Positions 1-64,000 of a DNA stretch of 64,000 nucleotides are shown in pieces. The stretch lies in contig OZ025784.1 of NCBI GenBank assembly GCA_964019425.1, positions 620,001 through 684,000 on the forward strand. The letters are read 5' to 3'. The position numbers and the translations under genes were made by a program. Each line of letters begins with the position of its first letter. Position 1 is the first letter of the stretch. The notes under the pieces were generated by a model. That model worked only from the letters and a program-made list of their open reading frames with translations, made no database searches and was not told where the DNA came from. This DNA comes from Flectonema sp. DT1601 (taxonomy: Eukaryota).

Positions 1-2536
1 TGAACCGAACCCTCATCGCCGACACTCTATTCAACGATGATAGAAGTGTTCCCTTGATACTCTCTCCATCTGAATTACAATACGAGCTTTCTGGTACTAA
101 CTTAGCACTACCCCAACTAGATAGATCACCTGTATTCGATACCATAATCAAATCAACAGTAAACCCGCTAAGTAAGTGTCCTAAAGAGATGTATGTCAAT
201 GACGATGGTGGAATTTTTAAAATCTTTTTCGGAACATGCCAACCATTCTCACCATCACTAATACAATATTTATAATGAGAAACACTCCTCGAGGGTGGTA
301 TTTGTATCCCGAATCTCAGAATGTTCTCAAATCCTAATTCTGTTGTCGATGACGATATCAGTTTCATATCGAAAGAGACTGCTCGCTGTTGATATCCAAA
401 AACAGCTTCGTCACAACCACTCAAGGAGTTTATTAATCTAACCTTGAGATCAGTATACGAGATCTTATTATCTGGAGTATTTTGAATAAGGAAAATCTTG
501 TCATGAAATTGACCACCCTCTGGGACATCTTCCATCTGTATGTCGTATCGAGGTGGTGATGTAATTTGGATTACTGTAACAGGTGTCCAGTTATTATTTT
601 GAACCTTCAAACAAATTGAATAAAATCCAGGCAGGCTTGGTAAATATAAATATCCTTTTGAAAATTTATCACTCTGAGAGTTGAACGATTCAAGCATCAC
701 ATCAACAGAATCAACGTAAACCTCTGACACTGGATATGAAAAGGTACACAACGTATTATTTGGAACCAGACGAAGAATCGAACCGGTGCCACTTTCAGGA
801 TTAAACAGCGAATTGTCTATCATCGAATCCCCCAACGCTTCAATATGAATGACCGCGAACATCCCAGCACGAGATTCGTTTAATTCAATTGAAAATGAAT
901 GAGGTGGTGCAGGATACAAAATACCTGCAGCCATCCAGTTCAAATCCCCATGACGAACGCAGATTCGAACTGGAGGTAGATCAAGAGGTATCGGTATATA
1001 AGAATACGCCATCGACACATACTCTAAATCAGAATCATATGTTGGGATTATTAAGGATGCTCTCGTTGATCTGTTTGGTAAGAAGACCTCAGCATCACCA
1101 AGATTGAAGTCCGCATGTAAATAAAAACTATCAGCACAGTTGCCATCAACCATTACTAATTTAATTGCTATGGCATTCGCAGATGGAAACCAGCTATCTG
1201 CAGGAGTCGGAAAGGTCGACAGGGCATCGTAGTCAGCTGCGATAGATAAAACACTCTCAGAACCTACAGCCGTGTCGTTTATATTTATTGTAAGGTTTAA
1301 TGTGTTAATCGCTGTCTGTAATGTCTGAGGGATGCGTTCCCAATTTTGATTCTTTCTCTGGTAGCAAATTGCATACCCGCCCACCTCTGGAAGCCTGAGG
1401 TACGCAAATACTGCTGTGAACCCTGTCTCACTCCCCACAACCGATTTGTACGGATCTTGCATCAGATTCGAAAACGCTGCTGCATTATCCCCAGAGTAGT
1501 TTACTGATTGTAAATTTTTAGAAAATCTCCCAAAGCAGGAATCGAACTCGTGCACTAAACGAAGCTTATCTCCGGAAGTTGCTAAATTAGGCAATGTTGA
1601 ATTTACCTTAAGAACGGCAAATGACAAAACTGAATAATCGTTCGAAGGGATCTTCCATGTCAGTTTGTAGTTTTTTTTTGTTACAATCAAAGCGTTCATC
1701 GTGACCCACAACATGTTCTTTTTTGGTAAAAATCTCCAACCTGGAGCATCCTTAAGAACCCTATCATCAGCACCAGAGAAACAAACTGAAAATTCCCCCC
1801 AACTCCCAGGAAGCCGTATACCAAAGATTCCCGCAACTCGATCATAGGTTGAAATATCTGACGCTCTCAAATATGAACCGAATTCCGAATATTGCGTAAA
1901 AGCTTCATCAATGTAATAAGAAGACGCAATGTTACCTGTCAAGGGATGAAGTTCACCAGCACAAAGACTGTTCTTAGGAACTATTTTTATAATGTCAGTC
2001 TCATTTAGACCTCCAGAGTACGAGGAATATATTTTCAGAAGGGCGTATGAACTTGCAGATGAATCTGATGATTGAATTAAAAAACTGTACGAGGGTCTCG
2101 ATACGTTGTATGAAGTTCCGAAGTCTGACTCTTCAGGATCGTTATCAAAGGGAATGTAGGACGTTGTCGATGTGTGATTCGGATTTATAAAACAGATTCG
2201 AAAATTGAAATCCGGCACCGCAATAATCGCAACTCCCTCGTAACTACTGCTGTTGTTAGTGATATTTGCTTCCCACCAACTGATTGAATATAAATCTCCA
2301 GTTTCGGAGAGTGTCTTCTCTGGTCTGTCATCAGACTCATTACACCAAATGTCATCTTTAATCAATCGAATACGTGTCGTCCAATCATCTGTTTTATTTC
2401 TAATAATTTCACTTTCATTTGATCGGATCTCAAATCGAACATGTAAACCAGCCTCATTGAGACCCCAAGGATCTAGTTCTGGTACTGTCCGAAGAGTTGT
2501 CCATCCAACAGCTGCGAATAGTAATAAGAGAAACAT
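1..2536 (-). CDS. Large secreted/surface protein with internally repeated modules; 3' end runs off the window
   Basis: Not in the ORF track because there is no stop within the window. ATG at 2536 gives MFLLLLFAAVGWTTLRTVPELDPWG..., a signal-peptide-like start. I translated about 200 codons without a stop, and the frame appears to stay open to the edge. It has many N-x-S/T sites and recurring 'IKIV...C / ICF/ICY' motifs. Confidence 0.75.
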   Translation of the reverse strand, partial: MFLLLLFAAVGWTTLRTVPELDPWGLNEAGLHVRFEIRSNESEIIRNKTDDWTTRIRLIKDDIWCNESDDRPEKTLSETGDLYSISWWEANITNNSSSYEGVAIIAVPDFNFRICFINPNHTSTTSYIPFDNDPEESDFGTSYNVSRPSYSFLIQSSDSSASSYALLKIYSSYSGGLNETDIIKIVPKNSLCAGELHPLTGNIASSYYIDEAFTQYSEFGSYLRASDISTYDRVAGIFGIRLPGSWGEFSVCFSGADDRVLKDAPGWRFLPKKNMLWVTMNALIVTKKNYKLTWKIPSNDYSVLSFAVLKVNSTLPNLATSGDKLRLVHEFDSCFGRFSKNLQSVNYSGDNAAAFSNLMQDPYKSVVGSETGFTAVFAYLRLPEVGGYAICYQRKNQNWERIPQTLQTAINTLNLTININDTAVGSESVLSIAADYDALSTFPTPADSWFPSANAIAIKLVMVDGNCADSFYLHADFNLGDAEVFLPNRSTRASLIIPTYDSDLEYVSMAYSYIPIPLDLPPVRICVRHGDLNWMAAGILYPAPPHSFSIELNESRAGMFAVIHIEALGDSMIDNSLFNPESGTGSILRLVPNNTLCTFSYPVSEVYVDSVDVMLESFNSQSDKFSKGYLYLPSLPGFYSICLKVQNNNWTPVTVIQITSPPRYDIQMEDVPEGGQFHDKIFLIQNTPDNKISYTDLKVRLINSLSGCDEAVFGYQQRAVSFDMKLISSSTTELGFENILRFGIQIPPSRSVSHYKYCISDGENGWHVPKKILKIPPSSLTYISLGHLLSGFTVDLIMVSNTGDLSSWGSAKLVPESSYCNSDGESIKGTLLSSLNRVSAMRVRF

Positions 2537-2725
2537 TCATGTGAAAGGGTTGGGGTGTTACTGATGAATTGGAATGGAGATTTAAAAAAATAAAAAAATA
2601 AACATAAGAAATTAATGGGTGTTTACCTTTATTTAATACAATACAATAATTGATAGGGGGGGATCGGAATCCTCTCTTATGACAGTTGAGGGTTACTACT
2701 ACTACTTTAATACAAAAAGGTAATG

Positions 2726-3118
2726 CTACGTCATAGGACTACCTGCCCATCTAAACGTCGGTTTTTCCACACCAGGAGTTGGTGAAAACAATCGTTGCAT
2801 TGGTGACAAGGAAGGAACAGCCATACGAGGAGGTGTTGTCGGCGGGAGGCTCACTCTTTTCTCAGGGGAGATCGACGCTGCAATGTCTCGAGCAACAGCA
2901 TCAACATCTTCATCATCCTCCAACATTCTATATCTTTCAATATTCTCCCATGGAGCATGAACAGGTACTAATTGTTTTGGTAGTGGCCTACTGCTACCTA
3001 TTGTTTCTAATACTTGTCTTCTTAATTTATCATAGGCTGCATTCGACGAACTGAATCTACTTATTCGTTCATCACTCAGGGGACGAGATGCTGATACCCT
3101 TCCCCCCGGTGATGACAT
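2726..3118 (-). CDS. Hypothetical Pro/Ser-rich protein (130 aa)
   Basis: Clean ATG-to-TAG ORF on the same strand as all other genes, with AT-rich flanks. No family recognised. Confidence 0.6.
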   Translation of the reverse strand: MSSPGGRVSASRPLSDERISRFSSSNAAYDKLRRQVLETIGSSRPLPKQLVPVHAPWENIERYRMLEDDEDVDAVARDIAASISPEKRVSLPPTTPPRMAVPSLSPMQRLFSPTPGVEKPTFRWAGSPMT

Positions 3119-3303
3119 GTTAGTTACCTTTTGTATGTGTTCTTCCTTTTGGATAAAGATATTGAATTATTTTTTTAAAAATAAAAACTGATATAGAATA
3201 ACTACAGTAAAAATTCCAAATAAATTTCTACATCATTTTAGAAGACAATGCGGCAAAATGATTCTTTTTTGAGGTAGACCTCCTCTTCTGATCTGAGAAA
3301 TAT

Positions 3304-4263
3304 TCATCCATTGTAATCTATTACCTCTTCGTGGTCTGCAACAATTTCTTTCAGTTTTTCAACAAATTCAGCGACCTTAGCCGTTGAGTTGAATTGTTTT
3401 ACATGTCCTCTGTGAACTGCTAACATATATTGGAATGCTTGTTTGTTAGTTTTGAAACAATCCAAAAGTGATAGTTCACAGTTCTGTCCATAAACAGATC
3501 TGAATAAGCATCGTTGAATTGGTGATGACGATAGTGCTGAGAGATTTGATTGGTCGAGTGAGAGATGTTTCATTTTTAGATTTAAGTTGTCGGAGTCGTT
3601 TGTTTTAGTCCCATCAATCCACAGCGTGATCAAATACCGAATAGCGTTACTGGGTGAGACTTTGTGTAGAATTCTATTCGATAAGAACACTACAACTCTA
3701 TTGAACTTCGGCGATATTTTTATTGGATTTGATAAAAACGGTTGGAGGTAAACCTCTCCTCCATCACCATCCTTCCAATCTCTGTTTAAATATATTAATA
3801 ACGTGATGGCTCTGTTGTTTGGGGGACCAGGGTTGTCATAGTGCCACGGAAAACAACCACCGTTACCTGTGTTTACTTGAAGCTTTACAGTTTTATTATC
3901 TTGTCCGATGAGGGTATTAAAATTATCAGTAAAACACTTTGACAAATCATCACCCAGGAATATATTTCCGATAGTGGGTACGGCAGCGAGCATTTTATCT
4001 TCGTGAAGGTCTGCTTCGTAGATGTTTGGTTTTTCAAATCTGACTGGACCGCTAGTTGTTGAAAACTGGACTTCATTAGGTCTCATCATGTTACTGTCGT
4101 GAAGATCACTTAATTCTTGTCTCATTGATGCTGATAGTTGTTCATCAAGTGCGTTATCTAATATAAGGTATCCTTTATCTTGTAGTTCTGTTTGAGTTGT
4201 AATAGATGTTAACCTTTCTGTAAGGTTTTGGATTCTTGATTTAAACTCGGAAGTGCTATCCAT
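3304..4263 (-). CDS. 2-oxoglutarate/Fe(II) dioxygenase, prolyl-4-hydroxylase (EGLN/PHD-like)
   Basis: HxD (WHYDN), RAITLLIYLNRDWKDGDGGE, distal His (LHKV) and 2OG-binding Arg (RYLITLW). Start is uncertain (ATG at 4263, or upstream ATGs to 4314). Confidence 0.85.
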   Translation of the reverse strand: MDSTSEFKSRIQNLTERLTSITTQTELQDKGYLILDNALDEQLSASMRQELSDLHDSNMMRPNEVQFSTTSGPVRFEKPNIYEADLHEDKMLAAVPTIGNIFLGDDLSKCFTDNFNTLIGQDNKTVKLQVNTGNGGCFPWHYDNPGPPNNRAITLLIYLNRDWKDGDGGEVYLQPFLSNPIKISPKFNRVVVFLSNRILHKVSPSNAIRYLITLWIDGTKTNDSDNLNLKMKHLSLDQSNLSALSSSPIQRCLFRSVYGQNCELSLLDCFKTNKQAFQYMLAVHRGHVKQFNSTAKVAEFVEKLKEIVADHEEVIDYNG

Positions 4264-4384
4264 GTTTGTGTCTATACCCATCAGTTCTGTGATAGAACAA
4301 ATAATTAATAACATCTTTTGGAATCTGGAATTGTAACTGACGGATACATATGGAATGAGATGAGGTAATTATTACTTAGGAAGG

Positions 4385-4735
4385 CTACAGTATCAGTGCG
4401 GCAAGTCCTAAGCCGAAAGCTGCTCCAACACCACCAGCGCCAACTCCAGCGCTAACACCCTCAGCTGTCTCTACCATGTCATTCGGTTGCATTGTTATTG
4501 GTCGGCTGCGACGTGGTCCACTGTCGCCAGGAGTCTGCCAGGTTTCTGGTACGTATGCCCCTCGACGGTCCTGTTTTTTAATTAGTTTTCACTCGTAAAT
4601 AGTAACTATCATTTAACAACGACTAACACATACTCCATACATCCCTCCTGGTGCAGGACATCCTGGACCCGGTTTGGCACCCCTGTCAGAAACCCAAGGA
4701 GCAGTGCATCCAGGACCGTAGTGTAATATCGGCAT
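4385..4735 (-). CDS. Small two-exon Gly/Pro-rich protein (95 aa) with C-terminal hydrophobic helix
   Basis: Exon 4735-4634, intron 4633-4571 (GTATGT...AACTAAT...AAACAG), exon 4570-4385 (TAG). Spliced product: MPILHYGPGCTAPW...GMYG|DRRGAYVPETW...GAAFGLGLAALIL*. Confidence 0.7.
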
Positions 4736-4930
4736 TTAATTCATTTATAAAATGTTTTGTGTAAATCGGTGCCTTCTAAAAAAAAAAAGGATGTGATGTT
4801 TATGGGAAGCATCTCTAAAAGAACAAAATCATTTGTGTGAACCTACTCAAAGGAGATGACTTTATTGCTCAGGTACAGTAACAGATAATGCCTAAGTCGG
4901 ATCGGATTGTACAGTCCTAACATTGGTTGT

Positions 4931-6142
4931 TTAAGGGAACCATATTGAGCGTTCTTTCATAATCTCATCAACATCAGAGTCGGTTATTTTACTTCTCTTT
5001 TCCTGGTGCTGATCGAGGAAGTCGGAAATAACTTCAGCAGCCCTGGCCTTCATCACTCCAGAATGAAATTTTTCATTACCAGATCGGTATTCCTTCTCAA
5101 GAGTTGCGAGCTCCTCGTCATCTTCAAGAAAGTGACGGAGATATTGAAATGCAACATCGACATCAGGATTTCCTCCATTGCGACGGAAATCTTCCAAAGT
5201 AGCAGCTCCACCACTGAAAGCTCTTTTCATCTTTTTTGCAACTTCTTTCCTACTGTCCGTTAACAAGATTTGAGTTCCTTCTCCAGCAGAGCTACTCATC
5301 TTGCCTCCAACTCCAGATAGCGGAGGTAGGAACTTCGTCATCAGTAATGAAGGTTTTGGTGACTTCAGTTTAGGACAGACATCGCGTGTTAATAAGAAAA
5401 ACGGATCTTGATCAATAGCACAGGGAATCAAACATTTTAATTTTGATTTCACCGGCAACACAATTGGAAACGACGATGAAATACAAGGAGCTGCTTGAAT
5501 AGCTGGAAATGCGATCCTTCCAATGTTGCAGAGGCCGTCAAATCCAAAAGTGGCACTGACCTTATTGAAGGTCAGCTGTCTTTGGATTCGTAAGGTATTT
5601 CTGTATAATTTATCCATGTATGACAGGTTATTAAATATGAATGTTTTCTTCATATCGAATCCGAATGCCATGATATCCTTAATGTTCTCTCGAGTCATGT
5701 CATGTAATTTGTCTAAGTCTAAATCTCTGAATAAGAATTTCTCATCATCAGTCATCTGTACTACCAACGGTACATCAAAAGTATCTTGCAATTGTTTAGT
5801 AAGTAGGAAGGGAATCGCATGTCCAAGATGCATTGAGGCGTTGCTAGGACCTCTTCCAGTGTATAAGTAGAATTTTCTTCCTTTCTCTACTTCGTCAAGG
5901 ATATCATTAAATCCTCTGTGAGTGAACGCCACGTCTCTTTTAATGAATCTGTGCAACTTTCCCTCCCCCACAACCGATTCGTATCTCTTTATAATATTTT
6001 CTATCGGTTCACTTCCAAACTGCTTTGCTACTTTGTCGTATTTCATTGGAGCAGACGTATCCTCAACAGTGACACTCCATGGAGTTACTTCAGGTGTTCC
6101 ATTGCCAACAGCGGCAAGTCTGATAAAACTACGACGAAACAT
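4931..6142 (-). CDS. trpRS: Tryptophanyl-tRNA synthetase, eukaryote/archaea type, with putative mitochondrial presequence
   Basis: YLYTGRGPS..MHLGH (HIGH), QMTDDEKFL, CAIDQDPFF and KMSSS motifs. N-terminus is MFRRSFIRLAAV. Confidence 0.93.
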   Translation of the reverse strand: MFRRSFIRLAAVGNGTPEVTPWSVTVEDTSAPMKYDKVAKQFGSEPIENIIKRYESVVGEGKLHRFIKRDVAFTHRGFNDILDEVEKGRKFYLYTGRGPSNASMHLGHAIPFLLTKQLQDTFDVPLVVQMTDDEKFLFRDLDLDKLHDMTRENIKDIMAFGFDMKKTFIFNNLSYMDKLYRNTLRIQRQLTFNKVSATFGFDGLCNIGRIAFPAIQAAPCISSSFPIVLPVKSKLKCLIPCAIDQDPFFLLTRDVCPKLKSPKPSLLMTKFLPPLSGVGGKMSSSAGEGTQILLTDSRKEVAKKMKRAFSGGAATLEDFRRNGGNPDVDVAFQYLRHFLEDDEELATLEKEYRSGNEKFHSGVMKARAAEVISDFLDQHQEKRSKITDSDVDEIMKERSIWFP

Positions 6143-6609
6143 AATAAAATATGATGTCTTTAAATGAAATAAACATAACTACCACCAAGATGATAACAAC
6201 GATGAAGGGGGGAGAGTTGGGATGGGAATGCCAAATCTAATCTAACGTACCGTAGCACTAATAATACAAGACGAAATGCCCAAAAGATAGGCTTCAATGA
6301 TTACACGTGATGTTGTCAATTTTACTTTTTTTTTTTATCTCTCTTTTCGTACAATTGGTTTGTAGAAGAGAAGAGACAAAAAAGTAATTATTGATATCGT
6401 TAGGGGGGATTTTTTTTATTTTTTGGTTTTTTTTCACATGCTCTGATATGGCAGTGATGCTCGCGAATATTAACAAAAAATTGACCTTTTTAATTTGAAA
6501 TGACAGAAGTGTCCTGAGTGTTGAAATCACACTCGATTTGACGATAAAAGTAGTCAATAAAATCCTTATGAAAGATAACTTCAATAACCTGAGTTCCAAT
6601 CAAGTTTAT

Positions 6610-8198
6610 TTAGTTATCGCTATTCACGCAGATGAAGAATCGCTGTTTTGGATTTTTTTTTTTTTTTGTTGTTTTTTTTTTTCGCGGTTTACACTTAACA
6701 ATAAAAAAAAACAAAAAAGGACACATACCTCGCCAAAATTGAATTTCCTACTACATGCCAGTTGTGGTATCTGGTATCCCGGACCGCTAAGCTGCAGAAG
6801 GCTGGATCGAAGGTCGCACACTAGTGATTCGTAGGTAGGATTTTCATTTTTTGTAATCGCCTGGATGAAGGCGTTAGTCATGCAATTGTTAACGCTGTCT
6901 GTAGTCTGGTCTCCCCTCCATCCTGAGATGCAAATTATCTCACTTTGGATTTCAGGATGAGCGATCTTTTCTTTCCATTCTAAGTTACCATCTTTCCGAG
7001 CTCTTAGTGAGTAAGGAAGATCAATCATAGAACCAGAATGAGCACAGTCACATATTATAGTAAGCCTACAACCATATGGAAGCTGACCTAAGATGTCAAG
7101 AACTTCGTGATTGCGAACTACTTGGTATGGTCGTGTTGTTCTAAAATCGACTGGTAGGAGCGCCTCATCAGCACCGTCACCGTTACGCTCGTCTAAGACT
7201 TCTACACCGTGTCCACAATAGTGTAAAAATAGAGAGTCTCCTGCCTTAGCACCTGTTACTAACCAGACTAGTCCTTTTAGAATATTATCACGTGTTGGTA
7301 GGTGAGCAACATCACCTGGATCGTCATCATTTAAGCAGAGTTGCATTCCGTGAAATCCCGCTGATGTTAAATAATTAGTAAGTTGTTTACAATCTTTTAT
7401 CGGATTCTCCAATGCTTCCTTCTGTCCATTGTAGTTGATTCCGATTGAAAGCATTTTACTTGAATTAGGCATTGGACTCGATTGGTTGTACTTCGCATGT
7501 TTTTGACCAATTCCTCCCAAATCAGTACTTGGAAGCTTAGTAGTAGTCAGCTCTTGATATTGCTGACGTGATGATGCTACTGGAGGAGGGAGTTGGGTTG
7601 AAGGAGGCTGAACAGTAGCCTGTGAGAATGATGAAGTTGGAAGTTTATTTATAACATTTGAAAACCCTCCAGCAGGTGGAACTCGAGCAACCTGTGTTGG
7701 GATTCCTGCTGGGATTGTTGTAACCTGATTCTGATTAACACTCACAGCATGTGATACGTTGTTTTGAATTGCACTTCTCAAAACTAATCTATACCTACCA
7801 TGATCTACAACACTAGGGTAGCCCATTACTATATTACAATCATTCATATCTCTTACGGCAAATGTTGATGAGACAGAGAGACCGAAAGCACCTCTAACAG
7901 CTTCTCTGATATTATCACCAGACTCTCCAGGACATATCATAAACCCTTGAGACTCTTCCCCAAGTGATATGGATATTCTTTTTGATGTGGTTGTTCCATT
8001 TCCAACACCGATTGCAACTAACTGATCACCTCCTTTAATAGGAGATCCGTACATTTCATTAATTGGACTTACTTGAGAAGGAATCATTTGATGAGTTTGA
8101 TGTGTTGTAATCATCTGTTGAGGTGTTGCTGGAGGTACCATCGGTGACGCCCATGATGGTGATTCCACTGGTCTACCCACTCCGGGTAGTACAACCAT
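6610..8198 (-). CDS. MCA: Type I metacaspase (peptidase C14B) with long Pro/Gln-rich N-terminus; 2 exons
   Basis: LSIGINY, PTRDNIL, GDSLFLHYCGHG, DEALLPVDF, DCAHSG. Intron 6728-6643 (GTATGT...AAACAG) gives the C-terminus FNFGE|RFFICVNSDN*. Likely ATG at 8198. Confidence 0.88.
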
Positions 8199-9104
8199 TT
8201 CGTTACGTGTGCTGAAGATGTTAAAAATATAGATTGCTTTAAAAAAAAAACATGACAATATATCCACAACAAACGTACTACTGAATTCAAACTTCAGGGC
8301 GGAAGGGGGAGAGAGAATGAGTGAGAGAGGGAGAACGGAATGATATGATCAGAAGCAAAAAATAAAATAAAAAAACGTGCCAAGTTAATGTCAGCCAACA
8401 GTACAAACCGAGTAGGGGAAAATTGTTTTGTTTTGTTATTACTTTTAACAAAACAAACAAAAAACTCAGAAAGTATAAAAAGCCGTCAAAATCTCGACAT
8501 CGCTGGTGATAATTTCCCAGAAGAGCATTTCAAGGAATAGTATTGTGCTGCAGACTAGAGGCTGGCGATGAACACCCCTAACACAGAATTGTGTGAGGAA
8601 AGAAGAGGGAAAACTAAAACTCGGGCGGTATAGCACAAGATGTCGAAATTAAGCCCTCAGCTCGTGAATTAACCTCCTCCTGACATCCACCTCACTTCAA
8701 AGTTAATAATAGAAAGCTACTTCAAGTAGGGAAAAATAAAAAATAAAAAAATTATTTCTGTTCTTTTGTTTCTTTCCAACGAAAACATAACGAATGATCC
8801 GAATTGAGTGTTAGAGACGAAAGGGACCTTTTTTTTTTGATAATAAAAAAAAAAAAAAAAGATAAAAATTGACTTTTAACCAAGTCAGAAATGCCGGCGG
8901 TTGCTTGTAGGATACACATTTTTGCTGTGCGCAAAAACAAAACAGGCTTTTAATAGAGGTAACGTCTTTTCATAAATCTTTTTTTTTTTTCCCCAATGTA
9001 AATACATCGTGTCTGGTGTGTAAACGGTGACGAAAATATATAAAAAACACACTTGTGAGATGCAAAAAAAAAATGAAGAAGAAACCAAGAAAAATACATT
9101 CCTT

Positions 9105-10012
9105 CTACACAAGAAGCAGTGCGTTAATGCATCCATCGCACTCAGGGTTGTTGGTGACTTGCGCGTATTTTCCCCAAATTACTTTACCTCCAGGTGTGAC
9201 GAGACCAAGTTCTGATGTGTTGACTTCTAAGATTGTTCCCTTTGTAATGATATTCAAGTTTGTGTACATTCTACTTTGAGGATTCTTCTTTACGCCAATG
9301 ATAGATAAGCAAAAGGTTGTTTTTAACTCCGGGTGAGTTACGTGTGCTTTTTTAAATCGAAGAGCCATAGGTCTGATAAACCTTTCGTATTTTGGAGCCT
9401 TACGAGTAAAGTTCTCACCAACAAATGATACTTTGTTAATCATTCTCTTCCATTGAGCGTTTCTACGTTTACCTGATTTTACTACCTGAAACATTTGATC
9501 TTCTTGAAGAGCTTTAACCTTAGTGATTGGAACGTCCCATTTTCCTGCTTTTTCTTTACGCTTTTGCTTCAATGTGTTTGATAAGATTTTAGCTCTATCA
9601 ACATTCTCACGATCCATTAAAAATGATGGGACGGCATGTTTTGGTCCAGCGTCTACCTTCTTTTCTGATGATTGTTTCTCTTCGTGAGCCTTTATCTTCT
9701 TCTGCATTTCGACCTTCTCTTGGTACCTCGCTCTTTGGGCGAGCTTGGCTCTCTTACCCGTCACTTTTTGCAAGAATTTCGACTGCTTGTGAACGGAACG
9801 CGCCTCCTTCTTTCGGCTGTTTAGTTTATTATTTTTTTTTTCTTTCTTTCTTTGTGTACAACCTGATTTCAACACCTCGTTAGCGTTTTCAGAACAGGCA
9901 GAAATTAAAAAAATTTAGAAAAATCTACATTTACTACATACAGACGCTCGAAGTGATCAAGACGAAATCCATATCTCTTCCTCGCCAGCTCAATGTGCTC
10001 ATTCTGAGGCAT
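9105..10012 (-). CDS. NSA2: Ribosome biogenesis protein NSA2; 2 exons
   Basis: Exon 1 10012-9942 ([24 protein letters not shown]), intron 9941-9817 (GTATGT...CTAAACAG), exon 2 RKKEAR...[10 protein letters not shown]...[23 protein letters not shown]. Confidence 0.95.
9843..9905 (-). ncRNA. Candidate intronic single-hairpin pseudouridylation guide RNA (AGA-box H/ACA-like)
   Basis: Lies within the NSA2 intron. Stems TCTGA/TCAGG and AACGCT/GGTGTT; pocket strands GCCTGT and TTGT are complementary to conserved SSU rRNA GCAA-UA-ACAGGU; AGA lies 14 nt downstream of the pocket. The lower stem is weak. Confidence 0.35.
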
Positions 10013-10322
10013 ATTATGATATTCGTTACTCTGATGAAGATGAGGGTAAAAAAAACTGAAGTAAAAAAGGTTATTCCCTTCGATATATATATCACATCAT
10101 CATTAGCATGGTTCGTATGTTAAAATAAAATAATTTTTTTTTTTTTTTTAAATCTCACGACTACTCAGAAGTGAAATATAACTTTTTCAAAAAAACAGCA
10201 TCTAATTAAAAGGATAGAATTGCGAGCTGCTGATGCTGCGCTGAAAAAAAAAATGAAAGTAAAAATCCCTTCGACAGTTGTGAGTAGACTCGCGTCACAG
10301 AAGGATTAATTGTCCAGTTTAT

Positions 10323-11114
10323 CTATGTGACCCACTGAGCACTATCACCCTGTGTGTTTAATGATATAAAAGGATGGCATCGCTCTCCTTCCCATCCAAT
10401 TGGTAGTTTCATGACTGGACCAGCCGGAAGAGAATTTACAAAAAAACGAGCTGACGCTACGTCATTTGAAGAATTTATTGTCATGGTGACAATAGCAGTG
10501 TCGGATTCTTCGTGAAGAACGTCACTAATTGGAATTAAATGTGTTCCGTCACCACTAAGAGATACATTTAAACAACTTTTACCTCCTCCAATTTGAATAG
10601 AAAAACACTTTGAAGGGTATTGTCTGAGAGGAGCTGACATACTTTCTTGCAGTGACATACCGTCTTCCCTCTCTAAGTCAGTAGGTCGACAGATTCCAAT
10701 GAGATATAAATTATCTGACAATGCTTCACAACTTGTTCTTAATAAGATGGTAAAAGTTGTGATTCCCCAATTTCTTGGAACACATCTATTCCACATCGCA
10801 GTGTATCCTCCATAATCATCCGAGTCATCAGCTGTCGGTAGTGGATAAGTTATTTTATTTCCTCCTCCAGTTGGCATTAATGCTGATTGATATGGCATCC
10901 ACCTCGACTTACTCCCATTCAACCCCCTCGGAGCGAACGATGTTATTATTCTATGGACCCCATACGGTACAGGGATCCCTCTGACTGCCCAGTACGTTAA
11001 GATTTTCGGATCTGGTGAACTTCCGATTGCTGTTACAGAATGACCACATAGGAGGCAGTATTTAGACACTGCCGGGATCTTATTTATACAACTGCGACAC
11101 ACTACTGTGTCCAT
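10323..11114 (-). CDS. Hypothetical protein with N-terminal zinc ribbon and SPRY-like C-terminal region
   Basis: CRSC-x10-CLLCG at the N-terminus. The C-terminal 'ARFFVNSLPAG...CHPFISL' resembles SPRY/B30.2 ends (tentative). Confidence 0.65.
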   Translation of the reverse strand: MDTVVCRSCINKIPAVSKYCLLCGHSVTAIGSSPDPKILTYWAVRGIPVPYGVHRIITSFAPRGLNGSKSRWMPYQSALMPTGGGNKITYPLPTADDSDDYGGYTAMWNRCVPRNWGITTFTILLRTSCEALSDNLYLIGICRPTDLEREDGMSLQESMSAPLRQYPSKCFSIQIGGGKSCLNVSLSGDGTHLIPISDVLHEESDTAIVTMTINSSNDVASARFFVNSLPAGPVMKLPIGWEGERCHPFISLNTQGDSAQWVT

Positions 11115-12018
11115 GTTAACGATTTCTTTCTGTGAAAAAAAAAAAAAAAAAAAGATTTCTTACTATAAAAATCAACACACAAAAATTTTAAAAACCAAAC
11201 CTATAAACCGTCAAACAGCAATGGCTAAGATGTGACTAAGAAGTAGTCCCTCAACTTTTTTTTTTTTTTTTTCTTTTTTTTTTTTAATTCCATCTCTCTC
11301 TTTTTTTTTTTTTATTAATTTTCCTTTTTTTCAAACTCTTTTTTTCTTATTTCGTTATGACTTATCCATTTTTTTTTTTTTTTTTAAAAACCTCCTTAGC
11401 ACATCCCTTTCTTTACAGATACCAGAAGTCATGACCATAAATAAAATAAAAAGAATTGGGAAAACGAATAAACAGAGGATATTGAAAAAAAGAGTCTGAG
11501 AGAAACGATAAAATAGACCTTTCTAGTCAGCCTGTTATGTGATAAAGGTACTTAAGAAACAGTAGCATCCCATCACCAATATATGATGATTGTCGCTATA
11601 CAAACGACGGGGGTATGAATATTTTAAATTCTTTCTCAATGAATCTCATGGAAAAAAAAAAAAAAAAAAAAAAAAAAAATGAAGGTTCTCGCAAAAAACA
11701 TTTTTACTGATGATGATATACAATAATTCGTCGAAATCGGGATACCTTTATTTTAGCTCAAAAACGAGTCTTGGTGATCCCCCAGTTGGCTGTTTTTTTT
11801 TTTTTTTTTTTCTCCCCTCAGCGCACAAACAAAAGTTCCACAGAAGACAAACAGCTAATTACATACCACTGACAAGTATCTATAAATGCTTCTGCGCACA
11901 CGGCTGATTACATTACTTGAGGTGTTGCTCGAAGGAGCTTTGTGTCTGGTTACCTGCTAACGTTTAACACAATAGTGATGTAGAGACTATTTCCTTACTG
12001 CTATCCTCAATGAGGTGT

Positions 12019-14943
12019 TCATGAAGGAGGACTAATAACTTTTTTTGGGTCCAATAGTGACACAGGAGGAGATCCGGGTACTTGCTGTTGCTGTGCTGCT
12101 AATTGTTGCTGACGAGCCTGAGCACTTGATATGGAAGCAATGAGTAACTGCAAGACTAGCAAGGTTCCCGCAGTCATTAACAGTGACCAACCAAGGTCTG
12201 TAGAATTTTTGGCGACTTTTTGCTTTCCAGTTCGAGCCTTGAGGGTGCTGGAATAATATTTCTTTTCAATTTGACGAATGTCTGGCCACTTCTCTTGTTT
12301 AAGAACTTGAATAGAGATGGTTGATTTATCAGACCCGTAGTAAAAGATTCTGGGACCAGTGACAGCACGGGAATCCCAAGACCAACTTTTAGATGGCTCT
12401 GTCACAGAAGATTCGCAAAAAATTGAAACTCGTTCACAGTTTGTGAAAGTTATTGATTTTAATGTTCCTTTCTTGAGAAATAATCTAACCCTCCTGCATT
12501 CCTTCATGTCGATCGTCTGTTGTTTCTTTGCTTCCGTATGAAGCATAATGTCTATGTCTTTGCTGTTATTTCCTTCTTGTCTTTCGATAACCCACTGTGA
12601 AGGTCTGCTTTCCTCAACTCGGGGAACTAAATTTTTAGAATTCTGTTTTGGTGATGAATCCGTTGAGGAGTTTTGTAATCTTGTTGGAACAGCTTTTGGA
12701 GGAGCTTCAGTTTTTTTATCAATTCGTTTTAATTTTATCTTCTTAACCTTATCATCAGTCTGGTCAGGTGGAGGAGTGTTGAGTTGGTGAAGAGTTGCAG
12801 ACAACTGTTGTCTGACTTTGTCGGTTTCCGCGGCCATGCGAGCCCCATCATGTTGATGCTGAGCATCCTTTTCCCGAATATCTCGCTCCAAACGTTCAGA
12901 TTTCAGAACTGATGTTGCCAACTGTTCTCTGAGACTGTCACACTGTTTTCGATAATTTTCAATTCCCTGTTGCAGTGCAGTCGTTTGTCGTTCGATAGCT
13001 TCCTGATCAGCCTCTAGTTTGGTTTTATTTTCTTGCATTTTGCCGTGTTTTTTTGTTATTTCATTCAATTTTTGCTCCGCTGTCCGTCTCTTTTCTTCCT
13101 CCTGCTCCAGGACCATGCCGAGTGCTTTGTATTCAGCGATTTGTCGTTTTAGTTCGATAACTTCTTGAAGACGATTTCCACTTTGTTGTTTAGCTTCTAA
13201 TAATTTGTGTTGATTAGTCTGAAGTTTATCAGTGTGAGAGAATGCAGCTTTTAGTCGTTTTCGAAGCCACGCGCTTCGTCTTTTTCGCAGTGACGCAAGC
13301 TCACCTTTCGTTCTTTTTTGATTTCCAGAAAGTTTGTGTCGAGGAGGGAGTTGATCGTTTGAAAGTTTTTTTAATTTCGGAGGTCTCGCTTTCTTCAACC
13401 ACTCCAATGCAGGAATGACTTTCCAGCGGTAGGGCTCAAGTAACTTACAGAGACCTTCGTTGAGCGTCTTTGAAATGTCTTTTTGACCTCCGAGAGGTAC
13501 TTTTCGAGGTATTCTCAACTGGATGACAGCAATCCTCTGAAACTCTATCCAATACAAGTCAGCATGAGTATTGAATGATGAGAGAAGCTGTGTTAACTTT
13601 CCTGATTCAACCATTCCCCCAACAGGTGGTAGAATAACGTACGTATTCGCGTGAGACTCTTCAGCACCAGGCAGATTGTCAGTTTTAGTAATTTCCAGTG
13701 GAACTGGAGAAGCAAACACATGAAGTTGATTAGCATAAGGAAACGCAGCTGGTGATCCCAACAACGGATTAGAATTCGACTTTTTCTTCGAATGATTTCG
13801 GACAAGGAAATCCAACGATGGTGGAGATGACTGTGTGTGAATAAGTCCGTGCAATGCAGCGAAAACAACACCCGTCAAGTATGAATCAACACCAGCATCA
13901 TGAGCTAAGATCTTCCCACTTGGAAGATACGGAAGGCTCTCTCTGACTAAAGGTTCCCACAAATTATATAAATCGAGTAATTGTAAATGTTTTAAACCTC
14001 CACCACCCTTTCTTAAGTAACCCATTAACTCGTTACATGAATCTTCTTTCTCAGCCAATATCGGATCATTCTTCTTTAGACGTTGCTGCTTCAATGAAAC
14101 AACTTGTTTTTCCAACACATCCCGAAGGTCTTCGGGATAAGCTGTTAGGAGATGTTTGGTGTCAATTGTTAACCCAACCTTGTTAGACAATTGATGCAAG
14201 AAGTCGGGTAGTTTTTGAGGAAGAGGTGCTTCCATTTGGTGCCACAAATATAAAAAATCTAACAAACACTGATGGCCGACCAGTGGTTTCCCGCAGTTCA
14301 AAACAGCATCCCAGATATCGAGGAACCCACAACCTGAATCTAACTCTTCAAGAAGTAGACTCTGACCACGTGATTGAAGTTTATCTCTTTCAGATAAGTA
14401 AACTGATCTTTGAATAAATGGAACACCGTGATTCAACCAACGGTTGAAATCAAACCCGTGCCTTGATAAGAATTTCAACGCCGACGCGAGGCAACCAAAC
14501 AGTAAATCGTGTTCGACTTTAACATTATTAGTGAGACCTGACCAAGGTTTTGGAGACAAGTAAATTGAATAAACATTTACAATATATCGATGTTCCTTGT
14601 TGCACCATTGGAAGCAAGTCAACCCAACTTGAACTATTAGAAATCCCTGCATTCGATGACCATCTTTGTGAGAGAAACCCTTGCCGAGGAGAGTTCGACG
14701 AAGCTCTCGGTATCGTTCGTTCAAACTTTGAAGGGCGATGTGTCCCTGTTGTCGTTCTCTGTTTAGACCTGTGAATTCGCAATCAACACCGACGAATAAC
14801 GCTGCCTTTAGATTTTGTTGCATAGATTCCTTCATACTCCCAATGTTCTCAGCGTCAACATGATGAACATTTACCTTCCCATTGTCTCCAGAAGTTAGAC
14901 ACCGTCGACCCCACCGCCTCGCTCCCCACAGCCGAAGGCTCAT
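12019..14943 (-). CDS. CAF1/PARN-family DEDDh 3'-5' exoribonuclease with coiled coil and C-terminal TM helix
   Basis: VGVDCEFTGL, FLSRHGFDFNRW, LVGHQCLLDF, IDTKHL, AHDAGVDSYLTG. Long coiled coil, then hydrophobic LGWSLLMTAGTLLVLQLLIASIS near the C-terminus. Confidence 0.88.
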   Translation of the reverse strand: MSLRLWGARRWGRRCLTSGDNGKVNVHHVDAENIGSMKESMQQNLKAALFVGVDCEFTGLNRERQQGHIALQSLNERYRELRRTLLGKGFSHKDGHRMQGFLIVQVGLTCFQWCNKEHRYIVNVYSIYLSPKPWSGLTNNVKVEHDLLFGCLASALKFLSRHGFDFNRWLNHGVPFIQRSVYLSERDKLQSRGQSLLLEELDSGCGFLDIWDAVLNCGKPLVGHQCLLDFLYLWHQMEAPLPQKLPDFLHQLSNKVGLTIDTKHLLTAYPEDLRDVLEKQVVSLKQQRLKKNDPILAEKEDSCNELMGYLRKGGGGLKHLQLLDLYNLWEPLVRESLPYLPSGKILAHDAGVDSYLTGVVFAALHGLIHTQSSPPSLDFLVRNHSKKKSNSNPLLGSPAAFPYANQLHVFASPVPLEITKTDNLPGAEESHANTYVILPPVGGMVESGKLTQLLSSFNTHADLYWIEFQRIAVIQLRIPRKVPLGGQKDISKTLNEGLCKLLEPYRWKVIPALEWLKKARPPKLKKLSNDQLPPRHKLSGNQKRTKGELASLRKRRSAWLRKRLKAAFSHTDKLQTNQHKLLEAKQQSGNRLQEVIELKRQIAEYKALGMVLEQEEEKRRTAEQKLNEITKKHGKMQENKTKLEADQEAIERQTTALQQGIENYRKQCDSLREQLATSVLKSERLERDIREKDAQHQHDGARMAAETDKVRQQLSATLHQLNTPPPDQTDDKVKKIKLKRIDKKTEAPPKAVPTRLQNSSTDSSPKQNSKNLVPRVEESRPSQWVIERQEGNNSKDIDIMLHTEAKKQQTIDMKECRRVRLFLKKGTLKSITFTNCERVSIFCESSVTEPSKSWSWDSRAVTGPRIFYYGSDKSTISIQVLKQEKWPDIRQIEKKYYSSTLKARTGKQKVAKNSTDLGWSLLMTAGTLLVLQLLIASISSAQARQQQLAAQQQQVPGSPPVSLLDPKKVISPPS

Positions 14944-15878
14944 CTCATTTCTGTTTTCGATGCTGTAGATGAGATTACTTTAAACGGTCAGAAATTAGTA
15001 ATAATTTGCGTGATTAACATATTCACCACCGCAGGTGTGGCTGTGCTAAGTACCCTTTTAAATGATTAACTCGTAAGCTGTAAGAAAAGTAATTGAACAC
15101 CAAACAACTTCAATAATCAAACCAAAAACAACTTTCTAAAGGAGGTCAGAAAGCTGGCGAACTTGTCGCAATTTTTCATTACATCTGCGGGTATTGTGAT
15201 TGGCAAAGTTGGGAAAGAATTTTTTGCCATCAAAAATACGAAACAATAGTCTTTCCAATTTTTTTTTTTCAAAAAGGAAAAAAAAAAAAAGAAATTAACG
15301 TCAAAAAAGAATTATTGAAAAAAAGATTTATTGTGAAGGGAAAATACTAACAGAACAAAGGACATCCTTCGAGAAGAGTTTTTTTTTTTTTTTTCCCCCT
15401 TTCTGTCCCGAATTCATAACAACTATTCCTCTTCACAAGAGCCCAATGAGGCTCCCGAGAATTAAAATTTTTTCGTTGAAAAAAAAAAAGAAAAAAACCA
15501 TCTGGTTCTGGTGTGTATCCCCCTTTGACATTTTAGTCCTTTGCAATAATATAAACAAACATACATAGAAACTCGTTAGCTAGGAAGGGAAGAATTAAAG
15601 AAACAAAACTCAACCATTCAAAAAAAAAAAAAAAACGGATGCGAAAAGGAAAGTACCGACTCAAAAACTAAAGAGAGTCTTCTAAACTAAAAATGAAATG
15701 GACAAGGATATCGATCCTCCTACTTCTTTCCCGCAAGGAAGTCTGTTTTTAATAAATAAAATAAAAATAAATAAATAAACAAATAAATAAAAAAGGCAGT
15801 TAGTAGATTTTGAAATGACATTTACTTTTATTGAAACAAAAAAAATATTTAAAAAAAAAAAAAATGTTTTGGAAACAA

Positions 15879-18800
15879 TCATTCCTTAATCTCAACGCCT
15901 TTTTCTCCAACCGTCTTCCGACCTTCATTTCTTCTTTCAATTCCGATCATGAGTGAAATCTGTGGCTTTTGATTTCGAACATCCAGGGGGATGTGCGCCA
16001 ATATTGGATGCTCTTCTATTAGGTTTGCTATGGCAGTCAGCATTGAAGTATCTCCCGTTAGAGGTATATTACCAATTGGAACCTCTCGTCTACCTTCGAG
16101 GTGAATTAATATCAGTTTCCAAGCGTTTATCCGAGCTTCCTTTGTTATACCCATCTGCTTTGCGACTGTAGTTATAAACGATTTACCGGTGTCTGCGGGA
16201 GATACAACAAATAAGAACGGAGTCGCGAAGATCTCAAGTATGTGGGAGTTGGTCCATTGACGTTCACAATGACAGATACTGATAAGAGATGATTCTCGTG
16301 GGATGGTGTCCCATGTTGAGAAGCTTCCAACATTATCAGATGCTTGGAAAGTTGTTTCCGGTCCGATCAGTCTACGTAGTTTATAATTAGGTAGTATAAG
16401 ACAGTTGATTCTACAATTGACAACCTGAACCAATTGTAGTTTCTTTGGCGACACTATCCCAGCCAGTGGGGGAGCTGATCTCTTCGCCATGTCGTTGCTG
16501 TTCGCTAATCCACTGATAGCCGCCAACGCAGCCGATGCCATCGCATCATTTTTCAAAAATATCGCATCTTGTTTTACCACACCCTTCAGTGTAACGTATG
16601 ATACGGGGACCTGATTTTATTTATATCTTCTAATAATTATCCTAAGCAAGACACAAAGTTTTATAAAAAAAGAAAAACGAAAGTAAAGCAAACAAACCTC
16701 TAATTTTGACAACAACGTCGGTATTGCGATTGTTGTCGTCTCGTATGTGAGTCTGTTGTCAGGAGTAAGCATCTGTTTGTATGTTAAGTTCTTATTACCT
16801 CAGTGTGGGGAGGGTACCACCTCAAGTATCAAGAACAAGAACTCATACCTGAGAAAGACTAATGTATTCAAATGGCGGAGAAATAATTTTTCCAAAAACG
16901 CTAAATCGAATATGGCGACCAGACACTCGAATGGCCTCAGAAACAGCTCCCAAGACCTTCGAGTATCTATCTGTGATGAAGAGTGAAATCTTTATTTCTT
17001 GTTGAGGAGGTTGATTAGAACTTTTATCAACTACCTTACCTGACGGTACTAATGTTACCAACCTCTTAGTCAACAGTGACTTGAAAGCATCGGCAGGAGA
17101 TGGAGGGTTGGATACCCTCCTTGCCAAGTCCATTTCTGTAGTAAAGATAACAATATCACCCGTCCCTATTCCACAGTCAAAGAGTGACGAAGTAGACGAA
17201 TGAAGCGGCTGGATTAACGAGGCTCGACATTCTTCCCACAAACGGATTCGAGTTCTCTGAATCGGAAGGTCTTTCAGTTTCAAAATCTTGTCTGACAATT
17301 CACTTACCGTCGCCTTGCACGAAACAACAACTGTTCCTGCGAACGTCAATTTCACTAAAACAGGATCGTATTGTTTTATGAAGATTCCAATAAAACCATT
17401 TTTTAAATTATCACCTTGATCAATATGTAACATCACTTTGTGTGGACCATCACTTTCTGAAGTAATAAACATATCAGAAAGGGGAGTGTGTGGCTGAGGT
17501 ATACTGCACTTGTCTCCCACAGCAGTATTTAGCGTGATGAGAGGTGACATTGCTCTGATGGTTTCATTATTGCGTTCCAACCAAATCCACAGTCGGATTG
17601 GTACGTTTAGAGGAACAGAGAAATGTTTGTGAACTTGTTGAATAAACTTTTCATAAGTAGTCTGCATTGATATCTTCAGAGGTGCCAACGAACTCCAACC
17701 TGGTGGAAGCAAGTCTCTGTGTAAGTATCCAGATGACACGTCATATTCACTCAACACGTCTTCACTGCTGATGTGAAATTCATAAGTCTGCCTATCAACA
17801 AGTTTCTTTGTCAGAGCTTCTCTCTGCGCACGATTTCGTCTTTCAAAAACCCGATGAAGCTCATCTGTGAGCGGAACTTCCGAAGGTGCAATATTAGATA
17901 GTTTTGATGACCTGTTTGGTTGTTGTTAGTTTTTTGTTATGTAAGCCTACTGCAGACAAGAGAGAAACAGTACACCGTTCGTCCTAAAGAGGCGTAATTA
18001 GTATTGAATATTTAGTGCATGGCATTGGTGGTTTTAAGCTCTATCTTTCTAAGTAAAATAAATGAAATACCTAACGTATGTGAGCATGTATGCAACTGTT
18101 GAACTTCCTGTTGACAGGTCAGATAGCCAAAAGTACTCTTCTGAAGCACCTCCGAAGAGTTCATTTGTGGCGGAGCGCTCGGAAACGGAAGTTACAGAGC
18201 TGTCGTCGAATTTGAACCATTGGTTTCTATCTGGTGAATGCTTATCTCCTAAGTGAGGTCGTACGTATGTGAAATAGTGTCCTCCAACTCCAGTTCCAGA
18301 GTGTGCAAGAACAGAAAACAGTTCATACTGAAGGTTATCTTGTTTTCCCTTTTTAGTCCTTTCTTCAGTGCGATAATACTCTGATATGTCTAGTTTAATG
18401 GGAAATTCAAATCGATCGTTTACCATTTTATTCTCACCGGCTACGTAATCGAATTCACATCTTCTCAAATGAAGACAAAGCACAGGAGGGAAGACTGTGT
18501 ACTCCATTCCTTTCTTAGCATCTTCAAAACTATCGATATTTTTACTCGGGTCGACAGCGTGATATGCATTGTCACCTGTAAGCATCTCTGACTGCAGTTG
18601 TTTTTTAAAAGACTCTTTTATGTTACTGCATCCACGGACACATAGTTGGAGATCAAGGAAAGGCTCAAGGGATGAAGAGCCAAAATCAACCTTTGTACAT
18701 TTTATAAAGTGATGAATTTTTCCAGCGAGAAGATCTTTTATTTTGTTCTGTAACGGTGTCTTTGTGATTTTAAATTCGATGGCGTCGATTAAAATCCGAG

Positions 18801-19647
18801 CGAGTTCTTGAACGTCTTGTTGTTCAAGAGCAACTTCATTTCCTCCCCAACCGAAACTGTCAGTTAATTTGGTAGTAGTAATACTCTTAACTCCTGGTTC
18901 GTTACTAACTTGAAGCTTCTGCATATCATAGAAAAGGTTCGCTAACGACATTACTATCTCTTTTTTTCGATCAATCTTTTTACCAGGGGTTGATACCTTA
19001 CTCAATTCTATAGCAAGTAGGTATGTCACTTGTCGAAACCCACCCAAGTGATACAATACTTGAATGAGACTATTTACATAGCAAGTTGCTCCTTGATTTC
19101 GAAGACCAACGTAGGAGTGTTTCTTTCTAATTGAGGTGGCTAATTGTGAGGACATCGTGTCATTTTTTATCGTAAATCTAATTTGGATTCCAGTAGTGAA
19201 TCCGTCACTAAAAGTTGTGTTTCTGACTACTTCTGGGAACTCTTGTTTTGTAACCTGAGAAGAGAATCCTATAGACTTAGCATTCTGTGAGAATGTATGA
19301 CCAATGATGGTATTTATTTGATCTTCATTGGGAGTTCCTGATACGGGAATGGTTTCAATTTTGATATGAGCTACCACTTCCTCTCCATCCCACGAATTAC
19401 TATTGTTCAATCGCTGTAGTGGTCCAGTGCATTCGACGTAGATGCCTATATCTTCTTGGACTTGTTGTACAAGAATTCGAAACCCAGCATCTCCAACTTC
19501 TATCTTCGGACTTTTTTCTTGTTTTCCATGTTTCGTACAATCTTCAACATACCAATTACCATACGGTATCATGTAACTCCACATGGAAGCCGTCGCATCT
19601 TTTCCAATATCTCTAACTTTTTCAAGGCGTCTGGAAGAGAGGCTCAT
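15879..19647 (-). CDS. USP7: USP7-like ubiquitin C-terminal hydrolase (MATH + USP catalytic + UBL-like tail); 4 exons
   Basis: Cys box GLRNQGATCYVNS, QQDVQEL, His box HSGTGVGGHYFTY...WFKFDD. Introns 18070-17912, 16848-16773 and 16697-16611 (all GT..CAG) join three track ORFs plus a 75-nt exon (16772-16698) in frame. Confidence 0.88.
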
Positions 19648-20182
19648 GTCTCTGTTTAGGTCATTAAGATTCTTGGCATATTTGTGTACTTCTTCTGTTT
19701 TAAAAAAAAAAGTTTTTTTCCAACTCGTCTAAGTAATAGCACTTCGCAATACGAACATAATTTATTATTCCTATTAAACGAGAAAAATAGACAAACCAGA
19801 AGCACTGTAACTACAATAAGATATAATAGAAGTGTCTCTGAACCCAATCAGTACGGACTTCGTTAAAATTTATATTTTCATTTTTTTTTTTTCTTGATTC
19901 CTTTTTTTTTTTTTTTTTTTTTTCCTTCCCCCTCGGTTTTTTTTTTTTTTTCATCGACTTTTATAATAGAAAAAAAAAAAAAAAAGAAAAAAACAACTGT
20001 TTCAGACGTTGGATCCACAATTTACAAGCAGCTTGCTGCAAGCAAATGAAAATAACACAAGACCGGGCAACAATAATACCTGCCTTCTTTTTTTTTTTTT
20101 TTTTTTTAAATTCGTCCAAAAGTCCATCTTCTAAATATCATCCTCACAATGTTTTTGTGCAATAACCAAGGATGGGAAAAAA

Positions 20183-20214
<32 letters not shown>

Positions 20215-20939
20215 GAAAACAAAACGAAACAAAACAAACCAGAAAAAAAACTAAACAAAAAATCCTTCGAGTAAACGAATTTCACAAAAAAAAAAAAATG
20301 AAATGGGAGTGAAACTTCGGTAACAGTAACACTTTTTGATATCAATTCTAAATTAATATCAAGTACATGACTTTGGAAAAAAAAATATTTGGAGCAGCCA
20401 GTCAAATTCACGAATGGAGGGCCGACTATTTGAGATATAAATATATGTATTGTATTAAGGTTAACTAAAATTAAACAATTAGTAATTTATGATACAGTGA
20501 AATGGGGTGGGGAACAGAGGAAGACAAGGGAACAACTCACTGTTTTGATAAACAAGCAACACGTCTTGATTTTTGAGACTTGTCTTTTTTTTTTTTTTTT
20601 ATTCTTTTTTTATATTCTCAAATTTAGTCAGCATGATCTGATTAGAATTGTCGCAATTAACACAATCAAAAAAAAAAAAATTCCCCCCCAATCTTATTTT
20701 TTTTTGTGAGCAATTAACATGCAGTTCCGGCTTTGTTAATTTTTTTTTCCTATTTTTTTTTTTTTTTTTTCTTCTTCTCACTGAGTGGCCAGGCAACTTT
20801 GTTCTTATTTTTTTTTTTTTTTTTTTTTGCAATAAAAAAAAGAAGTTCTCAGTTTCTAATTCTGGTGTGTCAACCACTTATACGGGTCTATGGTTCAAAG
20901 AGAAAGAGGAGAGGGGAAAGGGGTATGACAGATGCTCTA

Positions 20940-23900
20940 TCAAACCTGAAGCTTGGCATAAGTTGTTGGTGCGGCTCCGGCTGCATGGGTCTGACGTTGT
21001 TGCATTTCAGCCGCTGCTTTCTGTCCTTGCTTCTTTTTGTTGTGTAAAGTCCAACAGATTACAAGAGCTGTGACTACCAACAACAAAGCTCCGAACACAA
21101 CAAACTTGGTTATAGTTTCACTAGTGTCCTCAGACCAACCCTTTTGAAGCCAATACTGATCATTTTTATATTGGGGTGCTGATAAATAACTTGGAGACTC
21201 ATGGTACCAAGGTGATTCTCTCCATTTCGGGTCATTCTTTATGTAAATTCCGATAGGTGACTTGTCCCATTCTGGTGATGTCTCGTATGCAGTTTGCGGA
21301 GTAGATCCAACACAAAGTCCTTCGAAATTCCATAGACATTCAGGGAAACTTTCACAATTATTCTTAGTTTCGTATCGTCCGCAGTCAGATTTGCATTCTT
21401 CACCTGCACCGCTGTGTCCGTATTCACATGCTTCTAAGTCTTTACATCCTGCTTCAACTGTAACGATGCTACACGAAGATATACATTGACCTTCTCCTAC
21501 TAAAGTTATCATCCAACGACAATCGAATTGTGCGTCACAGACATCCTTAGTCGGATGAATAGGACAAGGCAATGATGCAGGTTGTGCATTACCACCATGA
21601 CCACCACCACCACCACCTCCGCCATTTAATACAGAAAATGATCGCGACTGAGTGTCACACGAACTCCCTGACCAGGTACAACCTGTTGGACATGATCCTT
21701 GAGGATGTCCTGAGCATAGTACGCAGGCACTTGTTTCCCACAGGCATCCAGTTTTTGCTCCACATAAAGTTGAATCTGTCATGTCAGAACACATCTTTAA
21801 CCTGCAAGCTGATGTTTCCCAAAAACAATCAGTTTTTAAGTTGCAAGGCGCTTCAACAGTTTCTGAAGCACACGATGAGACAACACACTGTGAACCTGTC
21901 CATCCACAGTCAGAATCAGCAGCACAGGTACCGACATCAGTATTTAATGAACAATCCTTTTCACACATAGAAGCTACAGTATTCCACTTACACATAGCAC
22001 CATCATCACATGTTGATTGGGTTGTTAAATAAGTACAGTTATCAGAACAGGTGTTGGCAGTCCCATCCCAAGAGCATTTCAAATTTGAACAGTCTAACGC
22101 TGTGGTCATAGCAGAGCAAGGCGTCTTAATACAAACAGAATTACCAGTATCCCATTGGCATTCACTTAGTGGAGTACATTCTGTTTGCGTCATTTTTGAA
22201 CAATTCATATTGCAGGTAACAGAAGATGTGTCCCACGAACACTTTTGTTGTGCCTCACACTCAGATTTGATTGTTTTTATTGTACAATTAGCTGAAATAT
22301 CACATGTGGTGGTGGTGGTGTCCCACATGCATCCTGTCTTTGCACTGCAATCTGGTTCTGTTTGTTTTCCAGTACAGTTTACTTTTTGGCATTCTGTGTT
22401 CACTGTGTCCCATTCACATTGACCCAGTGCATCACAGCCTTGTGATGTTGTTTTGTTTGAACAGACATTGTTACCTGCTTCACATGATGTTGCTTGTGAA
22501 TCCCAAGTACAATCAGTCATGGCATTGCAATCTACTTCAGTTGTTTTAGTAGTACAACCACCACCTGATACACACATAGAAGTGTGTGCTTCCCATACGC
22601 AGGTTGCTGCAGCTGTGCAGTCTGCCTCAACTGTGTTTGCTGAACAACCAGCAGTTGCACACGTTGAACTTTGTGCATTCCAGGCACAGGTTGTATCCGC
22701 AGTGCAGATTGGTTCAGCTGTCTTGGTACTACAGTTGACAGGTGCAGCCGATGCCTCACAAGCCGAAGTATTCGTGTTCCACATGCAAGTAGATACAGCA
22801 GTGCAGTCTGCCTCAACTGACTTCGCAGTACAGTTGACAGGTGAGCAAACTGAAGTGTGTGAATCCCAAGCGCAGCTTGTTTCTGCAGTGCAAGCCGTTT
22901 GATTTGCTTTGGTACTGCAGTCTACGGGTGCAACCGATGATGTATCGCAAGCTGAGGTCTGCGTGTTCCACACGCAAGCGGACACAGCAGCGCAGTCTGC
23001 CTGAATTATCTTCGCGGTACAGTTAATCGCAAGTGGTGTTGATGAACAAGATGAAGCTTGAGCATTCCAGAAACAACTTGACACTGTGGCGCAATCTGTT
23101 TCATTGGCCTTCTTCAGGCAGGCATCAGCAGTTGGGGATGAAGCAGCACACGCTGAGGAGTGAGCATCCCATGAACAAGCTGCTATTGATTTACAATCAG
23201 ATTCAACTGCCTTTGTTGTGCAATCAACAGCGCCACATGTTGAGTGAGAAGAGCTCCATTCACAGTCAGGAGCAAGACACACGGGCTCTGTAGTCTTTGA
23301 CGAGCAGTCAACACCAGTTAAAGGCTTCGCTGCTGCTGTTATACATTTTGATAAATGGGCATCCCACGAACAGGTAGAAAGTGGTGTGCAATCACCTTCA
23401 ACAGTTTTTGTATCACAAGGCACTAAAGAACAGACAGAATGAGATGCTTCCCAACTACATTCTGGTGCAGAAGTACAATCCATTTCATGTTTAGATGAGC
23501 AATCGACGGAGGCTGCAACTGCGTCAGCGCATTTTGACGTCGTTGAGTTCCAGTCGCAGGAGGATAACGCCATGCAATCAGTTTGTGATTTTGTGTCACA
23601 TTTTATTTCACCACAGGTTTTTTTTGATGTGTTCCATTCACAAGTTCCCTTACATTCTGATTGAGGTTTTGATGAACAACCAGTGGGGTGTCCTCCTCCA
23701 CCTCCATGACCCCCTCCACCATGAGATGCAGCAGCGCAGGAAGAAGCTTTAGAATCCCACGCGCAGCTGTGATACTTTGCGCACATCGTACTATTAAATG
23801 ATGGGCAGTCAGGTAGAATAACAGCACATGTTGAGGTTGTCGTATTCCAAGAGCATCCTTTCATCGGAGTGCAAACATCTTCTTTAAAACTAGCGCAGTT

Positions 23901-24326
23901 TAACTCACAAACATTACCAGCAGTCCAACCACAAGAAGGCATTTTAACACACAGTTGTTGTGCTCTTTGTCGTGCTAAATCAATACCACAGAGAGGACCT
24001 CCAGTAACTTCAAAAATACACTTTACTCCACTCCAGTAACATCCTTTTAATCCAACACACTTCTCTCTTGTGGAACAAGTGTCACAGCGAAGACACTGAG
24101 TTGGTTCTTTGCATTTCTCTTCAACACCAGACCATTCACAGGAGCTATTTCCCGAACAGAGTTGTTTATTTACAATTTTACAAGTCTCTGAACAAAGTGA
24201 AAAATCTCCTGTCAAACATCTTGTCAACACGCAATCTGTTAGGTTTTTTCTAATATCTGGACAACTCTCACCCCAACTCCCAACAATGACGGTCATCAAC
24301 AGTAATAATCGGATCATTTGGTTCAT
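20940..24326 (-). CDS. Cysteine-rich repeat type I membrane (surface) protein
   Basis: Signal peptide, then about 30 repeats of C-x(6-8)-C-x5-C-x-W-x(4-6)-C, Gly/His linkers, a TM helix (FVVFGALLLVVTALVICWTL) and a short tail ending TYAKLQV. Confidence 0.88.
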   Translation of the reverse strand: MNQMIRLLLLMTVIVGSWGESCPDIRKNLTDCVLTRCLTGDFSLCSETCKIVNKQLCSGNSSCEWSGVEEKCKEPTQCLRCDTCSTREKCVGLKGCYWSGVKCIFEVTGGPLCGIDLARQRAQQLCVKMPSCGWTAGNVCELNCASFKEDVCTPMKGCSWNTTTSTCAVILPDCPSFNSTMCAKYHSCAWDSKASSCAAASHGGGGHGGGGGHPTGCSSKPQSECKGTCEWNTSKKTCGEIKCDTKSQTDCMALSSCDWNSTTSKCADAVAASVDCSSKHEMDCTSAPECSWEASHSVCSLVPCDTKTVEGDCTPLSTCSWDAHLSKCITAAAKPLTGVDCSSKTTEPVCLAPDCEWSSSHSTCGAVDCTTKAVESDCKSIAACSWDAHSSACAASSPTADACLKKANETDCATVSSCFWNAQASSCSSTPLAINCTAKIIQADCAAVSACVWNTQTSACDTSSVAPVDCSTKANQTACTAETSCAWDSHTSVCSPVNCTAKSVEADCTAVSTCMWNTNTSACEASAAPVNCSTKTAEPICTADTTCAWNAQSSTCATAGCSANTVEADCTAAATCVWEAHTSMCVSGGGCTTKTTEVDCNAMTDCTWDSQATSCEAGNNVCSNKTTSQGCDALGQCEWDTVNTECQKVNCTGKQTEPDCSAKTGCMWDTTTTTCDISANCTIKTIKSECEAQQKCSWDTSSVTCNMNCSKMTQTECTPLSECQWDTGNSVCIKTPCSAMTTALDCSNLKCSWDGTANTCSDNCTYLTTQSTCDDGAMCKWNTVASMCEKDCSLNTDVGTCAADSDCGWTGSQCVVSSCASETVEAPCNLKTDCFWETSACRLKMCSDMTDSTLCGAKTGCLWETSACVLCSGHPQGSCPTGCTWSGSSCDTQSRSFSVLNGGGGGGGGHGGNAQPASLPCPIHPTKDVCDAQFDCRWMITLVGEGQCISSCSIVTVEAGCKDLEACEYGHSGAGEECKSDCGRYETKNNCESFPECLWNFEGLCVGSTPQTAYETSPEWDKSPIGIYIKNDPKWRESPWYHESPSYLSAPQYKNDQYWLQKGWSEDTSETITKFVVFGALLLVVTALVICWTLHNKKKQGQKAAAEMQQRQTHAAGAAPTTYAKLQV

Positions 24327-24381
24327 TATTCTCTTTTAAGATAATATATGATGGTTAAAAAAAGGGATAAAAAAAAACAAG

Positions 24382-24413
<32 letters not shown>

Positions 24414-25399
24414 CTGCGTATCGATGATTACAAAAATGCCATCCTGTTTAAAAGAAATTATCAATAAACGTAACCTTATCAATAAACTAAATAGAATTCA
24501 GTGATTAAAAAACAGCCCAGAGACTTTAATCATCACTTCTCACTAATAACAATCAGTCTAACTTGAGAATGATATGAAGCAGAACGTGGTGGCAATAACT
24601 TAAACCAAATGAGAGAAAATCTTCCAATCAGTTACCTGTGCAGTTGGAATCGCACAATTGAAAACGCAGCTTCAGCTGAAAGGCATAACTCTCAGCTGTC
24701 CAGCCCTTAAACAGAATATCACAAGTTACGAAGAGGACAACGAAGATTTCATCCGCAAACAGAGTACCCCCCTAGCGGAATGATAAATATAGGAGAATAA
24801 ATCACATAAGTCAATTTACATTAAATTAAAAGAAAGGAGTATCTTTGCTGGTCATCCCGTGCAATTGTAATCGCACGGTGAAAAATCAACTATCAGACAA
24901 ACACCGAATAAATAACTTTTATTATAAAGATAGATGACAATAATTAAATGGAGTTAAAATTTTCATCCACGTGATTGAGAAAAATAATATGAAGAAAAAA
25001 AAAAAAAAAAAAAAAAAAAATAGATGTAAAGGCATCGAACACCACGTCGTTAATTAATTCAAATACAAAGAAAGAAAGAAAACTGACATAATTTCTAAGA
25101 AAAAATTATCAGCCAAAATACCAATCCGACGTGTGTTCTTAATGCAAAAGACGAATAGATAAACGGGAAGGGGGAGGTTAGTCGATGCAAAGTAATAATA
25201 GCAATGCCTTCAACTAATAAAAAAAAACGATACAGTAAAAAAAAAAAAAAAAAAACATATTTCTCATGGAATGTTAGATCAAGAATATGTGTTTATTATT
25301 TTTATATCAAAAAAAAAAAAAATTTAAAAAAAAGGTTATAAATAAAACACAATAGTTTCTGCTATTGCATAAAACACTTGTGGAATACGTAGTTTCAGG

Positions 25400-25515
25400 A
25401 GCCCCCAATCTTATGCAACTCGTCCCTCTTAGGCCTTCATACAGACCCGCGTACCAGTTAGATAAACGCTAAAAGAGAACCAGGTAGCCTTTCACGGATC
25501 TCCTAATACTGTTCA
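25400..25515. repeat. Diverged dispersed repeat, copy 1 (second copy ~55745-55950)
   Basis: Three collinear blocks match by eye: cccaatcttatgcaactcgtccctcttaggcctt vs cctaatctcatactacttgtccctttttgggcctt; ccgcgtaccagttagataaacgctaaaagag vs ccgagtaccgattaggcagacattcaaagag; cctaatactg vs cccaatactg. Confidence 0.5.
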
Positions 25516-27097
25516 GTATTCTTTTTTTTGTACTAAAAATCAACTCAGTTTTTCAGAGCTGGAAGAGAATAAAAAAAAAAAAAAAAAGAAAGAAAAAAAA
25601 TTCAAATGCAAAAACCGCAAGATCAGAGAGTCGGAATGACCAAATTATTATAAAAATTCAAACCGATTTTCTTTAATCAAAACAGCTCAACAATGTATAG
25701 CCGTCATAAAAATATTTGTGAAAAAAAAAAAAAAAAAAAAAATCTATTCAGAAGGGCTATACAAGCGGTGATACGTCATCAGAAGCTTCTCAAATAAAAA
25801 AAAGGATAGAAAGGTAAATCATAAGAGAATAAGGGTACAGAAATACATCTCACTGTAAGTCTGCGTATTGATGATGTAGCATTCAAATGAGCCAACAAGG
25901 AACATCAAAATAGTGTGATAGAGTTAGCAAGGGTTTATTTTAATTAAGAAGATGAGTGCAGCCAATCGGTAGTGTGACATTATAAGGAAAGCCCACTACA
26001 AGACATCAACAACATAGACTTAATTATTATTTTATAGTTTTTAGTTAGCGAAGTAGTTAATGCCAATGCAGATAATTTTCTTTTTTTTTTTTTTTTTTTT
26101 TTTTTTTTCATTTCAAAAAAAGTAGTTCGAAATGACCAAAAGAAATTGCTGAACTGGCATACCTCACTTAGGGTGGAAAAAAAAAAAATTGTGATGAGCA
26201 ATGTAGAATGCACGAAATTTTTTTTCATTTTTTGCATTGGACAGCACACGTAAACCCTCCTTTAGCTTTTATTAGTTTGAGTCGGTTCACAGTTTCGTTT
26301 GCACATACAAAACATCAATAGGGTTATAATATATTACTATTTTTCCGTATAGTTCAAGTTAACACCATTTCCTTTTTTTTTTTCCCCACACAAGGACCAC
26401 ACCTCTAAGAGATAGATAAAGAGGGTGGGGTGTAACTTGATACTGTTACTGCGATTAAATACAACGGGGTGGAAAAACTGTTTTTTCAGCATATTTATAA
26501 AAGACATAATATAATATTATCTGTGTCTGATCAAAGATAACTAATTTTAGATTATTAGTAATTTATGATACACTTGACTAAAGGAAATGTTATTACTTTG
26601 AGATAGAAGGGTGAGAGTGAAAAAAGAAGACGGAACATAGAGGATATAAGCCCTTACGGAACGATAACATTTTGTTTGTGCAAAAAAAAAAAAAAAAAAA
26701 TCCTTGCATACCAGGGGTGGTTTATTTTTAATTATTTCCAAAAAAAAAAAAAAAACTTCTGAAAAACTGAAATAAACACACGTGTGGTTTTGTTTGTTTT
26801 TTTTTTTTTGTTTTCTAACAAATATTTTTAGATAATTATTTTTTTTTTTTAATGTGATCGTAATTCTTATATTGTAAGGGGAAAAAAAGAGGAAACTTCG
26901 TGATACGACAACAAGAAGGAAGGGAAAGAATATTGACCGATTAAAGAGAGCTTCATAAATTAAAGCTATTCAAATAGTCTATTACACTACAGCATGTGTC
27001 GTGTTTGTTCTCACAACAACATTGATGTAGACTGAACTGAGTGCCGAATGGCAAATCTCAAAGTACAGTCCGACAACTGTTGTTTTTTTATTATCGC

Positions 27098-27661
27098 TTA
27101 CACACAAATCATGATGCCTGACCATCTTGCTTCAGAAATAACCATTTCTTCACGTTTCATTGAATCGGATGCGTGATAAAATGATTCTCCTTCTTGACGA
27201 ATGGCCTCTAATACGATTGACTGATTATTTCTAAGATCAGGAGAGGCGTATTTGAGTGAAGTTCCTTTCTGTTTAACAGCAATCAGAACAAGTTGGGGAT
27301 TTGCGCGGAGATCCGCAGATGCATATTGCAATGCATCACCGTCTCGGGATACACATTCCACTACGATTGGTTGGATTGACCTCGTCCAGTCAGGAAGCTC
27401 TCTCAGAGGAATTCCACTTCTCGCTTTTTGAAGTTCTTCAGTCCATGATTGAGTCACAATTACTTCTTCGTATGGCATTATCCCAGTGTTGACAAATAGT
27501 GAGTCGGATGGTTTAATTTCTTCTCCCGCGTGTTCTATTCCGATACCCTCATATCCAAATTCTTGTGAAATCAATTTCACAACGTCCCTGACGGTATCAT
27601 GAATTCCGATATTTACAATTCGACTTAAACCTGTTAGGACGTCAATCGCAACTATATCCAT
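27098..27661 (-). CDS. Ubiquitin-like N-terminus plus DUF4116-type repeat protein
   Basis: Repeated 'G-x-A/S-L-x-Y-A-S-x-D-L-R-x-N-x-x-I/L-V-L-x-A' units. The N-terminal 70 aa have a UBL-like pattern. Confidence 0.75.
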   Translation of the reverse strand: MDIVAIDVLTGLSRIVNIGIHDTVRDVVKLISQEFGYEGIGIEHAGEEIKPSDSLFVNTGIMPYEEVIVTQSWTEELQKARSGIPLRELPDWTRSIQPIVVECVSRDGDALQYASADLRANPQLVLIAVKQKGTSLKYASPDLRNNQSIVLEAIRQEGESFYHASDSMKREEMVISEARWSGIMICV

Positions 27662-27827
27662 GTTTATTTGTTTTTTTTATAAAAAGAATCTGGAAATAGC
27701 TTTATAAAACAGTTTTTTAAAAAAATAAATATTTTCTCTTTCATCAGTATCCACATCTTTCTGATGTTATCTTATAATGAGGAAGGGTGTAATTTGATAC
27801 AAGCTCAAAAGGAACAACAATTTCTCC

Positions 27828-27918
27828 GACAATCTTGACTGTCAGCGACGTCAGCGTAGTAAATGACTGCAAATAAATAAATAATACCACTTGGAGGCCA
27901 CGTGAACATAGTTGAGCG
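27828..27918. repeat. Dispersed ~85-bp repeat, copy 1 (second copy 56323-56401)
   Basis: gacaatcttgactgtcagc...gccacgtgaacatagttgagcg vs gacaatcttaattgtcagc...gccacgtgaacacagttgagcg; the last block is 21/22 identical. Confidence 0.7.
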
Positions 27919-28257
27919 CCATTTGCCTATAGGGTGGGCAAACAATAACATAAATAATACAATCAGGTACTTGAGCCATTTGGTAAGTGGGTGTAGATAG
28001 GTGTCACCCTTTTTTTTTTGGTTTTCACGATTTAGATAGTTCTCGGGTAGTCAGTTTTTTTTTTTTTTTTTTTTTTTTTTTTCCCTTCCATTTTTATTTT
28101 ACAACAGAAATACCGGTTTAAAAAAAAACACTTACCATCATTTTTTTTTTTTTGTTTTGTTTTTTCTTCTCAGTTTTTTTTTTTTTTTTTTTCATTTTTT
28201 TTTTTTTTTCATTTTCATTTTCATTTTCCCTCATAGGTAATACCTCGCACTAGTGAT

Positions 28258-31200
28258 CTATTTAATTTCATTTAAATAAGTCGGATAATTGCCAACTGAC
28301 TGACCAGGTGGAGCTACTGCCTGCTGAGGCGGTGTTTTTGGTGGGATTCGAGGTGGTGCTGACGCCCCAATCGACGGTGTTTGTTGCTGCTCACCAGAGT
28401 CTGCGAAGAACCACTGACCTGTTTTTTCATCAAATCCGAATTTTTTATTTTTATCATCTGGTAGGATTGCTTGAGGGGTTTCATCATCTTCCTTTCGAGA
28501 CCAAAATGAAAATCCCCATCCAGATTTCCTTTTTGACTTTTGCATCTCTTCTGACAGGCTCTCAGCATTCGGAGTTGGTGAAGAAAGAGATCCGTCTTTT
28601 TTTTTCATAACTCCTTTTGTTGGTTTAGTAGCACCTCCTCCCCACAGTCGACTGATACCCCAACCACTACTTTTTGCTCCTTCTAAATGAAGCTTTGCTG
28701 ACTCTTTCAAATCATCCAATAGATGAAGAGCTCCAGGTGATAGGAGATTTTTGTGTTGCTCAACAGCTGTGATGGTAGACATACATGTTTCGTATTGTCC
28801 GTGTTCGAATAGCCACATTGCGAATGCTAATCGATATGGGTGTAAGTGATTCATCTGAAATGGTTTCTTTAATTGTTGTGTTATCGATCCATTCTGTTGC
28901 ATAAAGCCTTCAAGTAATTCAGTTTGAATAACACTTTGAGGACGAACAAAAGCAGATCTACAAACAGGTCCCTGATGAGTTCCCCCCAACAAGATTGGTA
29001 GTAACTGAAGACTTCTAACACCCCATCTTGCGATAATACATAATGCACAAAAATGAGAGGCGTCAATCTCACCCAAATGAAGTAGTTTTTCCATCAATGA
29101 AGAGATGACTTGAGTTGTAAATTGTCCCATAGGCAGTTTCAGTATTGCGAGTAGAATGGATTTCCAACCCGTATCTTTTGATACATCAATACTATCCATG
29201 TGATCAATTGGGTTTATCTCTTGACCAACAAGTAACGCATGAAATAATGGTGATTGTGAACAAAGTGACTTCGCGTGTTCCAACTGAACAGATTTCCATG
29301 CATCTTGATCAGTACAAGCAGCTATAGCCATTGCTGTACTAAATTCTTTATTTGCTACCGCAAATGGTATAGCTTCTTGGGGAGTCGCAAGCAATAACAA
29401 TCTCTGGACAGTTCTTAAAGTTTCTTCACGTTTGTGGTCTTCAACACGACGATTTTGTTCTCTTTTAAGAGCGCGTTGAAGTCGTTCTTCGGTTGACAAC
29501 TGTTGATCATCTTCCAAACCCGTAGGAATAGGATGATCTACCATAGGACTCTGTAGATCACCAACAACTATTTCATTAAGTAACGCAGTTATATAGGGTC
29601 CCCAATGCTGTTGGTCCCAAGAATACGAATTCGACGCGTAATAATTCAAAATGCTCTGAAGCGGTCCGAATGCCGGGAAACCAGAAATATAAGCGGAGAC
29701 CACCTCTTTCGACGAGTTCGTCAGATTCGCAGGTCGGTCAGTCAGGACGCTATATTCTGCTGGACCATTATCGACACCGTGATAACCAAATACATCATCA
29801 AATGGAATGATTGAAACAGAACTTCCATTTTCAGATTTTTTGTTCAAATTTGCGATTATCAACTTTCCCGCAGTAAACGAGATCGGACATCCTCTTTTAA
29901 CGGGCATTGCCGCATAATCTCCACCCCCTGGAGAATATTGGTGAGATACTTCAGTAGGTGAGACCGACTGTTCGATGTCTGTTTTTGGTTTTGAATTCAC
30001 CGGATCAACAGGTTGTTCTTCTACCCTACTATACTGTTCTTCCTGTTGTTGTTGTTGTTGTGGTTGTTGTTGCTGTTGCTGTTGTTGGTACTGCTGTAGT
30101 AATGACTCGTAAGTCTGATACTCTAATGGTTTATCCCAAACACTTTCATTAGTAAGTTGATTATAGTAATAAAGTTGTCCAGAATCTGGAACCACCAACT
30201 CAACCCAATTAGTTGATGGAAGTTGTGATGCCATCGGAGACTGCGGTAGAACTTCACAAGATCCCTGACTAAATGTTCTAAACGGATCATCAACACTTGG
30301 CTGCTTAAGTAGAATATCATCAACTTCATAATCAGGTTTTCTATCATCAGTTAGTTCATTACTAACTTCAGGTTCTAATTCTATTTTAGGTGCTAAGAAT
30401 GGGTCCACTTCACCAGGTGCTGATTCTACTTCACCAGGTGGGCTTACATCACCAGGTGCTGGGTTTACGTCACCAGGTGTTGGGTTTACGTCACCAGGTG
30501 CTGGGTTTACGTCATCAGGTGAGTCATCTGTTATTTGTTCATCAGGTTTACTTGACTCCTGTTTCGGTTGTTCTGTCACAACTTCTTTCTGAGTATCGTT
30601 GTCAGAAACCTGCTGTGGTGGTGCTGAGTCAGTTTGTTTAATTTCATCAGACGCCACAGCTTCAGGTAAGCTCCGGTCAGTTGGCGGATCGTATTTCGAA
30701 TTCTCGAGTAAGTCTTCATCACAGTCAGAGAAAGATCCAAAACTTTTGAATGAATCAGTCCCTTCCTCTACACCTGTAGTGTCTTGTGGCTCTTCTACAC
30801 CCGTAATGTCTTCTGGTTCATCTTGTTTAGGGTGGTCTGGTTCTTGGTTGGGTATTTCTTGTTCTTGATCGGAGTGATTGGAATGCTCTTCTGTTTTTGA
30901 TACATCCTCAATCACATCAGTTTCTGTAACCTCTTCTGTTACTTCTGGTGCTGGTACTGGTGCTGTCGGTGGTGTTGGCGCTAATGGTGGTGTTGGTGCT
31001 GATACTGTCGGTGGCGTTGGTGCTGATACTGTCGGTGGTGTTGGTGAAGGAGCTCGTTTTGGCTTCGGTAGTGGTGCCCCAAAAGCATCCAACTCAACGT
31101 CATCGTCTTCAGGCTGCTCATTGCCGGCTGACATCGGCTCTGATTGACTTCTGTCTAGATGACTTTCTGACTGGCTAAGATGTAATCCAGTGAGTACATC

Positions 31201-33840
31201 CTTTTGACTTTCCACGCGTTGAATTTGACTACTCGAGTTTCCAAATTCCGCGGAATGCGGTCCTGCTGATGGTGTAATCGGTGGGAGGGGACCCAGTTCC
31301 GACATTTTCGAACTCAACTCCATTGTGTGAAGAGCATCTACTGCACTCTCTTGATGATCCAAAGGTGTTCCGGTTGATGGTTTTGATTTGATAATCTCAC
31401 CACTGAAAGGATCAACAACATCATCACTTGAAGCTATCAGTTCTTGTTCTTGTTGTTGTTTTACTTCCCACTCCTCAGTAGGATTTCTTAAATCAGAATT
31501 ACTAACTTCTTGAGATGGGAACGGATTAGTTTGTTCCTCCTCTTTGCTATCATTGGACTGCAGAGGCTGAGGTGCAAAGGGATCGATCTGCTCTGATACA
31601 ACTTCACCATCAGTGCCTGACTGCAGAGGTTGATTTCCATCTTCCTGTTGACCAGCAAAAGGATCGGCCTCAGCCTTTTCCAATGTGAGTTCATTATCAA
31701 TTTGGGACTGCGAAGGTTGGATGTCGTTACTCTGTTGTTCAGCAAAAGGATCGACTTCAGCATTTCCTGATGAGAGTTTATTTTCAACAAGTAGAGGTTG
31801 CTGCTGATCACCAAGAGGATCAGTATTTAGATTTAAGCAATCTCCCGATTGCTGTGACGCAAAAGGATCGGCGTCACCGTGCCCTGGCGCGAGTTCATTG
31901 TTAGGGATTGACTGCGTAAGTTGACTTTCATCATTCTGCTGACCAGCAAAAGGATCATCCTGAGGCTGCTGCAGCGAAAAGGAATCCATTGCACTCTGCC
32001 CTGACACAATTTCGTTTTCAGCGTCGGGCTGCGGAGGTTGATCTTCATCATCTTGCTGACCAGCAAAAGGATCGACTTCAGCATTTCCTGATGTGAGTTG
32101 GTTATCGGTACTACCTGAATGTGGAGGTTGGCTTTCATCACTTTCCTGACCAGCAAAGGGATCGGCCGTGAGATCCGAAGTTTCTTCTGGCTGCGAGGCA
32201 AAAGGATCGATATCACTCTGTCCCGATGCGAGTTTGTTTTCGGTGTTGGACTGCGATGTCTCATTCTGCTGACCAGCAAAGGGATCGGCCGTGAGATCCG
32301 AAGTTTCTTCTGGCTGCGAGGCAAAAGGATCGATATCACTCTGTCCCGATGCGAGTTTGTTTTCGGTGTTGGACTGCGATGTCTCATTCTGCTGACCAGC
32401 AAAGGGATCGGCCGTGAGATCCGAAGTTTCTTCTGGCTGCGAGGCAAAAGGATCGATATCACTCTGTCCCGATGCGAGTTTGTTTTCGGTGTTGGACTGC
32501 GATGTCTCATTCTGCTGACCAGCAAAGGGATCGGCCGCCAGATTTGAGGTCTCCCCCGGTTGTTGTGACGCAAAAGGATCGACATCACCCTGTCCTGATG
32601 TGAGTTCATTGCTGAGAGTTGACTGCGGAGGGTCATTCTGCTGATCAGCAAAGGGATCGGCCGTGAGATCCGAAGTTTCTTCTGGCTGTGAGGCAAAGGG
32701 ATCCACCTGTTCCGATGCGAGTTTGTTTTCGATGTCATTCAGTTGACCAGCAAAAGGATCGGCCGCGAGATTTGAGGTCTCCTCCGGTTCCTGTGACGCA
32801 AAAGGATCGACATCACCCTGTCCCGATGTGAGTTCATTGCTGAGAATTGACTGCGGAGGTTGATTTAAATCACCTTGTTGGACAGTAAATGGATCAGCCA
32901 CAGTATCTTCTGATCGCTTAGACTCGACTACATTCCTTTGGTTATCAGATGGGTTAAGCTGTTCAGTGTTTGGATGAACATTAAAAGGATCGACTTCATG
33001 TCCTTCTAGTTCTTGAGGTATAATATCTTGTTGTGAAGTAATCGGATTTAAAGTATTTTGAGGAGTTGTGGATGTGAAGGGATCGCCTTCCTGAGACGCA
33101 AACACTTCTTGAGCTAACGAAGGTCTTCTCTGAGATGAAAATAGATCATCGGGATCACTAGCTGTGGGATGTTGTTGTATAAATGAATCTGTTTCTGACT
33201 CACGAGTACTGACCTGACCAGTGAACGGGTCATTAGTCTCTGGTGGTTGAGTAGTGTCTTTATCACCATTTATAGTGGAGACAAATGGTTGGGGATCTGA
33301 AAAGATATCGTCGTCGGGTTGTGGTTGTTTTGATTCGATGGCCGATTTATATTTATCATCACTCTGCTCCCAGAAACTATCACTGAAATCACTTCCTGTT
33401 GTAATGTTGTTAGAGTTACGACTAACTATGAAATCATCACTAGGAGGGGGTGCGCCATCAAGTACGCGACGCTTAACTGTCGACTCGTCATGAGTGAAGT
33501 GGGATTCATTAGTAGTTATGGAAGCCGCTACTTGTTTTGAAACAACAGCAGACGAGTCAAAATAATCGGTTTGAATATGTTCACTTAAATCTGCTTCACG
33601 AACACCAACAGCAGTAATCGCAGCATCTGCAAACCACGCGAATCTTCCATCATCAAATTTCAGTCTGCAACTTGAATCCACCGGGTCAATTTCACTTATT
33701 TCTGCTTCACAGCCACATCGTTTTTCTTTCGATCGGCTCCAAGTTCCTAATTTGTTGCACAAATCTTTAACAACTACCGGATCTGATAATACTCTTACTT
33801 TACATCCTACAACTAACCCTTGGTACCCCCCTTCCGGCAT
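28258..33840 (-). CDS. SEC16: COPII scaffold Sec16-like protein with N-terminal SH3-like domain, DPF-rich region and WW domain
   Basis: Central conserved-domain motifs (EIDASHFC, LLGG, QTELLE, LHPYRLAFAMWLFEHG) and the C-terminal signature ILPDDKNKKFGFDEKTGQW followed by a Pro-rich tail. WW domain WVELVVPDSGQLYYYNQLTNESVWDKP. First in-frame ATG is 33840. Confidence 0.82.
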   Translation of the reverse strand: MPEGGYQGLVVGCKVRVLSDPVVVKDLCNKLGTWSRSKEKRCGCEAEISEIDPVDSSCRLKFDDGRFAWFADAAITAVGVREADLSEHIQTDYFDSSAVVSKQVAASITTNESHFTHDESTVKRRVLDGAPPPSDDFIVSRNSNNITTGSDFSDSFWEQSDDKYKSAIESKQPQPDDDIFSDPQPFVSTINGDKDTTQPPETNDPFTGQVSTRESETDSFIQQHPTASDPDDLFSSQRRPSLAQEVFASQEGDPFTSTTPQNTLNPITSQQDIIPQELEGHEVDPFNVHPNTEQLNPSDNQRNVVESKRSEDTVADPFTVQQGDLNQPPQSILSNELTSGQGDVDPFASQEPEETSNLAADPFAGQLNDIENKLASEQVDPFASQPEETSDLTADPFADQQNDPPQSTLSNELTSGQGDVDPFASQQPGETSNLAADPFAGQQNETSQSNTENKLASGQSDIDPFASQPEETSDLTADPFAGQQNETSQSNTENKLASGQSDIDPFASQPEETSDLTADPFAGQQNETSQSNTENKLASGQSDIDPFASQPEETSDLTADPFAGQESDESQPPHSGSTDNQLTSGNAEVDPFAGQQDDEDQPPQPDAENEIVSGQSAMDSFSLQQPQDDPFAGQQNDESQLTQSIPNNELAPGHGDADPFASQQSGDCLNLNTDPLGDQQQPLLVENKLSSGNAEVDPFAEQQSNDIQPSQSQIDNELTLEKAEADPFAGQQEDGNQPLQSGTDGEVVSEQIDPFAPQPLQSNDSKEEEQTNPFPSQEVSNSDLRNPTEEWEVKQQQEQELIASSDDVVDPFSGEIIKSKPSTGTPLDHQESAVDALHTMELSSKMSELGPLPPITPSAGPHSAEFGNSSSQIQRVESQKDVLTGLHLSQSESHLDRSQSEPMSAGNEQPEDDDVELDAFGAPLPKPKRAPSPTPPTVSAPTPPTVSAPTPPLAPTPPTAPVPAPEVTEEVTETDVIEDVSKTEEHSNHSDQEQEIPNQEPDHPKQDEPEDITGVEEPQDTTGVEEGTDSFKSFGSFSDCDEDLLENSKYDPPTDRSLPEAVASDEIKQTDSAPPQQVSDNDTQKEVVTEQPKQESSKPDEQITDDSPDDVNPAPGDVNPTPGDVNPAPGDVSPPGEVESAPGEVDPFLAPKIELEPEVSNELTDDRKPDYEVDDILLKQPSVDDPFRTFSQGSCEVLPQSPMASQLPSTNWVELVVPDSGQLYYYNQLTNESVWDKPLEYQTYESLLQQYQQQQQQQQPQQQQQQEEQYSRVEEQPVDPVNSKPKTDIEQSVSPTEVSHQYSPGGGDYAAMPVKRGCPISFTAGKLIIANLNKKSENGSSVSIIPFDDVFGYHGVDNGPAEYSVLTDRPANLTNSSKEVVSAYISGFPAFGPLQSILNYYASNSYSWDQQHWGPYITALLNEIVVGDLQSPMVDHPIPTGLEDDQQLSTEERLQRALKREQNRRVEDHKREETLRTVQRLLLLATPQEAIPFAVANKEFSTAMAIAACTDQDAWKSVQLEHAKSLCSQSPLFHALLVGQEINPIDHMDSIDVSKDTGWKSILLAILKLPMGQFTTQVISSLMEKLLHLGEIDASHFCALCIIARWGVRSLQLLPILLGGTHQGPVCRSAFVRPQSVIQTELLEGFMQQNGSITQQLKKPFQMNHLHPYRLAFAMWLFEHGQYETCMSTITAVEQHKNLLSPGALHLLDDLKESAKLHLEGAKSSGWGISRLWGGGATKPTKGVMKKKDGSLSSPTPNAESLSEEMQKSKRKSGWGFSFWSRKEDDETPQAILPDDKNKKFGFDEKTGQWFFADSGEQQQTPSIGASAPPRIPPKTPPQQAVAPPGQSVGNYPTYLNEIK
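32146..32514 (-). repeat. Coding tandem repeat, 3 near-identical 123-bp units (41 aa, two DPF motifs each), with degenerate flanking units
   Basis: The unit start ctgaccagcaaagggatcggcc recurs at 32146, 32269, 32392 and 32515. Confidence 0.95.
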
Positions 33841-34102
33841 GTAATTGCTTTCAGACACCTGGTTTTGAAGTAAAGTCAGATATAATCAGTCTTACCTAGT
33901 TATCGACAGACATTGTGGCTCTGTAGAAATAAGAAGTGATTGTTGTGTGAAAAAAAATACAATGAGTCGTTTATTTTTTTCTTAAAATTCCTTTGAATGA
34001 TATATATTTTTTTTGATAACGAAAAGAAACTGACCAACTAAATAATAAAAAATTAACATCGAGTGAGAAACTACGAAACATAATTAATTCTGCAGAGCAG
34101 TA

Positions 34103-34625
34103 CTAAGAGTGAGCCATCCAAGTTTCTTCACACTTTGTACAGGTGTAGAATTGTGTCTGTCCTTCATCAGCACCTCTCGTCTGTTTACTGTAGTAAGTAC
34201 ACTTTGTACGGTCTTTGCAGTTAGCGCAGTATTCCATTATTGTATCCATCACTGTGGATGATTTCTTTGCTTTGGCTGTATTTTTTGTGTTTTTTTTTTT
34301 TTTATGTTGCTGCCTGTCCAGATAAAACAAAAAAAAACATACCTCCAGACGCAACATTCTGTAACCAATCTAGACCAATACGAACACTCGGATCGTTCGA
34401 TATCACTGGCGTCCCTTCATCGGATCGCTTCTTTCTCTTTTTATCACCTTCTGGATGTGGTAATCTTTTAACATTATTAATAATAGGAATGAGATCATAA
34501 TTTCTTCCACAAGACACACACATAACGTCAGTACCTTCTGGAGGGTACATTGATAACGGATATCCACAGTCGTCTATAGGACAATACAAGTGATCCCATT
34601 TTCTAATTGGAGCGACAGCTGCCAT
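34103..34625 (-). CDS. RPA12: RNA polymerase I subunit RPA12; 2 exons
   Basis: N-terminal Zn ribbon (CPIDDC...CVSC). Intron 34342-34276 (GTATGT...TACAG) joins two track ORFs. The C-terminal TFIIS-like ribbon QTRGADEGQTQFYTCTKC has ADEG, typical of RPA12 rather than RPC11 (ADEP). Confidence 0.85.
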
Positions 34626-34756
34626 GTTGCTGTTGCTTACTGAGATGAAGATGTATAAAAAAAAAATAGTAACTTAACTGAGTAAGGGAGAAAAACTATT
34701 GAACACGATACGTTTTGTAATGGGGAACGTTTTCTTATAAAATACACGAGTCTCGT

Positions 34757-35212
34757 CTATTGCTTTACTTCTCTTACATGAGATAAATACATAAGAGAAC
34801 ATAGGCTTCCCTTTGAGGATGCCTCTTCAAGATCAGTAGTGGTTGCCCACTTCCAACGTTGGTATTGAGTGACATTAGGAACGTCTTGCGGAGTCTTTAT
34901 CATGTTGTGATCAGGAACAGATACTTCAAATTGCTTCATTCGAAGAATGTAATCTTTCCTTTCCTTGTCATCTGTTGACAACACTTTCTCAATTGTTAGA
35001 TCGACTCCTAGTTTTTGCCTTCCCGACAACAGCACTGAATCCTCCCAACTTCTTTCATCAGGACAATGCATACCTGCAGGAAGTCCCCACGCGTTTGGCA
35101 GATCTGCATCATTTGTAGGTCTCTGAACAGACACAAACTCTCGTTCACATTCAGAGTTTTCCTTATTCTTATAAATCACATACGACACTGCATATTTAAT
35201 TGGAAGACTCAT
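34757..35212 (-). CDS. Nudix-fold protein with degenerate Nudix box
   Basis: VQRP..D..LPNAWGLPAG...E.SWEDSVLLSGRQKLGV aligns to the Nudix box, but the REUXEE glutamates are missing. Confidence 0.75.
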   Translation of the reverse strand: MSLPIKYAVSYVIYKNKENSECEREFVSVQRPTNDADLPNAWGLPAGMHCPDERSWEDSVLLSGRQKLGVDLTIEKVLSTDDKERKDYILRMKQFEVSVPDHNMIKTPQDVPNVTQYQRWKWATTTDLEEASSKGSLCSLMYLSHVREVKQ

Positions 35213-35615
35213 GTTGGTGTAACCTGTTTAGATAAAACATATTAACATGTCAATTGTTAATTTCAATGAAACAGTTTCACATCACGAAAGGCAAGTAGCG
35301 AACCTATAACTGGAGAAACACTTGTTTGCATCGCTAGGCAAATCAGAGCGTGTTATGTGAGAAATAAATATCCTCCGGTAAACGAAACAAATATGTTAAA
35401 CCAAACTAAATAGATGAAAAAAAGTTTTTACTTTTAAAAAAAAAAAAAAAAAAGATTTCCGAACGTACTTTAACATCAACCATTAATTACAATCCCTTCA
35501 TTTAACACAGTTGTACCTATTTAAAGAGGTACAAGTCAATACTTTCTTACTAATTATTCGTGCGATAGGTGACTACTAGTCATCTATATAAATTACATCA
35601 AATACATTAATCTTT

Positions 35616-38600
35616 CTACTGCCGACCTCGACCTGTTTTAATTGTTGTTAACAAAACTCAAAAAAACATTTTCATTACTAAAACAACAGGAACAGCAACA
35701 AGAAAGTATACTTCAGCCAGGGATAACTGTCATTTCGGAGTATAATCAATAACTGATTTCATAAGGGGAAAGAAGTGGTTTTTCATCATATGTATTTATG
35801 GAACAGGTGATCAACAGCAACAGCAATAAGAAAGTATACTTCAGCCAGGGATAACTGTCATTTCGGAGTATAATCAATAAATGATTTCATAAGGGGAAAG
35901 AAGTGGTTTTTCATCATATGTATTTATGGAACAGGTGATCAACTGCAACAGCAACAGCAATAAGAATGTTTACTTCAGCCAGGGATAACTGTCATTTCGG
36001 AGTATAATCAATAAATGATTTCATAAGGGGAAAGAAGTGGTTTTTCATCATATGTATTTATGGAACAGGTGATCAACAGCAACAGCAATAAGAAAGTATA
36101 CTTCAGCCAGGGATAACTGTCATTTCGGAGTATAATCAATAAATGATTTCATAAGGGGAAAGAAGTGGTTTTTCATCATATGTATTTATGGAACAGGTGA
36201 TCAACAGCAACAGCAATAAGAAAGTATACTTCAGCCAGGGATAACTGTCATTTCGGAGTATAATCAATAACTGATTTCATAAGGGGAAAGAAGTGGTTTT
36301 TCATCATATGTATTTATGGAACAGGTGATCAACAGCAACAGCAACAAGAAAGTATACTTCAGCCAGGGATAACTGTCATTTCGGAGTATAATCAATAAAT
36401 GATTTCATAAGGGGAAAGAAGTGGTTTTTCATCATATGTATTTATGGAACAGGTGATCAACTGCAACAGCAACAGCAATAAGAATGTTTACTTCAGCCAG
36501 GGATAACTGTCATTTCGGAGTATAATCAATAAATGATTTCATAAGGGGAAAGAAGTGGTTTTTCATCATATGTATTTATGGAACAGGTGATCAACAGCAA
36601 CAGCAACAAGAAAGTATACTTCAGCCAGGGATAACTGTCATTTCGGAGTATAATCAATAACTGATTTCATAAGGGGAAAGAAGTGGTTTTTCATCATATG
36701 TATTTATGGAACAGGTGATCAACAGCAACAGCAACAAGAAAGTATACTTCAGCCAGGGATAACTGTCATTTCGGAGTATAATCAATAAATGATTTCATAA
36801 GGGGAAAGAAGTGGTTTTTCATCATATGTATTTATGGAACAGGTGATCAACAGCAACAGCAACAAGAAAGTATACTTCAGCCAGGGATAACTGTCATTTC
36901 GGAGTATAATCAATAACTGATTTCATAAGGGGAAAGAAGTGGTTTTTCATCATATGTATTTATGGAACAGGTGATCAACAGCAACAGCAATAAGAATGTT
37001 TACTTCAGCCAGGGATAACTGTCATTTCGGAGTATAATCAATAAATGATTTCATAAGGGGAAAGAAGTGGTTTTTCATCATATGTATTTATGGAACAGGT
37101 GATCAACAGCAACAGCAACAAGAAAGTATACTTCAGCCAGGGATAACTGTCATTTCGGAGTATAATCAATAAATGATTTCATAAGGGGAAAGAAGTGGTT
37201 TTTCATCATATGTATTTATGGAACAGGTGATCAACTGCAACAGCAACAGCAATAAGAATGTTTACTTCAGCCAGGGATAACTGTCATTTCGGAGTATAAT
37301 CAATAAATGATTTCATAAGGGGAAAGAAGTGGTTTTTCATCATATGTATTTATGGAACAGGTGATCAACAGCAACAGCAACAAGAAAGTATACTTCAGCC
37401 AGGGATAACTGTCATTTCGGAGTATAATCAATAAATGATTTCATAAGGGGAAAGAAGTGGTTTTTCATCATATGTATTTATGGAACAGGTGATCAACTGC
37501 AACAGCAACAGCAATAAGAATGTTTACTTCAGCCAGGGATAACTGTCATTTCGGAGTATAATCAATAAATGATTTCATAAGGGGAAAGAAGTGGTTTTTC
37601 ATCATATGTATTTATGGAACAGGTGATCAACTGCAACAGCAACAGCAATAAGAATGTTTACTTCAGCCAGGGATAACTGTCATTTCGGAGTATAATCAAT
37701 AAATGATTTCATAAGGGGAAAGAAGTGGTTTTTCATCATATGTATTTATGGAACAGGTGATCAACTGCAACAGCAACAGCAATAAGAATGTTTACTTCAG
37801 CCAGGGATAACTGTCATTTCGGAGTATAATCAATAAATGATTTCATAAGGGGAAAGAAGTGGTTTTTCATCATATGTATTTATGGAACAGGTGATCAACA
37901 GCAACAGCAACAAGAAAGTATACTTCAGCCAGGGATAACTGTCATTTCGGAGTATAATCAATAAATGATTTCATAAGGGGAAAGAAGTGGTTTTTCATCA
38001 TATGTATTTATGGAACAGGTGATCAACTGCAACAGCAACAGCAATAAGAATGTTTACTTCAGCCAGGGATAACTGTCATTTCGGAGTATAATCAATAAAT
38101 GATTTCATAAGGGGAAAGAAGTGGTTTTTCATCATATGTATTTATGGAACAGGTGATCAACAGCAACAGCAACAAGAAAGTATACTTCAGCCAGGGATAA
38201 CTGTCATTTCGGAGTATAATCAATAACTGATTTCATAAGGGGAAAGAAGTGGTTTTTCATCATATGTATTTATGGAACAGGTGATCAACAGCAACAGCAA
38301 CAAGAAAGTATACTTCAGCCAGGGATAACTGTCATTTCGGAGTATAATCAATAAATGATTTCATAAGGGGAAAGAAGTGGTTTTTCATCATATGTATTTA
38401 TGGAACAGGTGATCAACAGCAACAGCAATAAGAATGTTTACTTCAGCCAGGGATAACTGTCATTTCGGAGTATAATCAATAAATGATTTCATAAGGGGAA
38501 AGAAGTGGTTTTTCATCATATGTATTTATGGAACAGGTGATCAACAGCAACAGCAACAAGAAAGTATACTTCAGCCAGGGATAACTGTCATTTCGGAGTA

Positions 38601-41600
38601 TAATCAATAACTGATTTCATAAGGGGAAAGAAGTGGTTTTTCATCATATGTATTTATGGAACAGGTGATCAACAGCAACAGCAACAAGAAAGTATACTTC
38701 AGCCAGGGATAACTGTCATTTCGGAGTATAATCAATAACTGATTTCATAAGGGGAAAGAAGTGGTTTTTCATCATATGTATTTATGGAACAGGTGATCAA
38801 CAGCAACAGCAACAAGAAAGTATACTTCAGCCAGGGATAACTGTCATTTCGGAGTATAATCAATAAATGATTTCATAAGGGGAAAGAAGTGGTTTTTCAT
38901 CATATGTATTTATGGAACAGGTGATCAACAGCAACAGCAATAAGAAAGTATACTTCAGCCAGGGATAACTGTCATTTCGGAGTATAATCAATAAATGATT
39001 TCATAAGGGGAAAGAAGTGGTTTTTCATCATATGTATTTATGGAACAGGTGATCAACAGCAACAGCAATAAGAAAGTATACTTCAGCCAGGGATAACTGT
39101 CATTTCGGAGTATAATCAATAACTGATTTCATAAGGGGAAAGAAGTGGTTTTTCATCATATGTATTTATGGAACAGGTGATCAACAGCAACAGCAATAAG
39201 AAAGTATACTTCAGCCAGGGATAACTGTCATTTCGGAGTATAATCAATAACTGATTTCATAAGGGGAAAGAAGTGGTTTTTCATCATATGTATTTATGGA
39301 ACAGGTGATCAACAGCAACAGCAACAAGAAAGTATACTTCAGCCAGGGATAACTGTCATTTCGGAGTATAATCAATAAATGATTTCATAAGGGGAAAGAA
39401 GTGGTTTTTCATCATATGTATTTATGGAACAGGTGATCAACAGCAACAGCAACAAGAAAGTATACTTCAGCCAGGGATAACTGTCATTTCGGAGTATAAT
39501 CAATAAATGATTTCATAAGGGGAAAGAAGTGGTTTTTCATCATATGTATTTATGGAACAGGTGATCAACAGCAACAGCAATAAGAAAGTATACTTCAGCC
39601 AGGGATAACTGTCATTTCGGAGTATAATCAATAAATGATTTCATAAGGGGAAAGAAGTGGTTTTTCATCATATGTATTTATGGAACAGGTGATCAACAGT
39701 AACAGCAATAAGAAAGTATACTTCAGCCAGGGATAACTGTCATTTCGGAGTATAATCAATAACTGATTTCATAAGGGGAAAGAAGTGGTTTTTCATCATA
39801 TGTATTTATGGAACAGGTGATCAACAGCAACAGCAACAAGAAAGTATACTTCAGCCAGGGATAACTGTCATTTCGGAGTATAATCAATAACTGATTTCAT
39901 AAGGGGAAAGAAGTGGTTTTTCATCATATGTATTTATGGAACAGGTGATCAACAGCAACAGCAACAAGAAAGTATACTTCAGCCAGGGATAACTGTCATT
40001 TCGGAGTATAATCAATAAATGATTTCATAAGGGGAAAGAAGTGGTTTTTCATCATATGTATTTATGGAACAGGTGATCAACAGCAACAGCAATAAGAAAG
40101 TATACTTCAGCCAGGGATAACTGTCATTTCGGAGTATAATCAATAAATGATTTCATAAGGGGAAAGAAGTGGTTTTTCATCATATGTATTTATGGAACAG
40201 GTGATCAACAGCAACAGCAATAAGAATGTTTACTTCAGCCAGGGATAACTGTCATTTCGGAGTATAATCAATAAATGATTTCATAAGGGGAAAGAAGTGG
40301 TTTTTCATCATATGTATTTATGGAACAGGTGATCAACAGCAACAGCAACAAGAAAGTATACTTCAGCCAGGGATAACTGTCATTTCGGAGTATAATCAAT
40401 AACTGATTTCATAAGGGGAAAGAAGTGGTTTTTCATCATATGTATTTATGGAACAGGTGATCAACTGCAACAGCAACAAGAAAGTATACTTCAGCCAGGG
40501 ATAACTGTCATTTCGGAGTATAATCAATAAATGATTTCATAAGGGGAAAGAAGTGGTTTTTCATCATATGTATTTATGGAACAGGTGATCAACAGCAACA
40601 GCAATAAGAATGTTTACTTCAGCCAGGGATAACTGTCATTTCGGAGTATAATCAATAAATGATTTCATAAGGGGAAAGAAGTGGTTTTTCATCATATGTA
40701 TTTATGGAACAGGTGATCAACAGCAACAGCAACAAGAAAGTATACTTCAGCCAGGGATAACTGTCATGTCGGAGTATAATCAATAACTGATTTCATAAGG
40801 GGAAAGAAGTGGTTTTTCATCATATGTATTTATGGAACAGGTGATCAACTGCAACAGCAACAAGAAAGTATACTTCAGCCAGGGATAACTGTCATTTCGG
40901 AGTATAATCAATAAATGATTTCATAAGGGGAAAGAAGTGGTTTTTCATCATATGTATTTATGGAACAGGTGATCAACAGCAACAGCAATAAGAAAGTATA
41001 CTTCAGCCAGGGATAACTGTCATTTCGGAGTATAATCAATAAATGATTTCATAAGGGGAAAGAAGTGGTTTTTCATCATATGTATTTATGGAACAGGTGA
41101 TCAACAGCAACAGCAATAAGAAAGTATACTTCAGCCAGGGATAACTGTCATTTCGGAGTATAATCAATAACTGATTTCATAAGGGGAAAGAAGTGGTTTT
41201 TCATCATATGTATTTATGGAACAGGTGATCAACAGCAACAGCAACAAGAAAGTATACTTCAGCCAGGGATAACTGTCATTTCGGAGTATAATCAATAAAT
41301 GATTTCATAAGGGGAAAGAAGTGGTTTTTCATCATATGTATTTATGGAACAGGTGATCAACAGCAACAGCAATAAGAATGTTTACTTCAGCCAGGGATAA
41401 CTGTCATTTCGGAGTATAATCAATAAATGATTTCATAAGGGGAAAGAAGTGGTTTTTCATCATATGTATTTATGGAACAGGTGATCAACAGCAACAGCAA
41501 CAAGAAAGTATACTTCAGCCAGGGATAACTGTCATTTCGGAGTATAATCAATAAATGATTTCATAAGGGGAAAGAAGTGGTTTTTCATCATATGTATTTA

Positions 41601-43585
41601 TGGAACAGGTGATCAACAGCAACAGCAACAAGAAAGTATACTTCAGCCAGGGATAACTGTCATTTCGGAGTATAATCAATAAATGATTTCATAAGGGGAA
41701 AGAAGTGGTTTTTCATCATATGTATTTATGGAACAGGTGATCAACAGCAACAGCAATAAGAATGTTTACTTCAGCCAGGGATAACTGTCATTTCGGAGTA
41801 TAATCAATAAATGATTTCATAAGGGGAAAGAAGTGGTTTTTCATCATATGTATTTATGGAACAGGTGATCAACAGCAACAGCAACAAGAAAGTATACTTC
41901 AGCCAGGGATAACTGTCATTTCGGAGTATAATCAATAACTGATTTCATAAGGGGAAAGAAGTGGTTTTTCATCATATGTATTTATGGAACAGGTGATCAA
42001 CTGCAACAGCAACAGCAATAAGAATGTTTACTTCAGCCAGGGATAACTGTCATTTCGGAGTATAATCAATAACTGATTTCATAAGGGGAAAGAAGTGGTT
42101 TTTCATCATATGTATTTATGGAACAGGTGATCAACAGCAACAGCAACAAGAAAGTATACTTCAGCCAGGGATAACTGTCATTTCGGAGTATAATCAATAA
42201 CTGATTTCATAAGGGGAAAGAAGTGGTTTTTCATCATATGTATTTATGGAACAGGTGATCAACTGCAACAGCAACAAGAAAGTATACTTCAGCCAGGGAT
42301 AACTGTCATTTCGGAGTATAATCAATAACTGATTTCATAAGGGGAAAGAAGTGGTTTTTCATCATATGTATTTATGGAACAGGTGATCAACTGCAACAGC
42401 AACAAGAAAGTATACTTCAGCCAGGGATAACTGTCATTTCGGAGTATAATCAATAACTGATTTCATAAGGGGAAAGAAGTGGTTTTTCATCATATAAATT
42501 AAAAAGAAACTTTGATGCGAAAGAAGCACACCTTTGCCTCCGCGGCCGCCGCGATTGCCACCTCCTCCACGTTCAGAGCGAGAACCTCCCTTGCGTGATG
42601 GAGCAGAATTAGATTGCGCGTTATGATTATTAATATTGGCGTTGTTGTTGTTATTATTATTATTGTTGTTGTTGTCGTTGATTATTGGATTATTAATGTT
42701 ATTACTGGTGTTGTTGTTTTTGTTGTTAATAGCAGAGGAGGTGGACTCAGGTGATTGCCTGTTAGGCTTTCTCATATCATCAGGTTGGTTCTTAACTTTA
42801 ACTTGAATCTTAGTTGGGAGTGGTGCCTTATCTTTTTCTTTATCTCTGTCCTCTTTATCTCTATCGTGGCGGTCTCTTTCTCTGTTATCCCTGTCGCGGT
42901 CGCGTTTCCTGTCTTTACCTCCACGAGAGATGACTCCTCCTCCACCTCGTCCTCCAGATTTGTGACCTCCTCTTCCTTTTTCAGATTTAATTTGAAGACC
43001 TCGTCTGTGTCTGCCACCTCTTCTATTGGTTGCGTTAGGACCCCATAGGTAATCTTTGACCGCCTCTGTTAGCGGTGTTTCTGTTGCTTTTGGTTTACTC
43101 TTTTCATCTTTTTTATTAGCCAACCAGGCATCCAGAGCTTCTTCTTTTGGAGTTGGTGGTGCTGGAGCTTCTCGCTGAGCTTTCCAAGCAAGAAAGTCTT
43201 CATCTTCATGAATGGTGTTGAGAAGTGAATCATCGTGTTGTTTTGATGTGGAAGGAATTTGATGATTTGGTGCGAACTCAACTGTAACCTTACTGGTGTA
43301 ACCTTTACTGTCGGTGAATGATCGTCCATCAAATTGCTCATGAAACCTTCTGACGTACTCAATTTTTGAAAACACAACAGAAGCAAAACTAGGAACTAAT
43401 TTCATTCGAGATAGTTTACCTTTTTCGTAATGCAGCCAGGCAACTTCGGATAAAATTTCCTCTCCAACATTTTCTTTTACAATTTGTAAAAACCCGTCTT
43501 CAGTTAAATTCCACGGCAGGTGTCGAACTACAATTTTTTGTTTCTTTTCAAACCATCTGGTCATTTTGACTTTTTTATCGTCCAT
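35616..43585 (-). CDS. UPF3: Nonsense-mediated decay factor UPF3 (Smg4); 2 exons separated by a 6,899-nt snoRNA-filled intron
   Basis: UPF3 RRM-like domain KIVVRHLPWNLTE...FDGRSFTDSKG...VEFAPNHQIP, ETPL motif and basic/RGG tail. Donor AAAG|GTGTGC at 42531 and acceptor TAAAACAG|GT at 35633 give ...RGGRGGKG-RGRQ* (TAG 35618-35616), in frame and continuing the RGG tail. Confidence 0.85.
35708..35795 (-). ncRNA. Box C/D snoRNA, dual guide for LSU rRNA (representative 3'-most copy of 53)
   Basis: Minus strand: ATAC-AT-[C]ATGATGA-AAAACCA-CTTCTTTCCCC-TT-[D']ATGA-AATCAGTTA-[C']TTGATTA-TACTCCGAAATGA-CAGTTATCCCTG-G-[D]CTGA-A-GTAT. Terminal stem ATAC/GTAT. The 12-nt and 11-nt guides match conserved LSU rRNA CAGGGAUAACUG and GGGGAAAGAAG. 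Confidence 0.92.
42412..42495 (-). ncRNA. Box C/D snoRNA, 5'-most copy of the array (C box 38 nt downstream of the UPF3 donor)
   Basis: C box 42493-42487 and D box 42420-42417. Array similarity ends just upstream of the C box, so the boundary coincides with the snoRNA 5' end. Confidence 0.9.
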
Positions 43586-44383
43586 TTTTTTTTTTTTTTT
43601 TTCCCCCAAAGTTTTTTTTTTTTCTGAGAATAAAGAGAGAATGATACCTAACTTTTTGCCTATCTAGAACCACGTCAATAATATGATCAACTTCCTAACT
43701 TTCTAGTTAGCACAATAGCTACAGTTCATGTAATCCAATGTTGCTTTATATTACGAGTGTCTTAGGAAGGAAACTCACAGCAACAGAGAAACCTGTCGGA
43801 AACAATGAGAAGAAAATATTTTTCATCAAAATTTAAAACAGATCGAACTTCGTACTTTTTTTTTTTTTTTTTCAAAAACGTTATTTTATTTTAATTTTTT
43901 TTTCTTAAAATAAATAAAAAAAAAAAACTGAAAAAACAAACAGAACAGAAGAATAAAGGACAACAATTAAAAAAAATAATTTATATGAAAAAAAATACAA
44001 CGATGCAACTCAAAACAATAAGTAGCAAATGGAAAAAAGAAAAGAAAAAAAAAGAAATCTACAAAAAGAATGGTTACAGTACCAGGGATTGACATCCCCT
44101 ATTTTTGGTAAAGAAAAAAAAAAGGATATAAACACAAGTAAACACCCTTTCAACTTATTTTGGATGAAAACCCTACATCGTTCACAACGAATCATCTTTT
44201 TCTGAGGCCACCTGATGACTATCTAGAGCCCGCTAGGATTATGGAGAGACGATGAATTAAAAAGATTATTTCAATTCATCAGTCTGGAGAGAGGAAACAC
44301 GAGTGCGTGAAATACACAACACATAGATTACAACATATCAGTCTGGATAATTGCTGTGGAGAAGTCGGCCTACCAACAGCTGC

Positions 44384-44414
<31 letters not shown>

Positions 44415-46039
44415 CCTAGACGATATATTGATATCCTACTGTATCTTTATTTATTATTGCAAACAAGATACAAGTCAGTATTTATCGAAAAAGACATGAG
44501 CAGTTTGTGTGCTGAATGCCCGTCATACAATCAAACAAGTTGAACACGTACGAACAGCCTTAAAAATGTGTCTGAAGGAAAACCACTAACAATCCCCTCA
44601 CTGATGATATTTTGTTGTTGTTGTCTCGCAATTTTTTTTTTTTTTTTTTTTTTTGCACATACAAGAGACATGACTACGTCGTCCCCAATCTTACGGACCA
44701 TCAGCTTTCTGAGTAAGACAAAGATACAAAGGAAAGAATAAGAGAAAGATAACTTCTCACTTAAAATAAGCAAGCGAGGGATAACGACATTAAGATTCAG
44801 TTTGGACGGTTTTCATATTTTATTTTTATTTTATTTTTTTTTCTCGAAAAAACATTATTGCTTCTTGAAAAAAAAAAAAAAAAAGGCAATCAGCGAAATT
44901 AATATTCCCCCAACATAGTAAAGGGAATGCGGCAATCGGCGAAATGAAAAAGAGCAGTTTTTCGCAACCACATTCCCATGTACTGGTTTAAACCATGCCC
45001 AATAATTATACACGAATCGAACATCAGATGGAAAGAAGGGAGATTATAAGAAGATAATAAAAATAAAAAAAATAAAAAGAACAACACATCACACAAATTA
45101 AAATAATTAAGTCAAGTAATTGGTTTGTTTTCACAGTATTGATGAAAATGCTTACCATTTTTTGTGGATCTTTTTTTTTTGAATTCGTGAAAAAAAAACT
45201 AAACTTTTTTTTTGTATAATATAGATGTGTTATCGAATAAAAAGAGGTTTAAAAAATAAATTTAAAAAAAAAAAAAAAAAAGTTTACAACCCATTCAGCT
45301 AAGGGGAGATAAATTCCCCGCTGGGGCCAACAACAACAACCAACACCAATATCAGCAAACGAGACTATTTAAAGACAAGTTTGGGTCCACCGCATACAAC
45401 ATAACACCACCCCTCTAGGAGTTGGCACATAAAGTAGTGCAAAAATGCATGGTATCCCGGTTAGACAGTAGTAACGTCTTATATACAAAAAAAAGGGGTA
45501 TTTCCCATTGTTCATACAGTTGAATATTGCTAACAACAAACAACAAAAAAAGAAAAAACTACGGAACGGTATTCTCACATTACACTCGATGAAGAAGAAA
45601 ATATAACCTCGAATATTATTATTTTTTTTTTTCAGAAAAAAAAATCTAAAAAATAAGGAAAGAAAGGAGAACCTCACAATTAGATAACAACTGATAAATA
45701 CAACTCAAGAAAAATAAAATATAAAAAGAAAAAAGGAGAAAAGAAATACATCTTCTTCACAACACAACAGCTACGATACAATAAAGAGATCGATTCGTTG
45801 AAAGAAATTCATCGACTGTCAAATCTTCACTTCAAGAACATAATCAGAACTAAACAATTAAAGCATTCGTCTTACAGTATTTAAAGCAACACAAAGGAGT
45901 ACTTCTTACATTATAACATCGTCCTTGTGGATCATCACTCCGGCAGCGTTTTTGATTTCACGCCAGCGCGTGCACACATACCTTTTGAACAGTAGTGTTC
46001 ACAGGTAAATAACAAGTCAACAGAATTACCTTACAACAC

Positions 46040-47455
46040 TCAGGCAACATAAGGAGGTTGATATGGCTGTTGTTCATAATTCTTTTTACTCTTTGGTTTA
46101 GAATACGTCCGAGGAGGAGAGAGAGTCGACGTTTTTAGCGAACCAACAGCTGGTGATTTCACACCCGACGATTTAACTGAGATGCCGTGTGAATCACTTG
46201 GGGGACGACTACGACTACTGCGACGTTTCTTTCGACGACTTGTTGAGTGAGATGATGTCGTCTGAGGATAACTATTGAGAGGACGTGAATGAGCTTGAAT
46301 TAGTTTGATATTCGGAGTCACTTCAGGTTTATCATACTTAACCACATCAGGAATGTAATCATTCTCTGGAACGTATCTCTGAAATCCAGACAAATCTAAC
46401 TCAGATCCCTGACTCTGACCCACTCCACTCTGAGAGTAGTTTATCTGTCGATTCGCATGCGCTTCATGTGCAAGAGATCGTATATCAGGTGTTTTTAGTT
46501 TATTAAGATATCCCACATCAGGTTGTTGAGTATTCGTTATTGGAACCGGAGTACTGGATTGGTCAAGGCGTAAATCAGCCGCAGAAGGACTTTCTGTTAC
46601 TGTCGGGGAGGCAAAACGAGTTCCCTGATAAGTTTGGTGATACTCCTGTTGAGAAATTGGAGCAACTGGAGGAGGTGTGTACATGTCAATTGAGTCGTTG
46701 AATGGACGAATTGTTTCATGTTTGTCGTAAATCGGTTGTTTTTTTATATTAATATCAGATTCCATCAAGTCCTGAACTCTTTCTCTCCGTGCTTCCCTCA
46801 ACTGTTCTCTGTGGAGGGTTAGCGGAGACGGTCCTGTTGATAGGGCCGTAGGTTTTTTTAATTTCAACATTTTTTCAATTTTTTGTATAACATCAGGTGA
46901 TGAAAATCTTATATAGATTGCCTCACCTCGAGAATTCAGACAACAAAATCCATCTTCAGTGTTGAGAGACGTAAATGAGATATCTGAAAATTTAAATAAT
47001 ATTTTCCTCAAAGGGTTCTCTTCTTGATAAATGAATAGCGCATCTGAATCAACAACAGTCGTACCACTAAACCACGTGTTTAACGGAGGTAAAAAAGATT
47101 CAGTTGGATCAAGTTGACTGTCGCCTTGGATTACCATGGTATCCACTACTGCTGAACCCGTTGATATCGATTGAGATCTTTGATTTTTTTTCAAACTCTG
47201 TTCTGATTTTAACAAATGATGGTATTCATCAATACTTAATGTCACACCACCAGCTTTATGACTATTCCAATCTCTCCATTTGTCAGGTGATTTGTGTAGC
47301 TGGTCTATTAACGTACTCGTTTCTCGTATCTGTGTCGGTGATGGAACATTTCGTCCACCCCAAGGATTTTCTTTTATAGCCTGACTGTACATACTGAGAA
47401 GCCTATCTCTAGTTGTTTTAACGGAGGAGTAATCATGTCTTCTTGTCTTAGACAT
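46040..47455 (-). CDS. Hypothetical protein (471 aa), low-complexity Ser/Pro-rich C-terminal half
   Basis: Long ATG-initiated ORF with a CAG acceptor-like site just upstream (47470-47468). No family recognised with confidence. Confidence 0.75.
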   Translation of the reverse strand: MSKTRRHDYSSVKTTRDRLLSMYSQAIKENPWGGRNVPSPTQIRETSTLIDQLHKSPDKWRDWNSHKAGGVTLSIDEYHHLLKSEQSLKKNQRSQSISTGSAVVDTMVIQGDSQLDPTESFLPPLNTWFSGTTVVDSDALFIYQEENPLRKILFKFSDISFTSLNTEDGFCCLNSRGEAIYIRFSSPDVIQKIEKMLKLKKPTALSTGPSPLTLHREQLREARRERVQDLMESDINIKKQPIYDKHETIRPFNDSIDMYTPPPVAPISQQEYHQTYQGTRFASPTVTESPSAADLRLDQSSTPVPITNTQQPDVGYLNKLKTPDIRSLAHEAHANRQINYSQSGVGQSQGSELDLSGFQRYVPENDYIPDVVKYDKPEVTPNIKLIQAHSRPLNSYPQTTSSHSTSRRKKRRSSRSRPPSDSHGISVKSSGVKSPAVGSLKTSTLSPPRTYSKPKSKKNYEQQPYQPPYVA

Positions 47456-47733
47456 GTGATTGTTAACTGTAAAGGGGAGACAACAATGATAAGGATGGTT
47501 TGTGTATATTTATGTAAACTTTATAATAATAGTAGTATACCTGCTTCTAATAATATTAAAAAAAAGACCTAGACGAGAACAACAGGTTTACTTCAAATCT
47601 ATCTTTTTCTTTCTTTTTTTTTCTTTTTTTTTTTTAATTTCACTCTAATACTCCACAACAAAACAAAACAGAATAGGGACAGTGCAGGTACAACATATGC
47701 GCTTTTAAGTAAAACATTGCAATTGTGGGTTAC

Positions 47734-49302
47734 TCATTCATAAGCAAGAAACATGCCTTCTGTTATGTGATGGCTGCCAATCTTTTTCAGATCTCCGATA
47801 TTAAGAAACCCGTCTCGATCAAGATCCAGTTCTTGAAAGGTGCTGTTGACGAGTTGATGAATTATTTCTTCAGTACAATCAGGTGTTATGAGTCGAAGTG
47901 TTTTAAATAAATCAGTTGAGGAAATCAAACCATCGCAATCCCAGTCATAAACTTCTAAGAGTAATTCCAGCTGGGATTCATCTGGACAACGTTGTTCAAA
48001 AAAATTCATAAATCTGATGAAAGAAGAAAACGATATTTCTTTATTCGCTCCTTCCGACAGAACGTCAAGTAGCCTTTGAACTAAAGGATCCGTGATGAGC
48101 GCGTGAGGTAATCTTTGTTCCATGACTTCCCTTTCAAGTTTATCGTTCAAAGATGCAGCCCCAAGAGCTATAAACCTTCTGTGAAGCCTTTGAATTTGTG
48201 TTTTTCCAAAACCATTTCCTTGCTGAAGAGCTTCACACTGTTCATAACTCAATTCATCGTCAGCTTTTGGGAGGAAATTTTCATTCACTGCAGTCTTATC
48301 AGTTTTCTGTGGGTCGTTGTTGTATTTTGAGTTTTTTCTTTTTTTTTTAAAAAAAAAGAAAAAAAATGATCGTTTTGTTTCAAACAATTATCAGAAGACA
48401 AGTAGTTCATCTCTGATGCCAAATACCTAAACTTGGCCTTCAAAAGAAGATTTTCTCGAGTGTATTTTACAAGCCTGGCTTCAGACGATATTTTACACAG
48501 AAATACTTGTTCCCTGCATGCTTCGGCTGTATCAGGGGTATCGCCAGGGAGATTTTGGTTTGCATAGACTCAGAGAGTAATTAACAAAATCAACCGGCGG
48601 TATCACTGAGCTGGACAGCATTGTCTCTGTTCCTCGTTCAATTCGATTGGAACTGGAGCAGTGGATAAGGGTTGTATCTAAAATGCGAGTAATCAACAAT
48701 GAGATTCCAAAGGGGAAGATTCTGACAGTGTTTGTGGATGCTTCTTTGGATGGTTGGAGGAGTTGTGAACCTTTCAGGAGAATTAACTGTAGATAATGTT
48801 TGGAAGGAGGAGAAGGGACTTCATATTAACATCCGAAGCGAAGGTTTTGTTGAATACACTGAGAGCGTTGGATCATCGCGATCTTAAAGATTATGAACTG
48901 GACATTAGAGGTGATAACACATCAGTGAGCAAGAAAAACAAATTTTGATTTCATTTGTAAACCAAGTTTTCAGTTGTTGATAACCTGGACGATGCAACAA
49001 GAGGGCGAGGCCTGCATCTCGAGCAGCGACAAATTCGTTCTGGTGAGACCGAGCGAGGTAATTGTCGATTGGTTCACTACCCCGAAGGGAATGTTCAGTT
49101 ATCCATTTAGGACTTCGAGGTGGGTTGTCACCTCAGACATTGAGATCGCAGGGCTGCTCTTTTTCTTATTTTCTTTTTTTACCCTCATACTAAACCGTTG
49201 TTCTGTTTTCGGACAGAGAAGCAAAAAAAAAAAAAAAAAACTACCTACCTGAATTTCTTCGACGAAACTATCCTTTTCCGCGCAGGGCTCCGATAACGCC
49301 AT
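47734..49302 (-). CDS. Calcineurin B-like EF-hand protein; probably 2 exons
   Basis: IQRLHRRF, EF-hand loops DWDCDGLISSTDL and DLDRDGFLNIGDL. The main exon starts after CCACAG at 48306 without a Met. A phase-0 first exon 49302-49249 (MALSEPCAEKDSFVEEIQ|GTAGGT) fits, but this assignment is tentative. Confidence 0.75.
48500..49010 (+). mobile_element. Decayed tyrosine-recombinase retrotransposon fragment (DIRS/VIPER/TATE-type RT tether + RNase H)
   Basis: With frameshifts and a stop it reads ...VPRSIRLELEQW...LTVFVDASLDGW/GVV...VWKEEKGLHINI/EAKVLLNTLRAL...LDIRGDNTSV...DNLDDATRG. This is the DAS-x2-GWG, HIN-x-LE, DN and N-x-AD-x2-SR order of DIRS-type RNase H. Confidence 0.8.
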
Positions 49303-51221
49303 TGAGAGAGGTGCTGTCTCTGTTGATTCAGTAAATTAATTTTTAAAAAAAAAGAAAATTTGTTTTATTAATTAACACAAAAGAGTACAAAGCTCATTTC
49401 TTTGACGTATGAACACCACCTGGAATAGTAAATGTGTAGTAGTTTTTATTTTTTTTTTTTTTAAAAATAACATGTAATATCAGAAAACACGACCTAGCGA
49501 TGTACAACTTCTGTTTTTCTTTTTCTTTTTCTTTTTTTTTTCTCTCTTCCCCGGCCTAATCTGTTTCTGCTTTCATTTTTATAACTGCATTTCATTTTTG
49601 TTTTTTTTTCTTTTCTGCCCCCACTGGTTTGACTCTCCCTTTTCTTTTTTTTTTTTTCCCTCTTTTTTTTTTTTTTTTCTTCCGTGCAAAAACTGCGGAG
49701 AGGAGGAAAAAAAAAAAAAAAAAAAAAAACGGACACTTTTTCATTTTTTCATATTCCAAGAAACAAAAAAAATGCAACGAACTGCTTGGCTTACAACTGC
49801 ACGCAATACAGATTTTATGCACTTTAAGTCCACATCTTGAGCGCAGACAATGAACTCATCAGTTCTATTTTTTTTTTTTTTTTTTTTTTTTGAAATACTT
49901 GAAAACAAAACAACAAAAAAAAAAAAGAAGAAAAAAAAAAATTGTTTTTTAATAGGAATGGGCAACAGTTGCTGTTTTTTTGATTGACTTAAAACAAAAC
50001 TCAAGAAAGTACTTCGACAACAAGTACGACCTGCCTATCCATGAATAGGAAAAATAAGTAGATGGTCTATGTGGGTGAAAAATTCGAAATTCTTTCTTTT
50101 TTTTTTTTTTTTTTTTTTTCTTTTTTTTTTTCCTTCGTTATTTTCTTCATGCACGACAAGGGAAGATCATTACTACACCGACAACGATCAAACATAAAAG
50201 ATAAAATGGATACGGGGAGGGGGCTGCCGCCAATGCCGCCTGGCCTACTTATACATGAGGTCTCCTCAAGAAGAGAAGCTGGATGGGTAGGGTGATGGAG
50301 GGTCGTGCTGGACCACACAACATAACTTTAAGAGGGGCTTAATAAGGCTCAATCTGTGCTGACCCGTTTTCGGAAGTAGTTCTAACCACGTACCTGAGTA
50401 AAGAAGTTCGGAAAGGGGAAAAGAAAATTGAACAAAAAAAAATAAAAAAAAAGTAACAAATCCATATCTACTAAGGCTTTACTTCTTTACGGTACCCGAC
50501 GTGATAATTTCTGGTCTACACAACTCGAGTATACCCCACAGTGATTGAAAAACTCATCACAAGAATAAACAAACAATAATTTATTTTTTTTTATTCTCAC
50601 GAAATCATTTAGGCACTCAAATGCCCAATGTACATTAGTTCTATCCTGAGGCAGAAAAAAAGCAAAAAGAAAGGGAAAAAGCGAAGGCAGCTCCCAGCGA
50701 CAGGTTACGGGGAAAGGTTGGGGGAATAGGGAGTGGGGACAGAAAATATACACTTTTGTTTCTTTTTTTTTTTTTTTCTTCTTTGGTTTCTATTTCTTTC
50801 CTTTTTTTTTTTCTCTGCCTTTCCATTCAAGGGTACTGAAGAACCCTCCAAGCCCTCTGTGCTGAGGTGCTTAAAAAAAAGTGGTTGAGAATAAGCTAAG
50901 ATGAACTGAAGACATAGCCGACAACACTTCTGGGAGGGGTGCAGAAAGGAATGCGTAAACAAAAAAGAAGAAAAACTATCAGAAACAGTGGCCGAGGGAA
51001 AGAAATTTTCTGTGGCATTCATTTCATTTTCTTTTTTTTTTTCATAACACTAAAGCGAAGGGATGGGACGAGGGGAAAGGGTTCGGTGGGATTTTTTTTT
51101 TCTTTTTTTTTTTTTTTTTTTTCTTAAAGTATACAGATTGGTGAAATTCAACTGGGGAAAAAAACAGCGTCGTTTTTTTTTTTTTTTTTTTTAAGGGGCT
51201 GGTGAAAGTCGACTAGGCGTC

Positions 51222-52481
51222 TTACTTTTCCTTTTCCTCCATATCTTCCTCACCTTCAGGTGCCTCCTTGTCAGGTGCACTGGAGTCATCGTCGTCTTCT
51301 TCTTTGTCTTCCTTCTTTGGTTTAAATGCAAGTACAAGAAGTCCAATTACGATGAGTGCTGAAAGAGACCCGGCAGCGGCGATACCGGCAGTTCCATTTG
51401 TGTCATCATCGTTATCAATAGACATTGGAACTGATGGGTTAACAAGAACTGGAGGTGGGACAGGTGTTTGATCAATTGCTTGGCTAGACGATGTTGCGAC
51501 AGTAAGCGCAGGTTCACCCCCAGCAATAGCTGCTGCAGTTGCAGCAGTAACAGCAGCAGTATGAGCTGTTGCCAATTCAGCAGCAGTCTTCTTTGATCTT
51601 CCTTGAAAGTACACTCTAACAACTCCGGCCTGTAAGACACCTACTTCTCTGGATGCTACAACAGGTCTTACAGCACATGCCGTACAACCTGAATTAATCC
51701 ATTCAGCTACCCGAGTAACTGTACATTGTCTCAAACAAGTGATTAATTCATTTCCAGATGCAGTATCACCAAGTGTTGCGGCCATGGTGTTAATATAGGC
51801 TTCACTAAAAAAGTATGTTCTAGCAGTATTAGTAAGCCCCTGAAGAATAACTTCGGAAGTGAAGTGTCTGTCTCCAGCAGGTACAGGGACCTTGGTGGCA
51901 CCAGTAACGGCCGGAGAGTTCGTACTTGGGGACAATAAAATCAAACTCGCCAAGAAGTCAACGTAAAATACGTATCTTTCACTGTGCTGGGTAATAGTAG
52001 TGGGTGTTGCTGCAGCACGACGTGCCATAACGATGTATGAGTAACGGAAAGCTGGATCAGTCGCAGCTCTGGTTCTGGTAAAAGTCATTGTAGTCACTCC
52101 TCCAGTAGTGGAAACAGCTGCGGCAGGTGTTGAAAGAGTTTGAACACTTGCGATGTCAGTTCTTGTCGCCTGAACATCAGCTGCTACCTTAGCAGGTAAC
52201 GTATAACGATTTATCGCTCCAGCATTATCAGCTACAACAACAGTAGAACCAATCATCTGTTGGAGGCTGTTCCATCCTACTCCGAACCAACCACTTCCTG
52301 CAGCTGCTCGTAAATGAAAGTTGATCGCCGTACCCTCTGGAGTCATTCCCCAGTTCAATGTTAATCCACCTTGAGTTGTTTTACATCTGTATCCCAACAC
52401 GTCTGGAGTATCACACACTGTTACCTGTGAGGAGGCAAATCCCGCCAGGGAGAACAACACTGCTGATGACAAGAACTTCAT
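51222..52481 (-). CDS. DOMON-domain type I membrane protein
   Basis: Signal peptide, LTLNWG...GWFGVGWN..QMIGS...MTFTR...TQH (DOMON with Met/His heme-ligand positions), TM helix and acidic tail. Confidence 0.8.
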   Translation of the reverse strand: MKFLSSAVLFSLAGFASSQVTVCDTPDVLGYRCKTTQGGLTLNWGMTPEGTAINFHLRAAAGSGWFGVGWNSLQQMIGSTVVVADNAGAINRYTLPAKVAADVQATRTDIASVQTLSTPAAAVSTTGGVTTMTFTRTRAATDPAFRYSYIVMARRAAATPTTITQHSERYVFYVDFLASLILLSPSTNSPAVTGATKVPVPAGDRHFTSEVILQGLTNTARTYFFSEAYINTMAATLGDTASGNELITCLRQCTVTRVAEWINSGCTACAVRPVVASREVGVLQAGVVRVYFQGRSKKTAAELATAHTAAVTAATAAAIAGGEPALTVATSSSQAIDQTPVPPPVLVNPSVPMSIDNDDDTNGTAGIAAAGSLSALIVIGLLVLAFKPKKEDKEEDDDDSSAPDKEAPEGEEDMEEKEK

Positions 52482-53391
52482 TTGGTATCACCTTCTGTGA
52501 GAAACAAAATTATTATTACAACAAGACACATTACGTTGTCAGTGAAATCTGACCAACTAACTCACTTTCCGTGTGAACACCTTGAGATACCAATTGCAGA
52601 GCCCCCTACAAGGGGCGTAACTACCACAAATAGATTTAAAGAAAAGATTAAGGTCAATTAGGTACTGCTGTGCGATTCCTTTACTTCATCCCATATGTGT
52701 CTACCTGCTGGTTTTATAGCTTCGGAACAAAACAAAAATAAATTCAACATTGGTGTGGGACCTACCTCACATAAATCGCACGGCACACAGAAAATAATAT
52801 TTGAGTCAGGGAAATTGAAGTTTTCTTTTTTTTTTTTTTTTCCTTTTTTTTTTTCTTTGATAAGGCACCACGTTGAACATGTCTACACTTTGCTGTGTAA
52901 ATAGCGCAGAACTCGAGCGACTATCTTCTTTTTTTTCCTTTTTTCCCCTTCAAAAAAAAAAATAAAAAGAAAAATCGCTAAGCCGTCTCTATTAAAAAAT
53001 GCAACGAAAAACATCGCAATCAGGCAGTACCTTACTCTGCAAAAATTTTTTTTCCCTTTCTTTTCTTTCATTCATTTTTTTTTTTCAAAATGAAGAAAAA
53101 AAAAAGAGGGGAAAAAAAAAACGGGGAGGAGGAAACGAGAATACCATCAATAAAGCTACTGAAGAATAAATTTCCATTTACTTAATCGCAACGTAAACAC
53201 GTCAATGGAATCAATTCATTTTTACTTTGCGTGAAGAACTTGCAAGTAACACAATAATGACCTGGCATCAACAAAGAGAAGGGACGACAAAACGTAGGAA
53301 AGCAACAAGAACCAAAGAGGATAAGGGGAAAAAAAAAAAAAAAAAAAAGAGAGAGAGAGAACAAAAAAGATAAACACAAAGCGACTACCAC

Positions 53392-53429
<38 letters not shown>

Positions 53430-55286
53430 ATGAGGAAAGCACTCTCTCAAAAACACGCATTCAAAAAAAAAAAAAAAAAAAAAAAACGTGTACTTTCGAT
53501 AAGCCGCATCATACTTAAAAAAAAGAAACAGAGAGAAAGAGAAGGGGGAAGGTAAAGAGGAAACTGATTGTTTTTTTTTTTTTTTTTTGAAACCAATGTT
53601 GAAAATGAGAACCAAAAAAACTTTACCATTCAATTATTATTTTTTTTCATCTCGAAGACATGTTTTATGGGCGAAAGAAAATTGTGGCAGCGTAACATTA
53701 GCAACCTTTACTTTATATAGGCTTGTTTCCGCACACAAACAAATTCTTTTTTTTAACATTCCACTTTTGATGAGTTTTTTTTCTTCTTCTCTTGCAAGAA
53801 CTTATGTTAACTATTTGGCTCACCGACGAAAAGAAAAAAGAAAAAATATATATAGATAGATATAGAAATCGAATCAAGCAATATAAGGAAAACATGCATT
53901 TATCTAATACACGTAAGTAGATATTTTCCTTTTTTTTTTTTTTTCTTAAATTTCATTAAAAACAAACTACTGAACCATGTAAGAAACAAAGAAAGAAAAA
54001 ATTTCTCCAATTCCATTGTATTCGTTTAGCAAAAAACAAAAAAAAGACAAAAGGAAAGAAAAAAAGAGACAAAAGTAAAACATATAAACAAACTCAATAA
54101 CGTATCTCACACGGTTTGCTTTTTTTGAGCGATATTTTTTATTTATTTATTCATTTTACTTAAGATTCCGATAAGTAGTTCAGATAACAGTACTGATAAC
54201 TACAAGAGGCCTAGATAGCCTGCATCAGTAAGGACACCTAATCGTGAAGATTGTTGTTTTATAGCTTCAGTTCGAAGTGATGGGTTCGAACTCTCACCTT
54301 GCAAAAGGCTAAGGCTAACTATCTGAGAATGTGAAAAAAAAAAAAAAAATTCCATATTCATGTACAGCATCTTTCTTTATAATACGACCAATTGCACCCA
54401 CAAACTACTAAATAAAATAGAACCCCCAGAAAACAGTACTAGTCGTCCAGTACTTCTCAGAAGCTTTATAAAAATCTACAAAAATTGGGCAGCACATAGC
54501 CATATCATTCAGCAAAGGATCAGGACTTCGGGCTTACTATACTTCTTAGTTAGTTTTAAACGACAAAATCTGGGTAAAAAGGCAAAAAAAAAAGAAAAAA
54601 AAAGAAACAGAAGAATTCAACAAACAAACTCAACCAACACGGAAAGTTTTTTTTTTTTTTTTTTTTTTCCCCTTCCTTCAAACTGCGGGAAGTTATTCAA
54701 AACTTGAAGGTGAATAGAGACACACTCGGTTCATTCATGTTTCAGGATAGAAACGATAAAGGTAAACCCCAGCCAGTCACAGTAGAATCAATCCAGCAAC
54801 CGTAGGGAAAAAAGAACTAGTGACTCAACTCTGATTGAAGAAGGGTAATATAAAAGAGAGCTCACGAATTAAGCTTTCGATTTTTGATATTGCCGTTGGT
54901 GTTGTTGTTTTTTTTTTTTTCTTTCCACAACATCACGAGCTTGGGTATTCCAATGCAGAGGTCAACCTCCGTAGAATCCGGAGGCACACCTCTCACCGAG
55001 TTACACCAATTGCAAGGAAACATGGGAATTAACTTATTTAAAAAAAAACTTATTTTAAAAAAAAAAAAAGAAGAAGAGGGGGGAAAAACTTGACCACAAC
55101 TCGAAAATAAGAAATCTACTTTGTGACATCTACTTTGTGACTTCAAGTGGGTTTTTTTTTCTTACGGAGTTTTTTTTTTTTTTTTTTTTTGTTTCTTACT
55201 TGGCGAGTGTAATCACCAGAACCAAAAAAAACACAGTATAATGAGAAAGGACAAAGAAAGTAGTTTCCATTTTATTTTCCCGAATG

Positions 55287-55317
<31 letters not shown>

Positions 55318-56706
55318 TAATTAAAAAAAATAACTTGTATCGTATACTCCCTTATAAGATAATCTTTTTCCTAAGGATCTCTTTGGTAGTTGCTTCTTTT
55401 TTTTTTTTTTTTTTTTTTTTCGGTCTCAGAAACTAGGACACAGACCAAACCATACTGGACACAGACGTGGCAAGATATAATAATCTATAATTATAAAAAA
55501 ATATTTACCTCCCAACAATAATCTATAACGTCCGAAAGTGCTGACCTCGATTTCTTCATGTTTTTTTTTTTTTTTTTTTTGCTCTGAGTACTGTAATAAA
55601 GCACCTTAGAGCCTTTGTGGGATTTTTTTTTTAGTTATTATTAATGGTTATCAGTTCACCATTAGTTAGTATCATTAATTTTAGAACAGAAACGTGAATA
55701 AGAAAAGTAGAGATTAGTAAAAGAAAAGTCATTCATTTCTGCAGTTTCCTAATCTCATACTACTTGTCCCTTTTTGGGCCTTAATCAGTAAGTTCTAAGG
55801 GACTTCATTCTATGATGAAGTTAGTATTAATGGTTATCAATTAATTTAACGGTTTTCAATTATCATTAGTCAATCAAGTTCATCAAACCACCGAGTACCG
55901 ATTAGGCAGACATTCAAAGAGTACTGGTTCTGAGGGTCCCCAATACTGCGGTAGAAAGTTGAACCTCATCCCTTAAAAAAAAAAAAAAAAAAAAAAAAGT
56001 GTTGCATCAAAAAAAAACAAGGGTTATTTACTTGATACCGTAATGAAGTATATAAAGCAAACTTGAGGTAAGGGGGAATGAAACAAAAAATTCGAAAAAA
56101 AATTGCGAATTTTATATTTTTTTTTCTATGATGGATATTACGAGTGCGCACATCGTAATAAAAAAATGACATTAATTTTTTTTTTTTTTTTTTTTTTTTC
56201 CTATTCCTCATGCACACAGCGCAATTTGCGAGTAGAAAACCGGCAAACACTAATGTAGGGAACCAATTTTATTAGATTTGTAAATCCGGCTTAAAAAAAA
56301 AAAAAAAAAAAGAACTACTTCAGACAATCTTAATTGTCAGCAGCAGCATAGTAAATAAATAAGAATAATATCGCCGAAAGCCACGTGAACACAGTTGAGC
56401 GGGGAAGAGCAGGGGGTATGGATAAGTTCTTTTTTTTTATTTGTTCTTTTATTTGCTCATCCCTCTTTGCAGTGGACAAGGTGAGACAACACAACCATAG
56501 AGTCCACTAGTTGGTACCAAGTGAACAAAAAAAAAAAGAAAAATAAAATATATAAAATTTTATTACAAAAAAAAAAAAAAAAAAAAAAATTCAACAATCG
56601 ACGATCACGATGGAAATTTTCCAAGGACGACTTTATTAAATAAATTTAAAAAAAAAAAAAAATTTAAAAACACAAACAAAACAGATACAATAACACGACC
56701 TAACGA

Positions 56707-57870
56707 TTATTGATCAGTCTCGTTATCTACAGAATCGTCAGAGAGATATTTGCAATCAGGAACGGTTACTGTTTTTAATGGCACGTCATCGTCACTACTA
56801 TCACCAGAGTCTGAGTCAGTTTCATCTCCGAAATCAGAATCCTTAGCGACCAAGGTTAGATATGCTATTCCTAAAATCAGTATAAGACTGACTGCTATAA
56901 AAAAGTGGTAGTTCGTTCTCTTATAGCTGATTTCGACTGTGATCGTTGAGTCTTCAAAGACGCCACCGACATAAGCAGCAGATTTCCATCCAGCTTCACT
57001 CACAGTACTGCCATCAAGAATTGATTTTCCGTTTGCTTCCATTTTATAACCGATATTTAAACTTGAGGGTTCTTCCTTTTCAGTGTTAGGTTCTTCACAA
57101 CCGTAACACTCACCGTCTTTCCATTCGCTTTCTGTTGATGTTCTGGTTACTTTACATACCTGAATGCATTTAATTTCTGAATCAGAACTCAATTCGATAT
57201 TAATCTCAGCATTAAATGACTCTGCAGCAGATAAGAAGCTGCTTATCGTTACATCAGAAACAATATACGATATAGATGTTTGTTGTATTCCATTTTCTTC
57301 TTCAATGCTGTATTCAGGTCCATGCTCAGGTAGGTTTTTTATATCCAATTGAGAGAAGGCATTGCTTAAGACTGATGAGTATTTTACTAAAAATGATCCT
57401 TTTGAGTTCGAAGAATGTTGAGATAAGTCTCTCTGTGTTTCACTGTATCCTAATATGATCCATTCATCAGGAAGTTCATTGCATGGGAATTCGAGATATC
57501 TTCTGAATGACAAAACCCTCATTCCATTTTCAGTAGCTAAATCAATGTCTGCTAACCACTCTGGAGAACTCGCAGTAGATTTAATAACTGAAGGGTTCTT
57601 ATCAATCAATGAATACGATTTTATCTCATCACCAGTATCAATGACTGTTGTTGTTCCCTGCATGTATGGTAATTCGTTAAATCCGACAGCCATCCATCCA
57701 TATTCTGAAGGAACTTCTGCTACGTATTCAACAAACTGACCGTTAAAAGCAGCACCCCAGTTTACGGTCATCTCTCCTACGGTATAACTACACTCATAAC
57801 CTGCTCTTGTGGGTTGGTCACATCCCACTACTGCTGTCAGTAAGGAGATGGTTGTGGTTATTCTTATCAT
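56707..57870 (-). CDS. DOMON-domain type I membrane protein, diverged paralogue of 51222-52481
   Basis: GYEC...MTVNWG...GWMAVGFN..YMQGT...LSFRR...SQH. It shares the second-domain Cys pattern (CIQVCKVTR...W...C..C vs CLRQCTVTR...W...C..C), plus TM and acidic tail. Confidence 0.8.
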   Translation of the reverse strand: MIRITTTISLLTAVVGCDQPTRAGYECSYTVGEMTVNWGAAFNGQFVEYVAEVPSEYGWMAVGFNELPYMQGTTTVIDTGDEIKSYSLIDKNPSVIKSTASSPEWLADIDLATENGMRVLSFRRYLEFPCNELPDEWIILGYSETQRDLSQHSSNSKGSFLVKYSSVLSNAFSQLDIKNLPEHGPEYSIEEENGIQQTSISYIVSDVTISSFLSAAESFNAEINIELSSDSEIKCIQVCKVTRTSTESEWKDGECYGCEEPNTEKEEPSSLNIGYKMEANGKSILDGSTVSEAGWKSAAYVGGVFEDSTITVEISYKRTNYHFFIAVSLILILGIAYLTLVAKDSDFGDETDSDSGDSSDDDVPLKTVTVPDCKYLSDDSVDNETDQ

Positions 57871-59491
57871 TTTTACTATTTTTTTTTTTTGTTTTGTTTT
57901 GTTGATAAAAATATAATTCCTGGATTGTTTTTTTTTTTTTTTGAAGTAGGAGTTAGCCTCTTGAGGAGTACATTTCTCTTCCTTATATTATTATCAAAAT
58001 GGATCCATCAGCTGTTCCCAAATATGGGAAAATAAATATATTAGCGTCACATGTATTGCTGTTATGAATGGGAAGGAAAAGAAGAAGAAAAAAAAGAAAT
58101 CTGTTGCTAAGTGTGAACACGCAAACCATGAATGTACGCTTGCCCCACAATAACGACATTGGCGATTTCTCACTACTCTTTTTCAATCGTCCTCTCTTTT
58201 TTTTTTTTTTTTTTTCCCCCTTTTTTGTTGCTATTGTTTTTCTTTTTTTTTTTTTTTTTTTTTTTTTTCCCACTGAAGAAACAAAAAAAAAAAAAAAAAA
58301 AAAAAATCACAACGTTAGAAGAAAGACAACGTGTTGTGGTCATACTCACTAATTGGGTCGGATGTTGAATAAAAAATAAGGTGTCGAAAACCTTCATACG
58401 AAAAAAAAAAAAAAAAAAATTAATCACACCAACTTTTATATTATGCTGATCATTAACAAATTAGTAACATTAATTTAAAACGGAATTCACGTTGTTATAG
58501 TTGGTCTGCTACATGCATAGTATGCTTTTTCTCTCTCTTTACCAACTGATGATACTTTTCCAAAAACAGCTTGAACAAAGAAGTGATATAGCTTCGTATA
58601 TTGAAGTAATGTCATAAAGAAAATAAAATTCCTTCCTCTATATGAATCGGAACTGTCTTCCTTGAAAACAATTTACACCGAACTCTAGGATTTTATTATT
58701 TTATTATTTGTTTTTTTTTTATTATTATTATTTTTTTTTTTTTAATATTCAACAAGAGGGAGCATATATGACTCGGTAGTCGCTCGCCAATCGGTAGTAA
58801 GTAAGCGGAGGCAGTAACAACGCAAAAACCACTAGGGTTTTTTTTTTTTTTTTTTTTTTTAATCTGCCAAATAAAAAAAATGGTCAACATAATGAAACAA
58901 CCAGAGGGAGGCTTTTTTTTTTTTTTTTTTTTTTTTTTTCTTCTCTCTCTTCTTTTTTTAATAGGCTCCCTCTGAAAAAAAAAATCGATAAAGAGACGTA
59001 ATTTTCTAACGGTTAACTATAAACAAACTTACCTAAAAGCATGTAAGAAATTAAAAAAAAAAGAGCGCAGGAGGGACTCGAACTGGATAAACACAGATTT
59101 GAAAAAAACAAAAACAAAAAAAAAGTAAAACAAAAACAACAACAAAAAAAAAAAACAGTTTCTACACATAACTATCAATAAGATTGTCAGATTTATTATT
59201 ATTATTTTTTTTTTTTAATACATTGAAAAAGCACTTTGTTTGTGCACGAAACCGTGAACCGACTTAAACTGATAAAGCTAAAAGAGGTTTACGTGTGTTG
59301 CCAACATTCCTTTTCGTTCTTACAATACTTGTTAAATGCAAAAAAAAAGAAAAAAAAATGGAAATTAGAAGGGCGAAAAAAAAAAAGAAGACGTACATTC
59401 ATTGTAAGTTATCTGATCCGTGGCTCAACTGGTCATAGAAATACGTGTTCTGGTAGCACACACCCACTTGCGTGGAGTTTTCGTGTATATC

Positions 59492-61407
59492 TCACGTATT
59501 AAAAATTATTAGGTTTACAGTCATATTATCAGTTCCTTCTCCGTTCTCTTCAATCGTAGGAGAAATACAATGGTCTAAGAGCAATGAACAAGCTTCTTTG
59601 GGAGAAGTTGTTTTTAAAGCAGCAGACAAGAAATCAACAACTTCTTGATCAGACATGCAGTCCCATATTCCATCACAGGCTTGAACAATGAAGTTATCTT
59701 CGGGGGTGAGTTGACGATATTCTATTGCTGGACAACAAGTAACAGCCTGGCCATCTGGTCCTAACCCTCCAGCTTGTTTGAAATCAAAATCACCTAAAGC
59801 CCTACTCACAGCTAGCATTCCTTCAACCCTGCCTTCACCACACACTCTACTACCGCTATTTAAAATTCTAGTCCTTTCTCTTGGAGAGTCAGGTTTATGG
59901 TCGTTTGAGAGTCGATCAGCTATACCATTTCGTGACATTACAGCCTGATTGATTTTTTTTTTTTTTGCCTAATAAGTTCTTTTAGTAATAAATAAAAAAC
60001 ACACCCTTGAATCACCAGAGTTTGCGATAACTACCAACGAATCACAGATAACTATGCTATTTACGGTTGTTCCAGTCGAACCATTATGTTCTGTAGAGAG
60101 AGTCTGTTGGATGACCTCATCAGTGTTGAGAAACGCTTTAGTTAACGCTGTTGCGATACTGTCTGGACTCGATAAATCTATTTGTTTTTTTTTTATTATA
60201 AATTGATATCCTGCGTTTATCAAGCAAGAGGGAGGGGGGCTTGGATAAATAAATCAAGGGGTTAACACGCAACATATTAGACATGAATCCTGTCCACACA
60301 AAATCGCATGCTTTAAATAAACTACCAGAAAAGGGAAAGGGAGAAAGTTGTTTAATTCATACCGGCATCCTTAAGATGGATATCAATATTATTATGCAGG
60401 TGATTGCCAACGAAATCAGCAACTTTCCAGCCACCATGACCATCGTACACACCAAAGTGGTTGACAGATGGATGACTTGGGAGAGGAATAGAAACATTGT
60501 GCGAGTCTTCGTTACTAGACCTCCATCCTTGCATAGTAATTGAAGTACAAGATAGTTTAGATGATTGTTGGTGTTCAATATGTTTATCAGTGACAGCTTC
60601 TTGCATGAATCCTCCTTTAGTTCTAAACAAAGGATCAAGTATAGCAGCAAAGTGTTCTGTTTCTTCATATGTCGCGAACCGATTATGCTGGTAGTCCCAC
60701 GCAGCTTCATCTCCCAGCTCATAGCAAATTGCAACTTTCTCTACCGGATTAGAATTAAAATGCTTCTGCGCTTCGATTAGGCAAAAAGATTTTTTTGATC
60801 GAGGGAAATATCTCTGTGCTGGTCTCTTTCCTGTTATGCAACAAGAGTAGAAAAGTGAGTGAAAATCGACATCTTCATCTTCCTCGTTTGGAGGAGGTGT
60901 ATAAGATCTGCGTAACTCTTCAGCAGTAAGTGGTTCATCAGATGTTGGAAGCAGTCGAGGAGGTTGCTCAGGAGAAGCAGATCTACTCCTTGGAATGGGA
61001 CTCGAACACGGACTTCCATCACCCCTGTTGGGATCATTTCTTAAAGTAGTAAAAGATCTCGCTCTGGCTGCTCGTTTCTTTTGAACAACAGGATTCGCTT
61101 CAACTACTTCAGTCATACCCGATGTTTGTTTCTCTGGTGTTGTCATCGATTCAGTCTGTGAAATACCTTTTACAGGTTGTAATTTAACAGTTAAGAACCC
61201 TCTCTCTTCATCATCATAGGGAGGGTTGACCATTGAGGTTACACTACACACTTCACTGTAATCACTTTTTAATTGTGTGATTGCTAACGCAACTGTGCTG
61301 ACATATTTACCAGCGCCGTGAACCTCAACTTCCTCACCTTGTCGAAGTTTTTCAAGGCAAGTTTCGACCACCTTCGGTGAGTTGAATTCCGTACATTCCA
61401 CTCTCAT
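59492..61407 (-). CDS. Protein phosphatase 2C (PPM family) with long N-terminal extension; 3 exons
   Basis: MQGWRSSNEDSH, FGVYDGHGG, ANSGDSR|AV, DHKP, LAVSRALGDF, ACDGIWD, GTDNMT. Introns 60362-60178 (GTATGA..TAG) and 60004-59945 (GTGTGT..CAG) restore the frame. Confidence 0.92.
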
Positions 61408-62072
61408 GTCGTGGTGTGAGGTGCTAAAGAAAACAGAAATAATATACAACTCGAATGATAACATATAAATGTAATAACTTTTTCTTTTTTTTCACCCTTC
61501 TAATTTCTTTTCAAGTCAAGTGGTATTAGTCTCGTCGTGTTTGCGCATTCTTTCCTGCACTAAAAACAATATAATGTGATCACAAGAAAGGTTGTTACAG
61601 ACAATATAAAAAATAGTTAGTCAGCAAGTCCAGAACTAATGACTGCAATGAGACAATGCGACATTGGGAAAGTTTGAAAAGGGGAAAATTCGTAACAACA
61701 AAATTTAAAAAAAAAAAAAAAAAAAAAAGATGGTAAGCAAATTAAATTATAGCACAGAGAGAGCATTGTGGTAACGATGCAGATAGTTAGAAAAGTGGTA
61801 CAGAAAAAGAAAAAAAACGAGCAAAAAAAAAAAAAAATATATGAATAAAAATCGCTATACGAAAAAAGAGAAAAGGAAATTCATAATTTCTAACACGCGT
61901 GGAGGGGGGTTCATTTGTGTTTGCTCAATAGAGAAATATTCAGTAACAAAGCTACCTATTGTAGTCTATCGTTACAGAAAAAAAGGACAACATGTTGTAT
62001 GCGAATTAAATACCAAGTTTTATTAACCCTACTCTAAGAAATAAGCTGAAGCAAGTCTATCTGAATGGCTAC

Positions 62073-62110
<38 letters not shown>

Positions 62111-62464
62111 AGAAAACCAGTTTCCATTGATGGAATCGAAAGAAAGGATAAAAATCCGTTTGTTTTTTTTTCTTTTTTTTGTTGTTGTTGTTTTTTTTTG
62201 AACAATGAAATACATCCAAAAACAGACTGGATAGTGACGACCATTTTATGGAAGAAAAGAAAAAAAAAAGAGACACACGATCGTGTTTTGAAATGTATTT
62301 TCTGATATTCGATATAGTGAACGAGGACGTCGACTGCCGTCGTCTCTCTGTTAGTGAAAATGGGTAGAGTTAGTACTCGTAATACGCACGATACAAGCTG
62401 ACAAGGTTTACACATCTGTTGTATTATATTTAACAAACAAGGCAAGACAACTCGTTAAATCCTC

Positions 62465-63190
62465 TCATTCGGTTGCCTGTTGCCGTTTTCTCTCGACTCT
62501 CATTTCCGCAATTAGAACAAGTTGTCTGCCAGCAGCGATTCCAAAAGCAGATATCACTAAATACGGAGACAAGGCTAGATGACTGTTTGCAGAATACCAA
62601 AATAAAATAGCTAAAAGTAAAATCATGTTTGAAATAGTCATTCCTACCTGATACAGTTGACAAGCAAGAGAACTGCGACCAGCGATGAATGAACAGTAGC
62701 TGGCTGAACCTATCTCCACAATTATGGCTGAAAAGGTGCACATTCTAAGTGACTGAACGGGTAAGAAAGAAAGACTAATTGCGATAAACATGACTAGCAG
62801 GTGATGAGTCAATAATATAAGGTCAGGGGTATTAAAAAATAATAAGAAATCCTTCGCCATGATACCAAACATCGCACCAAAGACGTGAACATCACACTGA
62901 GTACGACTCTCAAACATCAACATTTCAAAACCGACTCCCTCCATCATCAAAATTGATGAATCAACAGAAGCATAAACCAACGCAATCGGAGCCCACGTTC
63001 CAGTTATCCAAGCATTAGCCTTGTAAGCCCAAGGCGGAACAACCTCTTTATAGTGTCGAGGTACCGGCTTTCCCCTACTCACCCAATCTCTTTGAAATGC
63101 AACAGACGCTATAAACGTTGCGATACCAGCGACTACCGCTCCTTCACTAAAAGCTGACTGATATGTAGATGATATCGAAGTGGGTAACAT
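62465..63190 (-). CDS. Multi-pass membrane protein, TLC (TRAM/LAG1/CLN8)-like
   Basis: Several hydrophobic helices with D...LLTHHLLV and IVEIGS motifs. Probable ATG at 63190; the track's longer N-terminus runs through a tandem duplication. Confidence 0.65.
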   Translation of the reverse strand: MLPTSISSTYQSAFSEGAVVAGIATFIASVAFQRDWVSRGKPVPRHYKEVVPPWAYKANAWITGTWAPIALVYASVDSSILMMEGVGFEMLMFESRTQCDVHVFGAMFGIMAKDFLLFFNTPDLILLTHHLLVMFIAISLSFLPVQSLRMCTFSAIIVEIGSASYCSFIAGRSSLACQLYQVGMTISNMILLLAILFWYSANSHLALSPYLVISAFGIAAGRQLVLIAEMRVERKRQQATE

Positions 63191-63503
63191 AATTGAGTAA
63201 CGTATTAGACCTTGTGAGAGAGAGTGATGGTTTAATAATTGTAGACAAGACACAAGTTTAGCGTCCCCACATGCCCTGAAGGGGTTAATTTGATACCGCA
63301 TTCTTAAGCTCTGAAGGGGGTAATTTGATACTGCATTTTCAAGCTTCAAGGGGGGAAAAAAAAACTACTAAAAAACAATCAATATTTTTAAAAAAATCAA
63401 GACTAAAAAGAACAATACAAAAAAAAAAAAAGAGTGAATAATGTACAAAATTTTATATATCTAAAAAAAGAAAAAAAGTGGAATTTTCTAACAGAAAAAA
63501 AAA

Positions 63504-64000
63504 CTAACTGATACTCATTTTTATTAAATCGACCAGGTAGGCAGTCTTGGCCTGTAATTCTTCGTTTGTTGAGGTAGTCTCTAGAGTGTCTTGAAGAGAA
63601 CGAAGTTGACCCATCACCCAGCTGCTGCTACGAGCGACGTTGCCCAATTCGATGGCGATATTACTGACAGGGACAGGAGGGGCTAAGCGAGCTGGAATAG
63701 AAGCTTCGAGATCGTGGAAAGCATCTCTCAATGAATCAGACTCCAGCATCGCGAGGTCCTTTTCTTGTAGTGCAGAGGCAAGCTTTACTTTAATATCAGT
63801 GTCGTTCTGTGTTAAGTTATCAATGGCTTGTTGTGCTTTTGTGTTTGCTTCCGTCAAAACAATATTCTGAGTCTCCAATGCGTTGATCAGCTCTTCCATT
63901 TCTGAACACTTCCCTATCATACTTTCTAAGTACGTATCTTTCACATTCAATTCCTGACTCAGTCGAGTCTGAACTTCAGCATCAGAAGAAATAGTATCCG
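63504..64000 (-). CDS. 3' part of a coiled-coil protein (5' end outside window)
   Basis: The frame is open from the window edge (DTISSDAEVQTRLSQELNVKD...) to TAG at 63504, with a heptad-like composition. Confidence 0.7.
   Translation of the reverse strand, partial: DTISSDAEVQTRLSQELNVKDTYLESMIGKCSEMEELINALETQNIVLTEANTKAQQAIDNLTQNDTDIKVKLASALQEKDLAMLESDSLRDAFHDLEASIPARLAPPVPVSNIAIELGNVARSSSWVMGQLRSLQDTLETTSTNEELQAKTAYLVDLIKMSIS

What the first reader, a model, noticed from the sequence alone, without database searches (positions are those of the whole stretch)
35633..42531. Apparent satellite is a 53-copy homopolymeric snoRNA array filling the last intron of UPF3
Seen: 53 head-to-tail 128/134-bp units. 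On the gene strand each has a C box (ATGATGA), D' (ATGA), C' (TTGATTA) and D (CTGA); most also have a short terminal stem. The array is bounded by a GT donor (42531) and an A-rich CAG acceptor (35633) that splice UPF3 in frame to GRGRQ*. Established: intronic snoRNAs are usually one per intron, and trypanosomatid and Euglena snoRNA clusters are repeated but typically mix different snoRNAs. Inference: one UPF3 transcript could release up to 53 copies of a single snoRNA, an intron-encoded dosage amplifier. I know of no described equivalent at this copy number. A repeat masker would hide it.
Basis: partly seen in the sequence, partly recalled or inferred. Interest (0 to 1): 0.93.

Follow-up and report, generated by a model that had tools for sequence, protein, structure and literature searches.

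The report
53-copy snoRNA array in one intron
A stretch that looks like satellite DNA, inside the likely last intron of a marine flagellate's UPF3 gene, is 53 near-identical head-to-tail copies of a predicted small nucleolar RNA whose two guides match the catalytic region of ribosomal RNA, so one transcript would likely yield many copies of one guide RNA: a known gene layout at an unusual scale.

Summary
Window 35684-42495 holds 53 units of 128/134 bp, each with C, D', C' and D boxes on the UPF3 strand.

New here: each unit has two guides matching eukaryotic LSU rRNA domain V (11 and 12 bp). The fifth-nucleotide rule points to yeast-equivalent G2395 (snR190/SNORD12/snR107 site) and G2815 (snR38 site). 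Trypanosoma brucei carries these guides on two separate snoRNAs.

Homologs place the organism among diplonemids. The intron is supported indirectly. A transcript-derived Flectonema UPF3 ends like the spliced product, not the read-through, and the splice sites resemble five other candidate introns in the window. None of 48 box/guide positions varies, against 8 variable sites among 80 others (p=0.025).

No RNA data were available, so splicing, expression, release of individual copies and true copy number are untested. The spacer has no hairpin that would explain cleavage. Intronic snoRNA clusters are known in plants, flies and algae, and unchecked scan notes report 20-26-fold cassettes in Euglena introns. 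This is a new variant of a known kind; an adaptive 'dosage amplifier' is not shown.

The parts
42532..43585 (-). UPF3 coding exon 1 (Met1 to Lys351 plus one base)
   Evidence: Open frame; Pfam PF03467 E 2.8e-34, residues 14-177; 67% identical to Flectonema neradi UPF3
35633..42531 (-). Inferred last cis-intron of UPF3, 6,899 nt, phase 1, GT...AG
   Evidence: In-frame join; spliced C-terminus fits the transcript-derived ortholog; splice sites like other candidate introns of the window. Not seen in RNA.
35684..42495 (-). Tandem array of 53 units (128/134 bp), each a 77-nt box C/D core plus a 51/57-nt U/G-rich spacer
42417..42493 (-). First snoRNA core (C 42493-42487, D' 42466-42463, C' 42453-42447, D 42420-42417); begins 38 nt after the donor and lacks the terminal stem
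42469..42479 (-). D' guide of copy 1 (11 nt, identical in all 53): complementary to LSU helix 73, predicted target equivalent to yeast G2395
   Evidence: Rfam SNORD12 E 0.011, below gathering; 11-bp duplex; 2 of 3000 shuffles
42422..42433 (-). D guide of copy 1 (12 nt, identical in all 53): complementary to LSU domain V, predicted target equivalent to yeast Gm2815
   Evidence: Rfam snoR38 E 0.011, below gathering; 12-bp duplex; 2 of 3000 shuffles
35713..35789 (-). Last (53rd) snoRNA core; D box ends 80 nt before the acceptor, about 64 nt before the putative branch A
   Evidence: distances counted from the sequence
35633..35651 (-). Putative branch site (TTAAC, 35651-35647) and A-rich acceptor ending in CAG
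   Evidence: Same design as the USP7 intron-1 acceptor; branch assignment is inference
35616..35632 (-). Coding part of inferred last exon: GRGRQ-stop
43793..43824 (-). Pyrimidine-rich AG upstream of the UPF3 start codon, putative trans-splice (or 5' UTR) acceptor
   Evidence: 80% pyrimidine in the 20 nt before the AG; inference

Best explanation
The 53 repeats carry the boxes and two rRNA-complementary guides of one box C/D snoRNA, and they likely fill the last intron of UPF3, from which splicing, debranching, cutting between units and trimming would release many ~87-nt copies predicted to guide 2'-O-methylation of two guanosines at the peptidyl-transferase region of the large-subunit rRNA. 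Shown by sequence: units, boxes, guides, register, host gene. Inferred: (1) the intron is spliced; (2) it began as an ordinary ~195-nt intron with one snoRNA 80 nt before the acceptor (38-nt lead + 77-nt core + 80-nt tail; the other candidate introns are 60-185 nt); (3) the snoRNA plus spacer was amplified in tandem and is kept uniform by unequal exchange or gene conversion; (4) internal copies are freed by the endonucleolytic route that euglenozoans use for polycistronic snoRNA precursors, whose enzyme is unidentified even in T. brucei; (5) the targets are methylated.
For: The two best-E-value Rfam matches of one unit are snoR38 (D guide) and SNORD12 (D' guide), E 0.011 each, and the same two families come up for the last unit. 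The guides pair with eukaryotic LSU rRNA over 11 and 12 bp with a G opposite position -5 in 16 of 16 loci printed; 4 of 4 loci tested are LSU_rRNA_eukarya. Shuffled guides reached these lengths on a 1,243-nt LSU fragment 2 and 2 times in 3000, both together 0 times. T. brucei snoRNAs TB9Cs2C7 and TB11Cs1C2 carry the same guide words in the same register. The complete transcript-derived Flectonema UPF3 ends in a short G/R/K tail and aligns better to the spliced end (score 89) than to the read-through end (55). The acceptor is A-rich (50% A) like five candidate cis-introns (55-80% A), unlike three of four putative trans-acceptors (10-15% A); a GTGTG donor also occurs in the PP2C gene. Of 15 kinds of in-frame-tested acceptor in the segment only 35633 gives a G/R tail. 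0 of 48 box/guide-span positions vary, against 8 variable sites among 80 others, Fisher p=0.025. Four of ten pairs of common variants show all four gametes, as exchange between units would give. T. brucei snoRNA clusters are cut from polycistronic precursors by an unknown endonuclease (PMC3273796, passages).
Against: No RNA evidence of any kind was obtained. Neither Rfam match reaches gathering (26.9 of 45 and 22.8 of 43 bits). The LSU loci are contaminant rDNA of other eukaryotes, selected by the guide words themselves; the organism's own rRNA was not available. Three units fold no better than shuffles (z=+0.95), so no RNase III-type stem is evident. The conservation contrast is weak: core against spacer gives p=0.058, and linked variants are not independent. 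The ortholog test rests on one protein with a low-complexity tail. The fourth putative trans-acceptor (35224) is intermediate (35% A, 60% pyrimidine) and the UPF3 acceptor is 45% pyrimidine, so the two classes are not cleanly separated; the comparison introns were picked by eye and are unvalidated. In budding yeast the G2395-type guide does not methylate (PMC8536666). The stored gene model is the unspliced read-through.
Confidence: 0.6

Rival explanations
1. The intron and snoRNA are real, but the expansion is a neutral recent amplification with little extra output: only the last copy (near the branch point) or the two end copies mature efficiently, and the rest is degraded or stays as a long RNA capped by snoRNPs at both ends, like the sno-lncRNAs of the SNORD116 locus.
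For: No spacer hairpin. In vertebrates C/D assembly is favoured about 50 nt upstream of the branch point (PMC8162545, passage), and only copy 53 lies near there (about 64 nt). Units differ by only 2.0 substitutions on average, as a recent expansion would give. D. papillatum has many tandem repeats beside and inside genes (PMC10161547, passages). sno-lncRNAs arise when two snoRNAs share an intron.
Against: No box or guide position varies in any copy while spacers do (p=0.025). Kinetoplastids and Euglena process polycistronic snoRNA precursors, so the machinery is likely present in diplonemids.
Confidence: 0.22
2. There is no cis-intron. UPF3 stops at 42434 inside copy 1, and the array is a kinetoplastid-style polycistronic snoRNA cluster in the 3' UTR or intergenic part of the transcription unit, freed by polyadenylation, trans-splicing and cleavage.
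For: The frame reads through to a stop at 42434, and this 383-aa form is the stored protein. T. brucei snoRNA precursors are trans-spliced and polyadenylated and can lie in 3' UTRs. 12 of 52 spacers have a U/G-rich tract ending in CAG.
Against: The read-through adds a 31-residue hydrophobic tail that neither of the two homologs has, and it would translate the snoRNA itself. The Flectonema protein ends as the spliced form does. The 35633 acceptor looks like the window's cis-acceptors, and the next gene has its own AG at 35224.
Confidence: 0.1
3. The copy number is inflated by assembly; the genome has one or a few intronic copies.
For: No raw reads of the source were available to check.
Against: The gene lies on a 1.37-Mb contig, which suggests long reads able to span 6.8 kb. 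Units show five shared substitutions, one shared 6-bp indel, only two singleton changes and no homopolymer indels, in a non-periodic order. Assemblers usually collapse tandem arrays rather than expand them (general knowledge).
Confidence: 0.06
4. Ordinary satellite DNA whose resemblance to a snoRNA is chance.
For: No Rfam hit at gathering level.
Against: Four boxes in order plus two conserved rRNA guides in the correct register on the host-gene strand; 0 of 3000 shuffles match at both guides.
Confidence: 0.02

Closest known systems
Intronic snoRNA clusters of plants, Chlamydomonas, Drosophila, Ostreococcus and Plasmodium (PMC2875012, PMC3089462, PMC7671301, PMC2656528: passages read; Chen et al. 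2008 Genetics seen only as a reference title)
   Same: Several snoRNAs, sometimes copies of one family, inside one intron of a protein-coding gene, processed from a polycistronic precursor.
   Different: The clusters in the passages I read hold 2-3 copies per intron (also 3 snoR38-type guides in contigs L001-L005); this one has 53 near-identical copies at a strict period. The Chlamydomonas and Drosophila primary papers were not read, so their maximum counts are unchecked.
Repeated polycistronic snoRNA clusters of T. brucei (PMC3273796: passages and supplement file 2, parts 3-4 of 9) and Euglena gracilis (Moore and Russell 2012, seen only as cited in PMC7671301 and in scan notes)
   Same: Same phylum; tandem repetition; polycistronic precursor; the same two guide words exist in T. 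brucei.
   Different: T. brucei clusters mix different snoRNAs and are not in cis-introns; the column I read as copy number (header not seen) runs from 1 to 8. The two guides are on separate RNAs there (TB9Cs2C7, TB11Cs1C2).
snR190 / S. pombe snR107 / human SNORD12 (PMC8536666 and bioRxiv 10.1101/2024.10.03.615557: passages read)
   Same: D' guide complementary to helix 73 of LSU domain V in the same register; methylation shown in S. pombe and reported for human.
   Different: Their second antisense element pairs with domain I; here the second guide is snR38-type and pairs with domain V. The Rfam score is below gathering.
snR38 / snoR38 (Rfam RF00213); Plasmodium PFS7
   Same: The 12-nt guide and its distance to a CUGA box match the Rfam consensus; PFS7, listed against yeast LSU Gm2815, carries 11 nt of the same word.
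   Different: In the Rfam consensus the guide precedes D'; here it precedes D and shares the RNA with a SNORD12-type guide.
SNORD116/SNORD115 arrays and rat Bsr (PMC8162545: passages; Bsr seen as a reference title only)
   Same: Large tandem arrays of one C/D snoRNA.
   Different: There the copies sit in repeated introns of a non-coding host and SNORD116 is an orphan; here all copies share one intron of a protein-coding gene and have canonical rRNA guides.

Membership tests
Box C/D methylation-guide snoRNA | Terminal C (RUGAUGA) and D (CUGA) boxes 60-100 nt apart | tested here: met
   53 of 53 units, 77-nt core
Box C/D methylation-guide snoRNA | Internal D' and C' boxes | tested here: met
   ATGA (1 mismatch) and TTGATTA (2 mismatches), 9 nt apart, invariant; ATGA as D' is also reported in Plasmodium
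Box C/D methylation-guide snoRNA | 10-21-nt antisense element before D/D', target opposite the fifth nucleotide | tested here: met
   11 and 12 bp to eukaryotic LSU, G at -5 in both; shuffle control. Tested on other eukaryotes' rRNA only.
Box C/D methylation-guide snoRNA | Short terminal stem | tested here: met
   4 bp in 38, 3 bp in 14, none in 1 of 53
Box C/D methylation-guide snoRNA | Expressed as a discrete small RNA, bound by fibrillarin/Nop56/Nop58/Snu13, target methylated | not testable with these tools
   No RNA holder listed
Rfam snoR38 (RF00213) | Score at or above gathering (45 bits) | tested here: not met
   26.9 and 24.6 bits; shares the guide, not filed as a member
Rfam SNORD12 (RF00581) / snR190 / snR107 | Score at or above gathering (43 bits) | tested here: not met
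   22.8 and 18.4 bits
Rfam SNORD12 (RF00581) / snR190 / snR107 | Helix-73 guide before D' | tested here: met
Rfam SNORD12 (RF00581) / snR190 / snR107 | Second antisense element pairing with LSU domain I | tested here: not met
   The element before D is the snR38-type domain V guide; domain I sequence itself was not scanned
Intronic snoRNA cluster | Several snoRNA genes inside one spliceosomal intron on the host strand | tested here: inconclusive
   GT-AG bounds, frame, ortholog C-terminus and acceptor style all fit; no junction reads
Intronic snoRNA cluster | Precursor cut between units (RNase III-type stem or other signal) | tested here: inconclusive
   No spacer hairpin (z=+0.95); cleavage itself not testable
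SNORD115/116-type array | Each copy in its own intron of a non-coding host | tested here: not met
   No unit carries the A-rich acceptor of this organism's candidate introns, internal AGs give no UPF3-like tail, and the host codes for UPF3. Internal micro-exons are not excluded without RNA.
UPF3 (Pfam PF03467) | Smg4_UPF3 domain above cut-off | tested here: met
   119 bits against 24

The most novel reading that the evidence does not exclude
Diplonemids fused the snR38 and snR190/SNORD12 guides into one RNA that grips both ends of LSU domain V (helix 73 and the G2815 strand, about 420 nt apart) and so chaperones folding of the peptidyl-transferase centre. This lineage raises its supply about 50-fold by turning one UPF3 intron into a selected, homogenised snoRNA polymer cut by a hairpin-independent nuclease. 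With the unchecked Euglena notes, intronic tandem amplification would be a general euglenozoan way of setting snoRNA dose.
Probability: 0.2. Interest if true: 0.8.

Novelty: new variant of a known kind. Interest (0 to 1): 0.55.

Why it matters
(1) Real RNA genes can hide in what repeat maskers call satellite, and Rfam at gathering threshold misses this one entirely. (2) My searches found no description of modification-guide snoRNAs in diplonemids, an abundant marine group sister to trypanosomes. (3) A 53-mer of one unit with natural marker alleles is a clean substrate for finding how euglenozoans cut polycistronic snoRNA precursors, an enzyme that a 2011 T. brucei paper called unknown, and for asking whether copy number sets snoRNA level. 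(4) The double guide ties two conserved PTC-region sites that trypanosomes serve with separate RNAs.

Tried and rejected
Sequencing runs: no RNA holder listed; one run, X1, held 0.17 of the words. Laid on 42370-43900 it gave two 151-nt records inside the coding exon only, and on 32800-35810 nothing; this is no evidence either way, and the junction itself could not be tested with reads. A double-guide pattern in metagenome contigs gave 5 loci, all one plant-like locus where a chance TTTCCCC precedes a snoR38; no homolog of the double-guide RNA was found. Viral contigs gave 0 hits for two patterns. A profile search found no further UPF3 homologs beyond the same 3 proteins; the wider HMMER search did not run because the queue was full. 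A possible decayed copy near 44790 was rejected: 103 of 2531 tiles score as high, and nhmmer finds nothing below E 1.7. No other RNA gene was found upstream of UPF3 (one implausible bacterial hit), and no tRNA in the window. Higher-order repeat tests: repeated triplets of unit types 8 against 3.1 expected (p=0.009), but adjacent identity (p=0.59), quadruplets (p=0.32) and clustering of 134-bp units (p=0.15) were not significant, so this is only a weak hint. Diplonemid rDNA sequence was not in the supplements of PMC9082867, and the guide words were not in the supplement of PMC6411936. The script stopped at L022, so 16 of 18 LSU loci were scored. The first frame shown for PP2C intron 1 was wrong; one search shows an open frame at that junction and four alternative acceptors. 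Earlier findings: none for this genome or sequence, and none holding both 'diplonemid' and 'snoRNA'.
Full report
Observation. The minus strand of 35000-44500 was read directly. TRF reports one array at 35684-42495, period 128, 52.8 copies, 97% matches. A script counted 53 C boxes and 12 unit types; 44 of the 52 complete units are 128 bp and 8 are 134 bp. Every unit has a 77-nt core with C, D', C' and D boxes, in three variants (34, 18 and 1 copies). A 4-bp terminal stem is present in 38 units and a 3-bp stem in 14; the first unit has none.

Host gene and organism. The frame starting at 43585 matches Pfam Smg4_UPF3 (E 2.8e-34). Its only homologs found are a Flectonema neradi transcriptome protein (67% identity) and Diplonema papillatum UPF3 (55% over half the query). 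An NSA2 gene in the window also has diplonemids as its best hits (81-86% for the four named). The organism is therefore most likely a diplonemid (Euglenozoa). D. papillatum has mostly GT-AG introns, some very long, as well as trans-splicing (PMC10161547, passages).

Is it an intron? Joining 42532 to 35632 gives a 356-aa protein ending GRGRQ-stop; reading through gives 383 aa with a hydrophobic tail that runs into copy 1 and stops at 42434. The protein collection stores the read-through form, presumably from an automatic gene call. The complete Flectonema protein, predicted from a transcript, ends in a short G/K/R tail; its last 36 residues align with score 89 to the spliced end and 55 to the read-through end. 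D. papillatum UPF3 also ends in G/K/R residues. I picked five other candidate introns by eye in the USP7-like and PP2C genes (60-185 nt). All keep an open frame, and their acceptors are A-rich (55-80% A); the UPF3 acceptor has 50% A and a branch-like TTAAC at a similar distance to USP7 intron 1. Three of four putative trans-acceptors are pyrimidine-rich, and the fourth is intermediate. One PP2C donor starts GTGTG as here. This is consistent but indirect; no read crosses the junction.

What the unit is. Rfam finds nothing at gathering level in the window. With relaxed thresholds on one unit, the two best E-values among 16 matches are snoR38 and SNORD12 (0.011 each), each aligned on a different guide; the last unit gives the same two families. 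A pattern made of both guide complements retrieved 18 loci from prokaryote assemblies, evidently contaminant eukaryotic rDNA; 4 of 4 tested are LSU_rRNA_eukarya. In 16 of 16 loci scored the duplexes are 11 bp (D') and 12 bp (D), with a G opposite position -5 in both and the targets 416-436 nt apart. These loci match by construction, so the control matters: on a 1,243-nt LSU fragment, shuffled guides reached these lengths in 2 and 2 of 3000 trials and never together.

The targets. The D' target is the third G of the run in helix 73 (Rfam model position 2401 by my count), in the register of the SNORD12 consensus. This is the site predicted for yeast snR190 (G2395, not methylated in budding yeast; PMC8536666, passages) and methylated by S. 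pombe snR107 (bioRxiv 2024.10.03.615557, passages). The D target corresponds to yeast Gm2815: Plasmodium PFS7, with 11 nt of the same guide word, is listed against that site (PMC2656528, passages); the link of snR38 to Gm2815 is recalled. T. brucei has the two guide words on separate snoRNAs, TB9Cs2C7 and TB11Cs1C2 (PMC3273796, supplement file 2 searched whole and parts 3-4 read; file 1 not searched). I found no other RNA with both guides, but these searches barely cover eukaryotes.

How the array evolves. Among 52 complete units, seven positions and one 6-bp indel vary; the mean pairwise difference is 2.0 substitutions. None of the 48 box/guide-span positions varies, against 8 variable sites among 80 others (Fisher p=0.025); core against spacer gives p=0.058. 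Four of ten pairs of common variants show all four gametes, which points to exchange between units. There are no homopolymer indels and only two singleton changes. Together with the 1.37-Mb contig, this makes an assembly artefact unlikely, though raw reads were not available. Removing 52 periods leaves about 195 nt: a 38-nt lead, one core and an 80-nt tail, which is an ordinary single-snoRNA intron. I infer tandem amplification from that state.

How it likely works. The UPF3 pre-mRNA is spliced, the 6.9-kb lariat is debranched, core proteins bind each C/D motif, and the precursor is cut in the spacers and trimmed. Trimming from the ends alone would stop at the first and last snoRNP and leave one long RNA, so an internal cut is required. 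Three units fold no better than shuffles (z=+0.95), so there is no evident RNase III stem. T. brucei releases snoRNAs from polycistronic precursors with an unidentified endonuclease, and Euglena snoRNA genes are mainly in polycistronic clusters (as cited in PMC7671301 and PMC2784804), so the capacity probably exists in diplonemids. I put 0.6 on multi-copy release, 0.22 on a largely neutral expansion with few copies matured, 0.1 on a non-intronic cluster, 0.06 on assembly inflation and 0.02 on plain satellite. Whether higher dose is selected is open; one T. brucei paper reports that snoRNA level correlates with modification level (PMC6411936, passage).

Comparison with what is known. One snoRNA per intron is the vertebrate pattern, but intronic clusters are described for Arabidopsis (2-3 copies of a family), Drosophila, Ostreococcus and Plasmodium (passages), and for Chlamydomonas (title only). 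Contigs L001-L005 show three snoR38-type guides between two exons of an NDP-kinase-like gene (two of the three reach Rfam gathering; the gene label is my reading of the sequence). SNORD116 is a large array, but its copies sit in the introns of a non-coding host (PMC8162545, passages). Unchecked notes of this scan describe 20- and 26-copy multi-snoRNA cassettes in single Euglena introns and a six-copy H/ACA array in an RPL3 intron; I did not test them. Ten paper searches showed no single snoRNA at this copy number in one intron and no diplonemid guide snoRNA. The library lacks several key papers (Chlamydomonas 2008, Euglena 2012 and 2018, Leishmania 2015, Drosophila 2005; all recalled or seen as references only). 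The D. papillatum paper has no 'snoRNA' in its main text or in the 7 supplementary files searched, but I did not confirm that its Additional file 1, which covers structural RNAs, was among them. Supplements of bioRxiv preprints were closed.

Verdict. This is a real and well-formed array of a double-guide C/D snoRNA gene, probably intronic. It works like a plant- or Euglena-type polycistronic intronic cluster, taken to 53 copies of one gene. It is not filed as a member of Rfam snoR38 or SNORD12.

Noticed in passing
window 16611-18070 and 59945-60362, minus strand: Candidate cis-introns in this organism end in A-rich tracts (55-80% A) instead of polypyrimidine tracts, while most putative trans-splice acceptors are pyrimidine-rich; the two kinds of acceptor may be told apart by composition.
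   Followed up: partly
window 28258-33885, minus strand; repeat at 32146-32735: A 1,875-aa frame with Sec16 TPR and WW domains contains a 123-bp x 4.8 coding repeat.
   Followed up: no
window 12019-14979, minus strand: A 986-aa frame joins a CAF1-family ribonuclease domain with a weak CAP_C domain.
   Followed up: no
window 1-64000: All the frames with Pfam hits that I tested lie on the minus strand, as in a polycistronic unit; they include NSA2, USP7-like, caspase-family, tRNA synthetase, 2OG-Fe oxygenase, DOMON, PP2C and DUF4116.
   Followed up: no
window 42620-42728 and array spacers: The Asn-coding AAC repeats of UPF3 exon 1 are partly complementary to the GTTGCTGTTG run of each spacer; probably low-complexity coincidence.
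   Followed up: no
L001 2470-3114 (same locus in L002-L005): Plant-like contigs carry three snoR38-type guides in one apparent intron of an NDP-kinase-like gene; two reach Rfam gathering.
   Followed up: partly
L006-L023: Prokaryote genome assemblies hold eukaryotic LSU rDNA, mostly on short contigs (about 240 stretches estimated); L017 also has a group I intron. Probably contamination.
   Followed up: partly
window 43585-42434: The stored protein for this gene (P0002, 383 aa) reads into the first snoRNA copy and is probably mis-predicted at its C-terminus.
   Followed up: yes

Follow-up and report, generated by a model that had tools for sequence, protein, structure and literature searches.

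A 53-copy tandem array in Flectonema encodes a predicted composite dual methylation guide and most likely lies in the last intron of UPF3

Why would a diplonemid-like genome carry dozens of copies of one small RNA gene side by side, and what would that RNA do? The window, which is the whole 64,000-nt stretch of Flectonema sp. DT1601 DNA analysed here, contains 53 tandem copies of a box C/D snoRNA-like unit. The original prediction was made on the copy at 35708..35795 (minus strand), the last of the 53 in transcription order. It held that one RNA joins two guides that yeast and human carry on separate snoRNAs, that this RNA could clamp two strands of the peptidyl-transferase centre as a folding chaperone, and that such a stoichiometric role could explain the amplification. 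We analysed the unit, its array, its host gene, its targets and its relatives. Feature coordinates are collected in Table 1, and published work is cited from those parts of each paper that were available.

Each unit carries one box C/D core on the minus strand. The core runs from box C through 7 nt, the first guide, 2 nt, box D', a 9-nt loop and box C', and then through 13 nt, the second guide and 1 nt to box D. The terminal boxes C (RUGAUGA) and D (CUGA) were invariant in 53 of 53 copies. The internal D'/C' pair can form a K-loop, as in a box C/D guide, and the sixth base of C', a U, is able to pair with the first base of D', an A, by a compensating change. The terminal stem comprised just 3-4 bp, beyond one mismatch, and neither unit nor spacer folded better than shuffled sequence. 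Judged by boxes, guides and registers, the array product would be an intact box C/D dual methylation guide, for which methylation is predicted.

Table 1. Coordinates of the UPF3 gene, the tandem array and the elements of the last snoRNA copy in the window.
Feature	Position	Strand	Remarks
UPF3 main coding exon	42532..43585	-	Pfam PF03467
Predicted GT-AG last intron of UPF3	35634..42531	-	6898 nt, containing the array
Predicted last UPF3 coding exon	35617..35633	-	GRGRQ, then stop
Tandem array of 53 snoRNA units	35684..42495	-	128-nt units, 8 of 134 nt
First snoRNA copy in transcription order	42417..42493	-	38 nt past the first base of the predicted intron
Inter-unit spacer	35790..35840	-	51 nt (57 nt in long units)
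C-to-D core, last copy	35713..35789	-	77 nt
Box C	35783..35789	-	ATGATGA, sequence of the last copy
D' guide	35765..35775	-	CTTCTTTCCCC, 11 nt, SNORD12/snR190 box A type, 2 nt before D'
D'+5 base	35767	-	predicted to pair with the yeast-G2395 equivalent (target numbering of PMC8536666)
Box D'	35759..35762	-	ATGA variant
Box C'	35743..35749	-	TTGATTA
D guide	35718..35729	-	CAGTTATCCCTG, 12 nt, snR38/SNORD1 type, 1 nt before D
D+5 base	35721	-	predicted to pair with the yeast-G2815 equivalent
Box D	35713..35716	-	CTGA

The units are arranged head-to-tail with 97% matches between copies, and the window contains the 12-nt guide exactly 53 times, where chance would give 0.15. The 52 full units differ at seven columns and by one 6-nt indel (8 units); core loops account for two of the columns, and the spacer for the other five and the indel. 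Apart from the two loop positions the core is identical in all 53 units. The loop variants at unit position 37 are G and T, in a genomic ratio of 19:34. No variable column (0/7) fell within the 45 box or guide bases, which supports the composite guide, the conservation signal being marginal (P about 0.048). Seven of ten pairs of common variants showed all four combinations, and the units, which fall into eleven types and one unique last unit, followed one another in non-periodic order. Such combinations and order argue for unequal exchange or conversion rather than simple assembly duplication, and it is likely that the array grew, and is homogenised, by unequal exchange. No hairpin suited to be a processing signal was found in the inter-unit spacer (z +1.65). 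A CRISPR reading of the repeats (CRISPR-DR66 match, 19.8 of 45 bits) was rejected on the absence of variable spacers.

Upstream of the array on the same strand stands UPF3. Its protein had four matches, the best after itself being a transcript-derived protein (P0002, 67%); UPF3 of Diplonema papillatum was 55% identical to the window protein, followed by a fungal protein (E 9e-6). By this one protein the host is diplonemid-like. The unspliced UPF3 frame continues into the first snoRNA copy. Splicing from the GT at 42531 to the AG at 35634 would give a predicted protein of 356 aa ending in GGKGRGRQ, and P0002 ends in GGKGGRGR. This acceptor was picked among 20 candidate AGs by the likeness to the P0002 end and by its A-rich ACAG context; A-rich ACAG acceptors are common to the apparent introns of other window genes. 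The array thus most likely fills a predicted 6.9-kb last intron of UPF3 in the sense direction. A database protein (P0001, 383 aa; 42434-43585, minus strand) is the unspliced UPF3 reading through the first snoRNA copy. UPF3 is an NMD factor and the predicted intron stands five codons ahead of the stop, which invites the question of intron retention.

The guides were scored on LSU rDNA fragments of other organisms. Seventeen eukaryotic fragments were fetched from prokaryote assemblies by a pattern containing both target motifs; because they were preselected for these motifs, the pairing shows specificity and not the breadth of conservation or variability. All three fetched fragments tested matched Rfam LSU_rRNA_eukarya. 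Both guides paired perfectly through D+5, over 12 bp at D and 11 bp at D', in 5/5 fragments, so that rRNA complementarity of at least 10 nt through D+5 was found for both in this preselected LSU set. When the two spacers were shuffled 3000 times and compared with one 2250-nt fragment, a pairing of 12 bp at D arose in one shuffle and of 11 bp at D' in 12 shuffles, and none (0/3000) matched both guide lengths. Other C/D guides elsewhere in the window gave no match to the partial LSU fragments, which hold no SSU or 5' LSU targets. A search for the LSU motifs in viral contigs found one shortened LSU-like fragment among 5 loci, and a second scan found none. The prokaryote-assembly stretches with eukaryotic LSU rDNA motifs (L112-L128), which we estimate at about 240, are probably contamination.

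In the fetched fragments the two target sites lie 402-424 nt apart. In 14/14 fragments scored, the six bases directly 3' of target 1 were complementary to a stretch that overlaps the start of target 2, the other 3 of the 17 being outside the allowed gap range. One rRNA helix, which we take to be the base of helix 74 (H74), therefore connects target 1 at its 3' end with target 2 at its 5' end. Because the targets flank the two strands of this helix, binding of both at the same time is topologically feasible and plausible. In the naming used here, HBII-99 corresponds to SNORD12, and snR38A-C to SNORD1. The target of snR190 box A is yeast G2395 (PMC8536666), Gm2815 is the snR38 target and corresponds to human Gm4362 in a table of PMC8817022, and a Giardia table connects snR190 with MBII-99 (PMC11427974). 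Several parts of the original prediction thus stood: the spacings of 1 nt to D and 2 nt to D' are correct by coordinates, the assignment to the G2395 and G2815 sites agrees with both the pairing and the Rfam registers, and the adjacency of the targets in the rRNA fold is reflected in the complementarity flanking one helix.

Within the window, no Rfam family reached its gathering score. The unit aligned over its whole length to SNORD12 (RF00581) at 18.4-19.4 bits against a gathering score of 43, and its 3' half aligned to snoR38 (RF00213) at 22.3-24.8 bits against 45. In the SNORD12 consensus 2 nt separate the guide from D', which is the register of the array guide, and the snoR38 consensus carries its guide 1 nt before CUGA, with the same sequence and register as the array D guide. 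The snoR38 guide, however, stands at the first (D') box of the consensus, whereas that of the array stands at the terminal D box. Plasmodium snoR09 (RF01586) matched at 18.9 bits, again with the same guide register. The kinship proposed with SNORD12 and snR38 thus held for the guide registers and fell short in score, and the array RNA is not a threshold member of either family.

Is the combination of these two guides found elsewhere? Our comparison covered trypanosomatids, Dictyostelium, Giardia, Plasmodium and metagenome contigs, with plants and animals covered solely via Rfam and sequence patterns and the published Euglena sets outside it. Among the sets compared, the pairing of G2395 and G2815 guides on one RNA is apparently lineage-specific, and literature searches, with Euglena snoRNA sets outside their scope, found no such pairing. 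The statement that other organisms use separate RNAs could be extended from yeast and human to trypanosomatids, Dictyostelium and Giardia. SNORD12/HBII-99 and snR190 carry the G2395 guide at D' in the same register as the array, but their 3' half holds a GCCAG-type extra element where that of the array holds the 12-nt G2815 guide at D. Conversely, snR38/SNORD1, snoR09 and GlsR6 have the same 12-nt G2815 guide in the same register without the G2395 guide; Plasmodium snoR09 has it at box D, like the array, but with an unrelated D' guide. Giardia uses two RNAs, GlsR5 and GlsR6 (PMC11427974). Dictyostelium methylates both sites, with CD2/3 directed to Gm2661 and CD6 to Gm3148 (PMC8817022), where we equate Gm2661 with G2395 from its 26-nt offset from Um2687.

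In trypanosomatids the G2395-type guide is at box D of TB9Cs2C7/LM35Cs3C2, with the partner site 26 nt away, and the G2815-type guide is at box D of TB11Cs1C2/TB3Cs1C-1/LM25Cs1C1, with the partner site ~22 nt away (PMC13487219, PMC3273796). In the 2'-O-methylation table of PMC13487219, these same-guide RNAs have LSU3_641 and LSU3_1254 as their assigned sites, each with a '+'. According to the parts available, these are dual-guide RNAs in repeated clusters, as T. brucei snoRNAs are, with the G2815 guide at D as in the array; they differ in being two RNAs, in carrying the G2395 guide at D and not at D', and in apparent T. brucei copy numbers of 8 and 2 for the TB9Cs2C7 and TB11Cs1C2 types against 53. 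They also lie outside cis-introns, which are nearly absent there, whereas the array is inside a predicted intron.

Other systems share some features with the array. Composite sRNAs of Pyrobaculum likewise combine D and D' guides from two families in one RNA (PMC6009581). These sRNAs and Dictyostelium CD13 have targets that are distant in sequence and near in structure, at other sites (PMC6009581, PMC8817022), and in the parts of these reports available no 53-copy intronic array is described for either. Euglena gracilis has multi-copy, linked snoRNA genes with tandem amplification (PMC2784804). The array differs from the clusters of Euglena, plants, Drosophila and SNORD115/116 in holding one RNA type 53 times in a single predicted intron. 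Intronic snoRNA clusters are found in plants and Drosophila, and SNORD115/116 occur in tandem arrays, their copies being orphan guides that each lie in their own intron.

The exact dual-guide pattern had no match in metagenome contigs, collections that may contain little diplonemid DNA. With a pattern of C box, G2395 guide, D' and D, 106 loci (90 distinct) were recovered, and 56 of the 90 passed a crude box filter, some probably by chance. Among the 90 distinct matches the longest complementarity to the G2815 region was 8 bases, none reaching 9, and the G2815 guide core was absent on either strand of all 106 loci. The AUGA/UGAUU D'/C' signature, which was not part of the search pattern, appeared in 14/56 filtered candidates, and two loci (L024 and L011) aligned to the 5' half of the array unit through C'. 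Seven of the 20 loci searched against Rfam matched SNORD12, all below threshold (25.6-32.7 bits). The shared D'/C' signature and the lack of G2815 guides in these candidates suggest that the 5' half belongs to the SNORD12/snR190 lineage and that the D guide was added.

An element pairing just upstream of G2395 was present in 8/56 filtered candidates, and the GCCAGT motif in 5/56 and in the SNORD12 consensus. The idea that GCCAG of that consensus is a relic G2815 guide was rejected. The element is out of register with box D, it pairs with the G2815 region over 6-8 nt at most, and in 3/5 cases it also pairs over 6 nt just upstream of G2395, which fits the extra base-pairing described for HBII-99 and snR190. 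Other loci were noted in passing. In one (L016; 154-251 and 424-540, minus strand), which is among the five candidates with GCCAGT, an snR190-like RNA has a U14 snoRNA ~170 nt upstream on the same strand, an echo of the dicistron that yeast snR190 is described as forming with U14 in the published passages available. Another (L030; 2-98, 610-727) holds a G2395-guide snoRNA with AUGA/UGAUUA that is flanked by inverted telomere-like repeats, an arrangement reminiscent of the gene-sized chromosomes of ciliates. Three loci on two contigs (L047, L072 and L075) share an identical 60-nt G2395-guide snoRNA, with the guide motif twice per locus.

We consider it probable that the locus encodes a composite dual methylation guide for the equivalents of yeast G2395 and G2815, in a 53-copy tandem array likely housed in the last intron of UPF3. 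The 5' half of the gene, with its guide and its AUGA/UGAUUA D'/C' pair, would be of SNORD12/snR190 type, and the guide at box D, where trypanosomatids and Plasmodium also have it, of snR38 type. The boxes, guides and registers, the shuffle null and the absence of the pairing elsewhere support this composite nature. The copies would be transcribed within the UPF3 pre-mRNA, separated by endonuclease cuts in the spacers and then trimmed; an endonuclease is proposed because exonucleases alone would leave a single long RNA. Each unit would bind the core proteins, and fibrillarin would methylate the base opposite the fifth nucleotide before D or D'. Methylation at the D' site is not guaranteed, since yeast G2395 is reported as unmethylated despite a perfect guide (PMC8536666). 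Copy number may compensate for a modestly transcribed host gene. Still, 53 copies are far above the 1-8 of T. brucei (from part 3 of 9 of the published table, with one column taken as copy number), and neutral expansion or host compensation may not be the whole story.

The best-surviving alternative is that the RNA was selected as a stoichiometric folding chaperone, which would bind both helix strands at once on every nascent large subunit, delay closure of the peptidyl-transferase loop until removed by a helicase, and need 53 copies to supply the required amount. We think this unlikely, even though several observations speak for it. The target-flanking bases lie immediately beside the two strands of one helix in every fragment scored, and the long reach of the array guides contrasts with the 22-26 nt between partner sites in trypanosomatids. 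Yeast snR190 works as a chaperone through the same box A (PMC8536666), and the corresponding G2395-region complementarity upstream of D' was found in the array RNA. Both snR190 and snR38 stay on pre-60S particles without Dbp7 (PMC8536666) and are enriched in the earliest pre-60S (PMC8994135), and long-range dual guides have been proposed as folding aids (PMC6009581, PMC8817022).

The likeness to snR190 is nevertheless incomplete. For its chaperone activity either box A or box B suffices, and box B pairs with domain I, not with the G2815 region (PMC8536666); the array RNA lacks the GCCAGT motif, which is likely the box B equivalent. The failure of snR190 to methylate G2395 has been ascribed to a divergent C'/D' motif (PMC8536666), whereas C'/D' of the array looks catalytically competent. 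Dual guides are moreover ordinary in T. brucei, where 79 C/D RNAs serve ~150 sites (PMC3273796). The step from dual guide to chaperone in the original prediction is thus not supported, given the missing box B motif, the well-formed C'/D' and the ordinariness of dual guides. The D guide also covers bases needed to close the helix between the targets, so that it would hold the region open and not clamp it shut. The yeast CLASH passages available contain nothing on snR190 pairing near G2815, and the G2395/G2815 pairing is absent from every other lineage compared.

Copy number points the same way. Trypanosomatids have one copy of the U3 gene but Euglena at least 14; a processing cause has been doubted for the latter, in which guide genes too are often multi-copy (PMC2784804). 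In the part of the T. brucei table available, apparent copy numbers lie at 2-6 for processing RNAs, much as for plain guides and cluster neighbours. Diplonemid 28S rRNA is unfragmented (PMC9082867), and a contiguous 28S implies no extra processing load. The further step from chaperone to amplification accordingly finds no support, copy number in relatives following cluster duplication and not function. The idea that dual guides act as folding chaperones has already been published, as have composite guides, and neither is new here. The strongest form of the proposal, in which a diplonemid fused snR190-type and snR38-type guides into an RNA that gates peptidyl-transferase closure once per 60S from a 53-copy UPF3-intron polycistron, we regard as doubtful. 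If the RNA is a composite methylation guide, binding at both sites, with the helix held open early in 60S assembly, would be a plausible side effect, not a shown purpose.

A less probable alternative, which we would put somewhat behind the chaperone, is a satellite-like expansion in which mature RNA comes from only one copy or a few, or the intron remains a single long RNA bearing many C/D protein modules, and the copy number has no function. With copies so nearly identical and variants shuffled among them, the sequence conservation may reflect recent expansion; the spacer also offers no hairpin usable as a cleavage signal. Against it, variation avoids boxes and guides, at the marginal level given above, all 53 copies are intact, and in trypanosomes an endonuclease cuts clusters for which no common signal is known (PMC3273796). 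That assembly inflated a shorter array to 53 copies is very improbable, given the non-periodic order of the unit types with their unique last unit and recombinant combinations, the unique flanks on both sides that join as a sensible spliced gene, and the position of the array within a 1.37-Mb contig.

Our literature searches found no paper on diplonemid snoRNAs, and the array appears undescribed for this group, an intron-borne polycistron as against the intron-free clusters of the sister kinetoplastids. Since other organisms make both methylations using separate RNAs, the pairing of the guides here offers a clean test of an old idea, seldom put to trial, that dual-guide C/D RNAs help to fold distant rRNA segments. 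The array also raises a question of processing, namely by what route 53 units whose spacers lack hairpins leave a single intron. If it is merely a reshuffled guide amplified by unequal crossing-over, it would illustrate snoRNA modularity well but add little else.

Several other genes were noted in the window. A frame at 9105-9707 (minus strand), with a short upstream exon near 10010 and one intron, presumably encodes a protein resembling the 60S assembly factor NSA2. The N-terminal half of a 974-aa ORF at 12019-14943 (minus strand) is, we assume, CAF1/PARN-type exonuclease-like, and a coiled-coil region follows it. The frame at 20940-24326 (minus strand) encodes a cysteine-rich repeat protein of 1128 aa, which probably has a signal peptide and, at its C-terminus, a membrane anchor. 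An acidic 1860-aa ORF (28258-33840) contains a 123-bp coding tandem repeat of 4.8 copies at 32146-32735. Finally, the membrane-anchored proteins at 51222-52481 and 56707-57870 (minus strand) have N-terminal domains that are similar by eye and are possibly paralogues.
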